The notes below the pieces were generated by a model. It made no database searches, was not told the origin of the DNA, and saw only the letters and a list, made by a program, of their open reading frames with translations. A DNA stretch of 64,000 nt. It comes from Diplonema japonicum. Its lineage: Eukaryota > Protista > Euglenozoa: Diplonemea. A program made the position numbers and the translations under genes. Shown piece after piece: positions 1-64,000 of this stretch; within the stretch, counting starts at the first letter, position 1, and each line of letters opens with the position of its first letter. The stretch spans positions 186,001 to 250,000 of the forward strand of contig OZ025669.1 in NCBI GenBank assembly GCA_964019335.1, written 5' to 3'.

Positions 1-862
1 TTGCACGGGGAGAGCCTAATCTATGTTCTTGTAAATGTTCTTGATTGCAGTGTGTGGGACATACCATGGCAATGGGGTACCCGGGGGAAGAGGAATGGAA
101 AGTGCCAGGAGCACCAACAATCGGGAAACGGGGAGCGGGTGCGCTACCGCCCGTGATGTGGATCACAGGGGGTGCATAGGAGTCGTCCCTGCAGGCAGCG
201 GCGATGTCGCCCCATGACAGCCGTGAGACGGTGGTCACATGCCGTGCGTACACCTTAACACTGTCGTCATCATCTATGTCTATGGTGCGTCCCTTTGCGT
301 CAGTGAAGGACATGTCTACGACACCGCAAACGCGTGAGATGACAGAGTAGAGCCGGTTGTAGTGGCCTTCCCCTTTGCCGGAGGACGCAAGGTCAAGCCG
401 TGCGTGTGGCACGGAGACAACTCTGCTGCTGCCGTTCACACGTCTGCACACAATAGGAACTGAGGACGTGGAGCTGAGATAGTTACGGGTGGTGGAAGGA
501 TGGCCAGGAAGAACATGGTCTTCATGCTGGATCACATTTGTCTGCTGCAAGGCAGGCGACAAGCACGTGTTGCGAGGGGGCACCTCCGCCAACGACGACT
601 CTCCTATCACCTTCAACGTGGGGCGGCCTCTCCTGTCGTTGATTCGCTTGTTCCCACAGAGTTTCAAGAACGTGTTGAGCTGCAGGTCCGTCCGTACAAC
701 CCGCACTTGTTTGCCCCCTCCAGTGGTGTACCCCACCTCCGCATCCTTCGCAAGTGTAAAATACTCACCGACCTCTCCCTTCAGCTTCTCCAACGCACCA
801 ACACTGTTCGTGTCGATGCGCCCCTGCCAGGACCGCCCGGAGCCTTCCACCCAGATGTCCAT
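1..862 (-). CDS. Hypothetical protein, possibly with two PB1/ubiquitin-like modules; not in the ORF track (no stop before the window edge)
   Basis: My translation from ATG 862 (MDIWVEGSGRSWQGRIDTNS...) stays open to the window edge. A possible GTATGT..AAG intron at 28-64 would instead end the protein at TAG 16-18. Confidence 0.6.
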   Translation of the reverse strand, partial: MDIWVEGSGRSWQGRIDTNSVGALEKLKGEVGEYFTLAKDAEVGYTTGGGKQVRVVRTDLQLNTFLKLCGNKRINDRRGRPTLKVIGESSLAEVPPRNTCLSPALQQTNVIQHEDHVLPGHPSTTRNYLSSTSSVPIVCRRVNGSSRVVSVPHARLDLASSGKGEGHYNRLYSVISRVCGVVDMSFTDAKGRTIDIDDDDSVKVYARHVTTVSRLSWGDIAAACRDDSYAPPVIHITGGSAPAPRFPIVGAPGTFHSSSPGYPIAMVCPTHCNQEHLQEHRLGSPRA

Positions 863-1037
863 ATTGGATACTAGGGGGGATAAAAAAGAGATTTAAAAAA
901 AAAGAGAAAACTTCAAAGGCTTCGTAGAATAGATATCACGCCCCCTGCGGGTAGCTCTGATACACTTTACTAAGGGAGGGTTCAGCAGAGCCCTACATTT
1001 TCTTCTTTTTTTTTTCTTTCCTTCTTCCCCCCCTCCA

Positions 1038-1634
1038 CTAGTCTTCAAAAACAGCATGTTCGGCATGTGACAGAAGCTTCCAGTAGAGGTGGGCGTGCGT
1101 GGTGATTTCCTCCTCGGTGAGAGAGGTGGTGTCCGCCAGCATGGCGCAAAAGTTGGAGAAGCCCGCGTTCTTGTCGACCCAAGCAAAGGCGGAGGGGTAG
1201 TCGAATATAAGGGAAAGGGCGAAGATGGTGGAGTCAGAGGCACCAAGGGTCGGGGACTTGAAGGAGTCCTTCGTAACGTCAGAGGAGAAGGGGAACTCAA
1301 GTCCGTGAGTGAGGACCCTTTCGATTTGGTCGGGAGGAACTTCAAAGCATAGCAGAGCCTGATGCAGGTGCTCGTCAGGCGACGGCCGCTGCTTGGCCTG
1401 GAACTTTACTATCTTCTTCAACATCTTTGTGATAGCAATGTCATCTAGATTGTTAGTTCGATACAGGTATCTCTGCTCAATCGCCTTCATGTTTGTTTTT
1501 TTCAAGCCTGCGGCTGCAGCCATCTTTTCTCCGCTAGTCGCATCTATAAGCTTTCTCGACAAGCTTCTAGCTGGTGCAGCTGTTACGTCTGCCATTACTC
1601 GCTTTTTCATCTTGCAAATAGTTCGCTTCAACAT
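1038..1634 (-). CDS. Hypothetical protein (198 aa)
   Basis: ATG-started ORF with ordinary codon composition between homopolymer-rich spacers; same strand as all neighbours; no recognised motif. Confidence 0.65.
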   Translation of the reverse strand: MLKRTICKMKKRVMADVTAAPARSLSRKLIDATSGEKMAAAAGLKKTNMKAIEQRYLYRTNNLDDIAITKMLKKIVKFQAKQRPSPDEHLHQALLCFEVPPDQIERVLTHGLEFPFSSDVTKDSFKSPTLGASDSTIFALSLIFDYPSAFAWVDKNAGFSNFCAMLADTTSLTEEEITTHAHLYWKLLSHAEHAVFED

Positions 1635-3504
1635 TTTTCTTTTTCCCCCTCCGAACTTGTGCTCATGAAAAAAATAGTTTTCTTATCCATAAAAAAAAAA
1701 AAAAAAAAAAAAGGCAATGACAGTACCGGAAGTGGCTGGGAGGGGTGGGGATAGGGGAAGAACAGAAGAAAAAAAAAGAATGTGTGAAAGACGGTGGTGA
1801 GTGATTCATGTGGAAAGAAGGGAAAAGGTGTGACCGACACCCCTTCACTATAGCCAAGGGAAAGAACTTAAAAACAAAAAAAAAACGAAAAGCAAACTAA
1901 AATTAAAGACACCCCCCCTCCCCCCGCATCATTCCGCGGGGAAAAAAACAAAACTCCCTGGCAGAAGTTATCTTTATTACATGGCACAATACTGTAAAAC
2001 ATTAATTTCCGGGAGGAAAACTTAAATCAGGAGGAAAAGTCAAGCCTCTTCAGCTGGATCGAAAGATAGAAAGTGTTGGAGAACTGGTGTTAACAGCCCT
2101 TGGTTACACGATTTGATTCTTCACATGCTTGGAAAAAAAGCCTTTACTTCCGGTAATTTATTGTTTTACAGTATTTCCTTTTTTTTTTTTTTTTTTTTAT
2201 AAAAAAAAAGAGATCGTTTTAAAAAGGAAGGTCACTTCTTTTTCTTTTTTTTTTTTCTTTTTTGCACGACAGCCAACTCTTCTTTTCCTCTTTCCTCCTT
2301 TTATCAAGATTTACCACCCCCCTTTTTCCCCCTCTCTTCTTTCCCTTCTTCTTTTCTTTTTGCACCCAAACACCGGATGCTGTTCTGCAGGAGAAAAAAA
2401 AAAGTACAAATATGATAAGGGAAAGAAAATTGTGTTTAGCAACACGATCCCACAGTTGTGGGTTGTGCCTACCTAAAAAAAAACAAACAAACACAAAACT
2501 AGGCACAAGGTAGTAAGACTTCAGATACTGGAAACGATCCTTATCTTATAAAATGATGGCTCTGAATTATATAAATCCCCTGAAACGGTTTCAATATGCC
2601 AAAGGGGCTAGGGGGGGTTGGTGGGTAACAAACAAAAGGGTACAAAAAGGGTAGCAACTCAGCAGAGCTAGCTTTTGCCAAGAATCTTTTTTTTTTTTTT
2701 TTTTTTTTTTTTTTGCACAGTTTCACAACATAAATCACTCTTGGTTTTCTTTTTCTTTTTTCCCTTTTTTTTTCCTTTTTTTTTTTAAATATATATTGAC
2801 AAGGAAAAAAAAAAAAGAATAAAAACGAAAGAAGAAAAAAAAAAAAGCCGAAACAAAGTATCTTATTATTCTTTTTTTTTTTTGTAATATACCTTACTGT
2901 CCGCTGGTCATGAGTATCCTGGGAGAAGGGCAACTATCCACCGCGGTCCGGGGTGGGGACTCGTGACTCATGCTGACCCGGGACTGCTAACGAAATAACG
3001 GAGTAGAAAAAAAAATTAAAATGAAATGCACCCCCCCCCCCCCCCCCCCCCCCTCTTTGATCTGATGTAATTTTCTCTTTTCATCTTCTGCACCCCGCAA
3101 TTTTCAATTTAAAATAAAGGCCATGATGGGGGAAAGCGCAGCAAATCGTCCCCACACGTACAAGAAAAAAAAAAAAAGAACCTCCAAATAAAGACAATCC
3201 ACCTGAGGAAAGCTTCCCGTGGCGTGAATGTTTCTATCTAATTAATGCTCCCTTTCTAGAGCATAGCTAATAAAGAGTTGGCGGTTTGCTGTCTGTGACT
3301 CTTTTAGTAATAAAAAAAAAAAAAAGAAAAACCAAAGATGTCTTTGAAGGGTCATTAAAAAAAGGCTTGCGTTCTTTTTTTTTTCTCTTCTTCTTTTCTT
3401 TTTCCTTTGCGCTCACCCGACGAGCGTTGGGTCAGTTTGCCCTGTCCCCCCCCCCCCAAAAAAAAAGGCGAGAGCTTTTACATTTCTTGTTCTTTTTACC
3501 TTAC

Positions 3505-3536
<32 letters not shown>

Positions 3537-3543
3537 AAAAAAC

Positions 3544-3574
<31 letters not shown>

Positions 3575-3578
<4 letters not shown>

Positions 3579-4514
3579 TCACTCTCTCTGTCACTCATGC
3601 TCATATTGATGGACCCAAGCCCCACAACCCCCCGACTCAGCGCTACGTGGGTGCTGGCATTTCGTTCCTTCGTCGCGGCAACCGAGCTACTAGGAGTTGA
3701 AAGAGCTTTTTTTGAAAGCGGCCTGCCCTCCTTCAAGGGGGGTATAGTGACCTTGTCCAAGTCCACAGATATTGTTTCCGAGCTGACACAGTGCTCTGCA
3801 AACCTATCGACGCTCAACTAAAGAGGGGTGATAAAAAAAAAAACATATTTCCCTCCATACCCAATTCAAAACATCTGAAGCCGTTGGCCTTGTATGGTAA
3901 TCAGGCTCCAGAAGGGAAGCGACCAGCCTAGACAACATTGGGTACCCCAGCCCCTCTAGCTCTTCCGCAATCTGTGAAGGAAAAAAAAAGATTTTTTTTT
4001 ATCTTCCTCAATACATACCTGAGCCTGGAAAAACTCAGTCTGCAAGGCCTCGCTGAACATAACACGGATGTTGTGCTCTTCCAACCTCTTCGAGGCCACA
4101 GCGTACATGATGCACCCCACTGCCCATACGTCAGCTTCTTTACCATAGTGGTGCGACCAGCACTCGGGGGCCATGTAGCACAATGTACCAGCCCTCGTAG
4201 CACAGTACCTGTTGTGCATTTTTTTCGCCAGCCCGAAGTCGGTCACCACCACGTTCTTCAGGTCGTCCGTAAGCAGGATGTTTTCTGTGGCAGACATAAA
4301 AAAAAAGCTTCGGCAACATTACCTGGCTTGAGGTCCCTATGGATCAACGGCTGCTCCCTGTCGTGCAGGTACTGCAGCAACGAACAGATTTGCGCGGCGA
4401 AATCCAACAACAACCCCTCGGGGATGAGGTCCTCAAAGTTCAGGGTGAACTGCTTCAGGTCGCCTTGCCGATAGAAAGGCATCACCAAGCACACGTATTT
4501 TGGGCTTCGGAACT

Positions 4515-4549
<35 letters not shown>

Positions 4550-6497
4550 TTCTTCCCCCTTGATACCCTCTTCAGGTCTTCCAGGAGTGGTTCGTCGCTC
4601 TTGTCTTCAGATGATTCATCAGACGCGTTGCTCCAGTTCATGAAAGTCTCCTGCACCCTGATCATGTTGGGGTGCCCCTGGTACGACCGCATGGTCCTGA
4701 ACTCCAGCAGTGCCCTCTCCTGCGCGTCATCAGAGTCGCAGCTGTGCAAACATATGCTCACGTGTGGGAAACATACCTCAAGTACTTCAGAGCAAAAAGC
4801 ATCTTATCATGCTTCCTTCTCACTAAGAAGACTACCCCGTAGCTGCCACTGCCCAGCTCCGACAGAACCTGGTACTTCCTCCCCGGGGATGTGTGTTCAA
4901 GAGCGTTTCCGCCTTTTCTGTTATAAGAGAAGCAGAGGATTAGCGCAGCGATCACAATAACCCCCAAGATGATGGTGGAGATCCAACGGGCTTGGGTGTA
5001 CCAATGCGAAGAGGAAGGAGCCGGAGTGAGGGGTGGTGACGGTGTGTGGTTGCTTGTCATGAAGGAGATGAGGGTGCCGCTCTGTGAAGCGAAGAAAACG
5101 GCATCCTCGCTGACGACGGGTTTGGACGGGGTGATCAGGATGTACTGCATCAGGTCCACTGCGTACGACCACGAGACGTTCTTCTCCTTCAGTGCGTAGA
5201 GGATCTCGTGCGTCTGGTTGACAGCGTTGACATACAACACGTTGTCCGTGAGCGAGCTCACAGGTGACGACCACAGCAGGTTCAAATCGCCCCCCGAGTT
5301 CCCCGCATCTGTGAAGGTCCAGTTCACGTCTGGCGCGGTCCACTGCCCTGAGGTCACAACACTGTTGTACTGCGTCTCCCACACACCGTCGATGCGGCAG
5401 TAGCAGCCATACTTCCAGCTGGGGTCTCCAGCCGAGTACCAAATGAACGAGCTTGCATTGCAATAGCTGTGCTGGCACCCATTCTTGCATTCCTCCCAGC
5501 TCTCCACCTGCGTGAGGTACTTGATGGCCGATGTGTTCGTGCGTGGCTCTGTAGCTGCCGCCCCATAGGACGCGTCGACGCCATGCAGCACGTGCTGAAA
5601 GGAGAGCTCGGGCTGCGTCAGGACCCACACACCCCCAGGCTGCGACGATGCAGGAAGGACAGAGTACGCAATTCTCCCTGATCCGTCTTGTAAGGCCACA
5701 GGCGATGTAGGTGTCGTGAGGGTCGGCTTCCACCACAGGTGGATGCCGTTGCTAGCATTGAAGGCTGTGATCCCGGGCTTCCCGACCTTCGTGCACCCAA
5801 CGAGGACCACGCCCTGCGTGACGGTAGGAGGTGCTGTGATGTTGATGCCTTCATGCTTCCAGACGAACCTCCCGTCCAATCCGTTAATGGCGACTAGGAT
5901 GTTGGCAGCACCTGCGAAGACATAACCAGTGTTGCGGTCGTAGGTGGGGGAGATGGGGGGCTCACGGTAACTGAGACTCTTGATCTCGTTCGAGATACTG
6001 ATCGACCAGGCGACGCTGCCTCCTACTTTGTCGTCTAAGGACTCAACGTAGAGAGCGAAGATGGTGTCAAGGTCGTCGGTGGCAACATACACCATGTTGT
6101 ACTCAATGGAGACTGCAACTGACGACTGCTGCTTGCTACCGTACCACCGCCAGCTAGAAGACGAAGTGTCTGCCTCGAAATTGATTAGTGTCATGGACCC
6201 TCCTGCACCCCCTCCGGTGCTGAACACGTGGCCGCCAGACACAACTGGGGCACGGACATCAGGACCGCCTGTTCCCATCTGCCATGAAATGGAGCCATCA
6301 TCCCTGTCGATTGCGTAGAATTGACTGCTTGTCTTTAGATCTGAACTCGCCACGTACACATTATCCTCTCCTACTGCTGCGATCAGCTGCATGCCAGAGT
6401 TCGCAGGAAACATCCATGTGATCGGCGGGATGTCGTCCTCTTCTGTCATCACAGTCGTCGCGCACAGCAGGACAAGATACAAGACCACTTTCAGCAT
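3575..6497 (-). CDS. Receptor-like Ser/Thr kinase: signal peptide, PQQ-type beta-propeller ectodomain with Cys-rich PAN/apple-like insert, TM helix, NEK-like kinase domain; 5 introns
   Basis: Removing GT-AG introns 4742-4776, 4513-4566, 4285-4322, 3972-4018 and 3818-3860 joins ORFs 4758..6497, 4258..4761, 3956..4297 and 3575..3817, restoring GSGSYG, ALK, HRDLKPEN, DFG, YMAPE, DVWAVG. TM helix WISTIILGVIVIAALILCF. Confidence 0.88.
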
Positions 6498-7060
6498 GGA
6501 GGGGCGGCGGCCCCCCTCGGCCCTGTGGTGTTTTCTTATTATGTGTCTTTTTTTTTCCCTCTTTTTTTAAAAGGAAGAATAAAAACGTTTCTTTTTTTTT
6601 CTTTCTCTTAATTTCTACTTCTTGTGTTATTTTCTTCTTCCCCCCCCCCCCCCCCACCCTCCTTCTACTTTCTTCTTTATTATACCATCTTTTTCTTTTT
6701 TGTTTTGAAAAGCGTGCCACTTAGAAACAAAATGTCTACCTTTCATTTAGAAGAGAAAAAAAAGGGGGAGGGACGTAAAACGGGGATAATAGAGACTCGG
6801 GGAGCGAACCAAAAAAGAGCAGGTACTTTTTAAGGACACAAGATTGGCACCCCTACAATGCCTACGTGATCACGATATGCGATAATAGGCTTTTGTAGAT
6901 TGGGCCGAAAAGAGAATAAATAACGGTGTGCTTTTAAGCCTGTACAGGATCGCATGTGTAAGGACAAGCATCTCATCTTGTGTCAGAACCCCTTCTGTGG
7001 GAGTCGCCTTACATTTGTATATCGTTTAAAAAAAAAAAACTCCCCCCCCCTCCCCCCTCT

Positions 7061-7783
7061 TCACACGATAGACGAGCTCCATGTGCGGGGCGAGGGGGGT
7101 GGCGAGGGCTGCTGCTGCAATCCGCAGAATTCCGAGTTCGCCCATGAAGCGATGTTAGAGACGGCGGAGGCGGGGTGGGCTGTGGGGGAGGAAGGCAACC
7201 AAAAACATTTCTCAGGATGCAAGACCTCCGGAGACGTCTGGTTAGAGATGACGAGGTAGATATGCCAAGTAAGCAGCCCTGCTGCCGTTGCCTGAAAGGT
7301 TACCGTGACAAGCATGAGGGCCACTGGGAGGATGTTGGAGAACGAGAAGAACGGACGAGGCAGCCCAGCAAATATCACATCGGAAACTGAGAACAGACAC
7401 ACAGTAGACGCCACCAGAAAGAACACATACTTCCCGTGATTGCCAGCACCCACACAGCCGTTGATTAACGGGCAGTGATGGTCCCACTTCAATATGCATT
7501 TCTTACACGTTTTGCAATGCATGGTCCGCGGTGCTCTGCTCACCTGACAGTCTTCGCATACATTAACATTCCCCACTGTCCCTGTGCCCCCTGCGCTGCT
7601 ACTCGGTTCGCTCCGCCTCACCATGTAAAATGCCACGTCCATCACTACAATCTTGAACATCAATTGGGTGGGGATCCCCCCGATCCAGCTCCAGAAGACC
7701 CATGCAGCCACAGGGTGCATTAATAGTACAAAATAGAGACCGTGCATGGCGGCACGTTTGTTCTTCACAGCTGAGTTGGCCAT
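7061..7783 (-). CDS. DHHC-type palmitoyl acyltransferase
   Basis: CEDC..RAPRTMHCKTCKKCILKWDHHCPLINGCVGAGNH Cys-rich DHHC domain, four hydrophobic helices, NQTSPE (TTxE-like) motif. Confidence 0.93.
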   Translation of the reverse strand: MANSAVKNKRAAMHGLYFVLLMHPVAAWVFWSWIGGIPTQLMFKIVVMDVAFYMVRRSEPSSSAGGTGTVGNVNVCEDCQVSRAPRTMHCKTCKKCILKWDHHCPLINGCVGAGNHGKYVFFLVASTVCLFSVSDVIFAGLPRPFFSFSNILPVALMLVTVTFQATAAGLLTWHIYLVISNQTSPEVLHPEKCFWLPSSPTAHPASAVSNIASWANSEFCGLQQQPSPPPSPRTWSSSIV

Positions 7784-8374
7784 TTTCTATTTTTTTTTCT
7801 CGCTTTTTTTTTTCTTTTTTTCTCTCCCCGTACACCCGCCTCCCTCCCCTCTTTTGTTTTACTTGTTTTCTTGTAAGAACGAAAATGAAGGGGAAGGACT
7901 GGGGTTTCATTACATCGGAAAGGGGGGGGTGGAAGGGGTGGGGGGGGACACAAAAAATCGCGGGGGGGAAGGGGGGAAAACATAAAAAATCGAAGAAACA
8001 CGGGCAGAAACTGAGGGCAGCGGGAGAAATAAGAAATTTAAAGAAGCAAAAAACAAAAACAAAAAAAGCAAAAAAAGTAATTTGCAATTATTCTTCTTTT
8101 TTCTTTTTTTAAATTTCTTTCCCCCCCAATAGAGCACCTTACTAGAAGCGACAAGATGGCTCAAAGTTGGAAAAAAAAACCGAGAGGGAAAGCCCTCATT
8201 CTGTTCAGGAACGAAGGGGGAGGGAAATAAAATACAACATTAGAAAGAAAAAATAGGGGCTAAAAAAAAAAAAACAAGGTAAAAAGGAACAACACAAGGG
8301 TAGGCGGGGGTACGGGGCTTTATAATCTAAGGGGAGAGATACAAACAAGTGTTCACTACACTATTATTAGTTGC

Positions 8375-10549
8375 CTACAGGCCTCTGTTACCAGCCGGTG
8401 ACATGCCCCTCGGTGGCGGGATCATAGAGAGGGCAGGTGCAGCCTCATATCCAGGGTATGCGCTGACAGGTGAGGACGAAGGAAGGTAAGCAGGAACAAC
8501 AGGCTGGGTGATAATAGGGCGGGGGAGGGTACTAGAGTTGCCAGGAGTACCGATAATGCCGGAGGTGTATGGGGACCGCGAAGCTGCCCTTGTGGGCGAG
8601 GCTCTCAAAGGAGACGCAGTCGTATCAGCTGCCTTTGGAAAAATAAAGTGTTGAGTTGTTATTTTTCTTTTCCCCTCATACCGTTCCCCCTCTTCCATGC
8701 GTGCTGTGGAAGGTTCTGTGGTCTGTCCTCAGCCTCGCCTCATTCTCCTCTAGTGCGTCCCTCATTTCCCTCAGCTTCAACTCTTGCTCCAGCAACGGTC
8801 TCTCTTCCTCCTCCACTTGCCTTCTGTTTACGTTCAGCTCCATATTTTCGTGCTCCATCGTCTGCGTTAACTTCTCCTGCTCCTCAACGCTCCTGACTGC
8901 CTCATCTTCAAGCACCAGCTTCTGCGACTCTTTCTCCTTCAAGTTCTGCAGTTCCCTCTCTTCCATATCACGCTTTGCCAGCTGTCGTGCTGTGTCATTC
9001 TGCGACTCCCTGTGGCAGGCTGTGGCCTCCCTCTCTCTTTCTTGTCTCGCTGTCACCTCTGCCTCCGCCATCGCGACCCTGTCGTTGCACGTTTGCGTGT
9101 CCTTCTGCGCTTCACCAAGCACAATGTTCGCAAGGTGTTCTGCACCCTGCGCCGAGGCTAGCTCGCCTCTTATTTTGTCAACAGCGCCGTGGTTCCTCTC
9201 CACTTCCCTTCGCTGCTCGGCCACCCGCCTTTCCATTTCCAGGAGCACCTCCTCTGCCTTTGCTTGTTCCGTTTCTTGTGTTTGCAGTTTTCGCTGCACC
9301 ACTTCAACGTTTCTCGACGACTCCATGAGCTCCACCTGCTTCTGCCTTTCCTTGTCCTTCTGCTGGTTCTGCTCGATGATTCTGTGTTGTGCTTCGAACA
9401 AATCACTGCTGCACATACCTCGATCTGAGCTCTTCTCTCCCCCTCTCCGTGTCGTCGTGGGCAGCTTCCAGCACGGTTTTCGCGTCCTTTTCCCGCAGCT
9501 GTGCCTCTTGTGCGGAGGCAATCTGCGACGCTAGCTTCTGCTCCTGCCCTGCAGACTCTGCCTGCGACTGCATGGAGGCCATGCGTGCCTCCTTCTCTTT
9601 GCTCCTCAGCCTGTACGAGATTACTGTTGTGATCATGAGCATACTCATCCAATCTCATCTTCGAGATCTCGATACTCTGCTGTTGAGAGGCGTCCGTGTG
9701 GAAATCCTGTGTTTAGGTGTAGATGGCAAAAGGCACACCTTCGTGCGGAAGTAAAGAGAATCGAGCAGCGTGGGGTACAGTTCTGTGAATGCTTTCCACT
9801 CGTCATAAGAAATGAGGTTGTCAGCATTAGCATCTGCTTTGGCAAAGAGCTCCTGGGGCGTCACGGTGGGGTAGTCTATCCTCAGGCGTGCGAAGATAGC
9901 CTGTGTGGCTGTTGCGGAGTGCTGTGCATACCCTGAAGTCTTCGAGCTCAGCGACGCGTGTCTTCTTGCTGTCCATTTCATCGAACACCATGCGCTGCTT
10001 TTCGACGAAAGGGATTGTGCGCCCCTCAATTGCGGCAGCAGCAGGTGCGGTGGCCAACCCGGGCGTAAACCCAGTAGCCGCATATTCCACGGTTCTGGGC
10101 TGAGTGACTGTAGCGTAGGTGGGAGGCTGGGGTGGCGGTGCCATTTGAGTGACCGAAGAGTAAGCATCGGGGCTAGTCATCTTAGGTGTGCTTGCAAGAG
10201 CGAGCGCCCTTGTGATGGGGGCAGGGACTGGGGGCGGAATTTTACTTTGGACCTCTTTGTGAAACTCGTTCTCCTTCTGAAAAAGGTACACCTGAGAGTA
10301 GTCTTGGAGCTGTGCGGGTGTAAGCAGGTCCACCCATTGCTGTGCCCTCTCGTCAAAAGTCTGCATCCTGTCGATGTCGAAGCCCTGCGTTGGAGGGACA
10401 TCGGCAGGGCGTCTGGCAGCGTGCTCAGGCGCAAACACGTTCTCTACTTTCTGCTGCAGATCAGCAGACGTTGGCATAGTCGGGAACTGAAGCTCATAGT
10501 TGACCTTAGAGCCCCATAGGTCAGCCGCGCACAAGATTGTAATAGGCAT
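8375..10549 (-). CDS. BILBO1: BILBO1-family flagellar pocket collar protein (ubiquitin-like NTD, EF-hands, coiled coil); 5 introns
   Basis: N-terminus AADLWGSKVNYELQFPTMP..WVDL..QLQDYSQVYLFQ..HKEVQSKIPP matches the trypanosome BILBO1 NTD as I recall it; EF-hand DANADNLISYDEW; long coiled coil. Introns 9901-9931, 9707-9738, 9611-9644, 9382-9418 and 8633-8681 give one continuous frame. Confidence 0.85.
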
Positions 10550-10811
10550 CTTTCTTCGTCACCTCCTGTAAAAATGAGTATTGGCACGTGTTGGCTAGAG
10601 AACAAGAAAATTAAGTATACTGGAGTTATCGTATACATAAACAGAAGGGAGGGAATGCTAGCCTGCTCCCTTCCCTCCTTGCCCACCGTGTTTGAAAGCC
10701 ATGCGGCTTTAAGCAAAAAAGAGTTAGCAGCCACGTTGTAGGACGCAGCAAAGAAGAAAAGAGTGTGGCACGATCCTTTACGGATCTCTGCCAGAAGATA
10801 GTATCATGTGT

Positions 10812-11264
10812 TTACTCGGACTCTTTTGTGTTCTCTGAATGATCTCCTCTAGCAGCAGTCGCACTTGCAGTTGGGATTGTGGCATCTTTGTCGCACTTGC
10901 AAGATGGAGCACTGCCACTACAGCAAGACCCTTCAGCACATTTGCACTCCTTACCGCATTTGCAAGATCCTTCAGCACGCTTGGAGCCCTGGCCACACTT
11001 GCAGCCTTCACACTTGCAAGACTCACCACATTTGCAAGACCCCTCAGCACACTCGCAGGACCCTTCACCGCATTTGCACCCCTCAGCGCAGTTGCAGGAC
11101 CCTTCACCGCATTTGCAATTGGATACTGCACTGTTGCCACAACAAGGCTCTTCTTGGACCTTAGTGACTTCATTATCCCCGCCCCCGTTGCATCCACACC
11201 CACTGCCATTTGTCACCAGCACTACCACAGCAAGGGCGCACAGAATGTTCAATATAAAGTTCAT
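10812..11264 (-). CDS. Cys-rich metallothionein-like protein with N-terminal signal peptide (150 aa)
   Basis: ATG 11264 MNFILNILCALAVVVLVTNG followed by 13 CxC/CC pairs in CKCGEGSC-type repeats; no aromatic residues in the mature part. Confidence 0.7.
   Translation of the reverse strand: MNFILNILCALAVVVLVTNGSGCGCNGGGDNEVTKVQEEPCCGNSAVSNCKCGEGSCNCAEGCKCGEGSCECAEGSCKCGESCKCEGCKCGQGSKRAEGSCKCGKECKCAEGSCCSGSAPSCKCDKDATIPTASATAARGDHSENTKESE
10895..11120. repeat. Imperfect coding tandem repeat (CKCGEGS/CAEGS units)
   Basis: Recurrent caggacccttcaccgcatttgca and cacttgcaaga units on the + strand. Confidence 0.8.
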
Positions 11265-11378
11265 CTTCTTGTTAAAAAATCTGCAAAGGCCGCTAAAAGC
11301 ATAAGGGGGACAAAAAACAACCATTTTTTTGGTTCAAAGCTTACTTAAACTGTTAACATTCTTTTGTAAAAAAGATGT

Positions 11379-14300
11379 CTACACTGGCCGTGGCACAACA
11401 GGAAGCCCCTTGGGACTTCCCTCGGCCTGGTTGTCGCTTTGGAGAGGCTGTCGTCTTGGGGAAATGGACACGCCATCCTGGCGGATCTGACGCGTGGGGG
11501 AAACTACGGCCCAAGAGCCTTGTTCGACAATGCCCGATTTCGTAGTTAATTGGATATCTCGGGCAATCTTTCGGCGAACGGTCGGAGCTACTTCGGGTTT
11601 CCAGGTGTCAAGGTGCAAGAGCTTCATCTTCTTTGCGATGTTGAAGTAGAAAAGGTTGTTGTAGCAGAATCTGAGGACACCAGTGCGCGAGGTGCCAGCT
11701 ACACCGCTTAAGAGCGTTTCTTTGAGAATGTGCTGTTTGGCTTTTTCCTCACACAGCCTCGCGAACACAGGGCAGACCTCCACTAGCGTAGCGAAATCGC
11801 TTTTCGACAGCTTGTACAGCTCACAGTATGTCTTCGTGACGATGCTCGCGGTCCGCCCTGTTGTGATCAGGAGGGCGATCTCCCCGAAGAAAGACCCTGG
11901 TTTCAAGGGGATCTTTTTCCCGTTACCGAGGGTGGCCTCAAGTTCACCATATGACACAAAGTACATAGCTTTTCCAGGGTCACCCTTGCGTACCACAGTG
12001 ACACCAATTTGTATTTGTTCCAGTGTCAACATCTTGCACACTGCCGATAGTACCTTCTCGTCGTTCATCGCTTTGAACAACGGTACGGTTTGCACAAGGT
12101 CTCGAAGCACGAAGGTTTCAAGACGTGACTTGCCGATCTCTCGAATGCTATCGTGCACGGCGGAGAACTCTTTCATAACGCGCTTGAACGCGGTCTTGCC
12201 CAGCTTGAACAGGTAGCAGTCGGACACGGTGATGACGCTTGCCCGTCTCGGCATGTCATAAAGCAGAGCGATCTCTCCAAAGAAGCCCCCGTCCTTGATG
12301 GTGAAGAACTCCTCATCGCTCACGATGACGTCTAGCTCACCACGTGACACGAAGTACATCCCGTCTCCTATGTCGCCCTTTTCGATTACGAACTCGTCCA
12401 TTTCCACCAAGACAAACTCCAGTACATCCACAATGGCGTCGATGAACTGTCTGTTTTTCAGCTCCGCAAACAGCGGTACCTTTTGAATGATGTCCTTCAA
12501 GATGAACTTGTTGAAACGCTTTTTCGCGATCGCCGTGATGAGCTCCGCTTCCCTGACGTGCTGCGACATCACCTCCTCGAAGTCCTTCGCGTGCAAAGCG
12601 AACAACGTGCTGTCGCTCTTGGCCATGATGGTGGCTGTCCGTGGTGTGTTGAACAACAGAGCGATCTCTCCGAAGAACGACCCATCACGGAGAACAGACA
12701 CTTCTTCGCCTGCGATCGAAATACTGACTTCACCTCGCGATACGAAGTACATCTCGTCACCCCCCATACCCTCTCTTATGATAAATTGCTTTTTCATGAA
12801 TCTCTTTGGTTCCATCAGCCCCACACAATGCAACAGGAAAGCGTCGTCGTTGCACGTGACGAAAAGCGGTACCTTCTTGAGCAGCCCCCTCAATACCGAC
12901 TGCAGCCTTGGTTCGGCAATGCGCTTGATCTGCTCCACTAGCACCGGGTACCTCTCCATCACACACGAAAGGTCGTCTTTCCCCAACACAAATAGTTGAC
13001 TCGTGCCACATGCTAAAATGGTAGCCGTCCGCGGGGTGTCATAAATCAGAGCCAGCTCACCAAAGAAGTCACCATCCTTCATAATGTGTACATTCTTCTC
13101 CTCTACCATAACTGTCAGTTCCCCACGGGACACGAAGTACATCTCGTTGCCTCCCTCTCCCTCGCTGATCACATGTTCCCCGTTCTCGTATCGCTGCGGA
13201 TGCAAGCACCGTACCACATCTTTGATGAACTGTTCCTCTTGGCATCCCTTGAACAGTGGAACCTTCTTCACAATGTCCTCTAAAACAAATGCATTTAGCC
13301 GTTCTTTAGCAAGAATAACCACTTCTTCCTCCAACTTCGGGTACTTTTTCATCACCGCTGAGAAGTTCTCTCTTGTCAATGTCAATACCATGCATGATGT
13401 GGCTGCCGTGATGGTTGCTGTTCTGGGTGTTTGGTAGATCAGGACAATCTCCCCGAAGAAACCGCCATCGCGCAACACGTGCACCTCTTTCCCTGCCAAG
13501 GACACCGTGAGCTGCCCTCTCAAGATGAAGTACATTTCATCACCTCCTTCGCCTTCTTGCACCACCGTTTCCGTCTCTTCATAAGACACCGGCACCAAGA
13601 ACTCTACGATTTCCTTGATGAAGTTTTCGTCGGAGCAATTCTTGAACAAGGGCACGTTCTTCACAAGGTCGCTCAGAACGTGCAGCTTGAACCTTGCTCG
13701 GGCAATTTCTACTATCGATTCAGCTGTGGTTACGAACCTTTTGGTTAACTCTGCGAAGGCAGCTTTCTTGAGGACGAACAGCTGGCTTTTCGTCGCTGCC
13801 TGAATCGTAGCTGTTCTCGGGGTGCGGAACAGCAGCGCAACTTCCCCAAAGAAGTCGCCGTCCTTCATCGCGTGCAATTTCTTGCCGTTCGATGTGACAA
13901 TGAGCTCGCCACGGGAGACGAAATACATCTCATCACCGCCCTCACCTTCCTTCATGATAACCTCCCCCTCCACACAACCCTTCGGAACAAGAGATTCGAC
14001 GACTGCTAATATAAAATCTGTGTCTTCGCAGTCCTGGAAAAGAGGTACCTTCTTCACGATGTCGTTGAGAACGAAGTGGCCCATCCTAACTCGTGCTACA
14101 TCAAGGATGGCATCGCCTTCAACTGGATACATGGATATCACACTGCTAAATGCAGCACGTGACAGGACGAAGAGACTTGTCTTGGACTCTGCGGTGATCG
14201 TGGCTGTCCTGGGGGTGTCATAAACGAGTGCCACTTCGCCGAAAAAGTCACCGTCTCTCATGTGGCCGTTGAACTCCCCAGAGCTGACCAGCAAGCACCC

Positions 14301-17300
14301 ACGTGACACGAAGTACATGGTGTCGCCACCCGCGCCTTCCTCAACGATGGTCTGCCCCTTCTCGTAACTCTCTGGCGTCATCGTGTTCACCAAGTCTTTA
14401 ATGAAAGCACTCGACGCAGATTCAAAGAGGCAGTTCTTGACCACTATTTCTTCCAGGTACTGCGTCATCCTCAACTTCGCAATCCCACGCATCACAGCTG
14501 CCTCCTTCGGGTACTCTTGCAGCACCTTCAGTAGACTAGATCGCATTAAGACATACAACTGCCCTTTTGTATGAGCGACGATGCTTGCTGTCCTTGGCGT
14601 GTCGTACAGCAGGGCCACTTCGCCGAAGAAGGACCCGTCCTTTATGCTGGCGATGCGCTTCCCGCTGATGGTGATGCTCAGGACCCCACGTAAGATGAAG
14701 TACATCTCGTCGCCTCCCTCACCTTGCTTCATGAGGGTGATGCCTTTGGTGATCGAGCGCGGCAACAAGCACATCATGACATCGTTGATGAAGGACTCGC
14801 TTGATTGGGCGAACAGCGGTACCTTCTTGAGCATAGGTAGTAGCACAGATATCCGCAATCTCTCTCCTGCAGTTCGTTTGATGCCTGCGGCCAGCTGTTC
14901 ATATTTCTCAAACACTGACGCAAGGTCGTCTTTCCCCAACACAAATAGTTGACTCGTGCCACATGCTAAAATGGTAGCCGTCCGCGGGGTGTCATAAATC
15001 AGAGCCACTTCACCAAAGAAGTCACCATCCTTCATGGTGTGTACTTTTTTCTCTTCAACAACAACTGTCAGTTCCCCACGGGACACGAAGTACATCTCGT
15101 TGCCTCCCTCTCCCTCGCTGATCACATGTTCCCCGTTCTCGTATCGCTGCGGATCTAAGCACCGTACCACATCTTTGATGAACTGTTCCTCTTGGCATCC
15201 CTTGAACAGTGGAACCTTCTTCACAATGTCCTCTAAAACAAATGCATTTAGCCGTTCTTTAGCAAGAGCAACCACTTCTTCCTCCAACTTCGGGTACTTT
15301 TTCATCACCGCTGAGAAGTTCTCTCTTGTCAATGTCAATACCATGCATGATGTGGCTGCCGTGATGGTTGCTGTTCTGGGTGTTTGGTAGATCAGGACAA
15401 TCTCCCCGAAGAAACCGCCATCGCGCAACACGTGCACCTCTTTCCCTGCCAAGGACACCGTGAGCTGCCCTCTCAAGATGAAGTACATTTCATCACCTCC
15501 TTCGCCTTCTTGCACCACTGCCTCCCCCGCTTGGTAGTTCTTGGGTTCCAGGAGCTCCACGATTTCCTTGATGAAATCTTCCTCAGTGCAAGTCTTGAAC
15601 AAGGGCACGTTCTTCACAAGGTCGCTTAGAACGTGCTTTCGGAATCGTTTGTCAGCGGTCTCTGTGATCCCCTGAGCAGCCTGGGGGTACTCATCCATCA
15701 GTTCCAACAGATCTTCCTTTGTCAATACAAAGAGCCCGCTTCTTCCGGTGGTCTTGATTGTAGCTGTTCTCGGGGTGTCGAATAGCAACGCCACCTCCCC
15801 AAAGAAGTCACCATCTTTCATTGTGTGCACCTTGGTGCCAGCTACGGTGACTGAAAGTTCGCCACGCGAGACGAAATACATCTCGTGACCACCCTCGCCT
15901 TCTTGGACTACAAACTCGTCCCCCTCTAAACCACGGGGGACGAGGCACTTGACGAGACCTGCTATGAAATCTTCGCAATGGCTGGAAGCAAACATAGGCA
16001 CTTTGCGTACAATGTCACCGAGTACGTGCCTTCTCAGCCTGATCTTTGCAAGCTCTCTGATGATATCCGCGTCTGCCGGGAAGGCGTCCATCACCTCGTA
16101 GAAGTCTGTCCTTTTCAGAACGAACAGGTTGCTGATATTTTCGGCGAAGATGGTGGCTGTTCTGGGCGTGTCATACACCAAAGCAATCTCGCCGAAGAAA
16201 TCCCCGTCCTTCATGGTGTGCACTTGCTTGCCTCCTACGTGTACAGAAAGGTGGCCTCTTGATACATAATACATCTCGTCGCCTCCTTCGCCCTCTGTCA
16301 CGATGACGTCGCCCTGTTCGTAGCTGCGCGTGCTCAGCTTGCAAATCAGTTCAGTGATAAAGTCGGTCGACGACGTGTGGAAAAAAGAATGCGGGCGGAG
16401 GAAGTCTGTAAGCAGGAACTGCGTGAATCTCTGTTTGGCAATAGTGTAGACACCTGCAGCAACCCCCTCGTTCTCAGTCATGATCTTGCTGAAGTTTTCC
16501 TTCATCAACACGAACAACTGACTCGGAGTCTTGGCGGTGATGGTGGCCGTCCTGGGTGTGTTGTACACGATGGCAATCTCGCCGAAGAAGTCCCCGTCTT
16601 TCATGGTGTGAACCTCGATCCCGTTTATCGAAATGCCAAGCTCCCCGCGTGAAATGAAGTACATCTCCTCACCTCCCTCGCCTTCGCGTACAATCACATC
16701 TCCTGTATCAAAGCCCTTCGGCCGAAGCTGTTCCACGACCTTTGACAAGAAGTCTTCATCTTGCGAATCTTTAAAGATAGGTACCTTCTTCACGATATCC
16801 TGCAAGACGTGCTTCCGGAACCGAGATGTCGCGATTTCTTTAGTCCACGCCGCCTCAAGGGGGTACCTCTCCATGATGTTCTTGAATTCACGGTTGCTCA
16901 GCGAGAATAGGTGGCTGTCCGTCTCTGCCACGATCGTGGCTGTCCTTGGTGTGTCATAGAGGAGCGCAACCTCACCGAAGAAGTTCCCGTCCGTCAGAAT
17001 GTGCACCAACTTCCCTGCGACCATCACGTGAAGCCGCCCGCGGGAAATAAAGTACATCTCGTGCCCCCCGCCGCCTTCCTCTATTACGCTGGAGCCCTTG
17101 ACATACTTTCGTGCCTCCAGCTGCTCCACCACCTCTTCGATTAGCTCGCTTGTCTTGCACCTTGTGAACAGCGGGACCTTCTTGACCATGTCCTCCAGAA
17201 CGAACTTCCTGAATCTTATCTGGCCTATTTGCTTGATGCTCTCGGCTTGGAGAGGGAACCGCTCCATCACCTTGTCGAAATTCTCCTTCGTGAATACGAA

Positions 17301-20300
17301 AAGATGGGACCGCGTGAGAGCCTTGATGCTGGCAATGCGCGGCGTGTCGTACAGCAGGGCCACCTCACCAAAGAAGCCGCCATCGACAAGAGTGGTAACG
17401 AGCTTGCAACCGATATACACAGCAAGGCTGCCCCTGGATATGAAATACATCTCTGCACCTCCGGCATTCTCATTGATGACAAAGCTTCCCTCCTCAAAGG
17501 TGCAGACTGTGAGGTGCTCGACAACGGCGCCCAGGAACTCATCGTTGTCGCGGCACCGTGCGAACAGCGGTACCTTTGATACATTTTCCTGAAGGACGTA
17601 CTTCTGTAACCGCTGTTTAGCTATGCGCCTAATCGGTTCTGCTGCCTTGTCATGCCGGTCCATCACAGCCTGGAAGTCAAACTTCGACAACACAAACAGC
17701 ATAGACCTCACACGCGCCTTGATAGTCGCAGTACGTGGCGTGTCAAACATAAGCGCAATCTCACCAAAGAAGTCCCCGTCCTTTAATTGGCAGACCTCCT
17801 CCGTTCCCATAAACACCATAAGAACGCCCCGAGACACAAAGTACATCTCATCTCCCCCTTCACCTTCTTTGATCACGTGTTCATCCTCCTCATAATACAC
17901 AGGCTCCATCTTGGTCACTAAGTCATCGATCAGTTCGTTGTCCGTTGATGAGAAGATGGGCACCTTCTTGCAAAGGTCAGCCAGAACAAACTGCTTCAGT
18001 CGTGCTTTTGCCTCTTCGTGGATGTGGTTTGCTTCCAGTGGGTAGGCAATCATGACCTCCTCCAAATCACTTCTCGTTAGGACATACAACTGTGCCATTG
18101 TAGCCGCCTTGATTGTAGCCGTTCTCGGTGTGTCGTAGATCAGCGCCACTTCACCGAAGAAATCGCCGTCGTTGAGCGTGCGCACGACGGTGCCAGCGTA
18201 CAGTATCTCCAGGGTCCCCTTCGAGATGAAAAACATCTCCTGCCCCCCACCACCTTCCTCGATCACCAGGTCTCCTGGGTAATAACTCTTTGGGGTCAGA
18301 CGGAGGACCAAATCGCTCAGGAAATTACTGTGCGACCCTTGGAACATGGAGACCTTATTCACCAAGTCTAAAAGCACAAAGCGGAAGAACCGCTCCTGCG
18401 CGACGTGGAAGATAGCGACGGACACACTGGGGTGTTGGGACAACACGCTGTTGAAGTCGGACCGCTGCAGCATAAAGAGGTGTGATTTCTCTATCGCGTG
18501 GACACCCGCCGTGCGTGTCGTGTCGTAGACAAGTGCAACTTCCCCGAAGTATTCTCCGTCGCTGACGCGCTTTACCTTCTCGTTCCCCACAGAGACTTGC
18601 AACAAACCCCTGTTGACGAAGTACATCTCACCACCCTTCATACCCTCCTTGATCACAGATTCCCCGGCTGCAAAAGTCAACGGTATCAACACGTGTGCCA
18701 GCTCCCTCATGAAATCGTTGTCCACGCCGTGGAACAGCGACACTTTTTTGATGAGTTCGAGCAACACGAATACCTGAAACCTTGCCGTTGCTGTCTCCAT
18801 CACGGTATCTTTGATCTCCGGGTACTTGCACAAAACGCTTTTGAAGTCCTCCTGTGTGAGAACAAGCAGCGTGGATGGCAATGTGGCCCGAATTGTTGCG
18901 GTGCGAGGAGTGTCGTAGACAAGAGCAATCTCTCCAAAAAAGTTGCCGTCGTACATGTTACGAACCAACGCGTTATCTACGGTCACACTAAGGCTGCCCC
19001 GGAGCACGAAGTACATCTCATGCCCACCTTCGCCTTCTCTCATTACGCAGGTGTCTTTGTTGTAGCCTTTCACTGTCAGTTTCAAAGACACTTCTGACAT
19101 GAAACTGTCACTGTGTACGTTTCTAAAGAGAGGTATCTTCTGCACCATTATGTTGATGATGGTGCGAAACCTCGTCTCGGCAATCGCGCGCAGACCCTGC
19201 ATCTCATCCTCGAACCACTTTGAAACAGCAACGAAGTCTTCCTGCGTCAACATGAATAGCAGCGCGCTGCTTGCAGCCTTGATGCTAGCTGTCCTGGGGG
19301 TGTCATATATCAGTGCCACTTCACCGAAAAAGTCCCCGTCCTTCATGACATGCACGATGGACCCCTCTGAGATTACGTTGAGGTCACCACGTGACACGAA
19401 GTACATGCAGTTCTTCTCGGTGCTGTCGCCTTCTTTGATAACCATGTCGCCTGCTTGCAGCCGTGCGGGTTTGAGCTTGTTGACGATCTCTTTGATGAAC
19501 AGGTCGCTGCTCCCTGTGAACATAGGTACTTTCCTTACGAGCTCGTCGAGAACGAATGTTTGTAAGCGTTTTTCTGCTGTGTACAGAATGGAGCCGCTTT
19601 CGTCGGGGTAGTCCGTCAGCACGGCCATGAAATCGCTCTTGCTAAGCACAAATAGCTGTAAACTGCTTGCAGCCTGGATCGTGGCTGTCCGTGGTATGTC
19701 GTATACGAGGGCCACCTCGCCGAGAAAACCACCATCCGTCATCGTGTGCACCTCTTTCCCTTCTATTGTCACTGTAAGGTCACCACGCGATACGAAGTAC
19801 ATCTCATCGCCGCCCTCACCTTCTCTGATGACGTACTCACCGCACTGGTACTTCCTCGGCACCAGGCACTCTACAACGCGTTTCATGAACGCATCGCTGC
19901 AGTCGGACCCGAACATCGGTACCTTCTTCACAAGCTCGTTAAGAACGAACTTCCTCAAACGGGACTCCGCTGTTGTGAGAATCTCATCTCTCTGCGTGGG
20001 GTACCGCTCCACAATGTCGTCGAAAGACTCTCTACTGAGCATCAACACCTGGCTCTCCTGCTCCGCGACAATAGTCGCTGTTCGCGGTGTGTTATGCACC
20101 AAAGCCACCTCGCCAAAGTAGTCGCCGTCGACTAACTGCAACACTTGATACCCCAGCACGTACACCCCTACAAGGCCACGTGACACGAAGAACAGATCCG
20201 TACCCCCTTCGCCTTCTTTGATGATTTGTGTACCTTTTGGGAACACCCTGGAGACCAGTTTATTGGTAAGAAGGACGAGGACATCTAGCGAGGTCTTCTG

Positions 20301-22787
20301 AAAAAGCGAAACGTTCTTCAGCAGCGTTGCGATCGACAGCTGGTACTCTTGCTCCGCCCTTTGGAACATTGTGTCCCTCTCTGCTTCCGTAAACAGCGGT
20401 ATCAACGCTTTTAAATCGTCCTTGGACAATGTGTAGAGCAAGGATGAGGTTTCGGAGATAACAATCGTCGTGCGCGGCACATCATAGAACAGGGTCACCT
20501 CGCCGTAATGACACCCCTCGTGCAGTTTGGAGTCGGGGTAACCTTTGACCTGTGCGCTGAGCTTTCCCCGTGAGATGAAGTACAGCTTGCCCTCACTCAC
20601 GAAGCTAGGATGCATGAGCTGTTGCTCTGGGGTACAGGACATCTGTTTGAGCTTGGCAACGACAAGACCACGTGAAGCATCTGACAGGTGAGCGAACACC
20701 AACACCGCCTTCACGCACACGTCAAGCACGTCCGATACGAATTTCGTTTGAAGTTTGCGCCTCACTTCTTCCTTTCCAGATAGACTGTCGAAGTCTTTCT
20801 TCCATAATTTGTAGACCAACGACTCGGTGGCGGCTACGATGGAGCATGTCCTTGGTGTGTCATTTAGCAGCGCAAGCACCCCATAGCTGCACGCGTCGCA
20901 AAGAGAACCCGTCTTCTCCCCGTTTTTATGGACAGTCAACGACCCCCTAATTACCACTAAAAATACCGATGCTTGATCGGACCCTTCTGTGAAGAGGAAT
21001 TCATCCTTCTCCACTCGTTCCTCCATCATGCTGTCCATGAGAGACTGCCTGAACGTGCTGCTGGAGCTGCTGAAGCCGTCAATGCTGAGCAGTATTCTGT
21101 CTAGCACCTCGTTCCTGAAGCATACTTGTGCCCTTGGGATGTACGCTGCCCTCTCAGAGGCCATCAGACGACTAAACTCAGCAGGACTTATACACATCAG
21201 CTCCACGTCAGTGACAGCAACAACAGACACGCATCTTGGATGCGGCAGCATCACAGACAAACCGCCGAAGCATTCCGCGTCACGCAACGTGATCGGAGCA
21301 CATAGTGCATTCTCCACTCGCACACAGCCGTTAAGTACAACGAAGAAGAGTAGCTCGTCACCGTCTGCTAAAATGGTCTCGCCGGCTTTATAGCAGGTGG
21401 ACACGAGAGCTGCAGCAAGACTGTCAAACACTTCATCGGGAAATGGGGAGAACAACGGGACGTTCCGTAGACAGGGCTTGATCACCGTGGTGTTGAAAAG
21501 CTTCACGCCCGTTGACTGGAAATTTGCTTTCACGAGAGGATCTGCTGCTGCCAGATCAGTGCACTGGCTTCGAGACAGCAGCAGTACCTGTGAGTCTACC
21601 TCAGCCCTCAAGGTGCCCACCACGGGTAGCGTGAAGTTTGTGCTCAGCTGATCTGCAGCATTGCCTTCTTTCAGAAACGAAGAGCCGCCATCGCTGTCAT
21701 ACCGCAGCCTCCCCGTGAGCACCATCACCATGTCGTCATACTTTCTGTGCCGTTCTTTCACCACATCGCCCTGTTGCAGTTGCTTGATCCTCAAACAAGA
21801 TGAGATGCGCTCCACATTCTTGTCGGGGAGGTCCGCGAAGATCTCAAGGTTCTTAAGAGAGTGCACAATCGAGACGCTAAAAAGCTCCCGTGCTCTCGTG
21901 GAGATAACAGTGCTGTGATGTGACAGCTTGCTATCCCCAAGGACGCGGAGTATAGCATCCCGGGTAAGGACGTATGCTTCTGTGTAACGGTGTGCGAGCA
22001 TGGGCTTGGCGGGGGTGTCAATGAGGAGGGATTCCTCGCCATAATGGGACCCCTCATGAAGGATGGACGAGCCTCTGTGCTTGAAGGCTTCGAGGCGACC
22101 TCTGGTGACGTAGACTAGGTTTCCAGTGGTAGTGATCCACTCGCCCTTCTCATAACTCTTCATGACCATCATGTGGGATATCTCGGAGAAGAAGAACTCG
22201 TTGTGGGAGGAATCAATTCCATGGAAGAGGGGTACCTTATGGGAGAGATACCGATATAAATGGAGTGTGAAGAGACGTGCTGACCGGGCCTTGAGAAGGG
22301 CACGGCGGGGAGGTGAAACAGAACTGACAAGGGATTGGAACGCAGCCCGAGTGATGACAAGGAGAGCGACATTCGTGTCGGCAATGGTATGAGATGAGCG
22401 GGGTGTGTTGTGGGTGAGTTCCATTTCATTCAAAGAACATCCCCGAGTAAGCGTGGAAGGGAGGAGGGGATGATCGACAGAGTACAAAATAACCCTGCCC
22501 CTCACCACCACATACATGGCACCACCGCCTTCCTTCTTGTTTGTGATGCTGTCCCCCGGGTTATACATCGCGAGGCACGCAATCCTGTCGATCTCTCTCA
22601 CCATCCATTCCCCAACCCCTTGCACCATTTCCAAGCCTTTCAAGCACTCCCTCCTCTCCTTCTTCTTTACCGCTGTGTCCTCAGGAATTTCATCACCTGC
22701 TACAAAATATTTCTCCGCATTTCCGGCAAGAAGCTGGTCCAATTTTCTCCTCTCGACCCTTCTTGGGTTAGGCGGGACAAGCTCCAT
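11379..22787 (-). CDS. Giant protein of 28 tandem cyclic-nucleotide-binding (CNB/cNMP) domains, apparently intronless
   Basis: One 11.4-kb ORF; ~130-aa unit (VPLF..EGEGGDEMYFVSRG.L.V..DGDFFGEVAL.YDTPRTATI.A) counted 28 times; first in-frame ATG at 22787. Confidence 0.93.
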   Translation of the reverse strand: MELVPPNPRRVERRKLDQLLAGNAEKYFVAGDEIPEDTAVKKKERRECLKGLEMVQGVGEWMVREIDRIACLAMYNPGDSITNKKEGGGAMYVVVRGRVILYSVDHPLLPSTLTRGCSLNEMELTHNTPRSSHTIADTNVALLVITRAAFQSLVSSVSPPRRALLKARSARLFTLHLYRYLSHKVPLFHGIDSSHNEFFFSEISHMMVMKSYEKGEWITTTGNLVYVTRGRLEAFKHRGSSILHEGSHYGEESLLIDTPAKPMLAHRYTEAYVLTRDAILRVLGDSKLSHHSTVISTRARELFSVSIVHSLKNLEIFADLPDKNVERISSCLRIKQLQQGDVVKERHRKYDDMVMVLTGRLRYDSDGGSSFLKEGNAADQLSTNFTLPVVGTLRAEVDSQVLLLSRSQCTDLAAADPLVKANFQSTGVKLFNTTVIKPCLRNVPLFSPFPDEVFDSLAAALVSTCYKAGETILADGDELLFFVVLNGCVRVENALCAPITLRDAECFGGLSVMLPHPRCVSVVAVTDVELMCISPAEFSRLMASERAAYIPRAQVCFRNEVLDRILLSIDGFSSSSSTFRQSLMDSMMEERVEKDEFLFTEGSDQASVFLVVIRGSLTVHKNGEKTGSLCDACSYGVLALLNDTPRTCSIVAATESLVYKLWKKDFDSLSGKEEVRRKLQTKFVSDVLDVCVKAVLVFAHLSDASRGLVVAKLKQMSCTPEQQLMHPSFVSEGKLYFISRGKLSAQVKGYPDSKLHEGCHYGEVTLFYDVPRTTIVISETSSLLYTLSKDDLKALIPLFTEAERDTMFQRAEQEYQLSIATLLKNVSLFQKTSLDVLVLLTNKLVSRVFPKGTQIIKEGEGGTDLFFVSRGLVGVYVLGYQVLQLVDGDYFGEVALVHNTPRTATIVAEQESQVLMLSRESFDDIVERYPTQRDEILTTAESRLRKFVLNELVKKVPMFGSDCSDAFMKRVVECLVPRKYQCGEYVIREGEGGDEMYFVSRGDLTVTIEGKEVHTMTDGGFLGEVALVYDIPRTATIQAASSLQLFVLSKSDFMAVLTDYPDESGSILYTAEKRLQTFVLDELVRKVPMFTGSSDLFIKEIVNKLKPARLQAGDMVIKEGDSTEKNCMYFVSRGDLNVISEGSIVHVMKDGDFFGEVALIYDTPRTASIKAASSALLFMLTQEDFVAVSKWFEDEMQGLRAIAETRFRTIINIMVQKIPLFRNVHSDSFMSEVSLKLTVKGYNKDTCVMREGEGGHEMYFVLRGSLSVTVDNALVRNMYDGNFFGEIALVYDTPRTATIRATLPSTLLVLTQEDFKSVLCKYPEIKDTVMETATARFQVFVLLELIKKVSLFHGVDNDFMRELAHVLIPLTFAAGESVIKEGMKGGEMYFVNRGLLQVSVGNEKVKRVSDGEYFGEVALVYDTTRTAGVHAIEKSHLFMLQRSDFNSVLSQHPSVSVAIFHVAQERFFRFVLLDLVNKVSMFQGSHSNFLSDLVLRLTPKSYYPGDLVIEEGGGGQEMFFISKGTLEILYAGTVVRTLNDGDFFGEVALIYDTPRTATIKAATMAQLYVLTRSDLEEVMIAYPLEANHIHEEAKARLKQFVLADLCKKVPIFSSTDNELIDDLVTKMEPVYYEEDEHVIKEGEGGDEMYFVSRGVLMVFMGTEEVCQLKDGDFFGEIALMFDTPRTATIKARVRSMLFVLSKFDFQAVMDRHDKAAEPIRRIAKQRLQKYVLQENVSKVPLFARCRDNDEFLGAVVEHLTVCTFEEGSFVINENAGGAEMYFISRGSLAVYIGCKLVTTLVDGGFFGEVALLYDTPRIASIKALTRSHLFVFTKENFDKVMERFPLQAESIKQIGQIRFRKFVLEDMVKKVPLFTRCKTSELIEEVVEQLEARKYVKGSSVIEEGGGGHEMYFISRGRLHVMVAGKLVHILTDGNFFGEVALLYDTPRTATIVAETDSHLFSLSNREFKNIMERYPLEAAWTKEIATSRFRKHVLQDIVKKVPIFKDSQDEDFLSKVVEQLRPKGFDTGDVIVREGEGGEEMYFISRGELGISINGIEVHTMKDGDFFGEIAIVYNTPRTATITAKTPSQLFVLMKENFSKIMTENEGVAAGVYTIAKQRFTQFLLTDFLRPHSFFHTSSTDFITELICKLSTRSYEQGDVIVTEGEGGDEMYYVSRGHLSVHVGGKQVHTMKDGDFFGEIALVYDTPRTATIFAENISNLFVLKRTDFYEVMDAFPADADIIRELAKIRLRRHVLGDIVRKVPMFASSHCEDFIAGLVKCLVPRGLEGDEFVVQEGEGGHEMYFVSRGELSVTVAGTKVHTMKDGDFFGEVALLFDTPRTATIKTTGRSGLFVLTKEDLLELMDEYPQAAQGITETADKRFRKHVLSDLVKNVPLFKTCTEEDFIKEIVELLEPKNYQAGEAVVQEGEGGDEMYFILRGQLTVSLAGKEVHVLRDGGFFGEIVLIYQTPRTATITAATSCMVLTLTRENFSAVMKKYPKLEEEVVALAKERLNAFVLEDIVKKVPLFKGCQEEQFIKDVVRCLDPQRYENGEHVISEGEGGNEMYFVSRGELTVVVEEKKVHTMKDGDFFGEVALIYDTPRTATILACGTSQLFVLGKDDLASVFEKYEQLAAGIKRTAGERLRISVLLPMLKKVPLFAQSSESFINDVMMCLLPRSITKGITLMKQGEGGDEMYFILRGVLSITISGKRIASIKDGSFFGEVALLYDTPRTASIVAHTKGQLYVLMRSSLLKVLQEYPKEAAVMRGIAKLRMTQYLEEIVVKNCLFESASSAFIKDLVNTMTPESYEKGQTIVEEGAGGDTMYFVSRGCLLVSSGEFNGHMRDGDFFGEVALVYDTPRTATITAESKTSLFVLSRAAFSSVISMYPVEGDAILDVARVRMGHFVLNDIVKKVPLFQDCEDTDFILAVVESLVPKGCVEGEVIMKEGEGGDEMYFVSRGELIVTSNGKKLHAMKDGDFFGEVALLFRTPRTATIQAATKSQLFVLKKAAFAELTKRFVTTAESIVEIARARFKLHVLSDLVKNVPLFKNCSDENFIKEIVEFLVPVSYEETETVVQEGEGGDEMYFILRGQLTVSLAGKEVHVLRDGGFFGEIVLIYQTPRTATITAATSCMVLTLTRENFSAVMKKYPKLEEEVVILAKERLNAFVLEDIVKKVPLFKGCQEEQFIKDVVRCLHPQRYENGEHVISEGEGGNEMYFVSRGELTVMVEEKNVHIMKDGDFFGELALIYDTPRTATILACGTSQLFVLGKDDLSCVMERYPVLVEQIKRIAEPRLQSVLRGLLKKVPLFVTCNDDAFLLHCVGLMEPKRFMKKQFIIREGMGGDEMYFVSRGEVSISIAGEEVSVLRDGSFFGEIALLFNTPRTATIMAKSDSTLFALHAKDFEEVMSQHVREAELITAIAKKRFNKFILKDIIQKVPLFAELKNRQFIDAIVDVLEFVLVEMDEFVIEKGDIGDGMYFVSRGELDVIVSDEEFFTIKDGGFFGEIALLYDMPRRASVITVSDCYLFKLGKTAFKRVMKEFSAVHDSIREIGKSRLETFVLRDLVQTVPLFKAMNDEKVLSAVCKMLTLEQIQIGVTVVRKGDPGKAMYFVSYGELEATLGNGKKIPLKPGSFFGEIALLITTGRTASIVTKTYCELYKLSKSDFATLVEVCPVFARLCEEKAKQHILKETLLSGVAGTSRTGVLRFCYNNLFYFNIAKKMKLLHLDTWKPEVAPTVRRKIARDIQLTTKSGIVEQGSWAVVSPTRQIRQDGVSISPRRQPLQSDNQAEGSPKGLPVVPRPV
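12969..15518. repeat. Near-identical internal direct repeat: 12969-13565 vs 14922-15518 (offset 1953 nt)
   Basis: Both copies start aaggtcgtctttccccaacacaaatagttgac and match including synonymous sites; ORF-track peptides at 13084/15034 and 13431/15384 are near-duplicates. Confidence 0.9.
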
Positions 22788-23881
22788 CTGCAGCCCATGC
22801 CTGTGTGTGGAGAGAATGAAACATGGCAAGAAATAGTGCAAATGAATGGAAAGGTAGGCTGGGGAAAGGGGGTAGAACGGAAAAAAAAAAAAAGTAAACT
22901 TAAAAAAAAAAAAAGCAGAAGCCGGGAGCGTGGAGGGCGGGTGGGGTGCAAAAGAAAGATCAGCACCTCCACAAGCAACATAAAGACGGGGGGTGGGGGG
23001 ACAAAAACCCTGCTCTTGTTCTTCTTAAGGGGAAGCATTTATAGTTCTTTTTACCTTGTTCTATGCCCCTTGTTTATATTGACATGCAGGCTTACTCTCC
23101 CCCCCACAGAACATAAAAACATCCTTCTTTGAAGATGAAAATAACTTACGCTTTGTACACGAGAGAAGGGGCCAGCAGGGGCAAAGCAAGGGATGGCCAG
23201 AAGGCAACTTGGTCCCTTGGTTCCTACTGATATTGCAGAGGAGAGAAGGAAAAAAAAAAAGAATAGGCAAAGTTACAGTGAGAGAGTGTAAGGTGTGCCT
23301 TTTATTTTTTTTTTTTCTTTTGAGGAAAAAAAAAACTTATGCCTCATATTCTATCTGCGTTGTCAGAGCAGTGTACAGTGCCAGAAACGGGTGTTTATGG
23401 GCGTTTTGGTGCCTCCAGTGATCCTTTGTGGAACCTCCGGATTCTTACTAAAAAACTCTTCCCACTTTAAAAGATATGAGGAGGTCAAAAAAAAAAGAAG
23501 AAAATAGGGGAGGGAAAAAAAGACCGAGAAAGAAAATAGGTTACTTAATAATCAAGCCCAGCAAAAAAAAAGAGCAAAAAAAACAAAAAAAACAGGGGGG
23601 GAGACAAGAGAGGCCCCCCTCTCGTACAGTTCCTCTTTTTTGTACTTTTTTTTTCCCCTCTTCAGTTCATATTGCTACTTTTCCTTCCCCTTTCCATTAT
23701 TTTCCTTCATTCTGAAAAGAGCAGATGTAATTTTCTTTTTTCTGCAGAGAGAGCCAACTTCTTTTTTTTTTTTTTTATCGCTTCCTGTAAGACAGAATAC
23801 ACAGGATGGCTTTTTTTTTTTTCCTACTAGGAAAAAAAAAAAAAAAGAAAAACTTTATAACCACATCCTCCCTTTTTTTTT

Positions 23882-24802
23882 TTAACATATTGTACAGCAA
23901 GACGATTCCTTACGAGTGCCGGACCAACCGTTCCGGAGAATCTCTGCAGCACCGTTGGTGACAATGCGCCTGCAGTCACGGTGAAGAATGGTGCGGTCGG
24001 TGGGAGAGAGTAACACGGTGGCGGGGATACCCTTCACACCGTAGAATGATTGCAGCTCCTTACGTCGGGAAGACTCTTCAAAGGGCAGCGCGTAGTAAGC
24101 ACCATGCTGCGCAAAGTAGTCATCAAACTCGTTCTGGTCACGGTCGCTACTAACGTATATAATAATGAGGTCATCACTCTTCGCGGTGTACTCCTCCCAG
24201 AAGTTCTTAAGCATCGGAGTGAACTTCCTGCAAGGCGGACACCAGTGCGCACTGAAGTACAGCATGATGTGTTTTCCCTCTAAAACCGTCCGTCCCACCT
24301 TTGTCCCATCTCGTTTAACAAACACACTTCCAAGATCGCTGTTGCCCGTCCGTATCGTTGCAGCCTCTACTTTATCGGCAGCTTTCCAAGGCCAGCCGGA
24401 ACCTTCTGAGTCTTGCACTATCATGTTTCTGGCGTTCGTGCATACTACTTCTCCTGTCTTTGCGTCGAGGGTGATCAATGTTGGGATGGACTTTACCTGG
24501 TACTTTGTGCTGAGTGTGCTCTTGAGTTCCCTCTCTCTGTACGGGAGGGCCAGCCAGGGCATTGTCTTGAAGTAGCCGAGCATGTCGCCCTCGGAGTTGT
24601 CCCCGCTCATCAGAACGATCTCGAAGTTCTTCTCCTTTGCAAACCTTGTGTAGAAGTCCGCCAGCTGTGGGGTGAACGCCTTGCACGGCGGGCACCATGA
24701 CGCGCTGAAGTACAGCAGGACGTACTGCTTCCCCGACAGCATCGAAGCCCTGTCTCCCTCCACTTCGTTTGTCCCCAACAACTTCGGGCCTAAGAAGTCC
24801 AT
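23882..24802 (-). CDS. Tandem two-domain tryparedoxin/nucleoredoxin-like oxidoreductase with C-terminal CaaX-like motif
   Basis: LYFSASWCPPCKAFTP and LYFSAHWCPPCRKFTP active sites, MPWLALPY and VKSIPTL motifs; ends SSCCTIC*. Confidence 0.9.
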   Translation of the reverse strand: MDFLGPKLLGTNEVEGDRASMLSGKQYVLLYFSASWCPPCKAFTPQLADFYTRFAKEKNFEIVLMSGDNSEGDMLGYFKTMPWLALPYRERELKSTLSTKYQVKSIPTLITLDAKTGEVVCTNARNMIVQDSEGSGWPWKAADKVEAATIRTGNSDLGSVFVKRDGTKVGRTVLEGKHIMLYFSAHWCPPCRKFTPMLKNFWEEYTAKSDDLIIIYVSSDRDQNEFDDYFAQHGAYYALPFEESSRRKELQSFYGVKGIPATVLLSPTDRTILHRDCRRIVTNGAAEILRNGWSGTRKESSCCTIC

Positions 24803-25060
24803 TTTTTTTTCTTTTGCGCGTGCTAATTGAATTTCGTGCTGATTGAAACTGGACCAAAAAAATAAGATAACTCAAAAGAAGCCCTTTTGAGGAAAATACT
24901 GAGTCAATAAGGGTAATAGAAACGCGGCAGCGGAAGCATGCCCTTGTGGGGGGGGGGGGGGGGGGGATCTTATCGCCCGGTACGGTTGGGACATCTTTCT
25001 TTGGGTGTAAATGGAGAAAAGGTTAAGTTGAAGGGGGGGGGGGGGGGGGGGGGGGAAGAA

Positions 25061-26869
25061 TCATGCCGCCTTTTGTGGATGTTCCCTCAGCTGAACAGTA
25101 AGAGCCTTGTCCAGGTCCGGGTAAGCTAGGCTGCACTCGCTTGCCTCTATCTTCGGGCAATTTGGTGCTATGAGGCCAAGCATCCGCATGGCTATATGCT
25201 TTTCCATGATCTGACCTTGCTTTATCCGGAGCAGCTTGTGGTTGTACGTGTACTTTCCTGTGACATGGACAAAGATGGCACTCTTAAGGTATTCTATCCT
25301 TGCAGCTTGCATCTCAGGAAGGAGATGCGGAAAGCTCCAGGTAGGGGGAGGCACACACGTGAAGGGTGTAGGGGTGGTTCCGTTCGCCAGGTTCTCTGTG
25401 TGGAGCAGCTCCCTGGCGATTTCCTGGTCGGTGATCTCCCCCATCTGGAACCCGTCTTCACGCAGTGCAGACACTGCTTGCAGTCTTTTTGGCAGTACGA
25501 GGTTCTCCCTCAGCTCCCACTCGACGTCTGTGAGCGGGCCGAAGTACTTCATCGACGAGTCAGTCCTCCCGTTCTTGCACACATAGTACTTCTTCCCATT
25601 CATCTCCTGCAAACTGGAGTCTGGGCAAATCATGCGCATGACGTCCATGTATCCTTGCACAGTCAGCTTCCCTGCGTCCATGTCGCGTATCAGTATTTGC
25701 GCTGTCTTCGTCCGCAGCTTCCTGTTCCCCAACCCCAGATCCTTCAATCGCTTCACCAACTGCCACTCCCTCAACGCACGCCGCCCGTTGATGTGCGGCC
25801 GCGGTGCGTCCATGTCGCCTTCCTTCTGCAGTGCATCCCGCCACCACAGCAGCTCCTCAGACCACATTCTGACAAAGGTCAATGCTTGCGGTGTGGGCGA
25901 TGCATGAATGATACCTGTGTTGGGCCACACGCGGAAGGCATGTTTGTCTGTCTCACCACGTTCACCGCACTGCATTGCCAGACCCGAGGGGAGCTTTTTC
26001 AGGAGGTGCGACGGGTCCTTCACAGCAAGCACGTCGCTGTCGAGCATAAGGACTGCGACATTGGCATTGAGGAGACCCTCGAGGTACTTTGGCTTGCAGT
26101 GCATGGCGGAGAGAGTCCCTGTTTTGGACCTGTAGCTGTCCATGACGGTGGTGACAGATGATGCGTGCGAGCCCTCACGGAGCCATGGGCACAGGACGGA
26201 AGCACGCACGTCGGCCCATGCGAGGCCCCGTCGGTTGCACCACTTGATGACAGCGTCATCTTGGGCACCGATAAGAATGCCCTTGGTATGGCCTTGGGAG
26301 ACGTTTAGGTTGTGCACCCAGATGTGGAGGAGAGGAAGGGCACGGCAGTTGGTGAGGGTGGTGATGATGCGCTTGTTGTGTGCTGCGTTGCGGACGGTAA
26401 GGAGGAACGTGCGGTCAACGGTGGCGTCGCACTTGCTGAGCATCTTGTACAGCACACCAGACGTGGTATTCAGCTTGCGAGCGTAGCCATTCCGGTACCC
26501 TTGGTAGCCGCACCTTGCATCCCCCGACACCCCTGCACAGGCGGGGTCCACCCTGCACTCCTTCGCTGCGTCGTCGAAGGTATCAAACCATCCCTCGCTC
26601 CCCATACACAGCCTGCCCCCCCGTCCGCTTGGGGTGCCGTATTCACACGGCCGTCCCCTGCACACCATCTTCTTCCAAAAACACCCTGGTTCTTCCCTTC
26701 CTACAACAATGTGAGCAAGAACGGCCGGGCCACTGCTGTTCACTTGCTCCTTCAACTGTGTCTGTGTAGCATGCTCGCCATCCTCCCGCTTTAACCCTTT
26801 GAAGTACAGTAGCAGCAGCACCACTGCCAGATAAACGTACACATGTATGAAGGTCGATCTCAGCCTCAT
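25061..26869 (-). CDS. Type II membrane GT-A glycosyltransferase (nucleotide-diphospho-sugar transferase/GT77-like)
   Basis: N-terminal anchor FIHVYVYLAVVLLLLYF; VLMLDSDVLAVKDP DxD motif; NTG, TDQE and FVHVTG motifs. First ATG 26869. Confidence 0.72.
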   Translation of the reverse strand: MRLRSTFIHVYVYLAVVLLLLYFKGLKREDGEHATQTQLKEQVNSSGPAVLAHIVVGREEPGCFWKKMVCRGRPCEYGTPSGRGGRLCMGSEGWFDTFDDAAKECRVDPACAGVSGDARCGYQGYRNGYARKLNTTSGVLYKMLSKCDATVDRTFLLTVRNAAHNKRIITTLTNCRALPLLHIWVHNLNVSQGHTKGILIGAQDDAVIKWCNRRGLAWADVRASVLCPWLREGSHASSVTTVMDSYRSKTGTLSAMHCKPKYLEGLLNANVAVLMLDSDVLAVKDPSHLLKKLPSGLAMQCGERGETDKHAFRVWPNTGIIHASPTPQALTFVRMWSEELLWWRDALQKEGDMDAPRPHINGRRALREWQLVKRLKDLGLGNRKLRTKTAQILIRDMDAGKLTVQGYMDVMRMICPDSSLQEMNGKKYYVCKNGRTDSSMKYFGPLTDVEWELRENLVLPKRLQAVSALREDGFQMGEITDQEIARELLHTENLANGTTPTPFTCVPPPTWSFPHLLPEMQAARIEYLKSAIFVHVTGKYTYNHKLLRIKQGQIMEKHIAMRMLGLIAPNCPKIEASECSLAYPDLDKALTVQLREHPQKAA

Positions 26870-27188
26870 GTTACATGCGGAGGCCTGCGATGGAGTGAGC
26901 ACACGGTGGCGTAAAGGAGACAAGAGAAAAAAAAATGGACTATTATTTACCGTTTAAAATAATCAAATATCCCTTCGCCCAATCCCCCGAGAAGAAATCT
27001 TGAAAACACAGAGAAATAAAAATCTAACCTGAAGGTAGGGGGGGAAGAAGAAGAAGAAGAAAAAAAAAAGAACTGCCATTCAGCGATTCTATGTACAACA
27101 AACGTTCCCCTCCCTCCCTCCCCCCTTTCTTTTTTACTATGTATTGAAAAACACAGAATGAAAAAAAAAAAAAAAAAAAACGCACGGA

Positions 27189-28040
27189 CTAAGGCGAGCG
27201 GCTTCGGGATCTAGACGCAGAGCGTTGTCGGAAAGGGGACCTGCCAGGTGAGGAGACGGACGACTTTTTAAAGGATTGCAGTCGGGCGTACTTATTGAAG
27301 GTCCGTGACGCGACATCGAAGTCAGAGGAGGGGGTGTAGTCGCCAGGGCCCGCGTCCGTGCACGGCACGGTGGCAACAAAGCCGCTACTGTTCACGTGTC
27401 CCATAAAACTGCGAGACGCCGCCGACCCTCCCAAGGGAGGCGCTGCCGAACCGCTTCTCGTCTTGTGCTTCTTCTCCTTGTAGTCGTCAGGGTTGTAGGA
27501 GGGACCGGGTGTGTCTGTAAAATGTCGCCACCCATCCCGTTCGCCTTTTGACGGGCTTCGCCAACATGACGACGATCCCCGTCTGAGGCTGCTGTACTCC
27601 CTTACGTACTCTCCAGGACCAGGGCTTGATTTGTTTTCTATTGGAATTCGGCTTTTTGTGTCTTTTTTTGAAATTACTGCCGCGGAGCCTATTTTTACCT
27701 TTTCTTGTGAAGCGGTGTATGATCCGACTCCAGGGGTTGCTGGGTCTTGCATCCAGCCGCCGTTTCGTGGTGTGCCCCATCCAAGGTTTTTTGACTTTGA
27801 GGCGCGTGAAGTTGTCACATGGTCGAAGCTGCTGAACACCTTACCGATTCCTGGTGCGGGGCTTGCTTCTTCTCTTTTCTTCTGTCTTGTCGTGCGAGCG
27901 AACCCAGGGCTTTTCCCCTGCGTTAGCCTGAGGCTGCTGTAGGTGCCCCTGCCTATCTCGCACTTCAGGGTCGTCTCGTTGATCATCTTCATCTCATCCT
28001 GCCTGTTCTTTTTGTTCATCTCTCGCGGCAGGCCCATCAT
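27189..28040 (-). CDS. SHIPPO/PGP-repeat (ODF3/STPG-like) axonemal protein
   Basis: Repeats TPGVGSY, SPGPGEY, TPGPSY, AGPGDY in a basic low-complexity protein. Confidence 0.75.
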   Translation of the reverse strand: MMGLPREMNKKNRQDEMKMINETTLKCEIGRGTYSSLRLTQGKSPGFARTTRQKKREEASPAPGIGKVFSSFDHVTTSRASKSKNLGWGTPRNGGWMQDPATPGVGSYTASQEKVKIGSAAVISKKDTKSRIPIENKSSPGPGEYVREYSSLRRGSSSCWRSPSKGERDGWRHFTDTPGPSYNPDDYKEKKHKTRSGSAAPPLGGSAASRSFMGHVNSSGFVATVPCTDAGPGDYTPSSDFDVASRTFNKYARLQSFKKSSVSSPGRSPFRQRSASRSRSRSP

Positions 28041-28824
28041 CTTACCCGAAACACCTACTGCAGGTTAGATATTGAAAAAAGGAAAAAAAAGAAAATAAGG
28101 AAAACGAAGAATCCGAGAGTGCCGCATACAAAAGGGGGGAAGACGGAAAGATAGGAGAGAGGATAACAAAAAGCATATTTTCTTTTTTTAAAAATGAAAA
28201 TCTTCTTTTTTTTTTTTCCCTAAATTTTATGTCTTGTAATGGATCCATTTCTGCTTGTCTTCAATGGTCTTTGGTCCCTTTTTTTCTTTTTTTTTCTCGA
28301 AACAGTGTTTTGTTCCCTCTTTTCTGAGATCTAAGAAATATACGATCGCAAGAGAAAAAGGGGGAAGAGAAGAGAGAAGAAAGAAGAGGAAAAATAAATT
28401 CGAAACGGCTCAGTAACGTAAGCCTAAAATAAAAAAACCAAGATATAAACGTTTGAAGGCCTGTCGCAACACCTCAGAGATAGGAATGGCATAGTGACAA
28501 GGCACTAGACGTGAGCGGACATCACGTGCTCAGGTTATACCGCCCATTGCCTGGTGTGAGCATGGGGGCAAACCTAAACTACAGCCCCTTCGGGTGTAAC
28601 TTCAGCGAAAAGTCTCCGTCAGGAAGAGGCTTTTTTCTTTCTTTCTTTCATTCATTTTTTTCTCGAATACCAAAATGCAACGAGGTAAGACGTTAGCCAG
28701 AGTAAACCAGCGGGCGTTGAGGGTGGGTTCATTTCAACGTTTTCTTTTAAAAAATTTTATGTACATTTTTTTTTTTTTTTTTTTTTTTTCACCATCCCCC
28801 TTTTTTTCTTTTCCCCTTCCCCGT

Positions 28825-29670
28825 TCAGCAGTCCTTCTTAGTCTTCCCAATGGTAGCAGGATTGCGGTAAGTGCTGAAAATGTAGTCCCAAATCCAGAAA
28901 TTCTCGCCGTAATTCTTCGCCCCACCATCATGGTTGGACAGCTTGTGGTGTGAGTCATGGTGCATGACTGCCGCACGCAGGGGCAAGAACTTCAACGTAA
29001 AAAAGTCCAGCACCCTGGAGTCCAAACCTGAGTGGTTGACGACATTCTCCCCAATACGAAGTATGTTATAGACATAGCCAGTGAGGGGGTGGGGGAGTAC
29101 AATGGCACCCGCAAGGCCGAGGGGAAGCGAGCCTTGCAGAAAAGCATCGATGGGGTTGATACAAATTGCGGAAGTGGGTGATGGGGTGTCGATTGTGTGG
29201 TGGTAGTAATGGCAGTTCTCCCACAGCCACTTGTTGGTGTGCTGGACACGGTGCCCCCAGTACAAGAAGAAGTCCCCCACAAGCTCCATCATGACGAGCT
29301 GGGTGACGAACTCCCACATAGTCGGGAAGAGCGTCTCGGGTGCCGGGTCGTTCATATGCACAACAGCAGCAAGCAGAGCACACCCTATCCCAAAGGGGCC
29401 CATTGTGTTCCACATGCAGTTTCTGACTTGTTCCCAGAAGCTGAACCCCTTCTTTTTATGAGTCTCTGAAAGCGCGTCCTTCCTGCTCCTTCTATCCAGC
29501 GAGCCGTACGAGATCATGCTCCCCTGTGCCCAGCTCTGCTGCACGATGAGCTCCAACACCAACACGGGTACAAGATGTCCGATATTCGACGAGATGTACG
29601 CGCCCACACCATGGGACAGCCATGGGTTGGCCAGCCACTCCCTCAGAAGGTTCTCGTAGTAGTCCGTCAT
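28825..29670 (-). CDS. Sterol desaturase / fatty-acid hydroxylase superfamily membrane enzyme
   Basis: His boxes YWGHRVQH, HYYHH, NHSG, HHDSHH and NYG..WDYIFST; C-terminal KKDC dilysine ER-retrieval signal. ATG 29670. Confidence 0.88.
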   Translation of the reverse strand: MTDYYENLLREWLANPWLSHGVGAYISSNIGHLVPVLVLELIVQQSWAQGSMISYGSLDRRSRKDALSETHKKKGFSFWEQVRNCMWNTMGPFGIGCALLAAVVHMNDPAPETLFPTMWEFVTQLVMMELVGDFFLYWGHRVQHTNKWLWENCHYYHHTIDTPSPTSAICINPIDAFLQGSLPLGLAGAIVLPHPLTGYVYNILRIGENVVNHSGLDSRVLDFFTLKFLPLRAAVMHHDSHHKLSNHDGGAKNYGENFWIWDYIFSTYRNPATIGKTKKDC

Positions 29671-29671
29671 T

Positions 29672-29707
<36 letters not shown>

Positions 29708-30160
29708 GCCTGAGGGGTGCTAGGGGTTTGCGGAGCGTAAAAAAAGAATAAAAAAAGCTTTTGTTTTGTGCGTGCGGGTTGAACCTGAAGATGTTGAGAG
29801 CCGTTTTCCAGCGTACCCCCTTTTGTTAGGGAAGTCAAAGACTCGTTCTTGCAAAAAAAAGAGAAAACAAAACGAGTCATTCGCCCCCCCCGCCACTTCG
29901 ACCCCCAGTTGCGTTCAAAAGAGAAATTCACTAAGTGGACACGCACCGTTCTGCTTTCCGGAGGCTGAGGATGGGCATATGCACCCTATGTCAATGGGGA
30001 TGAGTTAAACTACCCTGAAGAACATCGGGGGTTTTAAAAAACAAAAACAAAAAAAAAAGGCTTTTGGCTGTAGGCTGGAGGTAGATGCCAGCCTTGGTAG
30101 TCACGTGTGTGAGAAAAGTGCAGAAAAGGCTAGGGAAAGAAAAATATAATTAAAAGCAGC

Positions 30161-32038
30161 TTAAAGACCGCCGTACATGTCGCTGAGTACAGCGCACTGC
30201 TGGCGGGATGTCTTCATGATGCCAGGGGGGATGGCGGGGAGGCTAGATTTCGGGGCAGGTTTCGCAGGAGCTCGCGCTACTCTGGAAGGCTTGGCGGAAG
30301 GCTTTGCCGGGCGCGTGACACTATCCCTTTTCGCAGGCTTAGGAGAGGGTGGTGGTGATACGGTGTCAAGGTGCATCGTAGGACTTTTGGACAAGACGCT
30401 GAACGAAAACGAGCAAACAGCAGGTTCATGCGCCACAGGAATCACAGTGCAAGGGAAGTCTTTTTTCTTCAGCGACAAGGTAAGCGACAGCTCGGCATAG
30501 TTGCTAAACTTCAACTTCTCCGGCGTTATTCTCGACTTGCCCGCGCTCTTCACATGCACCCCTTTGCTGTTTCTAAAGGCAGCCGCCGCCATGTAACAAA
30601 CCCCTTTCACACCCTTCTCCGACTTCTGCTTTATGATGACGTGCAGCGTCGCGTCCTCATCGCAGTTGACAACGTACTGTGGTGCGGTGTTAAGTGTTTG
30701 CTTGTTCAGTGTGCCTGTTGCACTGCATTCGTGGTACTCTTTTTCCCAGTTTATTTCCTTGCATTCAAAAGGCTTCGTGGAAACCATGCTCACGGAAAAC
30801 GGAACGTGCACATCGGGGGCGTGTGCCGAGGGCACGACCAAACGCCACGCATTTGACACCGCCACCGTGTTGGCAACTATGTCCCTCTTGTTGCAGAACG
30901 TTGCGTTTGTCAACACATTCATGTTGCCTGTTACAAGATGGCTCGGGTTGGGTTCCTCACCGTCAGGGACCCCCAGCACAGTGGTCCCCAGAAGCTTGTA
31001 CTCGATAGGACCAGACACGATGCCACGCTGCTCGTCCTGTCGGACTGTTATGAACACCTCGCCACTACCGCGAATAGCATACAACGGGTTCTCTTTGAAT
31101 GTGGCGTACTGAGGTGACCCACCTGCCTTCCCTGCCTTCAGTTCAGTGGTGTAATTTGCATGAGTAGCCTTGGCAAGGTCCATAGGAAGACAAGTGTGGT
31201 ATGACTCAAAAAGACCGTCGAACTCCTTCCGCGACAGGTAGAATGTCCCCGTCGTCGGGGGCTTTGGAGAGACAACCGCCTTGACCTTTTTTGTCCAGCT
31301 TTTGGACCCCTCACACCACTGCCCCTTCCAGCTGGACGGCTTTCCTTGCGGGTCCCACAGCTCTACAATGGTCTGCACGCCTTTCGGAGTTTGGATGTTG
31401 TGGACGTTGGTAACGGCGAAGGCGTGGTTACCCGTGATGCCTGTAGTCTTCTTGCTGTGCTTGGAGGATGTCCCTACGATGCTAAGTGCATGTTTGACCT
31501 CGCGGAAGGAGGGCAGGACAGGCAGCCCGGTCATGTCGTAGAAGGCCTCCGCAATGTTGCCACCCATAATGTCCTGGAAACCGCCGTAAAATTTTGCGTA
31601 CGCCTTCTCGAGGATTGCAGGCCAGCTGGCTTCTGTTGTGGAACGCACAAACACAGGCTTACCCTTGTCTGTGAGGGGTATGTTATCGTCGACCACTACA
31701 GCGAAGCGCTTTCCGTCGCGGTAGAACTGCACTGCATACACACCGCACACGTTCACTGTCTTCGTTAGGAACATGTCCTCGATGTACCTTGGGGCCTTCC
31801 TGGTTAGAGCCCCTACTACAGCACACCAAAAACAATCCGGAAATGTTCCTTGCGTGATGTCACCGTTGGCGAACAGCTTCTCTCCTGCCGTGCCCCCTAG
31901 TCTCTTCCACTCTTTACCTTCAATGTAGTCTTGAGGACACCTTTTCCAGAAATTCGCATCGCTCACACCCCGCTTGTCACTCACGATTTTCTCTACCAGA
32001 TCCACCGCCTCCTTTACACCAAGCACGCCGTCAATCAT
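30161..32038 (-). CDS. Calpain-like cysteine peptidase (CysPc plus domain-III-like regions)
   Basis: DITQG..DCF, VVVDDNIP, WPAILEKAYAK, GG..AEAFYDMTG, NHAFAV, LWDPQG, AGGSPQY..NP motifs. Confidence 0.9.
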   Translation of the reverse strand: MIDGVLGVKEAVDLVEKIVSDKRGVSDANFWKRCPQDYIEGKEWKRLGGTAGEKLFANGDITQGTFPDCFWCAVVGALTRKAPRYIEDMFLTKTVNVCGVYAVQFYRDGKRFAVVVDDNIPLTDKGKPVFVRSTTEASWPAILEKAYAKFYGGFQDIMGGNIAEAFYDMTGLPVLPSFREVKHALSIVGTSSKHSKKTTGITGNHAFAVTNVHNIQTPKGVQTIVELWDPQGKPSSWKGQWCEGSKSWTKKVKAVVSPKPPTTGTFYLSRKEFDGLFESYHTCLPMDLAKATHANYTTELKAGKAGGSPQYATFKENPLYAIRGSGEVFITVRQDEQRGIVSGPIEYKLLGTTVLGVPDGEEPNPSHLVTGNMNVLTNATFCNKRDIVANTVAVSNAWRLVVPSAHAPDVHVPFSVSMVSTKPFECKEINWEKEYHECSATGTLNKQTLNTAPQYVVNCDEDATLHVIIKQKSEKGVKGVCYMAAAAFRNSKGVHVKSAGKSRITPEKLKFSNYAELSLTLSLKKKDFPCTVIPVAHEPAVCSFSFSVLSKSPTMHLDTVSPPPSPKPAKRDSVTRPAKPSAKPSRVARAPAKPAPKSSLPAIPPGIMKTSRQQCAVLSDMYGGL

Positions 32039-32322
32039 TGCAATCTGGTGGGACGTTCGGCTAGCACAAAAAAAGAAAACAAATCAAAATTTCACCCACT
32101 GTGGCTAGGGTTGTGTGTGTAGGGGAAATAACGACGGTGCGAAATGCAATCGCATGAAATACGATGCACCTCAGCACCAGAGGGAGGGAGGGGGGGGGGG
32201 GGGGGGGTGCATTCCTTTCAAGAAGAATGCCTTTTAACCGTGCTAAATAATTTGTTAACAATTCTAGTCAGTGGAGACGTCCCTGCAGATGATGCTGTGA
32301 TCCAAGAGCGGTTCGCTCCAAC

Positions 32323-33663
32323 TTACAATGCCGCCAGGACTTCAGGCTTCAGCAGTGGCTCAACTAGTGACGTGTTCTTGAATATTTGAGCACTGTGTCT
32401 AGCAGAACCCCTCCACAGCTTAGGCAAGGCTGCTTGCCAGTGCTTAATCGCGGACTCCTTCACGCCGTAAGGCACAATGGTGGGGTACAACGACAGCTCT
32501 ACATCCTTGTGTGCGGTCTCCTCCTCTGTAGTTGCACCAGTCTTCTGAGTGAGCATATCGGGCATCCTCGTGTGCACCTTCCCCATGATCGCCCAGTGAT
32601 TGGAGGGAATGCCCGTTGCTGCCATCCACACTTTCCGCAGCCTGGCCTCTTCCGATCTAAACGACCTCGGCTGCCAGCATATCGTGGCGGCCAGCCGCTT
32701 CCCATTGCTCCACCCCTGATGGGACAGCCTCGAATCAAACAGCAACAGACTCCCTGCAGGGACGGGCACCCTCCTGAAGTTCTTCTTCGCAAGACCCATC
32801 ATCTTAGCCTTGAAATCCTTGTCCTGCAATTTCAAGTACGGGATGTATTGCCCGGAGGATTCCGAAGCACATGGGTCGGTCATGAGGGACTCGAAGACCT
32901 CCTTGTGGCTCTTTGGCCACACCACGGTGGTGGAGGCCGATGGGCATTCGCTGCCCCACGTGTACAGGATGCCTTGGTAGCACTTGTGCTCGCTTCCGGT
33001 GGCGTTCGTGTTGAAATCCACATGGCCCCAGAAGAGGTCTTCCTTTTTCTGCTTGTGGTGGGCGGGGTTGAAGAATACATTGTCGGTGCCCACCACAAGA
33101 TCATCAGTCCCTTCCAACAGCGAGTACACCTGACGGACGTTTGGGTTCAGACGGGAGCTCCAGGCGTAGAGACCGTGCTGTAGGCCTCTTTTCTCGGAGA
33201 ATTTGTCGTTGAAGAGGTTGCAGGCAGGCCAGTGAGAGGGGCCGTTTTGCTCAATGTCCTTGTAGACCTGACGGACGCATTTGGGGTGGCACGGCGACTC
33301 GCTGTCAGCAGCAAGGGCAAGGAGGTCTGCTTGCCACATGGCTTCGTACTGCGCTACCTGATGCTTCGGTACTACGTTTGTAATGATGGCGACACCGTAC
33401 TCTTCTAACACCTTCTTGAGTCCTGCTGCATTGTCTTCGGCAACTGTGGTCATATCAACTGTGATCTTCTTCACCTCACCGGGCCCCATCATCTTACACT
33501 GTTCGGAGCTAATCCTGTTCTCCTTGGCGTTGTCGTTCGGCTGCGGTACCTCCTTTTCGACTTTCCCTGCTTTCCAATCTGGCCATTCGCTTGAAAGAAC
33601 CCTGCTGTACCTCTCAAAGGCCTCGGATACCTTCTCTGCTGGGACTGGTGCAAATGCGGTCAT
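32323..33663 (-). CDS. PhyH-like 2OG-Fe(II) dioxygenase
   Basis: LEEYGVAII, WGHVD (HxD), YQGIL, TVVWPKSH, VPAGSLLLFDSRLSHQG (distal His), downstream Arg. ATG 33663. Confidence 0.75.
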   Translation of the reverse strand: MTAFAPVPAEKVSEAFERYSRVLSSEWPDWKAGKVEKEVPQPNDNAKENRISSEQCKMMGPGEVKKITVDMTTVAEDNAAGLKKVLEEYGVAIITNVVPKHQVAQYEAMWQADLLALAADSESPCHPKCVRQVYKDIEQNGPSHWPACNLFNDKFSEKRGLQHGLYAWSSRLNPNVRQVYSLLEGTDDLVVGTDNVFFNPAHHKQKKEDLFWGHVDFNTNATGSEHKCYQGILYTWGSECPSASTTVVWPKSHKEVFESLMTDPCASESSGQYIPYLKLQDKDFKAKMMGLAKKNFRRVPVPAGSLLLFDSRLSHQGWSNGKRLAATICWQPRSFRSEEARLRKVWMAATGIPSNHWAIMGKVHTRMPDMLTQKTGATTEEETAHKDVELSLYPTIVPYGVKESAIKHWQAALPKLWRGSARHSAQIFKNTSLVEPLLKPEVLAAL

Positions 33664-34294
33664 TGTGTATTGTTTCAAGCTTTTTCTTTTTTCTTTTTTT
33701 AATGGTTTAGTGGTATAATGGGGGGAAAAGAGTTTCTTAAAGGGGGGTGGGGGGATTAAAAAAAGGGGAAGAAGAGGAAAGTCCCACTTGCTTGTTAAAA
33801 AAAGAACTTTTTTTTTCAAAAAAAAAAAATAATAGATCGGAACGTGTCTTTTTTTTTTTCTTTTCTTCTTTTTTTTTTCTTTGTTGTTATTTTTTTATTT
33901 CTAGTATGTTTTTGTATTCTTTCTGTCTGAAAAAAAAAGGGGGGGGTGGTAAAAAAGAAAAAAAATAGATTTTGTTAAACTTACTGAAGCTTCTTTTTTT
34001 TTCTTTCATTTCCTAAAACGGAGGAACAGAAGAAGAAAAAAAAAGTAACGAGACGCAAAAAAAAAAAAAAACCGAATTGCAACAATTGAAAAAAAAAAAC
34101 ACCGCCTTTGGCCTTCATTCGTGTAAAAGCCCGCTTACACCAAGAGGGGGAAAAAAAAAAGCTCACTTTAAAAAAAAAAAAAGGGGGTCAACCTGAGATC
34201 TAAGAGGTAGTATTAAAAAAAAAAGAAAGGGTCTTCCGTTTTCAGGAATATATTTGAGGGGGGGGGGGGGGGGCTAAATCTTTTCTGTGTACTT

Positions 34295-37200
34295 TTAAAC
34301 AACAAGAGCAAGACCACAGAGAATCCAAGAGTCGATATCGGCAGCGTTGCAAGGGATGGGGAGCTGGCACAAGCATGACTCCCTAGACCTAGTGATGTAC
34401 ACCGGGACGCTAACAGACGGGGTAGTAGGGAGATCTTCTTTTTTGACGAAGCCCAAGGACACATCAGGCATTCTGTACCAAGATGTGTCATCGGTGCTAC
34501 ACTCCTGCAAGCCGTCGTTCACCCATTTTGCACCTTGCACCTGTAGCCCTTCCACTGTGACTGTCAAACCTGCTCCAGCAACGGTCCCTCCCCAATTACA
34601 CAACAATTCCATTCCCACTAAGGGGACGTTGGTAGCCCGTGAGGTCTGCTGTTTTAATGCGTTCAAGAATGTCTCCGGGCGTAGGAGCTCACTCAATTTT
34701 ATTTTTGTGTTTAGAAGACTTCCTGCCTGTGCCCTTTCATGCCACGATGCCAGCGCCACCGCCTTCATGACCAACACCTTCAAGAACGGTTCCGTCTGCT
34801 CCGGGCATTCAAACTGCTGCCATTTCACAGGCACCTCGTTCGCCAAAAGGCTTGTCGCGTCATTCTGCAGCTCCGCCGTGAGCAGCGACACACCCCGTAC
34901 CACCTTGTCGATCCCATTCATGCACACGTCCACCATTTCGATCAAGTCATGTGCCGCCGTCAGCTCATTGTACACGTAGCCCTCCACAGGGCCTGAGTTC
35001 TTCACCTTCTGGTGGCTTCGCTGCAACGCAGTTGCGTGTGGTGTACACATAGTGTTCCACTTCTGGGTGATGGGGCCTAACCTTTCCGCCCATTCCGTTT
35101 TCGACATCTTCGAAACATCCACAATCTCCTTCAGCTTCATCAGATTGTTGAGAATGAGGCGCACCTGTGTGTGTGTGTGGCAAAGCGTCTGAAATACCTT
35201 TTCCCTTTGGACCGTCCTGTCAGCGTTGGCAGGCAAACCGAAGGTGGCAGGATAGTCCATTTCAGGGAGCTGGTTGATCAAGGAAAGGAACTCCTGTGAT
35301 AGCGTGATACGAGCAAGTATGTATACCTGCTGATTGCATGTAGCAGGCACGGACACCCCCTTGGAGATAGGTTGCGGGCGCTTGTTCCCGATGCTCAGTT
35401 TGTCGTCGTTGAAATATTGCCTTTGTGAGGTGTGTTGTGCATGGATGGTGTGCATACTTCAGGTAGGTCACGAGGAGGCGGACATCGAAGTCATTGTCCA
35501 TCCTGCCACCGTAGATGGCATTCTCGAGCACCCCGTAGATAGTGGGCCAGTCGGGTGTGTCGTCGTGTGACTGTGCAGGTGATTGAAGGAGGGTACGGGT
35601 ATACCTGTGCAAGAATGACGTCTGCAGCACTGCGCAAATCAGCTGGACTGAACTCGTAGAACTTCGTCCTGTGTTGGGTGTCAATAACTTCAACTAACCA
35701 CACACCATCCTTGCGGTACGTAAGTGCGCCTCTCCAGAACCAGACCGTGGAACCACGCAAGGTTGAAGAGGATCTGGCACCTGATGGGCGTCTGCTTTGC
35801 GAGGTATTCGGGGCTCCACTGCTCGTAGGTTCGCAGCAGCGACTTCTTAATACCGGGAGGTGCCTCGAAGGTCACCTTCACAGAAGATGTGGCAAGCACT
35901 GTTGGGAAGTGGTCATGGGGCTCCGTGGTGAGCCATAGCCTGAAGTTGGTGTCAGGCTTCAGACTGTTGAGTTCCTTCTCCAGCGCGGGCACCCATGTGA
36001 TGACCAAGTGAAGGTTCTTCAGCAGCAACCACTTGCCCTCAGAAGCACACTTCCTGAGCTGTACGATGGCCTCCTCTGTCTGTCCACCACCCATAGCGAT
36101 CTGCACAAACTTGTTGCGGCCCACCTGATTGAAGGCCATTTCTTCTACTTGAAGCGAAGGGTCGGCACCCGGAGTCGTCACCATGAGAATGGCTTCGGTC
36201 GGCTCCGTGAGGTCCGCATACTGCGACATGTGAATCTCAGGAGGAGTGAGCGAGGGGAGCGACAGCGTCGCGCGCACAAAAGCATCCATCGCGGAGGTCA
36301 ACCTGTCGGGCCTCAGTGTTTGGATTAGGATAAGCTTCTGGAACGGTGTTAGGTCGCTGAGGTGTTCTGGCATGCTCGACTCAGGTGTGGTTGCCTGCAT
36401 CCACTTGTACCATGTGTCAGCTTCACGCTGTGGCTGCAGCTTTGCTTCCAAATTCGGTAGATCGCGCCTGTTGTGTTAGGCGTGAGGTAATGAGGTGAAA
36501 GAAATGACGCATACTTAAGAGCGGTAAAGGCGGTTGCTGAGTCGTGGTCTACCCAGCTTGGTACATCTGTATGGCCGCCCTGTTCGAGTGAGGAGACACT
36601 CAAGAAGAAGGTCCACTCCTTGGGATCGAACAACCTGTGGTTGAGTGGTGTGAGTGTTCTTCGCAGCATACTTGTCATAAGGAGGCGACGAACTCACGCC
36701 TTGCACCACGTGCATGCCGAACAGGAGACGGTCGTCCTGAAGCGTTTGGATGTTGATGAAAGTTAACATACCTTGAACAGACCACGCGACACCAACATGA
36801 AAATCTCCTTAAGAAGGCACTCGCTGAGGTTCTTGATTTTTTCCTCGGGTGTGGTTGCTCCTTGCGTATCGGAAAGGACCTAAGAAAAGGTTTGATTGTT
36901 GTTGTTTTGACAAATACCTGTCCAAAAGACTTAACAAACTGCGGCAGCCCGAACTGGTACATGTGGTTGACACGCGGCAGGTCAGATACAAGGAAGAAGA
37001 GCTTTGATCCCAATTTTGCGAAGGGTCTGTAGATGTTCCTCTCCTTGTCCATCTGCGCGGTGTCCTCGTTCAGCTTCGTGACCGCCTCGCTGATCTCAGC
37101 AGCAGATGTCTTGATCTTCGTCAAGGCCTCTACCAGCGACGTGTTCTCCAGGAGGGAACCCTCCGCCTGCGACAGCTGCAACAGCAGCTTCTCTTCCAGA

Positions 37201-40200
37201 CTAGCGAGCTCCGATTTGTAAGAGTCCTCTTTTTCAAGGTTGCTCTGCTTTCGCTTCTCGAGCTCTGGCTGTTCGTGGTTAATAGTGATCCCGAGGAGTT
37301 GCCCCTCGAGACCCTCTCGGGTGATGGAGAAGTTGACCTCGCTGGTGAGGGCGGCAGCATCAGGTGGAAGGACGAGGTCGGACTGCCTAGTCACTAGGTA
37401 GAGCTTAAAGGTGTCTTGCCAATCGACCAGCTTGTCGCCGAGGGGAACCACCTTCTTCGGTCCTTGAGAGATAAGATCTCTTCGCATGATGGGGTACAGC
37501 ATGGAGTCAATCCCGTCGCACTCCGACACAACAAGTGTCTTCCCGAATCTCACAGCAAGCTCAAGTGTGTGCGCGAACCTCTCATCCGCGGGTGTGGTGT
37601 ACTCCGTGTGCACATCTGTTCTCCTGTTCAAATGTTCCCGCAGCCACTTCGTTGCCTGGGATGCAGGATCGATGAAGAGCGGAGTCTGGTTAGCATCAAG
37701 CAACATGATAGCATTCTGCATCGACAGTTCATCGGCAGGAAGGCCCTCCGACTTGTACTGCAGGATGTCTCTCTCGCGCCTCATGAACCTCGTGAAAGAG
37801 AAGGTGTCCGTGTATCCAAGGTTCTCACGCCACTCGTTGATCTTCTCTTCTCTGATGTCCTCGGACGACTTTGTCAGGTACGTCAGGAAGCCTGCTGCCA
37901 TGAGACACCGCTTGGGGAGCTCTTGGAAATCCTTGTTGATGTCCGCTACTTGGTTGGCCCATCGCACATTCTCACCACCCAGCTTACCAAGAAGCTCCTT
38001 CGCCGATGCAAGCATACCTTCCGCCTTTAGCACCCCTTCTTGCAAAGAGCTCGCCTGAGCGGTTTTCATAGTGAAGTTCTTTCTCAGCTCCTCGACTTTA
38101 TCTTCCAGTTTTGTGATGCTCTTCTCCGCCTTTTTCAGCTTTGATTCCGCCGATTTCAACTTGTCTTGTGCGGCGTCGAGTTCGGTCTGCAGGGGTTGCA
38201 CCTTTTCTAGCACACTTGAGTACTCAATCTGTGCACGCACCCAACCTGCAAGAGGTGCCGCTGCGACAGAAACACGCACAATGACCTCATGTTTGAAGGA
38301 CTGCGGTTTCTGATCTAGGAGCTTCTTAACGCTGTCACGCACCTCTTGGCTGATCTGCCGGGCATCGAAGTTCAGGATCTGTTCCTTCACACCACGGGAT
38401 CCTAAGAACTTCTTCATCGACACCCATGTAGTGTCCTTGTTGCCCATGAGACTGAGAACACCCTCCAGCACATCGACAATGGCGATTGGGGGCTTGGGCA
38501 GCGACCTAATCTCGTGAAGGTGGTCTTGGTTGATCTGCCCCACCGCTTCTTTGGCTGCCTCTAGGATAGGCTTGATCTGTGCGATCTCCTTTTCGATCTC
38601 TGACTTCCTCTTTGCGATGTCTACCTGCTCCTTGCTTAGGCTCGCCTTCAGCGTCTCAGCACTTCCCTTGTGTTTACCAGCTTCCTCCATCTTTTGCTGG
38701 ATTTCTGTCAGAGCAACATCGGCTTCCTTTTGTTTCTCCCCCAAAACATGCTTTTTCTCCTCGGCCTCCTTTTTCAGCACGTCGACGTTTGTCTCCGCCT
38801 CCTGCAGCTTGGCAAGACCGTTCTGCAGTCTTGTGCGCATTTCTTCGTAAGAGTTGACCTTCCCAAACCACACCCTTTTGAAGTTTTCAAGGAAGTAACG
38901 GAACACCCTCGGGGTACTCTGAGAGCCCATGCCCGCGTGCAGCTTCAGAGTCTCACCTGGCAAGTCAAATACAATGCCCAGAGCCCTCGGGGAACCCACT
39001 TCGTTTTCGGGCTCACCCCCATCCTTCTTCGGCTGCAGCTCCTTAACGATCTCCTTCAGTATGGTGTCTGGGACGCGCTTCATGCCGCTGGTGCTCCAGG
39101 TGCCCATCCACAGCACCTGAGCCCGAGTGTACAGAGACGGGTTCGACTGACACCTGTACTCGTACTTGGGGTTCGTGTGATCCATCGACACTGCAAAGTG
39201 GAGGTACTTCCTAATGCGCGAGATGAAGAAGTTGTAGACGCCACCGAAGAAGCCCTCGTTCGAAGCCTCTTCTTTCAGAGGGGCCAGCAAGGGGTCCAAC
39301 TCCTCTGGGGTGAAAAGCCCCGGGGACTCACCCCCTGCTAGCAGTGAGTTGATGATCTCCAGGAAACCAGTGTCCACAATGTTGTGATCCTCGATAAACA
39401 GCACACAGTGCTCGCCCTGCACGCCGGCCACCGTCACGATGTTCTTGATTTCCGTCTTGAATTCACGCATCCCATAGTCGCGCGTCATCTTCAGCTCGAA
39501 CAGCTGCATCCTCAGAGCATAGGCACACAGGAACACAACCTCCCTCCTCCCGACACCCGACCTGCCGCAAAGGAGCATGGAGCCACCATCCGTGGACAGC
39601 ACCCTGTCAACACGCGCAATCCACCCTAGGATCTCAGGCAGCAGCACAATGTCCAGGGATTTGATCTCGCGCTCGTGCTGCAGGAGACATGTTGAAACCT
39701 GCTTCTTGTAGTCTTTGTATTCTACGGATTGCAAGATGCCTCGTGTCAACCACGACGTGAAGAATCTATCTCCTTCCCTCTCTCTCTTGGTGTATCCCAT
39801 TACGGATGAGAGGTGCTCTCCCAGCAGGTCGTTCACCCGCTTTCGGTTCTCCGTCTTCGTCAGCCTGTCTGCGAAGATGCGCTGCCCCTCGTAGTACACC
39901 ACGTCGGCCAAGTCGTTATTCTCAAGGTCGTAACGCAGGAGGTTGATGACCCATGCCGTCAGGTCGCGAGGGTTGAAAACGTAGTGCGACGCGTCATCGA
40001 CGGTCCACCTCTTCTTCACTTCCGCGTACACCTGACACATGACACGAGAAAGGTCTGACCCTCTACCACCCCCACTCTTCTGAAGCTTGGGAGACGAAAG
40101 GAGTGTCTGCAGATACTCCGTGTAGATGAGGTTGAGAGACTCTTTATCCGGGTACGCTACAGACAGAACAGAGATGATGGCAACGAACCGAGGTGCAAGG

Positions 40201-43200
40201 TCGTAGCGTCCCACAGAACCCGAGGGGTTCATGGTGCACACAACTTGCACGTTCTCGACCCTAATCCACTCGAGATCTTTGTCGTAGAAGCCATTGTACA
40301 AGATGATTTGCTGCAGGAAGGAGTGGGCCTGCACCGTGCCGTACATATCGGGCTTCGGCAGGTTAATGTCTTTCAGCAACAAAACAAGCCTCTCGCAGTC
40401 CCTGGGGCGCAGGCACGGGCCTTCTGCAGTGGAAATCCTTGTGCACATCTGCTTAAGCTTCTGCTGGACATGAATCCCCTCGGTCTGTGCAGAGCAGCTA
40501 ATCGCAGCTACCTTGACGCCTTTAGTATTCTCCAAAATGGACATCACGGACGAGCTCTTCCCGCAGCCCTCTGGCCCGACTAGCAAGAACGGGCGCACTG
40601 TTCCGCTCGTTACCCACGGTTTGAGGATGTCAAAGTTCCTCTGCACGTCAACAGTGTGCACCATGGTGCTGTTTTTCAGGTCGTCCAACGAAATGTCTTG
40701 GCTGCCTGCGTCATATTCATACTTCGCGTACTTCCCGTCAATCGTGAAGGTGTCAAGGAGGTTCCCGCGTGGTGGTCTCTCGTTCGTCAAGTCGAAGATG
40801 TTCCTCGCGTAATCCTCACGCTCCGTCACATTCAGCAGGGATCCCAGCCCTCGCACCAGACCAATCGTGAAATCAGCCTTCGTCTGCACTCCCGTGAGAT
40901 GCGACAGACCTGTCGTCACAATACCCATACGGGTCGTAACGACAGCGTGACCTTTCATGTCGAGCAGCATGTTGATAGCTTTGTAGAAGTAGTCCTCGAG
41001 CCACTGGCCCAGGCTGTGTGTTGCAGTGACGTTGTCGTCCTGCTTGGCAAGCCACGTGCTGACAGCAGACTTGGGGTCGACGTCTTCCTCGCTCAAGAAG
41101 ATCATCCCGACACGACTGACGGTGGCAGGTGAGGCGAAGCTGAGGGAGTGTGTCTCGAAGACGAAGTTCACGTTGGGCCCAAACTGGATACGCTCACCGT
41201 TGGGCATCGTGAGCAGCTTGTTATCGTCGAGCACAGAGTTCAGCGACTCCACCCACTCAGGGTCCACGTCACCGTCACACAGGATCCACGACTGCACTGT
41301 GCCATCGGTGGGCTCTTTCACAACCTTCCTGGCGGCGGCAGTCAGGACACCGTCCGTCCACTCACGGGTGTCGGTGTCCATGTTACCTAGAAGCTGCTGA
41401 CGCGGCATAGCCTTCGGGTTCATCACGTGGAGCGGAACACGGATTTTCAGCTTCTCCATTGCGTGCCTCAAAATCTGCAGCAGCGTCGACTTTCCTGACC
41501 CACTGGGCCCCACGATGACAACACCCATTCGCTGTTTCAGAGCCTCGTACAGCTGTAGTATCTTCTCAATTTGAATGTCAATGCGCTGTAGTTTCGCTTC
41601 GGTGATGGCTTCGTTGATAGCCGGCAACAGATCTTCGTACTTGATCTCCTGGATTGGGATGCCTGGAAAGACATCGCCGATTAGGGAGTTGAACAGCCGG
41701 GTGTCGTCGAAGGCCAGCTTTGACAAGGTGTTAACTCTCAGGGACTGGATCACAAGACCTTCCTCGAGTTCCTGCGTTTGAGCTGTACCATCGTCTTTGT
41801 GTTCTTTGCACCATTTAGTCACAAGGTTCCCGCAGAGGGAGAGGCATGTCTTGATGGCACGGAGACCCCAGTCGTAGTGCTGCTGCGCGGAGAGAAGCTG
41901 TTTCGATAGTTTAAAGGTGGTGACGATCTTCTTCGAGATTGGGGATGCGTGGACAAAGCCTTCGCTGAGGAGGATGGTCTCAGCAATGAGGTTCAAGTCG
42001 GGCACAGACATCGCCACGGCACGGAAGAGCTGCTTCAAGTTGTCGGGGAGCTTGGAACGTCCTCCGTAACCCTTTCCAGCCGGGTTCAATGTCACGAAGA
42101 TCCCTGCGTTGTGGTTTACATCGATCCTGCGGTTCAGAAGGTCACACTCGCTCTCCTTGTTCTTGATAGCAGCTTGGATCACCTGGATCATCTGGGAGAT
42201 GGCGGACAGCTGGTCCTCCTTCAGACGGTTAAACTCATCGAAGCACCCCCAAGCACCGCACTTCACAAGCCCCACGAAAATCCTCCCCATCGACTTGAAG
42301 TCAATGCCCTCGTCGCAGTTGAATACCAGTACCTGTCTCCCCAGCGCATTCCCGAGCGCCTTCACAGACTCGGTCTTCCCAGTACCGGCTGGCCCATAAG
42401 GGTTTCCACCATAACCCAAATGCATACCCTGGGTCAGGGTGAGGTAGCACTTGTCGGTCAAGGGAGTGTGCACAAGCTTCGGAGCGTTTCCTTGGTATTC
42501 AAACGTGTAGTCGAAGCAAGCGTCCACCATGTGCACCTTGCAGGGGTTTGTCTCTTCTTTCAGGTAGAACCTGAGCTGCTTCTGCCAGAACCAGTCGGTC
42601 TCGGACTTCACATTCTTCTCCACCAACTGGTCAACGACGTCGATGCAATGAATGAGGTCCATGATGAGCGCCTTCATCTTAAGAACGGTGACAATGTCCT
42701 CTGCAGAGGACTTGGACTTCGTGTTTGTCTGTAGCCTTGTCAGGAGCTCGGTTTTCAGATCTGCCAAACGGAACTGCTTGATTGCCAGAGCAGTCTTCTG
42801 CGTCCAGTGAATCAGCTCAGACAGACACAGAAGCTGAGACGGGAACTTGAAAAGGTCGTTCTCCTTCACGCAGTTCCACAGCATGTTCGTCATCGTATTC
42901 CTCATCTCCCTGTCTAACTGTGCCAACCACACCTCGACATCAGCGGTCACAGCAACCTCGTTCGACAGCGGCACCACTTCGCCGTCTAGAGACACCATCG
43001 CAGAGATCTTCTCCTTGTTGTCATCGAACTGCACTTTGTTGATCCCAGAAAAGAGCTTCTTCAAGTGGTTCTGGATGACACTTGGGTTCTGCGACTGCCC
43101 CAGAATCTCCAGCAAGTCGTCATCACCGATGAAGTAGAATCTCGGGAACTTGTCACGCTTCTGCTCAAGGTACTCGTTCAGGGCTTTTTGACACCTGTCA

Positions 43201-46200
43201 AGCTGCTCTAAAATGGACTTCAGGCTCGTCCCAATGTCACGCTTTGCTAGCTCGATGACACGTGGGTCGCTTTCAATGTCTCTCATGATCTCCATGAAGG
43301 TCTTGTCCACCCTGCGGAACCGAGGTTGTTCTTGCGGAAGCGCACCCCTTGCGAAGATGGGTTCAAGGTAAACCCATTTTCTTTGGATCTGCATGAGTAG
43401 GTGGAGGAACTCATCAAGTGCCACGAACTTATCCTCCCAAGAGTTAGCCTCTCCCGAGAACGCCTGGTAGTAAGGGGAGTCCTTAAGGGAACCCAGCAGC
43501 GATTGGTTGTCGCCCACATGCATCAGCAGCTCCTTCCATTCCTTGATGAGACAAATATTTCCACTCATGCAGTGCTGTGGTGTCGACAGGTTGAACTCCG
43601 CCTCGTGTGCCCAGGCACGGATCTCGGCCAACGCTTCGCGGATTTGGATCTCACCTTGTGCCCTTGCATGGAGCCCCTTGAGATCCTTTTCGTGCTGTGA
43701 AATAAACTCAGCCTTATCAAGGAAGTGCCCAAAGGTCAACTTCTCAGGGATCACCTCATGCCTGTCGATGTTAATGTATCTAAACATCTCAGCCCAATGA
43801 TCTAGTGTCATGCCGTCACCTCTGCAGAATTTGAACAGCGGCAGCGTGTTCGTCCATAAGTCCAGCTGGCCGCGGAGGTAGATCACAACGTCGTTAGTGG
43901 GCTTCTCCTTCAGCTTCTCCTTCCACTCCTTGGTGAAGTCATCGAACCTGAAGACTTTTGACCTGAAGGCGAACCAGTTCTCTTTCTTGAACTCATCGAC
44001 CTCTCCCGTGAACTTCTCGTATAGTGCCCACACCGTCGAGAGACTGGTGACATCCTCACGGACTTCTTGCAGTTTTGTCATGTTCGGCTCGTCGATCTTA
44101 AAGTACTGGCACTGCTCTACCACTTGTTGTCCTCGCTTGTCAAAGTCGTCAAGCTCCCCTTGTCTGTCTTTGATGAATTGCAGTGCGCCCCCAATGGCGA
44201 CAGGGTCCTTCAGCGACGACATGTCTTTAGGCTTTTGCTCCTTCCACAGCTCGCAGAATCCCTCAAGCTCGCTGAAGTATTTCTCGATGTCTCTGCTTAC
44301 CTCATTCCTTAGCCTGGCGATCTGCTCCTCCATTATCTGCTCGTGTGCCGTTAGTAGATCGTCGAAAGCGCCTAGCTTCGATTTCGTAGAAGTCCCGTCA
44401 ATCGTAGCGCCAGCTGCCTTTTTGTACAGGTTGCTCTTGTCATCGAACTGCTTCATGAGGCGCTGGATAGGCTCTTGCCGCTCTTTCATCTCTTGATAGG
44501 CCTTGTTTGCTTTTCCAATGTCTTCCAGTGTCGTAGGGCTCTCGTTCAACTTTGAGATGGCGTCAGACAAGAAGGTGTCAACATCTTGAAGGTGCTGCTC
44601 GGCAGCCTTCTTCAGTGAGTGGTTAAGAAGCTGCCCAAGTCTCGAAAGATGGTCTTCAATGGCAGCCTTGATGGGGACGGTTGAGATGTTGAAGCAGTCG
44701 ATTTTGATAGTGTCTTCCAAGCTTCCGATCTCCTTCCCCTTCGACTTCAGCATCTTGAAGTTCTTCTCCCAGTCACCTACGTCGATGAGCAGATCCACCC
44801 ACTGGTCGAGGTCGACTAGGCCGAGCACCACGTATTCCTTGAACTTCTTTTTTACCTTCGAGAGCCTTGCGAACAACGCTTCGGTTTTGACGAACACAGT
44901 CTCGATGCCGCTCTCGTTTCTCTCTGCCATTAGCTTGAAAATCTCGCTCTCACCCACACCCTTGAACGACATAGGGATCGCAATGAAGTCCCTGATGTTC
45001 CTGTAATAGTGCTCCCTAATCTTCTCAAACACGGGATCAAACTGGATCTGGCCTTGCTTGAAGCACAGGTTCACGTGAATCTCGGGGAGGGACTCATTCA
45101 GAGTTTCCAACCCCACAAGGTACTGGTGCTCGAGTGCCTTGTACAGCTGGTGGTCCCAGTGACGCTTCCACGCACCTGTCGCGCGGTAGCCGTTCTTTTC
45201 CAAGTCAGCAAACTTGCCCCTCATCTCTTTCAGCACCACCTTCCACTTGTCGATGTTCTTAACGAGGTCAATATCCATAAGACTCTTCACAAGCACGATG
45301 AACTCGTCGTGCACCTTGCGTAGCCTCCTATTCTCTCTTGTCAGTATCTCGGCAGCCTCCTTCAGCTTCAACGTGAACGCATCAGCCTCGTTCTTGTCTC
45401 CCCACGAGATCTGGCTCTTCGCGCCCTTTCCCTTCACAACATTCTCGAAATTCACGATCGGTTTTTCCAACAGTGTAATAGTGCTGGGGATAAGCTGCCT
45501 GTCTAGGGTGTTGTAGAAGTTCGCAACCTGCTTCAAAACTGTTGCATTTCTGTAGAAACGCAAGGCATCCTGCGCAACCTTCTGGATGGGCACAGGCACT
45601 GCATAACCGAGGGACAGGAGCTGGCGAACCTCACGTGTCAGTTCAACTAACTTTTCGCTGAAATTGACTAATAGCCTGCCGTCCTTCTTGGCGATCTCCA
45701 TGATGCGCCCTTCCATCCTGAGCGTGAGAGCGCTAGAGTTGCTTGTAACATGTCCTATGCTCTCCTGCACCTCTGTGATCCACGTGCCGAAGGTTTCTGA
45801 TTCGAACTCCTTCAGGTCGTTAAGCAGGTTGTTGCACTGCACATTAAACTGATCAAACCTCGCAAGGTCGTGGAGGAGCGTCTTTCCTGACTTCTGCACG
45901 TATTCGATTTTCCTCCGAAGCTGCCGCGCCCACACAAGGTTGTTCAGCACGACGGGCATGTTCCTCCCCGCCTGCAGCCTCTTGTCCTCCAAGTCACCTG
46001 AGCCGGTAATGTCATCTCGTCTGTACTTCGCTTCGAATTCTGACTTCAAGCCGTTGATGCTCTCGGACAGTTTCGCTAGAAGGTTGTCTCTTTCGCTTGT
46101 AAGTTCTGCCCCAATGGTAGGCCTGTTAATAATATCGCTGAACTTCATGAATCCCTGCAACAGTGCTTGTGCGTTGCTGGACACTCGGGCAAGCTCCTGG

Positions 46201-47399
46201 CGCAGTCTCCCCGCCGACCTCTGCTCGATCGGCTCCAGCCTTTGTTCGAACTGCTTGACGGCTTTCTCCCACGTCCCTTGGTTAGCAGCCTCCACGTTGA
46301 AGACGTCGATGTCGCTGAAGGACTCGAACGCACTGTCGATCTTCCTCTTCATCTCCATCAGCTCTTGTTTGCTGAGGAGCTGTGCGAGCTGTTCAAATGT
46401 GTTTCTCAGTCGCAGGATAGTCTCGAGCCGTTTGCCCACTGCTTGGATGTTCGCATCCTGATGGTGAGGACCCTGCCATTCATGCCAATCGACACTTGTG
46501 AGCGTTTTCGTGATGTGTATCCATTTTTCGCATGCAACCATCGACAGCTCAAGGCTCTGCCTGACCTGCGCATACTGTCCCTTCCAGATAGTGTCCTCTT
46601 TGGAGTCGGTCGAAGTGTTTAGCTTGCTTCGTATAAAGTCGACAAGCCGCCCACCGACAGTGCTCAGTACATAGCCTGCTTTCCGCTCAGAAACTGTCTT
46701 CCCGCGGTACCAGTCGTTGACCTTGTCTTGCACAACTTCAAGTGCGTCGGGCAGCTCTTCAAGCGGCGGCCATTCGGCAGGTACTACCTGATCGATCTCG
46801 GTGGTGTCGGTGAGGTTCATTAAGATGTTCGAGAAGTCTACTACACGGATTTGAAGGGACACAGAGTCACCATATACGGTGGATGAAATCACCTGCTTGC
46901 CAAGGATGATGAGGTCGGACCTCTTGCCAGTGACGCCATCCTTTGTGGAGAGCACATCCGGGAAGTCTACGATGAATGTAGGGCTGTTGAACTGGTGGAC
47001 GTACTCCTCGAGCAGCTTCTCAAGCACCATTCGCGTGTTGTCGTCGTCGGGGAAGGCCAGCTGTGACTCTGAAGGGAAGTGGCTGTGCATGGCCTTCTCC
47101 ATGAAGGACCTGAACGTGTCCTTCTTGTATCCAGGAGAAAAGTCTAGCTCAACCCCAGTCGTGTTCTCTCTCGTGTATACAATTTTGTTGGTCGCAGCAG
47201 ACTGCAAGTCTTTCACCATTGAAGCTACCAGCTTCTCCATCAGCTCAATCGAGCCATCGATCGTCGCACCTGCCTTGTTCCACTTGTATTCTGCCACGCC
47301 CCCCGCTTCGTCTTGCGATGCCTGCGCGTCCCTGCTTCTCAGCAAGTGTTCCGCAGCCTTCCCCAGTGCTATTATCATCCCATCTAAGCTGCCGGACAT
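34295..47399 (-). CDS. DYNC2H1: Cytoplasmic dynein-2 (IFT dynein) heavy chain; 9 introns near the 3' end
   Basis: P-loops GPAGTGKT, GPSGSGKS, GPEGCGKS and the dynein-2-type GRSGVGRR; FPRFYFIGDDDLLEILG; C-terminal AAA6 motifs. Introns 36880-36917, 36737-36771, 36635-36671, 36468-36514, 35669-35705, 35571-35604, 35421-35457, 35294-35326, 35165-35197 join the ORF pieces. Confidence 0.93.
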
Positions 47400-47444
47400 T
47401 GTTCGTATCAAGGCCCCCTCCCCACTGCGGGTTCCTGTCTTGCT

Positions 47445-47480
47445 GTTTAGAAAGTGAGAAAAAGTGCAATAGGTTAAAGT
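47445..47480 (-). promoter_or_regulatory. Probable SL trans-splice acceptor (pyrimidine tract + AG) for the dynein gene
   Basis: Minus strand reads ..tgcactttttctcactttctaaacag, ending 43 nt before ATG 47399; similar pyrimidine+AG acceptors precede BILBO1 and the CNB gene. Confidence 0.5.
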
Positions 47481-47503
47481 ATAACAACTAGCTATGAAAA
47501 TAA

Positions 47504-50500
47504 CTAAAGTGCAATCTTGAGTGATTTAAAACTCTTTACAAGTCCCGAGTACAGGAGACGGTCGTCGAGGTAGGCGGCAGGCTCTTGGTGCAGCCTGACG
47601 GCCACAATGGAGAGAACCCCCGCCACAAGTGCAGAGGCGTCAAATATGGGCGTGGTGTGTGTCACAACATTCTGGTTGAGAATGTCGGAGATGAGGTCCA
47701 GCTTCGTGTACTCTTCAACATGCCCCTTGAATACATCACGCAGTGTGGGAACGTGTCGCGCCGCCCCACTCTGTGGCCTCCTGCGGCTGAGGACAATTTC
47801 AGTGAACGCATCAGGGTTGTCACCATCATGTAAAGGCGCAGCAACGCGTGCGGGGAACATAACCTTCGGCAACGATGTCCCTTTATGGTTCACTGCATGC
47901 CGTGTACCAACCTTCCTACACGCTAGAGGCGACTTTGGACGAGGCTTGATACTTTCCAAATTAGAGTAGGTGCACACTTCCGAGTTGTACCTGTCCACTT
48001 CCTCCTCAAATGGTTGGACATGCAAGCGCGGAGCAGTTGCATACGGCACCACCATCCTAATATCAGAACCTGTGTTCTGCACGGACAAGGGCTCAGGGTA
48101 ATTCGGCGGCTTCAGTCGCAAGTAGATTCCATCAAATTCCGTGACAACTGCGTGTGCAAGGATCGGCGGGTCGCGCATCACGATTTGCACCTCGCTGCCC
48201 GGCTGGAACCGCCGGAAGGGAGCTTCTACGTAATTGTCATCTATCTCCCACAACTGGCCCTTTCCGAATACCCCTACCTGCTTCGACTTCTTGTCACTGC
48301 CACGGAAGTCTGCTATCGACAGCCTACTGTAAGTCACTGTTGGTGGCGACGCGGTCCTTCGCTCATGAGTCGACGTAGCCGAAGGCGGCCTTGACACGAG
48401 CAGAGGTCCACCTAAGGTACTCAAAGCACTTCCCATGGTCACCTTCTTTCCCGGCGATGGCAGCCGTGGTGTCAGGTGCTCAGGAAGCGCTTCATTTGTC
48501 TGGCTGTAGGCACACTTCGCAGAGGGCCGGGCACGGGGCGTGGCTAGTGTTACACTAAGCTCATTCAGTGCGATGCTTGGCTTATCAAGAGTATTCCGCC
48601 TATCAGAACAGATAACATGCAGAGGAGGAGGAGGAGGTGGTGGTGGTGGTGGTGGAGGTGGTGATGGTGACGGCTGGTCAAGAGGAACAGGAGACACAGG
48701 CTCATAGGAGCGGTCTGAAAAAGCTGATGTGTGAGAGAGTGTCCTTTGTATAAGGGCGCGATCATCCACCAAAGTAGACTTTCGGATGGCAGTGTGGACA
48801 GTGGCGCTATCGGTCCTGTCCCCTTCCCTATCCTTTGAGGCTGCCAGCAAACCGCTTATGGTCTTCTCGAGCCGCTCGATTTTATCAAGCAGTACTATTT
48901 CAGTTTTTGCAGCAGCGGCGATCTGTTCAAGCAGCTTCCGTGTTTCGGCCTTCTCGTCGAGGAGGTTGCCCACGTGGTCCATGACGTTCTTGTTCTTATC
49001 GGCAGAAATTGTATTGAGTACGTTCATTGACTCCACCAGGTTGCACATACGATCACCTGAGACCTGCACTTCGATCTTTGCCAACTGCGCTATCTTTGTG
49101 AAGTCCCCAAGCTCCCTCTTCCGTGCAGCCCTGTTGGCCTCATCCAGCCTAGCGACGATCTCCTCTGCTTCGTGAATGCTGCCAGTACTAGTCGCTTCGC
49201 TGTGCTCCTTCAAAAGCTGCTCACGCAGAGTTTTACTTTTGTTTTTTCGTATCCTTGCAGAGACCGTGTTCCGGCACTTCTGCAGAGTTATGACTGTAGA
49301 ACGCTTTCGCAAGTCATTCTCTTTTTCTTCTAATTTCTTCAATTGCAATTTGTCCTCATCGTTGGCAGAGCTGTACAACTGGTCGATAGCCGGCACGACA
49401 ATTCTATTCTTCAAACTAATGCAGTTTTGCCTCAATTGAGTAGTGCTCATTTTGGTCACTTCTTTCGCTGTGTCTTGTGGTGCAGCCTGCGTGGAGGACT
49501 GTTCTTGGTGGCTTAGCTCAACGCCCATTTTCCGTATCTCCATTGCCTGCTTTTTCAACTGTTGCGTCAACCTGGTAACCTCTAACGTTTGATAAAGTTC
49601 CTCTTGCTTGTTCCTCTGCACAAACTCATAATATGACGAAAGCATGGTTGCTTCTGCTTGCCAGTACTTCTGCACGTTAGCCTGCTTGTCGGCAGGCATG
49701 GCCTCAGTCGCCTTGTTACTCGGATTGAAGGCTTTCATGGCTGACACTTCAGATGGCAAACCACACTTCATTAGCTCAAGGCCGCCCTCACAATAAAGGG
49801 CTAAGTATCTCTTCATGAACACAATACTCAGCTCAGCTGCCTCGAGACTGTCTCTGGCCACAAGTGCGTCTTCCTTAATAGCAGCGGACTCCTTCTCCGC
49901 ATTTTTCAGTTCCTTCTCTAATTGCGCTGCACGAAGAAGGTACTTGTTCTCTGGTACAGAAAGCTCGATATCTAGTAGCTTTCTGCAGATCTCAGGTATC
50001 TTGCTGTCGACGATATGAGCCTGTCCCAGCATAAAGTAGCTCAGGAGTGCAGACGAGTATTTCCAGATGGACTCGCGGCAGTCGGCTTCCTCATCGTGGC
50101 AGCACGCCTGCCGCACGACGTCCACTGTTCCTAGCACAGTCAGCACGTCGTTGCTGAAGCTCGTTAGTGCCTTTGTTTGCTCACTTTGTGTCTGTGTAAG
50201 CTTTTGAGTTAGATCAGCAAGCTGAGACTGTGCATCGTAGGCTGCTTTCTTTTCGGCCTCTAAAGTATCGGTCATCTGGAACAACTGTGACCTGAGCTGG
50301 TGTAGTTCCTCTTCCTTTTTTACTCTGTATTCTGCCACCTTCTTGCGCTCTTCGTCTACCGCTTTCTCAAGCTGCTCTGCGGTGATCAGCAGCTTTGCTT
50401 CCTCCCTGAGTTGTGCGTTGTCGGCCACGAGACTGGACACTTCTGCCTCCAATTCTTCAGTGGCCTGCTCGGTTTTGTCAGCCATCTCCTGCATGTCAGC

Positions 50501-51733
50501 GAGTTGGTTTTCCTTCTTCAATAGGAGCTTCCTGAAGCCAGATACACACTCGTCCCTTTCCTTGAGCTCGGTGCAGATCTCGTCACGCTCGCATGAGATC
50601 TCCTCCACTGCCTTTTCGAGGGTTTTTAGCTCTCGTGTGTGGTCCATCCTCAGGGACTCCATGCATGATCTCATCTCTTGCAGTTTCTGTTGCTGTGTAG
50701 TGATGACTTCCCTGTCCTCCGAGGTCTGCTCGCGCAGCTCACGGCGGATGTCTTGCATCAGTGTCTTGATGTCAAATTCAGGCAGCCGTTCTTCGATAGG
50801 AGCACCCCAATCATCGGTAAAGCCTATCCCTGTAGTCAGCACACGCATCTCTTCCTGTACTCGCTTCACTAGTTCGTTTCTCAGGTGCAGCTCAGAGTGC
50901 AAGATGGCCTGGTTTTCCCTGTTTTTCGAGTCGATAGCCTCTATCCTTCCCAGCAGGGACATGATGTGCTTGTTCTTCTCGTCCATCATGCCAGTGACGT
51001 TGATCTCACTCTCGAACTGCATCACAGTTGAGTCTTTGCTCTCTTTGCTCTTCTCTTCTGTATCGGGGGGCAAGGTGGAGTGGTTTGGGCAGCTTATGGT
51101 AGTCTGGCACTTCTTCGGCTTGGTGACGGGTATGGTGCGCGCTATCTTATTCTGCTGGGACCTTGCGTAGTCAATGAGGTCCGCTCCGAACTTTTGTGTC
51201 TTCTTCGTGAGGTGGGCGACGTCGTAGGTGTGCTGTTCGACGATGGTGCTGCTTGTGCGTGCTTCTGTCTCCTCTTGTTGAACTTCGGCAGTGCGTCGCT
51301 CAGTGAGCTGAACTATATCCTCGTCAGAACAGAACCCCATTTTGTCCACCCAGGTCAGGATCTCCTTCTCGAGTCCCTCACGACAGCTGCCGTCGTACCT
51401 TGCTGTGAGCAGTTCGCTCACATCAGCCTTAGAACCCAACAGCTCGAAGTTTGCCGACACCACGTCATCGCTCAGCATCATCAAATACTTCTCTTGCATG
51501 AACTGCGGCTCCCTCTTCATGCTATCTATCATCTGTCCCCTTAAATCACATCGCTCGATTGATTTATCAACCATCCCCTCCACTTCCCACGTGCCCCTCA
51601 ACGCCACCTCCCGCCCTGACCCTGGGAACATCACCCCAGCATGCTTTACAAGTCTGTTGTACCGGTCGATCTCTTTGTCGCACTTGTTATCGAACTTCTT
51701 TGTGCTTGGCGACAAGAGCCATTCGTTGGGCAT
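47504..51733 (-). CDS. Large coiled-coil protein of unknown function (~1,410 aa)
   Basis: 4.2-kb ORF with E/K/Q-rich heptads, a poly-Pro tract (~48621-48660) and a small globular-looking C-terminal segment; first in-frame ATG 51733. Confidence 0.8.
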   Translation of the reverse strand: MPNEWLLSPSTKKFDNKCDKEIDRYNRLVKHAGVMFPGSGREVALRGTWEVEGMVDKSIERCDLRGQMIDSMKREPQFMQEKYLMMLSDDVVSANFELLGSKADVSELLTARYDGSCREGLEKEILTWVDKMGFCSDEDIVQLTERRTAEVQQEETEARTSSTIVEQHTYDVAHLTKKTQKFGADLIDYARSQQNKIARTIPVTKPKKCQTTISCPNHSTLPPDTEEKSKESKDSTVMQFESEINVTGMMDEKNKHIMSLLGRIEAIDSKNRENQAILHSELHLRNELVKRVQEEMRVLTTGIGFTDDWGAPIEERLPEFDIKTLMQDIRRELREQTSEDREVITTQQQKLQEMRSCMESLRMDHTRELKTLEKAVEEISCERDEICTELKERDECVSGFRKLLLKKENQLADMQEMADKTEQATEELEAEVSSLVADNAQLREEAKLLITAEQLEKAVDEERKKVAEYRVKKEEELHQLRSQLFQMTDTLEAEKKAAYDAQSQLADLTQKLTQTQSEQTKALTSFSNDVLTVLGTVDVVRQACCHDEEADCRESIWKYSSALLSYFMLGQAHIVDSKIPEICRKLLDIELSVPENKYLLRAAQLEKELKNAEKESAAIKEDALVARDSLEAAELSIVFMKRYLALYCEGGLELMKCGLPSEVSAMKAFNPSNKATEAMPADKQANVQKYWQAEATMLSSYYEFVQRNKQEELYQTLEVTRLTQQLKKQAMEIRKMGVELSHQEQSSTQAAPQDTAKEVTKMSTTQLRQNCISLKNRIVVPAIDQLYSSANDEDKLQLKKLEEKENDLRKRSTVITLQKCRNTVSARIRKNKSKTLREQLLKEHSEATSTGSIHEAEEIVARLDEANRAARKRELGDFTKIAQLAKIEVQVSGDRMCNLVESMNVLNTISADKNKNVMDHVGNLLDEKAETRKLLEQIAAAAKTEIVLLDKIERLEKTISGLLAASKDREGDRTDSATVHTAIRKSTLVDDRALIQRTLSHTSAFSDRSYEPVSPVPLDQPSPSPPPPPPPPPPPPPLHVICSDRRNTLDKPSIALNELSVTLATPRARPSAKCAYSQTNEALPEHLTPRLPSPGKKVTMGSALSTLGGPLLVSRPPSATSTHERRTASPPTVTYSRLSIADFRGSDKKSKQVGVFGKGQLWEIDDNYVEAPFRRFQPGSEVQIVMRDPPILAHAVVTEFDGIYLRLKPPNYPEPLSVQNTGSDIRMVVPYATAPRLHVQPFEEEVDRYNSEVCTYSNLESIKPRPKSPLACRKVGTRHAVNHKGTSLPKVMFPARVAAPLHDGDNPDAFTEIVLSRRRPQSGAARHVPTLRDVFKGHVEEYTKLDLISDILNQNVVTHTTPIFDASALVAGVLSIVAVRLHQEPAAYLDDRLLYSGLVKSFKSLKIAL

Positions 51734-51808
51734 GCCCCCCTCTGTGTGGTGTTGGTTTGTCTCATTTTTTACCCACAATAATAAATCCAGAAATCCGGAA
51801 GCGGGCGG

Positions 51809-52810
51809 CTACAAAACACGGAGGATAGTAAGCCCGGCCTTTCCTGCCTTCCTAGGTCTGACTCCAAATTTAGCGGCGTAGTCGAGGACCTTATTAGATA
51901 GGGGGAGGGGGAGCATGGGTTCGACAAGGCGTGACATGACGGGAGTGGATACGAGGTGCGCGAAGGAGGTGGAGATGGTGTCGAGGAGTGCGAGGAGCTT
52001 GGGCCGCGTGCGGTCGAGGATAACGATAGCAGCGCCCGAAGGAAGGGACGTTATGAGGGATTGCATGAAGACAAGGAACGCGTCTTCGTGGTTGGTCATT
52101 TCGGTCATGGTGTAGAAGAAGGTAACAAGCATCGGCCGCCAGGAATCGCCACGCTGGAAGGGGTCCGCAGCAGCAGCGGGAGTCGTGATGTCGATCCCTC
52201 GGAACAGGGCTGTACCTTGCGAGATGTTGTCAGACTCAGTCCAAAAGCCTTCCCAGTAAGGGAGGTCGTAGACCATGGCGTCGGTGTTTTTGTTGAGATA
52301 GCCAAGCATGCCACGCAGGGCAAGCCAGTCGGTGCTGGGACCGCCACCGTAGCACGCGACAGGAACCGACGAGACTGTCTCTAGGTACAAGTCATCGAGA
52401 ATGAGCTGTCTATGCCGTAGAAGCGTGATGCATGCAATACACGAATTGTACGCCGTGTACTTCAGCAAGTACCCCATTCGCACCGTCTCGTTCTCGTAGC
52501 TATCGGCGCTGAAGGTCGTCATGCAGTAGGACTGCGACAGCTTCTGCATTGTGGTTTTCATGGTTTCTTTCATGGCGTCTACTTTTTTCTTTGCGTTCCT
52601 GAGATCCAGTTTCTTCGCCCCGGGTTCCACCCCAGTTTCATTCTGGAAAAATCTTCCGCTGTATCTCATCACGCACTTCAGGATAGGATCGAAGACATGT
52701 GTCCCGCTTGTTCCCACTTTGCACACCTCGACTGGCTTTTCCGTATCATCGATATACGAACTGATCTCTTCCATCCAGTCCTCTCTCGTGAGGTTCAGTG
52801 AACGCGCCAT
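51809..52810 (-). CDS. Class I SAM-dependent methyltransferase-like protein
   Basis: Motif I-like VACYGGGPSTD, acidic YD after beta-2, GIDIT, LVTFFYTMTE, LPSGAAIVILD. Confidence 0.65.
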   Translation of the reverse strand: MARSLNLTREDWMEEISSYIDDTEKPVEVCKVGTSGTHVFDPILKCVMRYSGRFFQNETGVEPGAKKLDLRNAKKKVDAMKETMKTTMQKLSQSYCMTTFSADSYENETVRMGYLLKYTAYNSCIACITLLRHRQLILDDLYLETVSSVPVACYGGGPSTDWLALRGMLGYLNKNTDAMVYDLPYWEGFWTESDNISQGTALFRGIDITTPAAAADPFQRGDSWRPMLVTFFYTMTEMTNHEDAFLVFMQSLITSLPSGAAIVILDRTRPKLLALLDTISTSFAHLVSTPVMSRLVEPMLPLPLSNKVLDYAAKFGVRPRKAGKAGLTILRVL

Positions 52811-52871
52811 TTTCCTAAGGGTGTGGATAGGCTTTTCCTTTTTTTTTCTTCATTTTTCTTGAATAAACTTC

Positions 52872-53372
52872 TTATATTCCATTGTAAGTCACCGAGTTTA
52901 CCCATTTGTAGTGTGGGAGGTCGGGAAGAGGTCGTTCTTGGGTGCTTGTCTGAAAGAGGCCCTCTCGAATCTCGCGGGGAGAGGAACTCCTGACGATGTC
53001 TGCCACATACAGCCGTATGATGTTTGTGAGCCATGTGCACTGGATCGTCTCGGAGACAGCTAGCATGGATAGCAGAAGTTTGACCCCCCCTGTCTTCATC
53101 ACTCGCTCTAGATACTGCAGGTCCCATTCTTCAAGGATGGTGTCCAGCTTGTTGTTTTGCAAAGACCGCCGGAGGTGCGGAACTCTCGGGTCTCGCACCA
53201 CCCCAAGCTCATCAACGTACCGGACCTCGTCTCTCTTTTGTACATACTCTTCAATGAACCCACCTGTCTCACCATGTACCTCCACCAGTTCCTCCTCGTC
53301 AGTTTGCTTTACTAGATCGGATTTCAGGACGTACTCCCTTTTGTCCCCCGCATTAAATAACCGGCAAACCAT
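52872..53372 (-). CDS. Divergent Skp1-like protein
   Basis: EEWDLQYL..LLSMLAVSETIQCTWLTNIIRLYVADIVRSSSPREIRE parallels the Skp1 C-terminal EWD.EFL..LFELILAANYL.I..LL...VA.MIKGK.PEEIR pattern. ATG 53372. Confidence 0.65.
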   Translation of the reverse strand: MVCRLFNAGDKREYVLKSDLVKQTDEEELVEVHGETGGFIEEYVQKRDEVRYVDELGVVRDPRVPHLRRSLQNNKLDTILEEWDLQYLERVMKTGGVKLLLSMLAVSETIQCTWLTNIIRLYVADIVRSSSPREIREGLFQTSTQERPLPDLPHYKWVNSVTYNGI

Positions 53373-53468
53373 CCTGGGTAAAGGGAGCACCTTTTCTTTT
53401 GGATTTTTGAAAATGCCAGGCTTGCTTTAAAAAAACAAGGGGGGGGGGGAAGGCAAACTTCGTTTAAA

Positions 53469-55415
53469 TCAGAACGTCCCAAAAGAGTTCTTCAAGTGTC
53501 CAGGGTGCATGCAAGTGTAATCGTCGCTTCTGCTCTCGATGTCGGATTTTAAGGTGTTCAAATTCTGACGGAACTTCTCAAGAAGTGGCTCCATGGTGGT
53601 GTCGACGAAGTTAGCAGGGTCATACTCGCCGAAGGAAGTTTCGGGAGGTGGGATGTTGAGGTCAGTGAGGTGCTTGCCTTGCATGACGTAAGCCGTTGCC
53701 ATCTGGATGAGCGTAGCACGTTTTGTGGGCTGAAGGGCGAGCACGTCTGCTTCCGTGAAGGAATCTTTAAGTTTATCGATGGGAGGCTCGACGAAGGTGT
53801 CACCCGGGTAGAGGTGCACAGACCCGTAGTAGTCGTAAATGGCAGAGGAATGGACTTGGTACAATACCGAACAGAGAAAGATAATGGTTGTGATGTTGAA
53901 AACAATGGGCTCCCAGGGCCTTGCAGGGTGCAGTTCCATGACCCGTGTCACGCGTATAGACATTTCTCGTATCCATGCTTTGAGCTCGTCGTCTTCCTCG
54001 ATGTCGTCTGCCTTTGTGTAGTACTTCTTGATGGTCTCCATGACATAGGTCTCGGTGATGGACCAGAGCTTCATCCCGTCCTCGGAGTATCGGTACTCTG
54101 AGAGCTCGTTGGGGAAGTCCATCCTCTCCGTGCAGTCGTGGAGAAAGGAGTTGTTGTTGAAGTCGTACTTCAAATACATCATTTTGCAGAATTCCTTCAG
54201 CCCGCCTTTGTGGGTCTCCTCGGACCCCAGCGTCCCGTCGCCCTCGGTCACCTCCCCGTTGAAGTCGAACGCCAGGAACTTCAACAACAACCCAGTGTCG
54301 CCCTGAGAGAACAACTTGTGCCAAGCGGTGCCTATCGCCAGACAGCCTTTGATGTGAGGTTTCAAGATCTGACGAATGGGGTGATGGATGGAAAGGCATT
54401 TGCAGACCATTGCTTGCATTGCGCTCCCCACCATCACGGTTTGCATATACATAACACCAGCGATGTGGTAATGCAGCTCCACCTGGTTAAAATAAAGCTT
54501 TGCAACCGTCCACGCCCAATAGTTATCATCAGGGGTGTAAATGGGGTTGACGGGCACCTTTTCTCCGGAGCACTCGCCGTAGAGCTGTATCGCGATTGGC
54601 ATTAACGGCGCGTCCTTTCCTTTGTAGAAAACGGCTATGGGGTTGCAAAGCACGGCTTGTTTACGAGGGGGCTTGTGTTCTTTATTCTCCTTCTCGTCTT
54701 TCCTTCCGTATCGTATGCAGTCCTTGAACAGCACGGAGTAGTCGATGATGAAGATCCTGCCCGCTTTCATCGCGGACTCGATGGAGGGCTCCTTTATCCT
54801 CCCGATGACGTCTTCTTCACGTAGTTTGAACGTTTTGGGTAATTCTCGTTTTTCTTGCCGGATGGCAGATTGTGAAGCTCCACGGAGTTTGCTTCGTGCC
54901 CAGGCTTCGTCTTCCCATGAAGCTTCTCCAGCAGGGCGTGGAAAGCCACCTGTTTCGTGCAGGGTTTCATGCATTTCGTCAATAGATGCCCATTGTTCAT
55001 CGCCTAACCTGGAGTGGAGGATCCGTTTGGTGAACTCGCTGCCTAGTTTTTCTTGGCAGACTTCTCTGATCTGTGTGTCGAAGTCAGTGACTTCCCTGTA
55101 GAATGATGTGAACGCTTCACAACCCCCAACCCCAGGGAGATCGATGGGCCAGCCTGATTTGTTAGCGTCAGGGCTTTCCTTCTTCATCCCGTCTATCCGT
55201 TTCTTCACCTGTCGAAACATCACCTTGCAATCGTATCCTATAGACATGTCTTGGACCTCTTGTTCCCTTTTTCCGTGTAAGGGGTCTACTTGTGGTAGGC
55301 AGCATCTCGTTGGTTCCTTTTCTTCCGCTTTCCATACTGTGTATGGAAGGCCTCTCCCTCCAATGTTTATGCCGCACCCACAGTCAGCGTTAAGCTGTGA
55401 CGGGGCAAGCCCCAT
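53469..55415 (-). CDS. Lipoxygenase-fold protein lacking iron ligands (probable pseudoenzyme), N-terminal MG
   Basis: GRIFIIDY, LMPIAIQL, IYTPDD..WTVAK, HPIRQILKPH, YRYSEDGMKLW, DDELKAW, C-terminal YTCMHP..LKNS. ATG 55415. Confidence 0.85.
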   Translation of the reverse strand: MGLAPSQLNADCGCGINIGGRGLPYTVWKAEEKEPTRCCLPQVDPLHGKREQEVQDMSIGYDCKVMFRQVKKRIDGMKKESPDANKSGWPIDLPGVGGCEAFTSFYREVTDFDTQIREVCQEKLGSEFTKRILHSRLGDEQWASIDEMHETLHETGGFPRPAGEASWEDEAWARSKLRGASQSAIRQEKRELPKTFKLREEDVIGRIKEPSIESAMKAGRIFIIDYSVLFKDCIRYGRKDEKENKEHKPPRKQAVLCNPIAVFYKGKDAPLMPIAIQLYGECSGEKVPVNPIYTPDDNYWAWTVAKLYFNQVELHYHIAGVMYMQTVMVGSAMQAMVCKCLSIHHPIRQILKPHIKGCLAIGTAWHKLFSQGDTGLLLKFLAFDFNGEVTEGDGTLGSEETHKGGLKEFCKMMYLKYDFNNNSFLHDCTERMDFPNELSEYRYSEDGMKLWSITETYVMETIKKYYTKADDIEEDDELKAWIREMSIRVTRVMELHPARPWEPIVFNITTIIFLCSVLYQVHSSAIYDYYGSVHLYPGDTFVEPPIDKLKDSFTEADVLALQPTKRATLIQMATAYVMQGKHLTDLNIPPPETSFGEYDPANFVDTTMEPLLEKFRQNLNTLKSDIESRSDDYTCMHPGHLKNSFGTF

Positions 55416-55692
55416 TTTAAGAGAACAGAAATAAAAAAAAAAATGTGTTGCAGTGTAATCTTTAAATGGGGTTTTGTCATTGCTGTCGTACTTTTTAAAA
55501 AACAAAAAAGAAAACGAAAGGAAAAAGAATTCTCAAAGGGAAAAAAGCGGGGGGGGGGGGGGGGGGGGGAATGGAACAAACCCGATACGGAAAAGAGGAA
55601 AGAGAATCGTGTGTGTTTTTTTTTTCTTTGTTCTGTGTTTGTTTTTTCTTTCTTTAGTACACTCCCCCCCCTTCCCCTTTCCACTCTCCTCC

Positions 55693-57169
55693 CTAGTCAT
55701 CCTCGTCGTAGCTATTAATATCGGGATTGGAGTCGAAAAGATGGTTCAAGTTGTGCAGCATGTGCTTAGGCTTCAGCATTCCGAGACCACGAACCTGTGT
55801 GTTTGAAAATTATTTATAATTTCTCGTTAAAAAAAACAAAAACCTGTAGGAGCTGCCGAAGGTTCCTGTCGAGGAGGATGGTTGCCTTGTTATATTTCTG
55901 CTTGTCCGACCCACGGGCACAGAACAGAGGATAAAGCTCCGGCTTGATCGTTTCAAGTACCTGCTCGTGTATGTATGACCGAGAAGCAATAGGGTAGACA
56001 GGGTAGCGTAAGGGGACACCCCAAATCTTGGAGAGAAGCTGTATGCAGTGCGCGACATAACCAAGGGCCGTCGCTGCTTCATCGTCGAGAGCCTGCGCAG
56101 TGCCGCTGGAGAGCTGCATGCCGCAGATGGTCCATGTGTCCGTCCCCTTCTTGATTTCAATAGGGAATATCGCCCTTAGGGACGCAACTAACTGCTGCTT
56201 TCTGCTCTGTATCTGCATCTCAGCCATCACCATGTTGTTCTTCAGCTCCAGCTTTTGGTCGTGCGCTTCCTTTTGCGACTCTTGCTTCTCGCGTATCCTC
56301 TCAACAGCCTGCGACACCGATGCCGATTCCCGTGCAGTAGCTTCCCTCTTTTTAATCAACTCCGTTTGCTTCTGCTTCAACCGTTCCCTTGTCGCTTCGA
56401 TCTTCAGCCTCAAATCCATAATATGCGACTGTCTGTGCTCCTTCTCAATACACTTCGCTCTGTGCACCTCTTGCTTCTCGAGTATTGAGGATATGGTAGA
56501 TTGAAGGGATGTCACATTCTCCTCGCTGGCCTGCAATGCGTATGCGAGGGCGACCATACGGGTGACGCTGTATTTAATATCAGCAATGGATTGAGGGACG
56601 GTTTGGTCGGAGGGCTCGCGTGTGTCCTTAAGAGAGTAGTCGACTTCGAGGCTGCAGGATTCGTAGTCTTGATGGAGGGAAGGGGATGAGATGGCTGAAA
56701 GGTCTAGCTTGTCAGGAGAGGTGCTGATGAAGACGCCATCGTGGAACTCAAAGAAGACACATGGATCGTTGATGTATGCCAGTTCCCCTACCGCTTGCGC
56801 CACCAACTCTATCATCTTGAAGTTCACTGTGCACCGCATCACTTCCTCGTCGTTTTCTTCGCACACCACTACCGTGAAAGCTGTCTCTCTCACGTCATTT
56901 ACATTTCTACCATCCTTCATCACCTCAGGCAGCTCGCCCCACATCGGGTTCAGTGTCCCCTCTACTGTTTCTGTCTTAAATAGTTCCTCCCCATCCACCT
57001 CGTCCCCCTTGAACAGTTTGCAATATGTCGTCAGCAGCTTACCCTTGTGGTCCATGTTCCGCACCAATATGCTCTGCAAATGCCGTAGTCTCCTGCTGCC
57101 CTGCGGTAGTATTATCTTCTTCGACACCACGGTCCACCCGTTCTGGTCGTTGGTGATGTACCCCGCCAT
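55693..57169 (-). CDS. UVRAG/Vps38-like PI3K-III complex subunit (C2, coiled coil, BARA2); 1 intron
   Basis: LRHLQSI..TETVEGTLNPMW C2-like region, coiled coil, ATALGYVAH..LRYPV..SRSYI..YPLF; intron 55795-55843 restores the tail VRGLG..HMLHNLNHLF..*. Confidence 0.82.
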
Positions 57170-57292
57170 GGTTGTCTCCCTCCTCTCCCCCCTAGAGGAT
57201 TGTCCAAATCCAAGAGAAGAAAAAAGAAAGAGAAAAAAAAAAAAGAAGGGGTGTAACAAGAAAAAAGAGCATCTTCTGTACAATTCTAATAT

Positions 57293-57928
57293 TTATTGTC
57301 TCCGCGCCGCTTCGATCGTCTCCGCATTCTTGGCAAGCATGTCTCGCAGCGAGTCGGTTTCAGCTGCACGCTTCTTAACAGGAGTGGCGGAGATAGTGGG
57401 AGCGGGTACTGATAATTTCTGGGGGGTGGCAGGGGTTGGCAGCAACCTAGAAGGGACGGAAGAGAGAAGGTGCACCATGTTGTTGAGACGGTCGTACTTT
57501 TCCCTTTCAATGGCATGCACAGCGTGGGTGTTGTAGCTGGTGTAAGGACCTTGGTAGTGGTGGTAGTCGGGAGCTGCAACTGGCGACATCTCTCTGTACT
57601 CTTGTGGTCTCTCCACCCTTGGTGACGGCTGCTCTGTGGGCCTCGGTGACATCGACATTTCTCTCCTCTCCTGCACATCTTCGCAGCACGCAGCTAGAAA
57701 GTGTTTCCATGCCTTCTCCGCTCTCTTTACATGTGTCACCCATTTGTACACGATCTCTGTCCGCCCTGACTTCTCCTCAGTCTGCAGCTTGAACACCTTC
57801 GGACACATAGCCAGCATCTCTTCCAGTTCTTCGATCCTCTTATTTGCAACTCTCAACTTACCCTCCAGTTCCACCACCCTGAGGCCCTCGTAGCCCCCAC
57901 CATTCAGCATCACATCTAGGCCCTCCAT
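57293..57928 (-). CDS. Hypothetical protein with short N-terminal coiled coil
   Basis: 211-aa ATG ORF in cluster orientation. Confidence 0.65.
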   Translation of the reverse strand: MEGLDVMLNGGGYEGLRVVELEGKLRVANKRIEELEEMLAMCPKVFKLQTEEKSGRTEIVYKWVTHVKRAEKAWKHFLAACCEDVQERREMSMSPRPTEQPSPRVERPQEYREMSPVAAPDYHHYQGPYTSYNTHAVHAIEREKYDRLNNMVHLLSSVPSRLLPTPATPQKLSVPAPTISATPVKKRAAETDSLRDMLAKNAETIEAARRQ

Positions 57929-58047
57929 TTCTAAAAGTGTTCACGTCGGTCGAAACACAACTGGAGACAATGAAATACATAAGAACTAAACACATAAACA
58001 GGCAAATCTTAACAGAAAAATAAAATAGCACATAAAAAAGCTGGGGC

Positions 58048-59769
58048 TCACTTTTTTTTCTTCCAGAGGAAGCTCATAGGGTCGGAGAATCTCGAGGAGA
58101 CAGAGGTTCTCTTCTGTGGGGACTGGACAGTGGGGGAAGGAGACGGAAGATGCTTGGTTTGCCTGGCCGCAGTGCGTGAGTCGGTTTCATAGTGGGCGTT
58201 GTTGAGGATTTGTGTGTGAAGTGCCTTCATGAGTTGGGTGTCCTTGTCATGGGTGTGTTTTGTGGGGCTCTTGACAGACTTATGTGTCCCGGGTGTTGTT
58301 GGTTCGTATCGCTGAGGTGTTGCTGCGTGCTGATGCTGATACTGATGCTGCTGCTGGTACTGCTGCTGCTGTAGTTGGTACTGCTCATAGGAGCGGTTCA
58401 GGTCCGTTTCCTGTGCGCTCTGGGGAGTCATCATCGGTATGTAGGGCGCTGTCCGCGCAGACGGCTTGTGCTTGGGTGTGACTTGAGAAGAGGCAGCCAC
58501 AGTGGCACCACCCAACCCCAACACTGTCCCAGTCCCCAGTCCACTGGGACTGGGCCTGCTCCCTGGAATCCCCTTTTGGCTTTTATATTGTGTCTTGAGG
58601 TCCGTCAGCTTCATTTCCTGTATCTGGACGATCTTGTCCCCCTTTACGTACGCCTGCTTCAGCCCCTTCATCTTCTCCAAATCTTCGTGGATCTTCCTCT
58701 TCAGCTCTTCGATCTCCAAGTGCAGCTCGTCTTCCTTTTGCAAGTGCTCATTCGTCGCGATGACATCCTCATCACGCAACTCGCTCGACTGGATGTGCCA
58801 TGTGACCTCGTTGTTGTCCATGTGGCGCTCAAGCTCAAGTATCTTGCTGCAGAACTCGTCTTCCTGCCCTTCAAGTTGTGCCGTGAAGCCTTTTTCGAAT
58901 ACCTGTTCTTCAACGTCAAAGACCTTTTCTTCTGTTTCGAGCTCTTTAATTTTAGCATTCACGGACTTGGTGTAGGCTTTAATCTTCTCGCTGCGATGCT
59001 TCGCGATGTTCAGTTCCCGCTTCTTCTTGTGTGCCTCCTTCTCCCAGTACACGCGCTTTCTCCTTTCTACTAAAATGGCCTCGATCAGTGCATCGTCATT
59101 CATCTTATCTGTCACGTGCGGCTGAGGTGGCGGCGTCGAGTAGTTGAGCCCAGTCTCACTGATGGCCTCGGGGAGCTGTGGTAGGGGCCGCTTAGGCTTA
59201 GTCTTCGCATCTGGTTTTGGTGGTTTATCTGCTTCAGCAGGGGGGCCAGGTTTGGAAGGCTTAGCAGGGGCTCCCGGTTTAGGATTTTTAGCATCAGCAG
59301 GAGGGGCTCCTCCTGGTTTAGCAGGTTTCTTAGCAACATCTGGAGGAGGGCCTGGTTTAGAAGGCTTCTTAGCATCAGCAGGAGGGGCTCCTGGTTTACT
59401 ACCATCAGGTGCTCCAAGCTTTGCCGGCTTCTTCTTGGTTTCATCAGGAGGAAGACTTCCTTTTGCAGGTTTCTCATCGTCAGGAGGGGGTGGTGGTGGT
59501 GACGGCTTTTTGTCGCTCGGTGCAGGCTTTGCAGGCCTTTTACCCGTTTCTTCTTTCTGCTGATCATCCTGTTCCTTTGGTTCTTTGGTTTTCTTTTTCT
59601 TCTTTTTCTCTTCCTCTTCTCCCCCGCCTTCTACATCCTTTGTTTTCTCCTTTCCATCCCCCTTTTCCGTTTTCTCCTTTTTCGTATCTTTCTTAGGCTT
59701 TGCGTCCTCGTCGGCTTTTTTCTCCTTCGGCTTTTTTTCTTTTTTCTCCTTCGGTTCCTCAGCGTCCAT
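58048..59769 (-). CDS. Lys/Glu- and Pro-rich repeat protein with central coiled coil
   Basis: ATG 59769; KE-rich start, KPGAPPADAKK repeats, coiled coil, poly-Q tract. Confidence 0.75.
   Translation of the reverse strand: MDAEEPKEKKEKKPKEKKADEDAKPKKDTKKEKTEKGDGKEKTKDVEGGGEEEEKKKKKKTKEPKEQDDQQKEETGKRPAKPAPSDKKPSPPPPPPDDEKPAKGSLPPDETKKKPAKLGAPDGSKPGAPPADAKKPSKPGPPPDVAKKPAKPGGAPPADAKNPKPGAPAKPSKPGPPAEADKPPKPDAKTKPKRPLPQLPEAISETGLNYSTPPPQPHVTDKMNDDALIEAILVERRKRVYWEKEAHKKKRELNIAKHRSEKIKAYTKSVNAKIKELETEEKVFDVEEQVFEKGFTAQLEGQEDEFCSKILELERHMDNNEVTWHIQSSELRDEDVIATNEHLQKEDELHLEIEELKRKIHEDLEKMKGLKQAYVKGDKIVQIQEMKLTDLKTQYKSQKGIPGSRPSPSGLGTGTVLGLGGATVAASSQVTPKHKPSARTAPYIPMMTPQSAQETDLNRSYEQYQLQQQQYQQQHQYQHQHAATPQRYEPTTPGTHKSVKSPTKHTHDKDTQLMKALHTQILNNAHYETDSRTAARQTKHLPSPSPTVQSPQKRTSVSSRFSDPMSFLWKKKK
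59215..59470. repeat. Imperfect coding minisatellite (~33-39 nt, PAKPGAPPADAKK)
   Basis: ttagcatcagcaggaggggctcct and cctggtttag units repeated on the + strand. Confidence 0.7.
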
Positions 59770-59876
59770 GTTTGCCAACCGCCTGTGGGGTGTGTGGGTG
59801 ACTCAATACTCAAAATTTAAAAAAAAGACAGTTCAATCTTTTAAAAAAAAAAAAGCTACAAAAAGGTCCCGCGGGT

Positions 59877-61019
59877 TTACTTACCCACCTTCCATGTTGC
59901 CAGGTGGTTTCCCCTATCAAAAGAGGTTTGCCGAGGCGGGGGGAGGTTGGCCCTGGCACAGAGCGCCGTGATGGTCGGCGTGATCATAAGCCCTTGAAGC
60001 ATGTGCAACCCAAGATACTTCCTGAAGCCGACAAGATCACCCACTTCAACAAACAACTCAAGCGTCTCTCGGGAAAGTCGATAGTCGGGGGGACAGGCTT
60101 CGTAAATCCGCACACACCTGTCGAGACACTGCACCTTAACACCCTCTGACACAACAGTCTCCCGCATGGCAACAATGCACAACTTGACGAACTGACGCAG
60201 CGTATCTGTCGTGAGCCGTATTTTCATGTCATGTGCCCTGTCAAGGACACCAAAGGCACCTTTTACATCACGTGAGGAGACGTATACCCATAACAAGGAT
60301 CGGAAGGCGTGCGTGTCGATTTTTATTGCCGATTTGAAGTACACCTCAGCACGTGACGGATCAGCTTCACGATGAGGCGGCCTTGCGGCGCAGTTTTCTA
60401 TTAAAGACGCTGTGAAATACGTGTTTCTAGCATCTATACCCAACCGTTGCATCTCTTTTAAGATTTTTTCGACGTTTTGTTCACTTAAAACTGGAATCAA
60501 CGCGCACAATAAATGTGCGTCCGGTCGGACCCCTCTCCGCTTTGCTTCTTCGTAGGCGTCTAGTGCGTTGCTCTCGTTCCCTAGTAAAACCTGGCATTTG
60601 ATCACCTCTGTGAAGGTAACGACGTCGGGATCGAAGCCTCTGTCGAGCATCATTGTAAATAAGTATGCTTGTTTTTCTGCGCCCTTTTCCTTAGCGTGGT
60701 ACCGCATCATGCTGTTGATGACGTTCAGGGACAGCAAATGCGGTTTTTTCAAAAGTTTTTCGTTGAATATTCGTTCAGCCACACGGCCGTGCTTCATAGA
60801 GATCAGCTCAGACACGATGGCAGAGTGGGCTCTTTCTTGGAACGAGTGTCCCTCCTCCTTTAGTTTTTCACACCGTGCCATGAACTTCTTCCATCTTAAA
60901 TTGTCGTTTTTCCTCAATGTTTTAGAATACTCTTTCAGTTCCTTCGCCGTCCTTGTATCCGCCATTACATTCCCGGCACGGTATATATTATAGACCACTT
61001 TTGTTACTCGGATTGACAT
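59877..61019 (-). CDS. Pentatricopeptide repeat (PPR) protein
   Basis: 35-aa repeats VINSMMRYH..LFTMMLDRGFDPD / VVTFTEVIKC..YEEAKRRGVRPD / ..EMQRLGI. Confidence 0.82.
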   Translation of the reverse strand: MSIRVTKVVYNIYRAGNVMADTRTAKELKEYSKTLRKNDNLRWKKFMARCEKLKEEGHSFQERAHSAIVSELISMKHGRVAERIFNEKLLKKPHLLSLNVINSMMRYHAKEKGAEKQAYLFTMMLDRGFDPDVVTFTEVIKCQVLLGNESNALDAYEEAKRRGVRPDAHLLCALIPVLSEQNVEKILKEMQRLGIDARNTYFTASLIENCAARPPHREADPSRAEVYFKSAIKIDTHAFRSLLWVYVSSRDVKGAFGVLDRAHDMKIRLTTDTLRQFVKLCIVAMRETVVSEGVKVQCLDRCVRIYEACPPDYRLSRETLELFVEVGDLVGFRKYLGLHMLQGLMITPTITALCARANLPPPRQTSFDRGNHLATWKVGK

Positions 61020-62086
61020 TTAACCGGGGGGGGCGGAGGGGTTTTTTTTTATGAGGCCATTTTTGGTGGTTTGTTCTTTTTTTTTAATACTTTTTTTCTT
61101 TTTTTTTTCCTTCTTCTTTGGTTGTTTAACTTAAAGGTAGAACAAAAAAAAAACAAAAAAAAAAAAAAAAAAAAAAACACAAGGGGGAAAAAATGGGGGG
61201 AAGGAAGTAAAAAGAGAGGAGAGGAGAGGTCATCGAGTGGCAACGAAGTTCTTTTTTTTTTTAATTTGATCTTACGATTTTGCTATTGTATGCTGATGGC
61301 TCACTTTCTCTTTTTTTTGTCACTCACGGTGGCCCTGTGACAATTCCCCCCCCCCCCCCCCCTTCCATTTTGACCTTTTCATTTGATTAAAGTTCTCTTT
61401 TTTAAAAGCACTTCTTTTTTATATTTAATTTATTTAATATTTACTGCCGACCATTTTCTTGCGATTTCCTTTTTTTAATATTCTTTTTTTTTAATAATAT
61501 AAATTTTATCGCCTTTCGTTCTTTTTCTTTTCTTTTTTCTCCCCCTTCCCCTCCGATCTATCCCCTTGACACGCACGCCCCCCCCCCCCCCCCCCCCCTT
61601 CAAGAAAAGACTAGGTATGAGGACAGGAAGAAGCCTACAAACCCGTGGTGTAAAAGAAGAAGAAAAATCACTATGATGAAAGAGTAGTGTCAGCAACGAC
61701 CCCATCCTAGTGAAAAGAAGACAACATAAGCCATTTCCCTATTTTTTTTTCAAAAAGATTTTTTTAAAAGAAAAATGAAATGGGAACTCAAAGCAAAATT
61801 TATCTCTTTTTTTCCCTCCCTTTGTATGTGCAAAAAGTCGGTTTTTTGGCTCTGTGCATTAAAAACAGAGCAAAATCAACTGTCTCATTGCAAAATAAAT
61901 GGGGAAAAAGATAACCTAGCCGACGGGGAGGGGGAATGGAAAAAAAAAGGCAGTGAAAGACCGGTTTTTGTTGTGTGTTTTTTTTTTTATGAAAAAACTT
62001 CCTTGGGAGAAATGCACAAACCGACGAATAAGAAAGAAAAAAAAAAATGAGGAAAAAAAAAGAAAACAAGAAAGGAAAAACACCCC

Positions 62087-64000
62087 TCAAAGCTCGAGGG
62101 GAATGAGGCTGTGTGCGGAGTTACCAAGCTTCTCAGACTGTGTTTATGTTTTCCCCCCTTTTGTTTCCCCCTCCATACCAAAGCGCGGGCCTTAGCCGAG
62201 ATGTTCTCTTTCGTGAGGCCGAAGTGGTTGTACAGGTCCTTGGCAGGGGCGGAGGCACCGAAGGCCTTGAGACCCATGAAGTAGTGGCAGTAGCGTTCCC
62301 ACCCAACTCCGTTGTAGGGCTCGACACCAATAACAGGGGTGCCAGCGGGGAAGATGCTCTGCTTGTAAGCGACCTCCTGCTCATCGAAGATGGTGGTGCA
62401 CGGTGCGGAGATAACGGCAGGGGAGAGGTCACCGATGAGCTTGGCTGCCTCGATGCAGAGGGAGACCTCAGTACCGGAGGACACTATGATGACCTTCGCC
62501 TTGCTAGGGTCACCCATGACCGGGTACATGCCTCTCCTCACACCCTCCACCTTCGTCTGCGAGTACATAGGCACGCCCTGCCTGCTGAGCGCGATCACCG
62601 ACGTGGTGTTCCTCTTCTCCAGTGCTACGATGTACGACCCGCTGACCTCCGTCTGGTCGCAAGGCCTGAAGAACATCAGGTTCGGCGTCGCCCTGAGCAG
62701 TGCGGGAACCTCCACCGGCTGATGGGTAGGGCCGTCCTCACCCAGCCCGATAGAGTCGTGCGTCGCAATGTGGATGGTACCGCACCCGCTGAGCGCGCCC
62801 ACCCTCACCGCGCCCCACGCGTACGTCACGAAGTTCATGAAGGTCGCAACGAAGGGGATCATCGCACCATAGGCGGCGATCCCGTTGCCCATGGCAGCCA
62901 TCGCGTGCTCCCTAATACCGAACCTGATGTACCTCCCGATGGTCTGGTCCTTCGAAATGTCGTCGTTGCCCTTAGTCTTTGTCAGGTTCGACCCCGTGAG
63001 GTCCGCACTGCCGCCGATCATGTTGGTGATAAGCGGAACAGCAGCGGCAAGGGTGATCTCGGAGCACTTACGCGTGGCCACGGTCTCGCCCTCCTTCGAC
63101 AGGGGGAGCTTGTCCTGCCATCCTTCAGGGAGCTTGTTCTCAAGGAACGCCTTCAGCTCGCTGTGCTCTTTGGGGTACTGCTTGGCGTACGCGGCAAAAG
63201 TGGCCTCCCACGCAGTGGCCTTCGCCTTACCTCTCGAGATGGCTGACGAGTAGACCTTCCTCACCTCGTCGCTGATCTGGTACTTGGCATCGGGGTCAAG
63301 GCCGGCCTTTGCCTTAAGCTGCTTAATGTCTTCATCACCAAGAGGGGCGCCGTGGACCTTGGCAGTGCCAGCGAGCTTGGAGCCGTACCCGATAGTGGTC
63401 TTGAGGAGGATCATCGATGGCTTTGATTTCTCCGCCTTGCACTCGTTGAGTGCAGATTCCATGGCAGCAAGGTCGGTGTTTCCGTCCCTCACAGTCACTG
63501 TGTGCCAGCCAAGCGCGGCAAACTTGGTTGCAACATCTTCCGAGTAGGAAAGCGAGGTGGGCCCGTCGATCGTGATCTCGTTGTCGTCGTACACAACGAT
63601 AAGCTTCCCAAGGCCCAGATGGCCCGCGAGCGAGGTGGCCTCGCACGCAACACCCTCCTGCAGACACCCGTCACCGCAGAACACGTAGGTGTAGTGGTCG
63701 AAGAGTGCGGCGGAGGGCTTGTTGAACCTCGACGAAAGGTGCTTCTCGCACAGCGCAATACCAACCGCTTGCGCAATACCCTGTCCAAGAGGGCCGGTTG
63801 TTACCTCGACACCAGGGTGGCGGGGGTCCCTCTCAGGGTGCCCGGGGGTCCTCGAACCGAGCTGCCTGAAGTTCTTGAGCTCCTCAATGGGCATGTCGTA
63901 GCCGCAGAGGTGCAGCATGCTGTATAGCAGCGAGCAGCCGTGCCCGTTTGAGAGGATGAAACGGTCCCTGTTGATCCAAGCAGGCCTTGAGCTGTCGAAG
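62087..64000 (-). CDS. TKT: Transketolase (5' end outside window); 1 intron
   Basis: [69 protein letters not shown]; intron 62138-62178 gives C-terminus [16 protein letters not shown]. Confidence 0.96.

Follow-up and report, generated by a model that had tools for sequence, protein, structure and literature searches.

A degenerate lysyl-tRNA synthetase-like domain at the N-terminus of the Diplonema japonicum dynein-2 heavy chain

The dynein-2 (IFT dynein) heavy chain of Diplonema japonicum, part of the motor for retrograde flagellar transport, begins with a degenerate class II aminoacyl-tRNA synthetase (aaRS) catalytic core that derives from lysyl-tRNA synthetase (LysRS). This module comprises residues 1-207 of the protein (46779-47399, minus strand; coordinates are those of the window, the whole stretch of 64,000 nucleotides of contig OZ025669.1 that was analysed) and is recognized by profile comparison, by hhalign and by superposition of an AlphaFold2 model. 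The homology is robustly supported, and the reuse of synthetase cores outside translation is already known; for the combination of a LysRS module with a dynein-2 heavy chain we found no published description. Taken as a whole, the explanation that fits best, to which we give a probability of roughly 0.6, is that a dead domain of LysRS origin replaces the N-region of the sole dynein-2 heavy chain (DHC2) of this organism, where it most likely serves as a dimerisation domain.

A first-pass annotation, made from the letters of the DNA, had placed a dead synthetase module at the N-terminus of an IFT dynein, and the claim is now borne out at the level of sequence, profile and predicted structure as well as by orthologues and by a transcript contig. 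The segment that it had marked, 46779-47297 on the minus strand, is real and corresponds to residues 35-207 when counted from the ATG at 47399; its own numbering, 39-211, had been counted from a TTG at 47411.

Relation of the module to lysyl-tRNA synthetase

Used as a single sequence in a phmmer search of 177,635 PDB sequences, residues 1-260 find LysRS in each of the best eight matches, human LysRS with an E of about 1e-3 (22 bits) and that of Loa loa with 0.4. In Pfam, tRNA-synt_2 (PF00152) alone matches residues 1-240, over residues 50-150 and with an E of 0.0062, its score of 16.1 bits lying under the gathering threshold of 25 bits; the NCBIfam lysS models reach E values of 0.07-0.12. The genome encodes its own class IIb synthetases, AspRS on contig C98 and LysRS on contig C46, against which the module can be compared directly. 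A Smith-Waterman alignment of residues 1-215 with the genome's own LysRS scores 82, as against 35 +/- 5.3 for 500 shuffles (z 8.9; 0 of 500 as high). Profiles of the module were built from nine diplonemid species, including that of the window and counting Namystynia, together with Euglena gracilis and, later, the environmental protein P0042. The family HMM of 11 N-regions matches the genome's own LysRS with 37 bits (E 2e-8 at Z=177,635, a PDB-sized search space), and hhalign with a 12-member profile gives 95.9% and an E of 2.9e-9. Controls for hhalign stay between 0.0 and 2.6%, 30 shuffled LysRS sequences reaching at most 2.6% and canonical DHC2 N-regions against LysRS 0.0%. Given that the signal grows from single sequence to profile and is specific to LysRS, it reflects true remote homology. 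The phmmer alignment runs through the same collinear blocks that the first-pass annotation had listed. An origin of the module from AspRS or AsnRS was considered and rejected: the family HMM finds no match in the genome's own AspRS, for which hhalign gives 2.2%.

For the Smith-Waterman, HMM and hhalign comparisons the exon pieces of the genome's own LysRS had been joined with X, and the test was then repeated exon by exon. The exon 3 piece matches the profile at positions 123-176 (27.4 bits; hhalign 89.6%) and the exon 2 piece at positions 40-106 (13.6 bits; hhalign 78.8%), the two in collinear order. The exon 1 piece, which carries the OB domain and motifs 1 and 2, does not match the module profile, and the match of the 30-residue motif 3 piece from exon 4 is not significant by sequence alone. 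Three short introns, some of them A-rich and each roughly 45-70 nt in length, interrupt the genuine LysRS gene itself (about 1362-3184 on the minus strand of L003, G000:C46:351328-355035), which for this reason appears as several ORFs in different frames; most genes in the window appear intron-free, unlike this gene. Outside the PDB, a phmmer search with the module against 1.84 billion representatives yields three true clusters only, all of them diplonemid DHC2s, its other matches being multi-stretch and of low complexity. An ESM Atlas look-up with the module returned only sub-threshold, unrelated clusters.

The predicted fold points to the same family. AlphaFold2 models of residues 1-240 were made without templates, one from 7 aligned sequences (pLDDT 75, pTM 0.69) and one from 12 (pLDDT 83, pTM 0.77, all five models at 79.6 or above). 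Foldseek against the PDB gives, among the matches listed, LysRS chains only, with an E of about 1e-8 and at least 155 matches at E<1e-3, the outcome that the first-pass annotation had expected for the N-terminal residues. VIA, a search independent of Foldseek, likewise ranks LysRS first among 48,161 representatives (Z 12.1 and 11.5), followed by AspRS, GlyRS, GenX, AsnRS and AsnA; every one of its top 49 entries is a catalytic core of the class II aaRS type, be it a synthetase or AsnA, GenX, HisZ or Pol gamma B. With the pLDDT 83 model the best 50 chains in VIA are all LysRS, Z reaching 15.8 for the Plasmodium enzyme and 15.7 for the human one (186-187 residues aligned), and eukaryotic LysRS (14.4-15.8) stands above bacterial LysRS (13.6-14.4). 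Model residues 1-196 superpose on residues 239-561 of human LysRS with 187 residues aligned, an rmsd of 3.1 A and 19% identity. The predicted model has a class II catalytic fold, an antiparallel sheet with helices on its flanks, that can be superposed on LysRS. Of the known proteins, the catalytic domain of eukaryotic cytoplasmic LysRS (class IIb; human KARS1, PDB 3BJU; same fold, 187 residues, Z 15.7) comes closest, and it has in common with the module the collinear blocks CEFYW, DFxPPFRR, NPTFIxDxP, RFELF and LTDxxxIxEVxxFP.

Judged from the model, the module is the whole LysRS catalytic core in compact form: loop deletions have taken away about 130 of its about 335 residues, which leaves about 205. 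The first-pass annotation had assigned the segment to the LysRS catalytic domain, which stands; the module is not limited, however, to the part after motif 2. Residues 1-41, where motifs 1 and 2 had not been evident to it, do lie over the beginning of the LysRS catalytic domain in the predicted structure. The first element, an N-terminal helix of residues 5-21 (47337-47387, minus strand) assigned by DSSP on the model, is where the LysRS superposition starts, at human residue 239, which we take to lie in the motif 1 helix of the dimer interface. By this superposition helix 5-21 would be the motif 1 dimer-interface helix of LysRS, whereas hhalign places it on the helix before motif 2, with low confidence there. 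HMM, hhalign and model together place a motif-2-like beta-hairpin at residues 26-41 (47277-47324, minus strand), in which AEYKW (residues 36-40) lies opposite CEFYW of LysRS. Residues 47-136 (46992-47261, minus strand), covered by the HMM and by the exon 2 piece, are what is left of the insertion that separates motifs 2 and 3 in LysRS, LDFSPGYKK standing opposite IDFKPPFRR. The core strands follow at residues 141-185 (46845-46979, minus strand), the part matched by the exon 3 piece; here PTFIVDFP aligns with PTFICDHP and GKRSDLIILGKQVISS with TERFELFVMRKEVCNA. Family alignment and structural superposition identify a helix corresponding to motif 3, with the NLTDT stretch, at residues 186-205 (46785-46844, minus strand).

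The residues on which catalysis depends in LysRS have largely gone. The position of the motif 3 arginine is N191 in the window protein, and across the 11 family members the residues found there are N, S, R, S, G, Q, S, N, N, S and T, the arginine being gone in 10 of them; motif 3 had already been called lost in the first-pass annotation. The tyrosine of CEFYW, which stacks on lysine, is variable in the module family, the second active-site glutamate is Q, P or R, and the asparagine of KEVCNA is S. In the region of motif 2, hhalign pairs LLRSRD with NFRNEG, shifted by one residue and at low confidence; many members have R or K at this place, but the glutamate is not conserved. On the other hand, the glutamate of CEFYW is kept in most family members as E37, and R-x-E of LysRS ERFELF corresponds to R160-x-D162, both residues of which are invariant in the family. 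The N-terminal OB-fold anticodon-binding domain is absent, the protein starting at the equivalent of the catalytic core. With the arginine of motif 3 and several of the residues that bind substrate gone, and lacking an anticodon-binding domain, the module is, judged from its residues, a pseudoenzyme that cannot aminoacylate tRNA. R160, D162 and the mostly conserved E37 could be part of a pocket that is still in use.

The dynein-2 heavy chain gene and its transcript

The module opens a complete dynein-2 heavy chain gene at 34295-47434 on the minus strand, which was delimited by its Pfam domain set and by tblastn at its 3' introns. The long ORF runs on the minus strand from 47411 (TTG) or 47399 (first ATG) down to 36678. 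In Pfam it contains DHC_N1 (from residue 264), DHC_N2, AAA_6, AAA_5, DYNC2H1_AAA_dom, AAA_7, AAA_8, MT and AAA_9, of which DYNC2H1_AAA_dom is specific to dynein-2 and MT is the stalk. AAA6 and the C-terminal parts (Dynein_heavy, AAA_lid_11, Dynein_C) are found in the minus-strand ORFs 35693-36451 and 34298-35455, and tblastn with the C-terminus of D. papillatum shows the reading frame changing across short GT..AG introns in the interval from about 36.9 kb to 35.4 kb. Since the missing C-terminal domains are found in the downstream ORFs and the frame changes at introns, the gene is complete, with its stop codon at 34295-34297. The first exon is very long and extends, counted from the ATG (47399), as far as about 36.9 kb; the short GT..AG introns cluster in the last ~2.6 kb of the gene, the first ~10.5 kb forming a single exon.

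The window protein matches the DHC2-specific family PF21264 and falls among the DHC2s of the tree; in phmmer, residues 1-900 have human DYNC2H1 as their best PDB match (6sc2/6rla, E 4e-150). This alignment does not set in before query residue 213, which is paired with residue 423 of the tagged chain 6sc2_A, and from there residues 213-900 (44700-46763, minus strand) form the start of an ordinary dynein-2 tail that is collinear with the human protein (query 213-900 against chain 423-1111). The chain length of 6sc2_A, 4513 residues, suggests an N-terminal tag of ~206 aa; if so, its residue 423 would be about residue 217 of the native protein. The tail homology starts right after the module, as the first-pass annotation had stated. 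From residue 213 on, the window protein is like canonical DYNC2H1 (PDB 6RLA/6SC2) in tail, linker, six AAA modules, stalk and C-terminal domain. Searches of the window's own genome find neither a second DHC2, which makes this gene the sole one, nor a second copy of the LysRS-like module.

Are module and tail expressed as one RNA? A contig of 6.2 kb from one public run (X7) covers 45600-47435 and continues for ~4.4 kb further. It ends at 47435 with a loose end of 16 nt, the reverse complement of which is GTTTCTGTACTTTATT. The genome has 169 copies of GTTTCTGTACTTTATT followed by G and GT, as against 0 in the reversed control; GTTTCTGTACTTTATT is therefore the 3' end of the spliced-leader exon. 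The spliced leader at its end is the ground for taking the X7 contig as derived from RNA, and because this contig runs uninterrupted across both, module and dynein tail lie on one RNA-derived contig. Across 46779, where the first-pass annotation had called for transcript reads, this contig runs on into the tail and shows no chimeric join. Contig end and genome count set the AG acceptor of spliced-leader trans-splicing at 47435-47436 (minus strand), the mature mRNA starting from 47434; a polypyrimidine tract, read directly from the sequence as cactttttctcactttct, lies upstream of it at 47449-47466 (minus strand). The 5' UTR that contig and sequence define, 47400-47434 (minus strand), is 35 nt long and without an ATG. 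The stop codon of the upstream gene, estimated at ~100 nt from the gene in the first-pass annotation, is at 47504-47506, 104 nt before the ATG. Three other runs contain the module stretch in one piece or nearly so, and nine further orthologues, mostly from independent transcriptome assemblies and three of them from genome assemblies, have the same start methionine and the same architecture (that of D. ambulator is truncated at its 5' end). A chimeric join of module to dynein is excluded by the contig bearing the spliced leader and by the independently assembled orthologues.

Several observations on the surroundings of the gene were made along the way. The spliced-leader exon end with its donor (GTTTCTGTACTTTATTG, then GT) is present in 169 copies across the genome (G000; for instance at L006-L008), scattered over many contigs and often near contig ends, not in one tandem array. 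In run X1, which comes from a different organism, two short contigs are 95-99% identical to the module region at 46640-46878 and 47168-47422, with a one-base insertion beside the ATG; their source is probably a closely related strain or species. Upstream, in the same polycistron, lies a gene for a 1424-aa protein (47507-51778, minus strand) without a Pfam match at E<=0.001. The downstream neighbours, at 30164-32038 and 32326-33819 on the minus strand, encode a protease of the calpain family (Peptidase_C2, E 1e-41) and a protein whose weak PhyH-like match falls a little short of the cut-off.

Replacement of the canonical N-region and distribution of the module

In a set of 60 DHC2s, about 205-220 residues precede the conserved tail anchor in nearly all full-length sequences, euglenozoan or not. 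The module family shows no similarity to 40 canonical DHC2 N-regions (hhalign 0.2-0.3%), and the family HMM does not match the non-euglenozoan DHC2s sampled, including that of the heterolobosean Willaertia. Another 40 eukaryotic DHC2s lack the module and have equally long but unrelated N-regions. By its equal length before the tail anchor and its lack of similarity to the canonical N-region, the module is a replacement of the usual ~215-residue N-region and not an addition in front of it. Compared with canonical DYNC2H1, the first ~210 residues of the window protein are of the same length but unrelated (hhalign 0.2%) and LysRS-derived. The usual N-terminal domain had been reported as not evident in the first-pass annotation, and the value of 0.2% against the 40 canonical N-regions agrees. 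That the canonical DHC2 N-region might itself be aaRS-like was considered and rejected: it gives 0.0% against LysRS, and there is no dynein chain among the structural matches of the module.

A survey of other euglenozoan DHC2s, also proposed at the outset, finds the module in nine diplonemid species (counting Namystynia), in Euglena gracilis and in the environmental euglenozoan P0042. The closest proteins are the diplonemid DHC2s of D. ambulator, D. papillatum, Rhynchopus, Lacrimia, Flectonema and Sulcionema. Homologue searches based on a word index brought up no DHC2 from kinetoplastids. In a DHC2 tree from a quick IQ-TREE search the window protein is sister to that of D. ambulator, with which it shares 88% identity over the tail, and the deeper order is Willaertia,(Euglena,(P0042,diplonemids)) with SH-aLRT values of 99, 99, 81 and 100. 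P0042 is a JGI/IMG environmental protein of 4232 aa on a 20-kb contig, and its module is divergent (30 bits; 22% identity). It sits on a long branch inside Euglenozoa as sister to the diplonemids, the position in which kinetoplastids are expected, and its source may be a kinetoplastid or another deep euglenozoan lineage. With diplonemids, Euglena and P0042 sampled, the simplest reading is that the module was probably gained once, on the euglenozoan stem.

Possible roles of the module

What would a dead synthetase core do at the end of a transport motor? In the course of events that we propose, the catalytic domain of a eukaryote-type LysRS became the ~205-residue N-terminal domain of the DHC2 of this diplonemid. 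It has kept a compact class II fold, with N-terminal helix, motif-2-like hairpin, insertion remnant, core strands and motif-3-like helix, and has shed the anticodon-binding domain along with the arginine of motif 3 and most of the residues that bind substrate. Placed directly before the conserved tail, in the slot of an unrelated N-region of equal length, it would join the two heavy chains of the DHC2 homodimer via the class II dimer interface. Its co-option as a unit of dimerisation, cargo binding or RNA binding, put forward in the first-pass annotation, is plausible. Of these, dimerisation appears the most likely function of the module, given that class II synthetase cores are obligate dimers and that dynein heavy chains are held together in pairs at their extreme N-termini; with a single DHC2 gene in the genome, the context is that of a homodimer. 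Since hhalign puts helix 5-21 elsewhere, retention of the canonical interface helix is not certain.

The module may instead be a binding platform that docks adaptors or proteins of the IFT train, or that pairs via the class II interface with the genuine LysRS or with partners of this enzyme, a reading that we consider possible but rather unlikely. It is suggested by the exposed N-terminus of the tail, by the presence of a different domain at the same place in non-euglenozoan DHC2s, by the invariance or near-invariance of the surface-facing blocks NLTDT and PxEWP, and by the intact LysRS that the genome has kept as a possible partner; however, nothing separates binding from dimerisation, and the two roles are not exclusive. 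Less probable again is a regulatory sensor on the motor that binds a small ligand or RNA such as lysine, ATP, Ap4A or tRNA. Consistent with it, R160 and D162 are invariant and aligned with R-x-E of the LysRS active-site strand, E37, mostly kept, aligns with the lysine-binding glutamate, and GCN2, another aaRS-like pseudoenzyme, binds tRNA. Yet the motif 3 arginine, which class II enzymes need for ATP binding, is missing in 10 of the 11 members, the positions of the second active-site glutamate and of the asparagine have changed to Q/P/R and to S, and both the anticodon-binding domain and about 130 residues of loops are gone. We hold it improbable, too, that the full scheme applies in which the swap took place on the stem, the class II interface joins the chains and R160, D162 and E37 possibly bind a ligand, tRNA or the genuine LysRS; were such binding at the remnant site true, flagellar transport would be coupled to a metabolic or translational signal.

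Hardly credible is the view that the arrangement is an artefact, either an assembly or gene-model chimera or a chance likeness in a fast-evolving but ordinary dynein N-terminal domain. The scores of the single sequence are weak (E about 1e-3; Pfam below cut-off) and the length of the module equals that of the canonical N-region, as such a view would have it. It is refuted by the contig capped with the spliced leader, which spans module and tail and with which three other runs agree, in one piece or nearly, by eleven orthologues from independent assemblies with a common architecture, by a signal that rises with the profile while the controls stay flat, and by a structural Z of 15.8 that is given by LysRS exclusively. 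The preferred reading remains a LysRS-derived domain that took the place of the canonical N-region and most likely dimerises.

Class II cores that do not charge tRNA have been recruited before, in the HisRS-like domain of GCN2, in the GlyRS-like accessory subunit of Pol gamma, and in HisZ, PoxA/GenX and AsnA. They are reused for dimerising, regulation or binding, and several are among the structural matches of the module. In none of them is a core of LysRS origin joined to a cytoskeletal motor; PoxA/GenX, although LysRS-like, is a free-standing enzyme, and the module is far more compact than all of these cores. From LysRS itself the module differs in its length of about 205 as against about 335 residues, in the lack of the OB-fold domain, in the loss of the motif 3 arginine and several substrate ligands, in its fusion to a dynein tail, and in a Pfam score below threshold. 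It is thus a new case for the short list of aaRS cores recruited outside translation. Throughout eukaryotes, the tails of dynein heavy chains are generally taken to consist of domains specific to dyneins. Euglenozoa, a phylum-level lineage that includes the very abundant marine diplonemids and, as regards the module, possibly the trypanosomatid parasites, appears to have swapped the N-terminus of its IFT motor for a domain of a translation enzyme, which provides a natural experiment on what is required of a dynein N-terminal domain.

Full-text literature searches, both on aaRS-like domains of dynein heavy chains and on the N-terminus of euglenozoan IFT dynein, found nothing relevant. The nearest account concerns the trypanosome IFT dynein heavy chains DHC2.1 and DHC2.2, the N-terminal parts of which are described as highly divergent, with no aaRS domain mentioned (PMC4148251). 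Like the DHC2 of the window they belong to a euglenozoan IFT dynein with unusual N-terminal parts; kinetoplastids, however, have two heavy chains that form a heterodimer (PMC4148251), whereas this diplonemid has one DHC2 gene. Under the full scheme held improbable above, divergence of the module could also be the basis of the obligate DHC2.1/DHC2.2 heterodimer of kinetoplastids. The module is a lineage-specific feature of the flagellar assembly motor, one that would be of importance should it occur in kinetoplastid parasites too.
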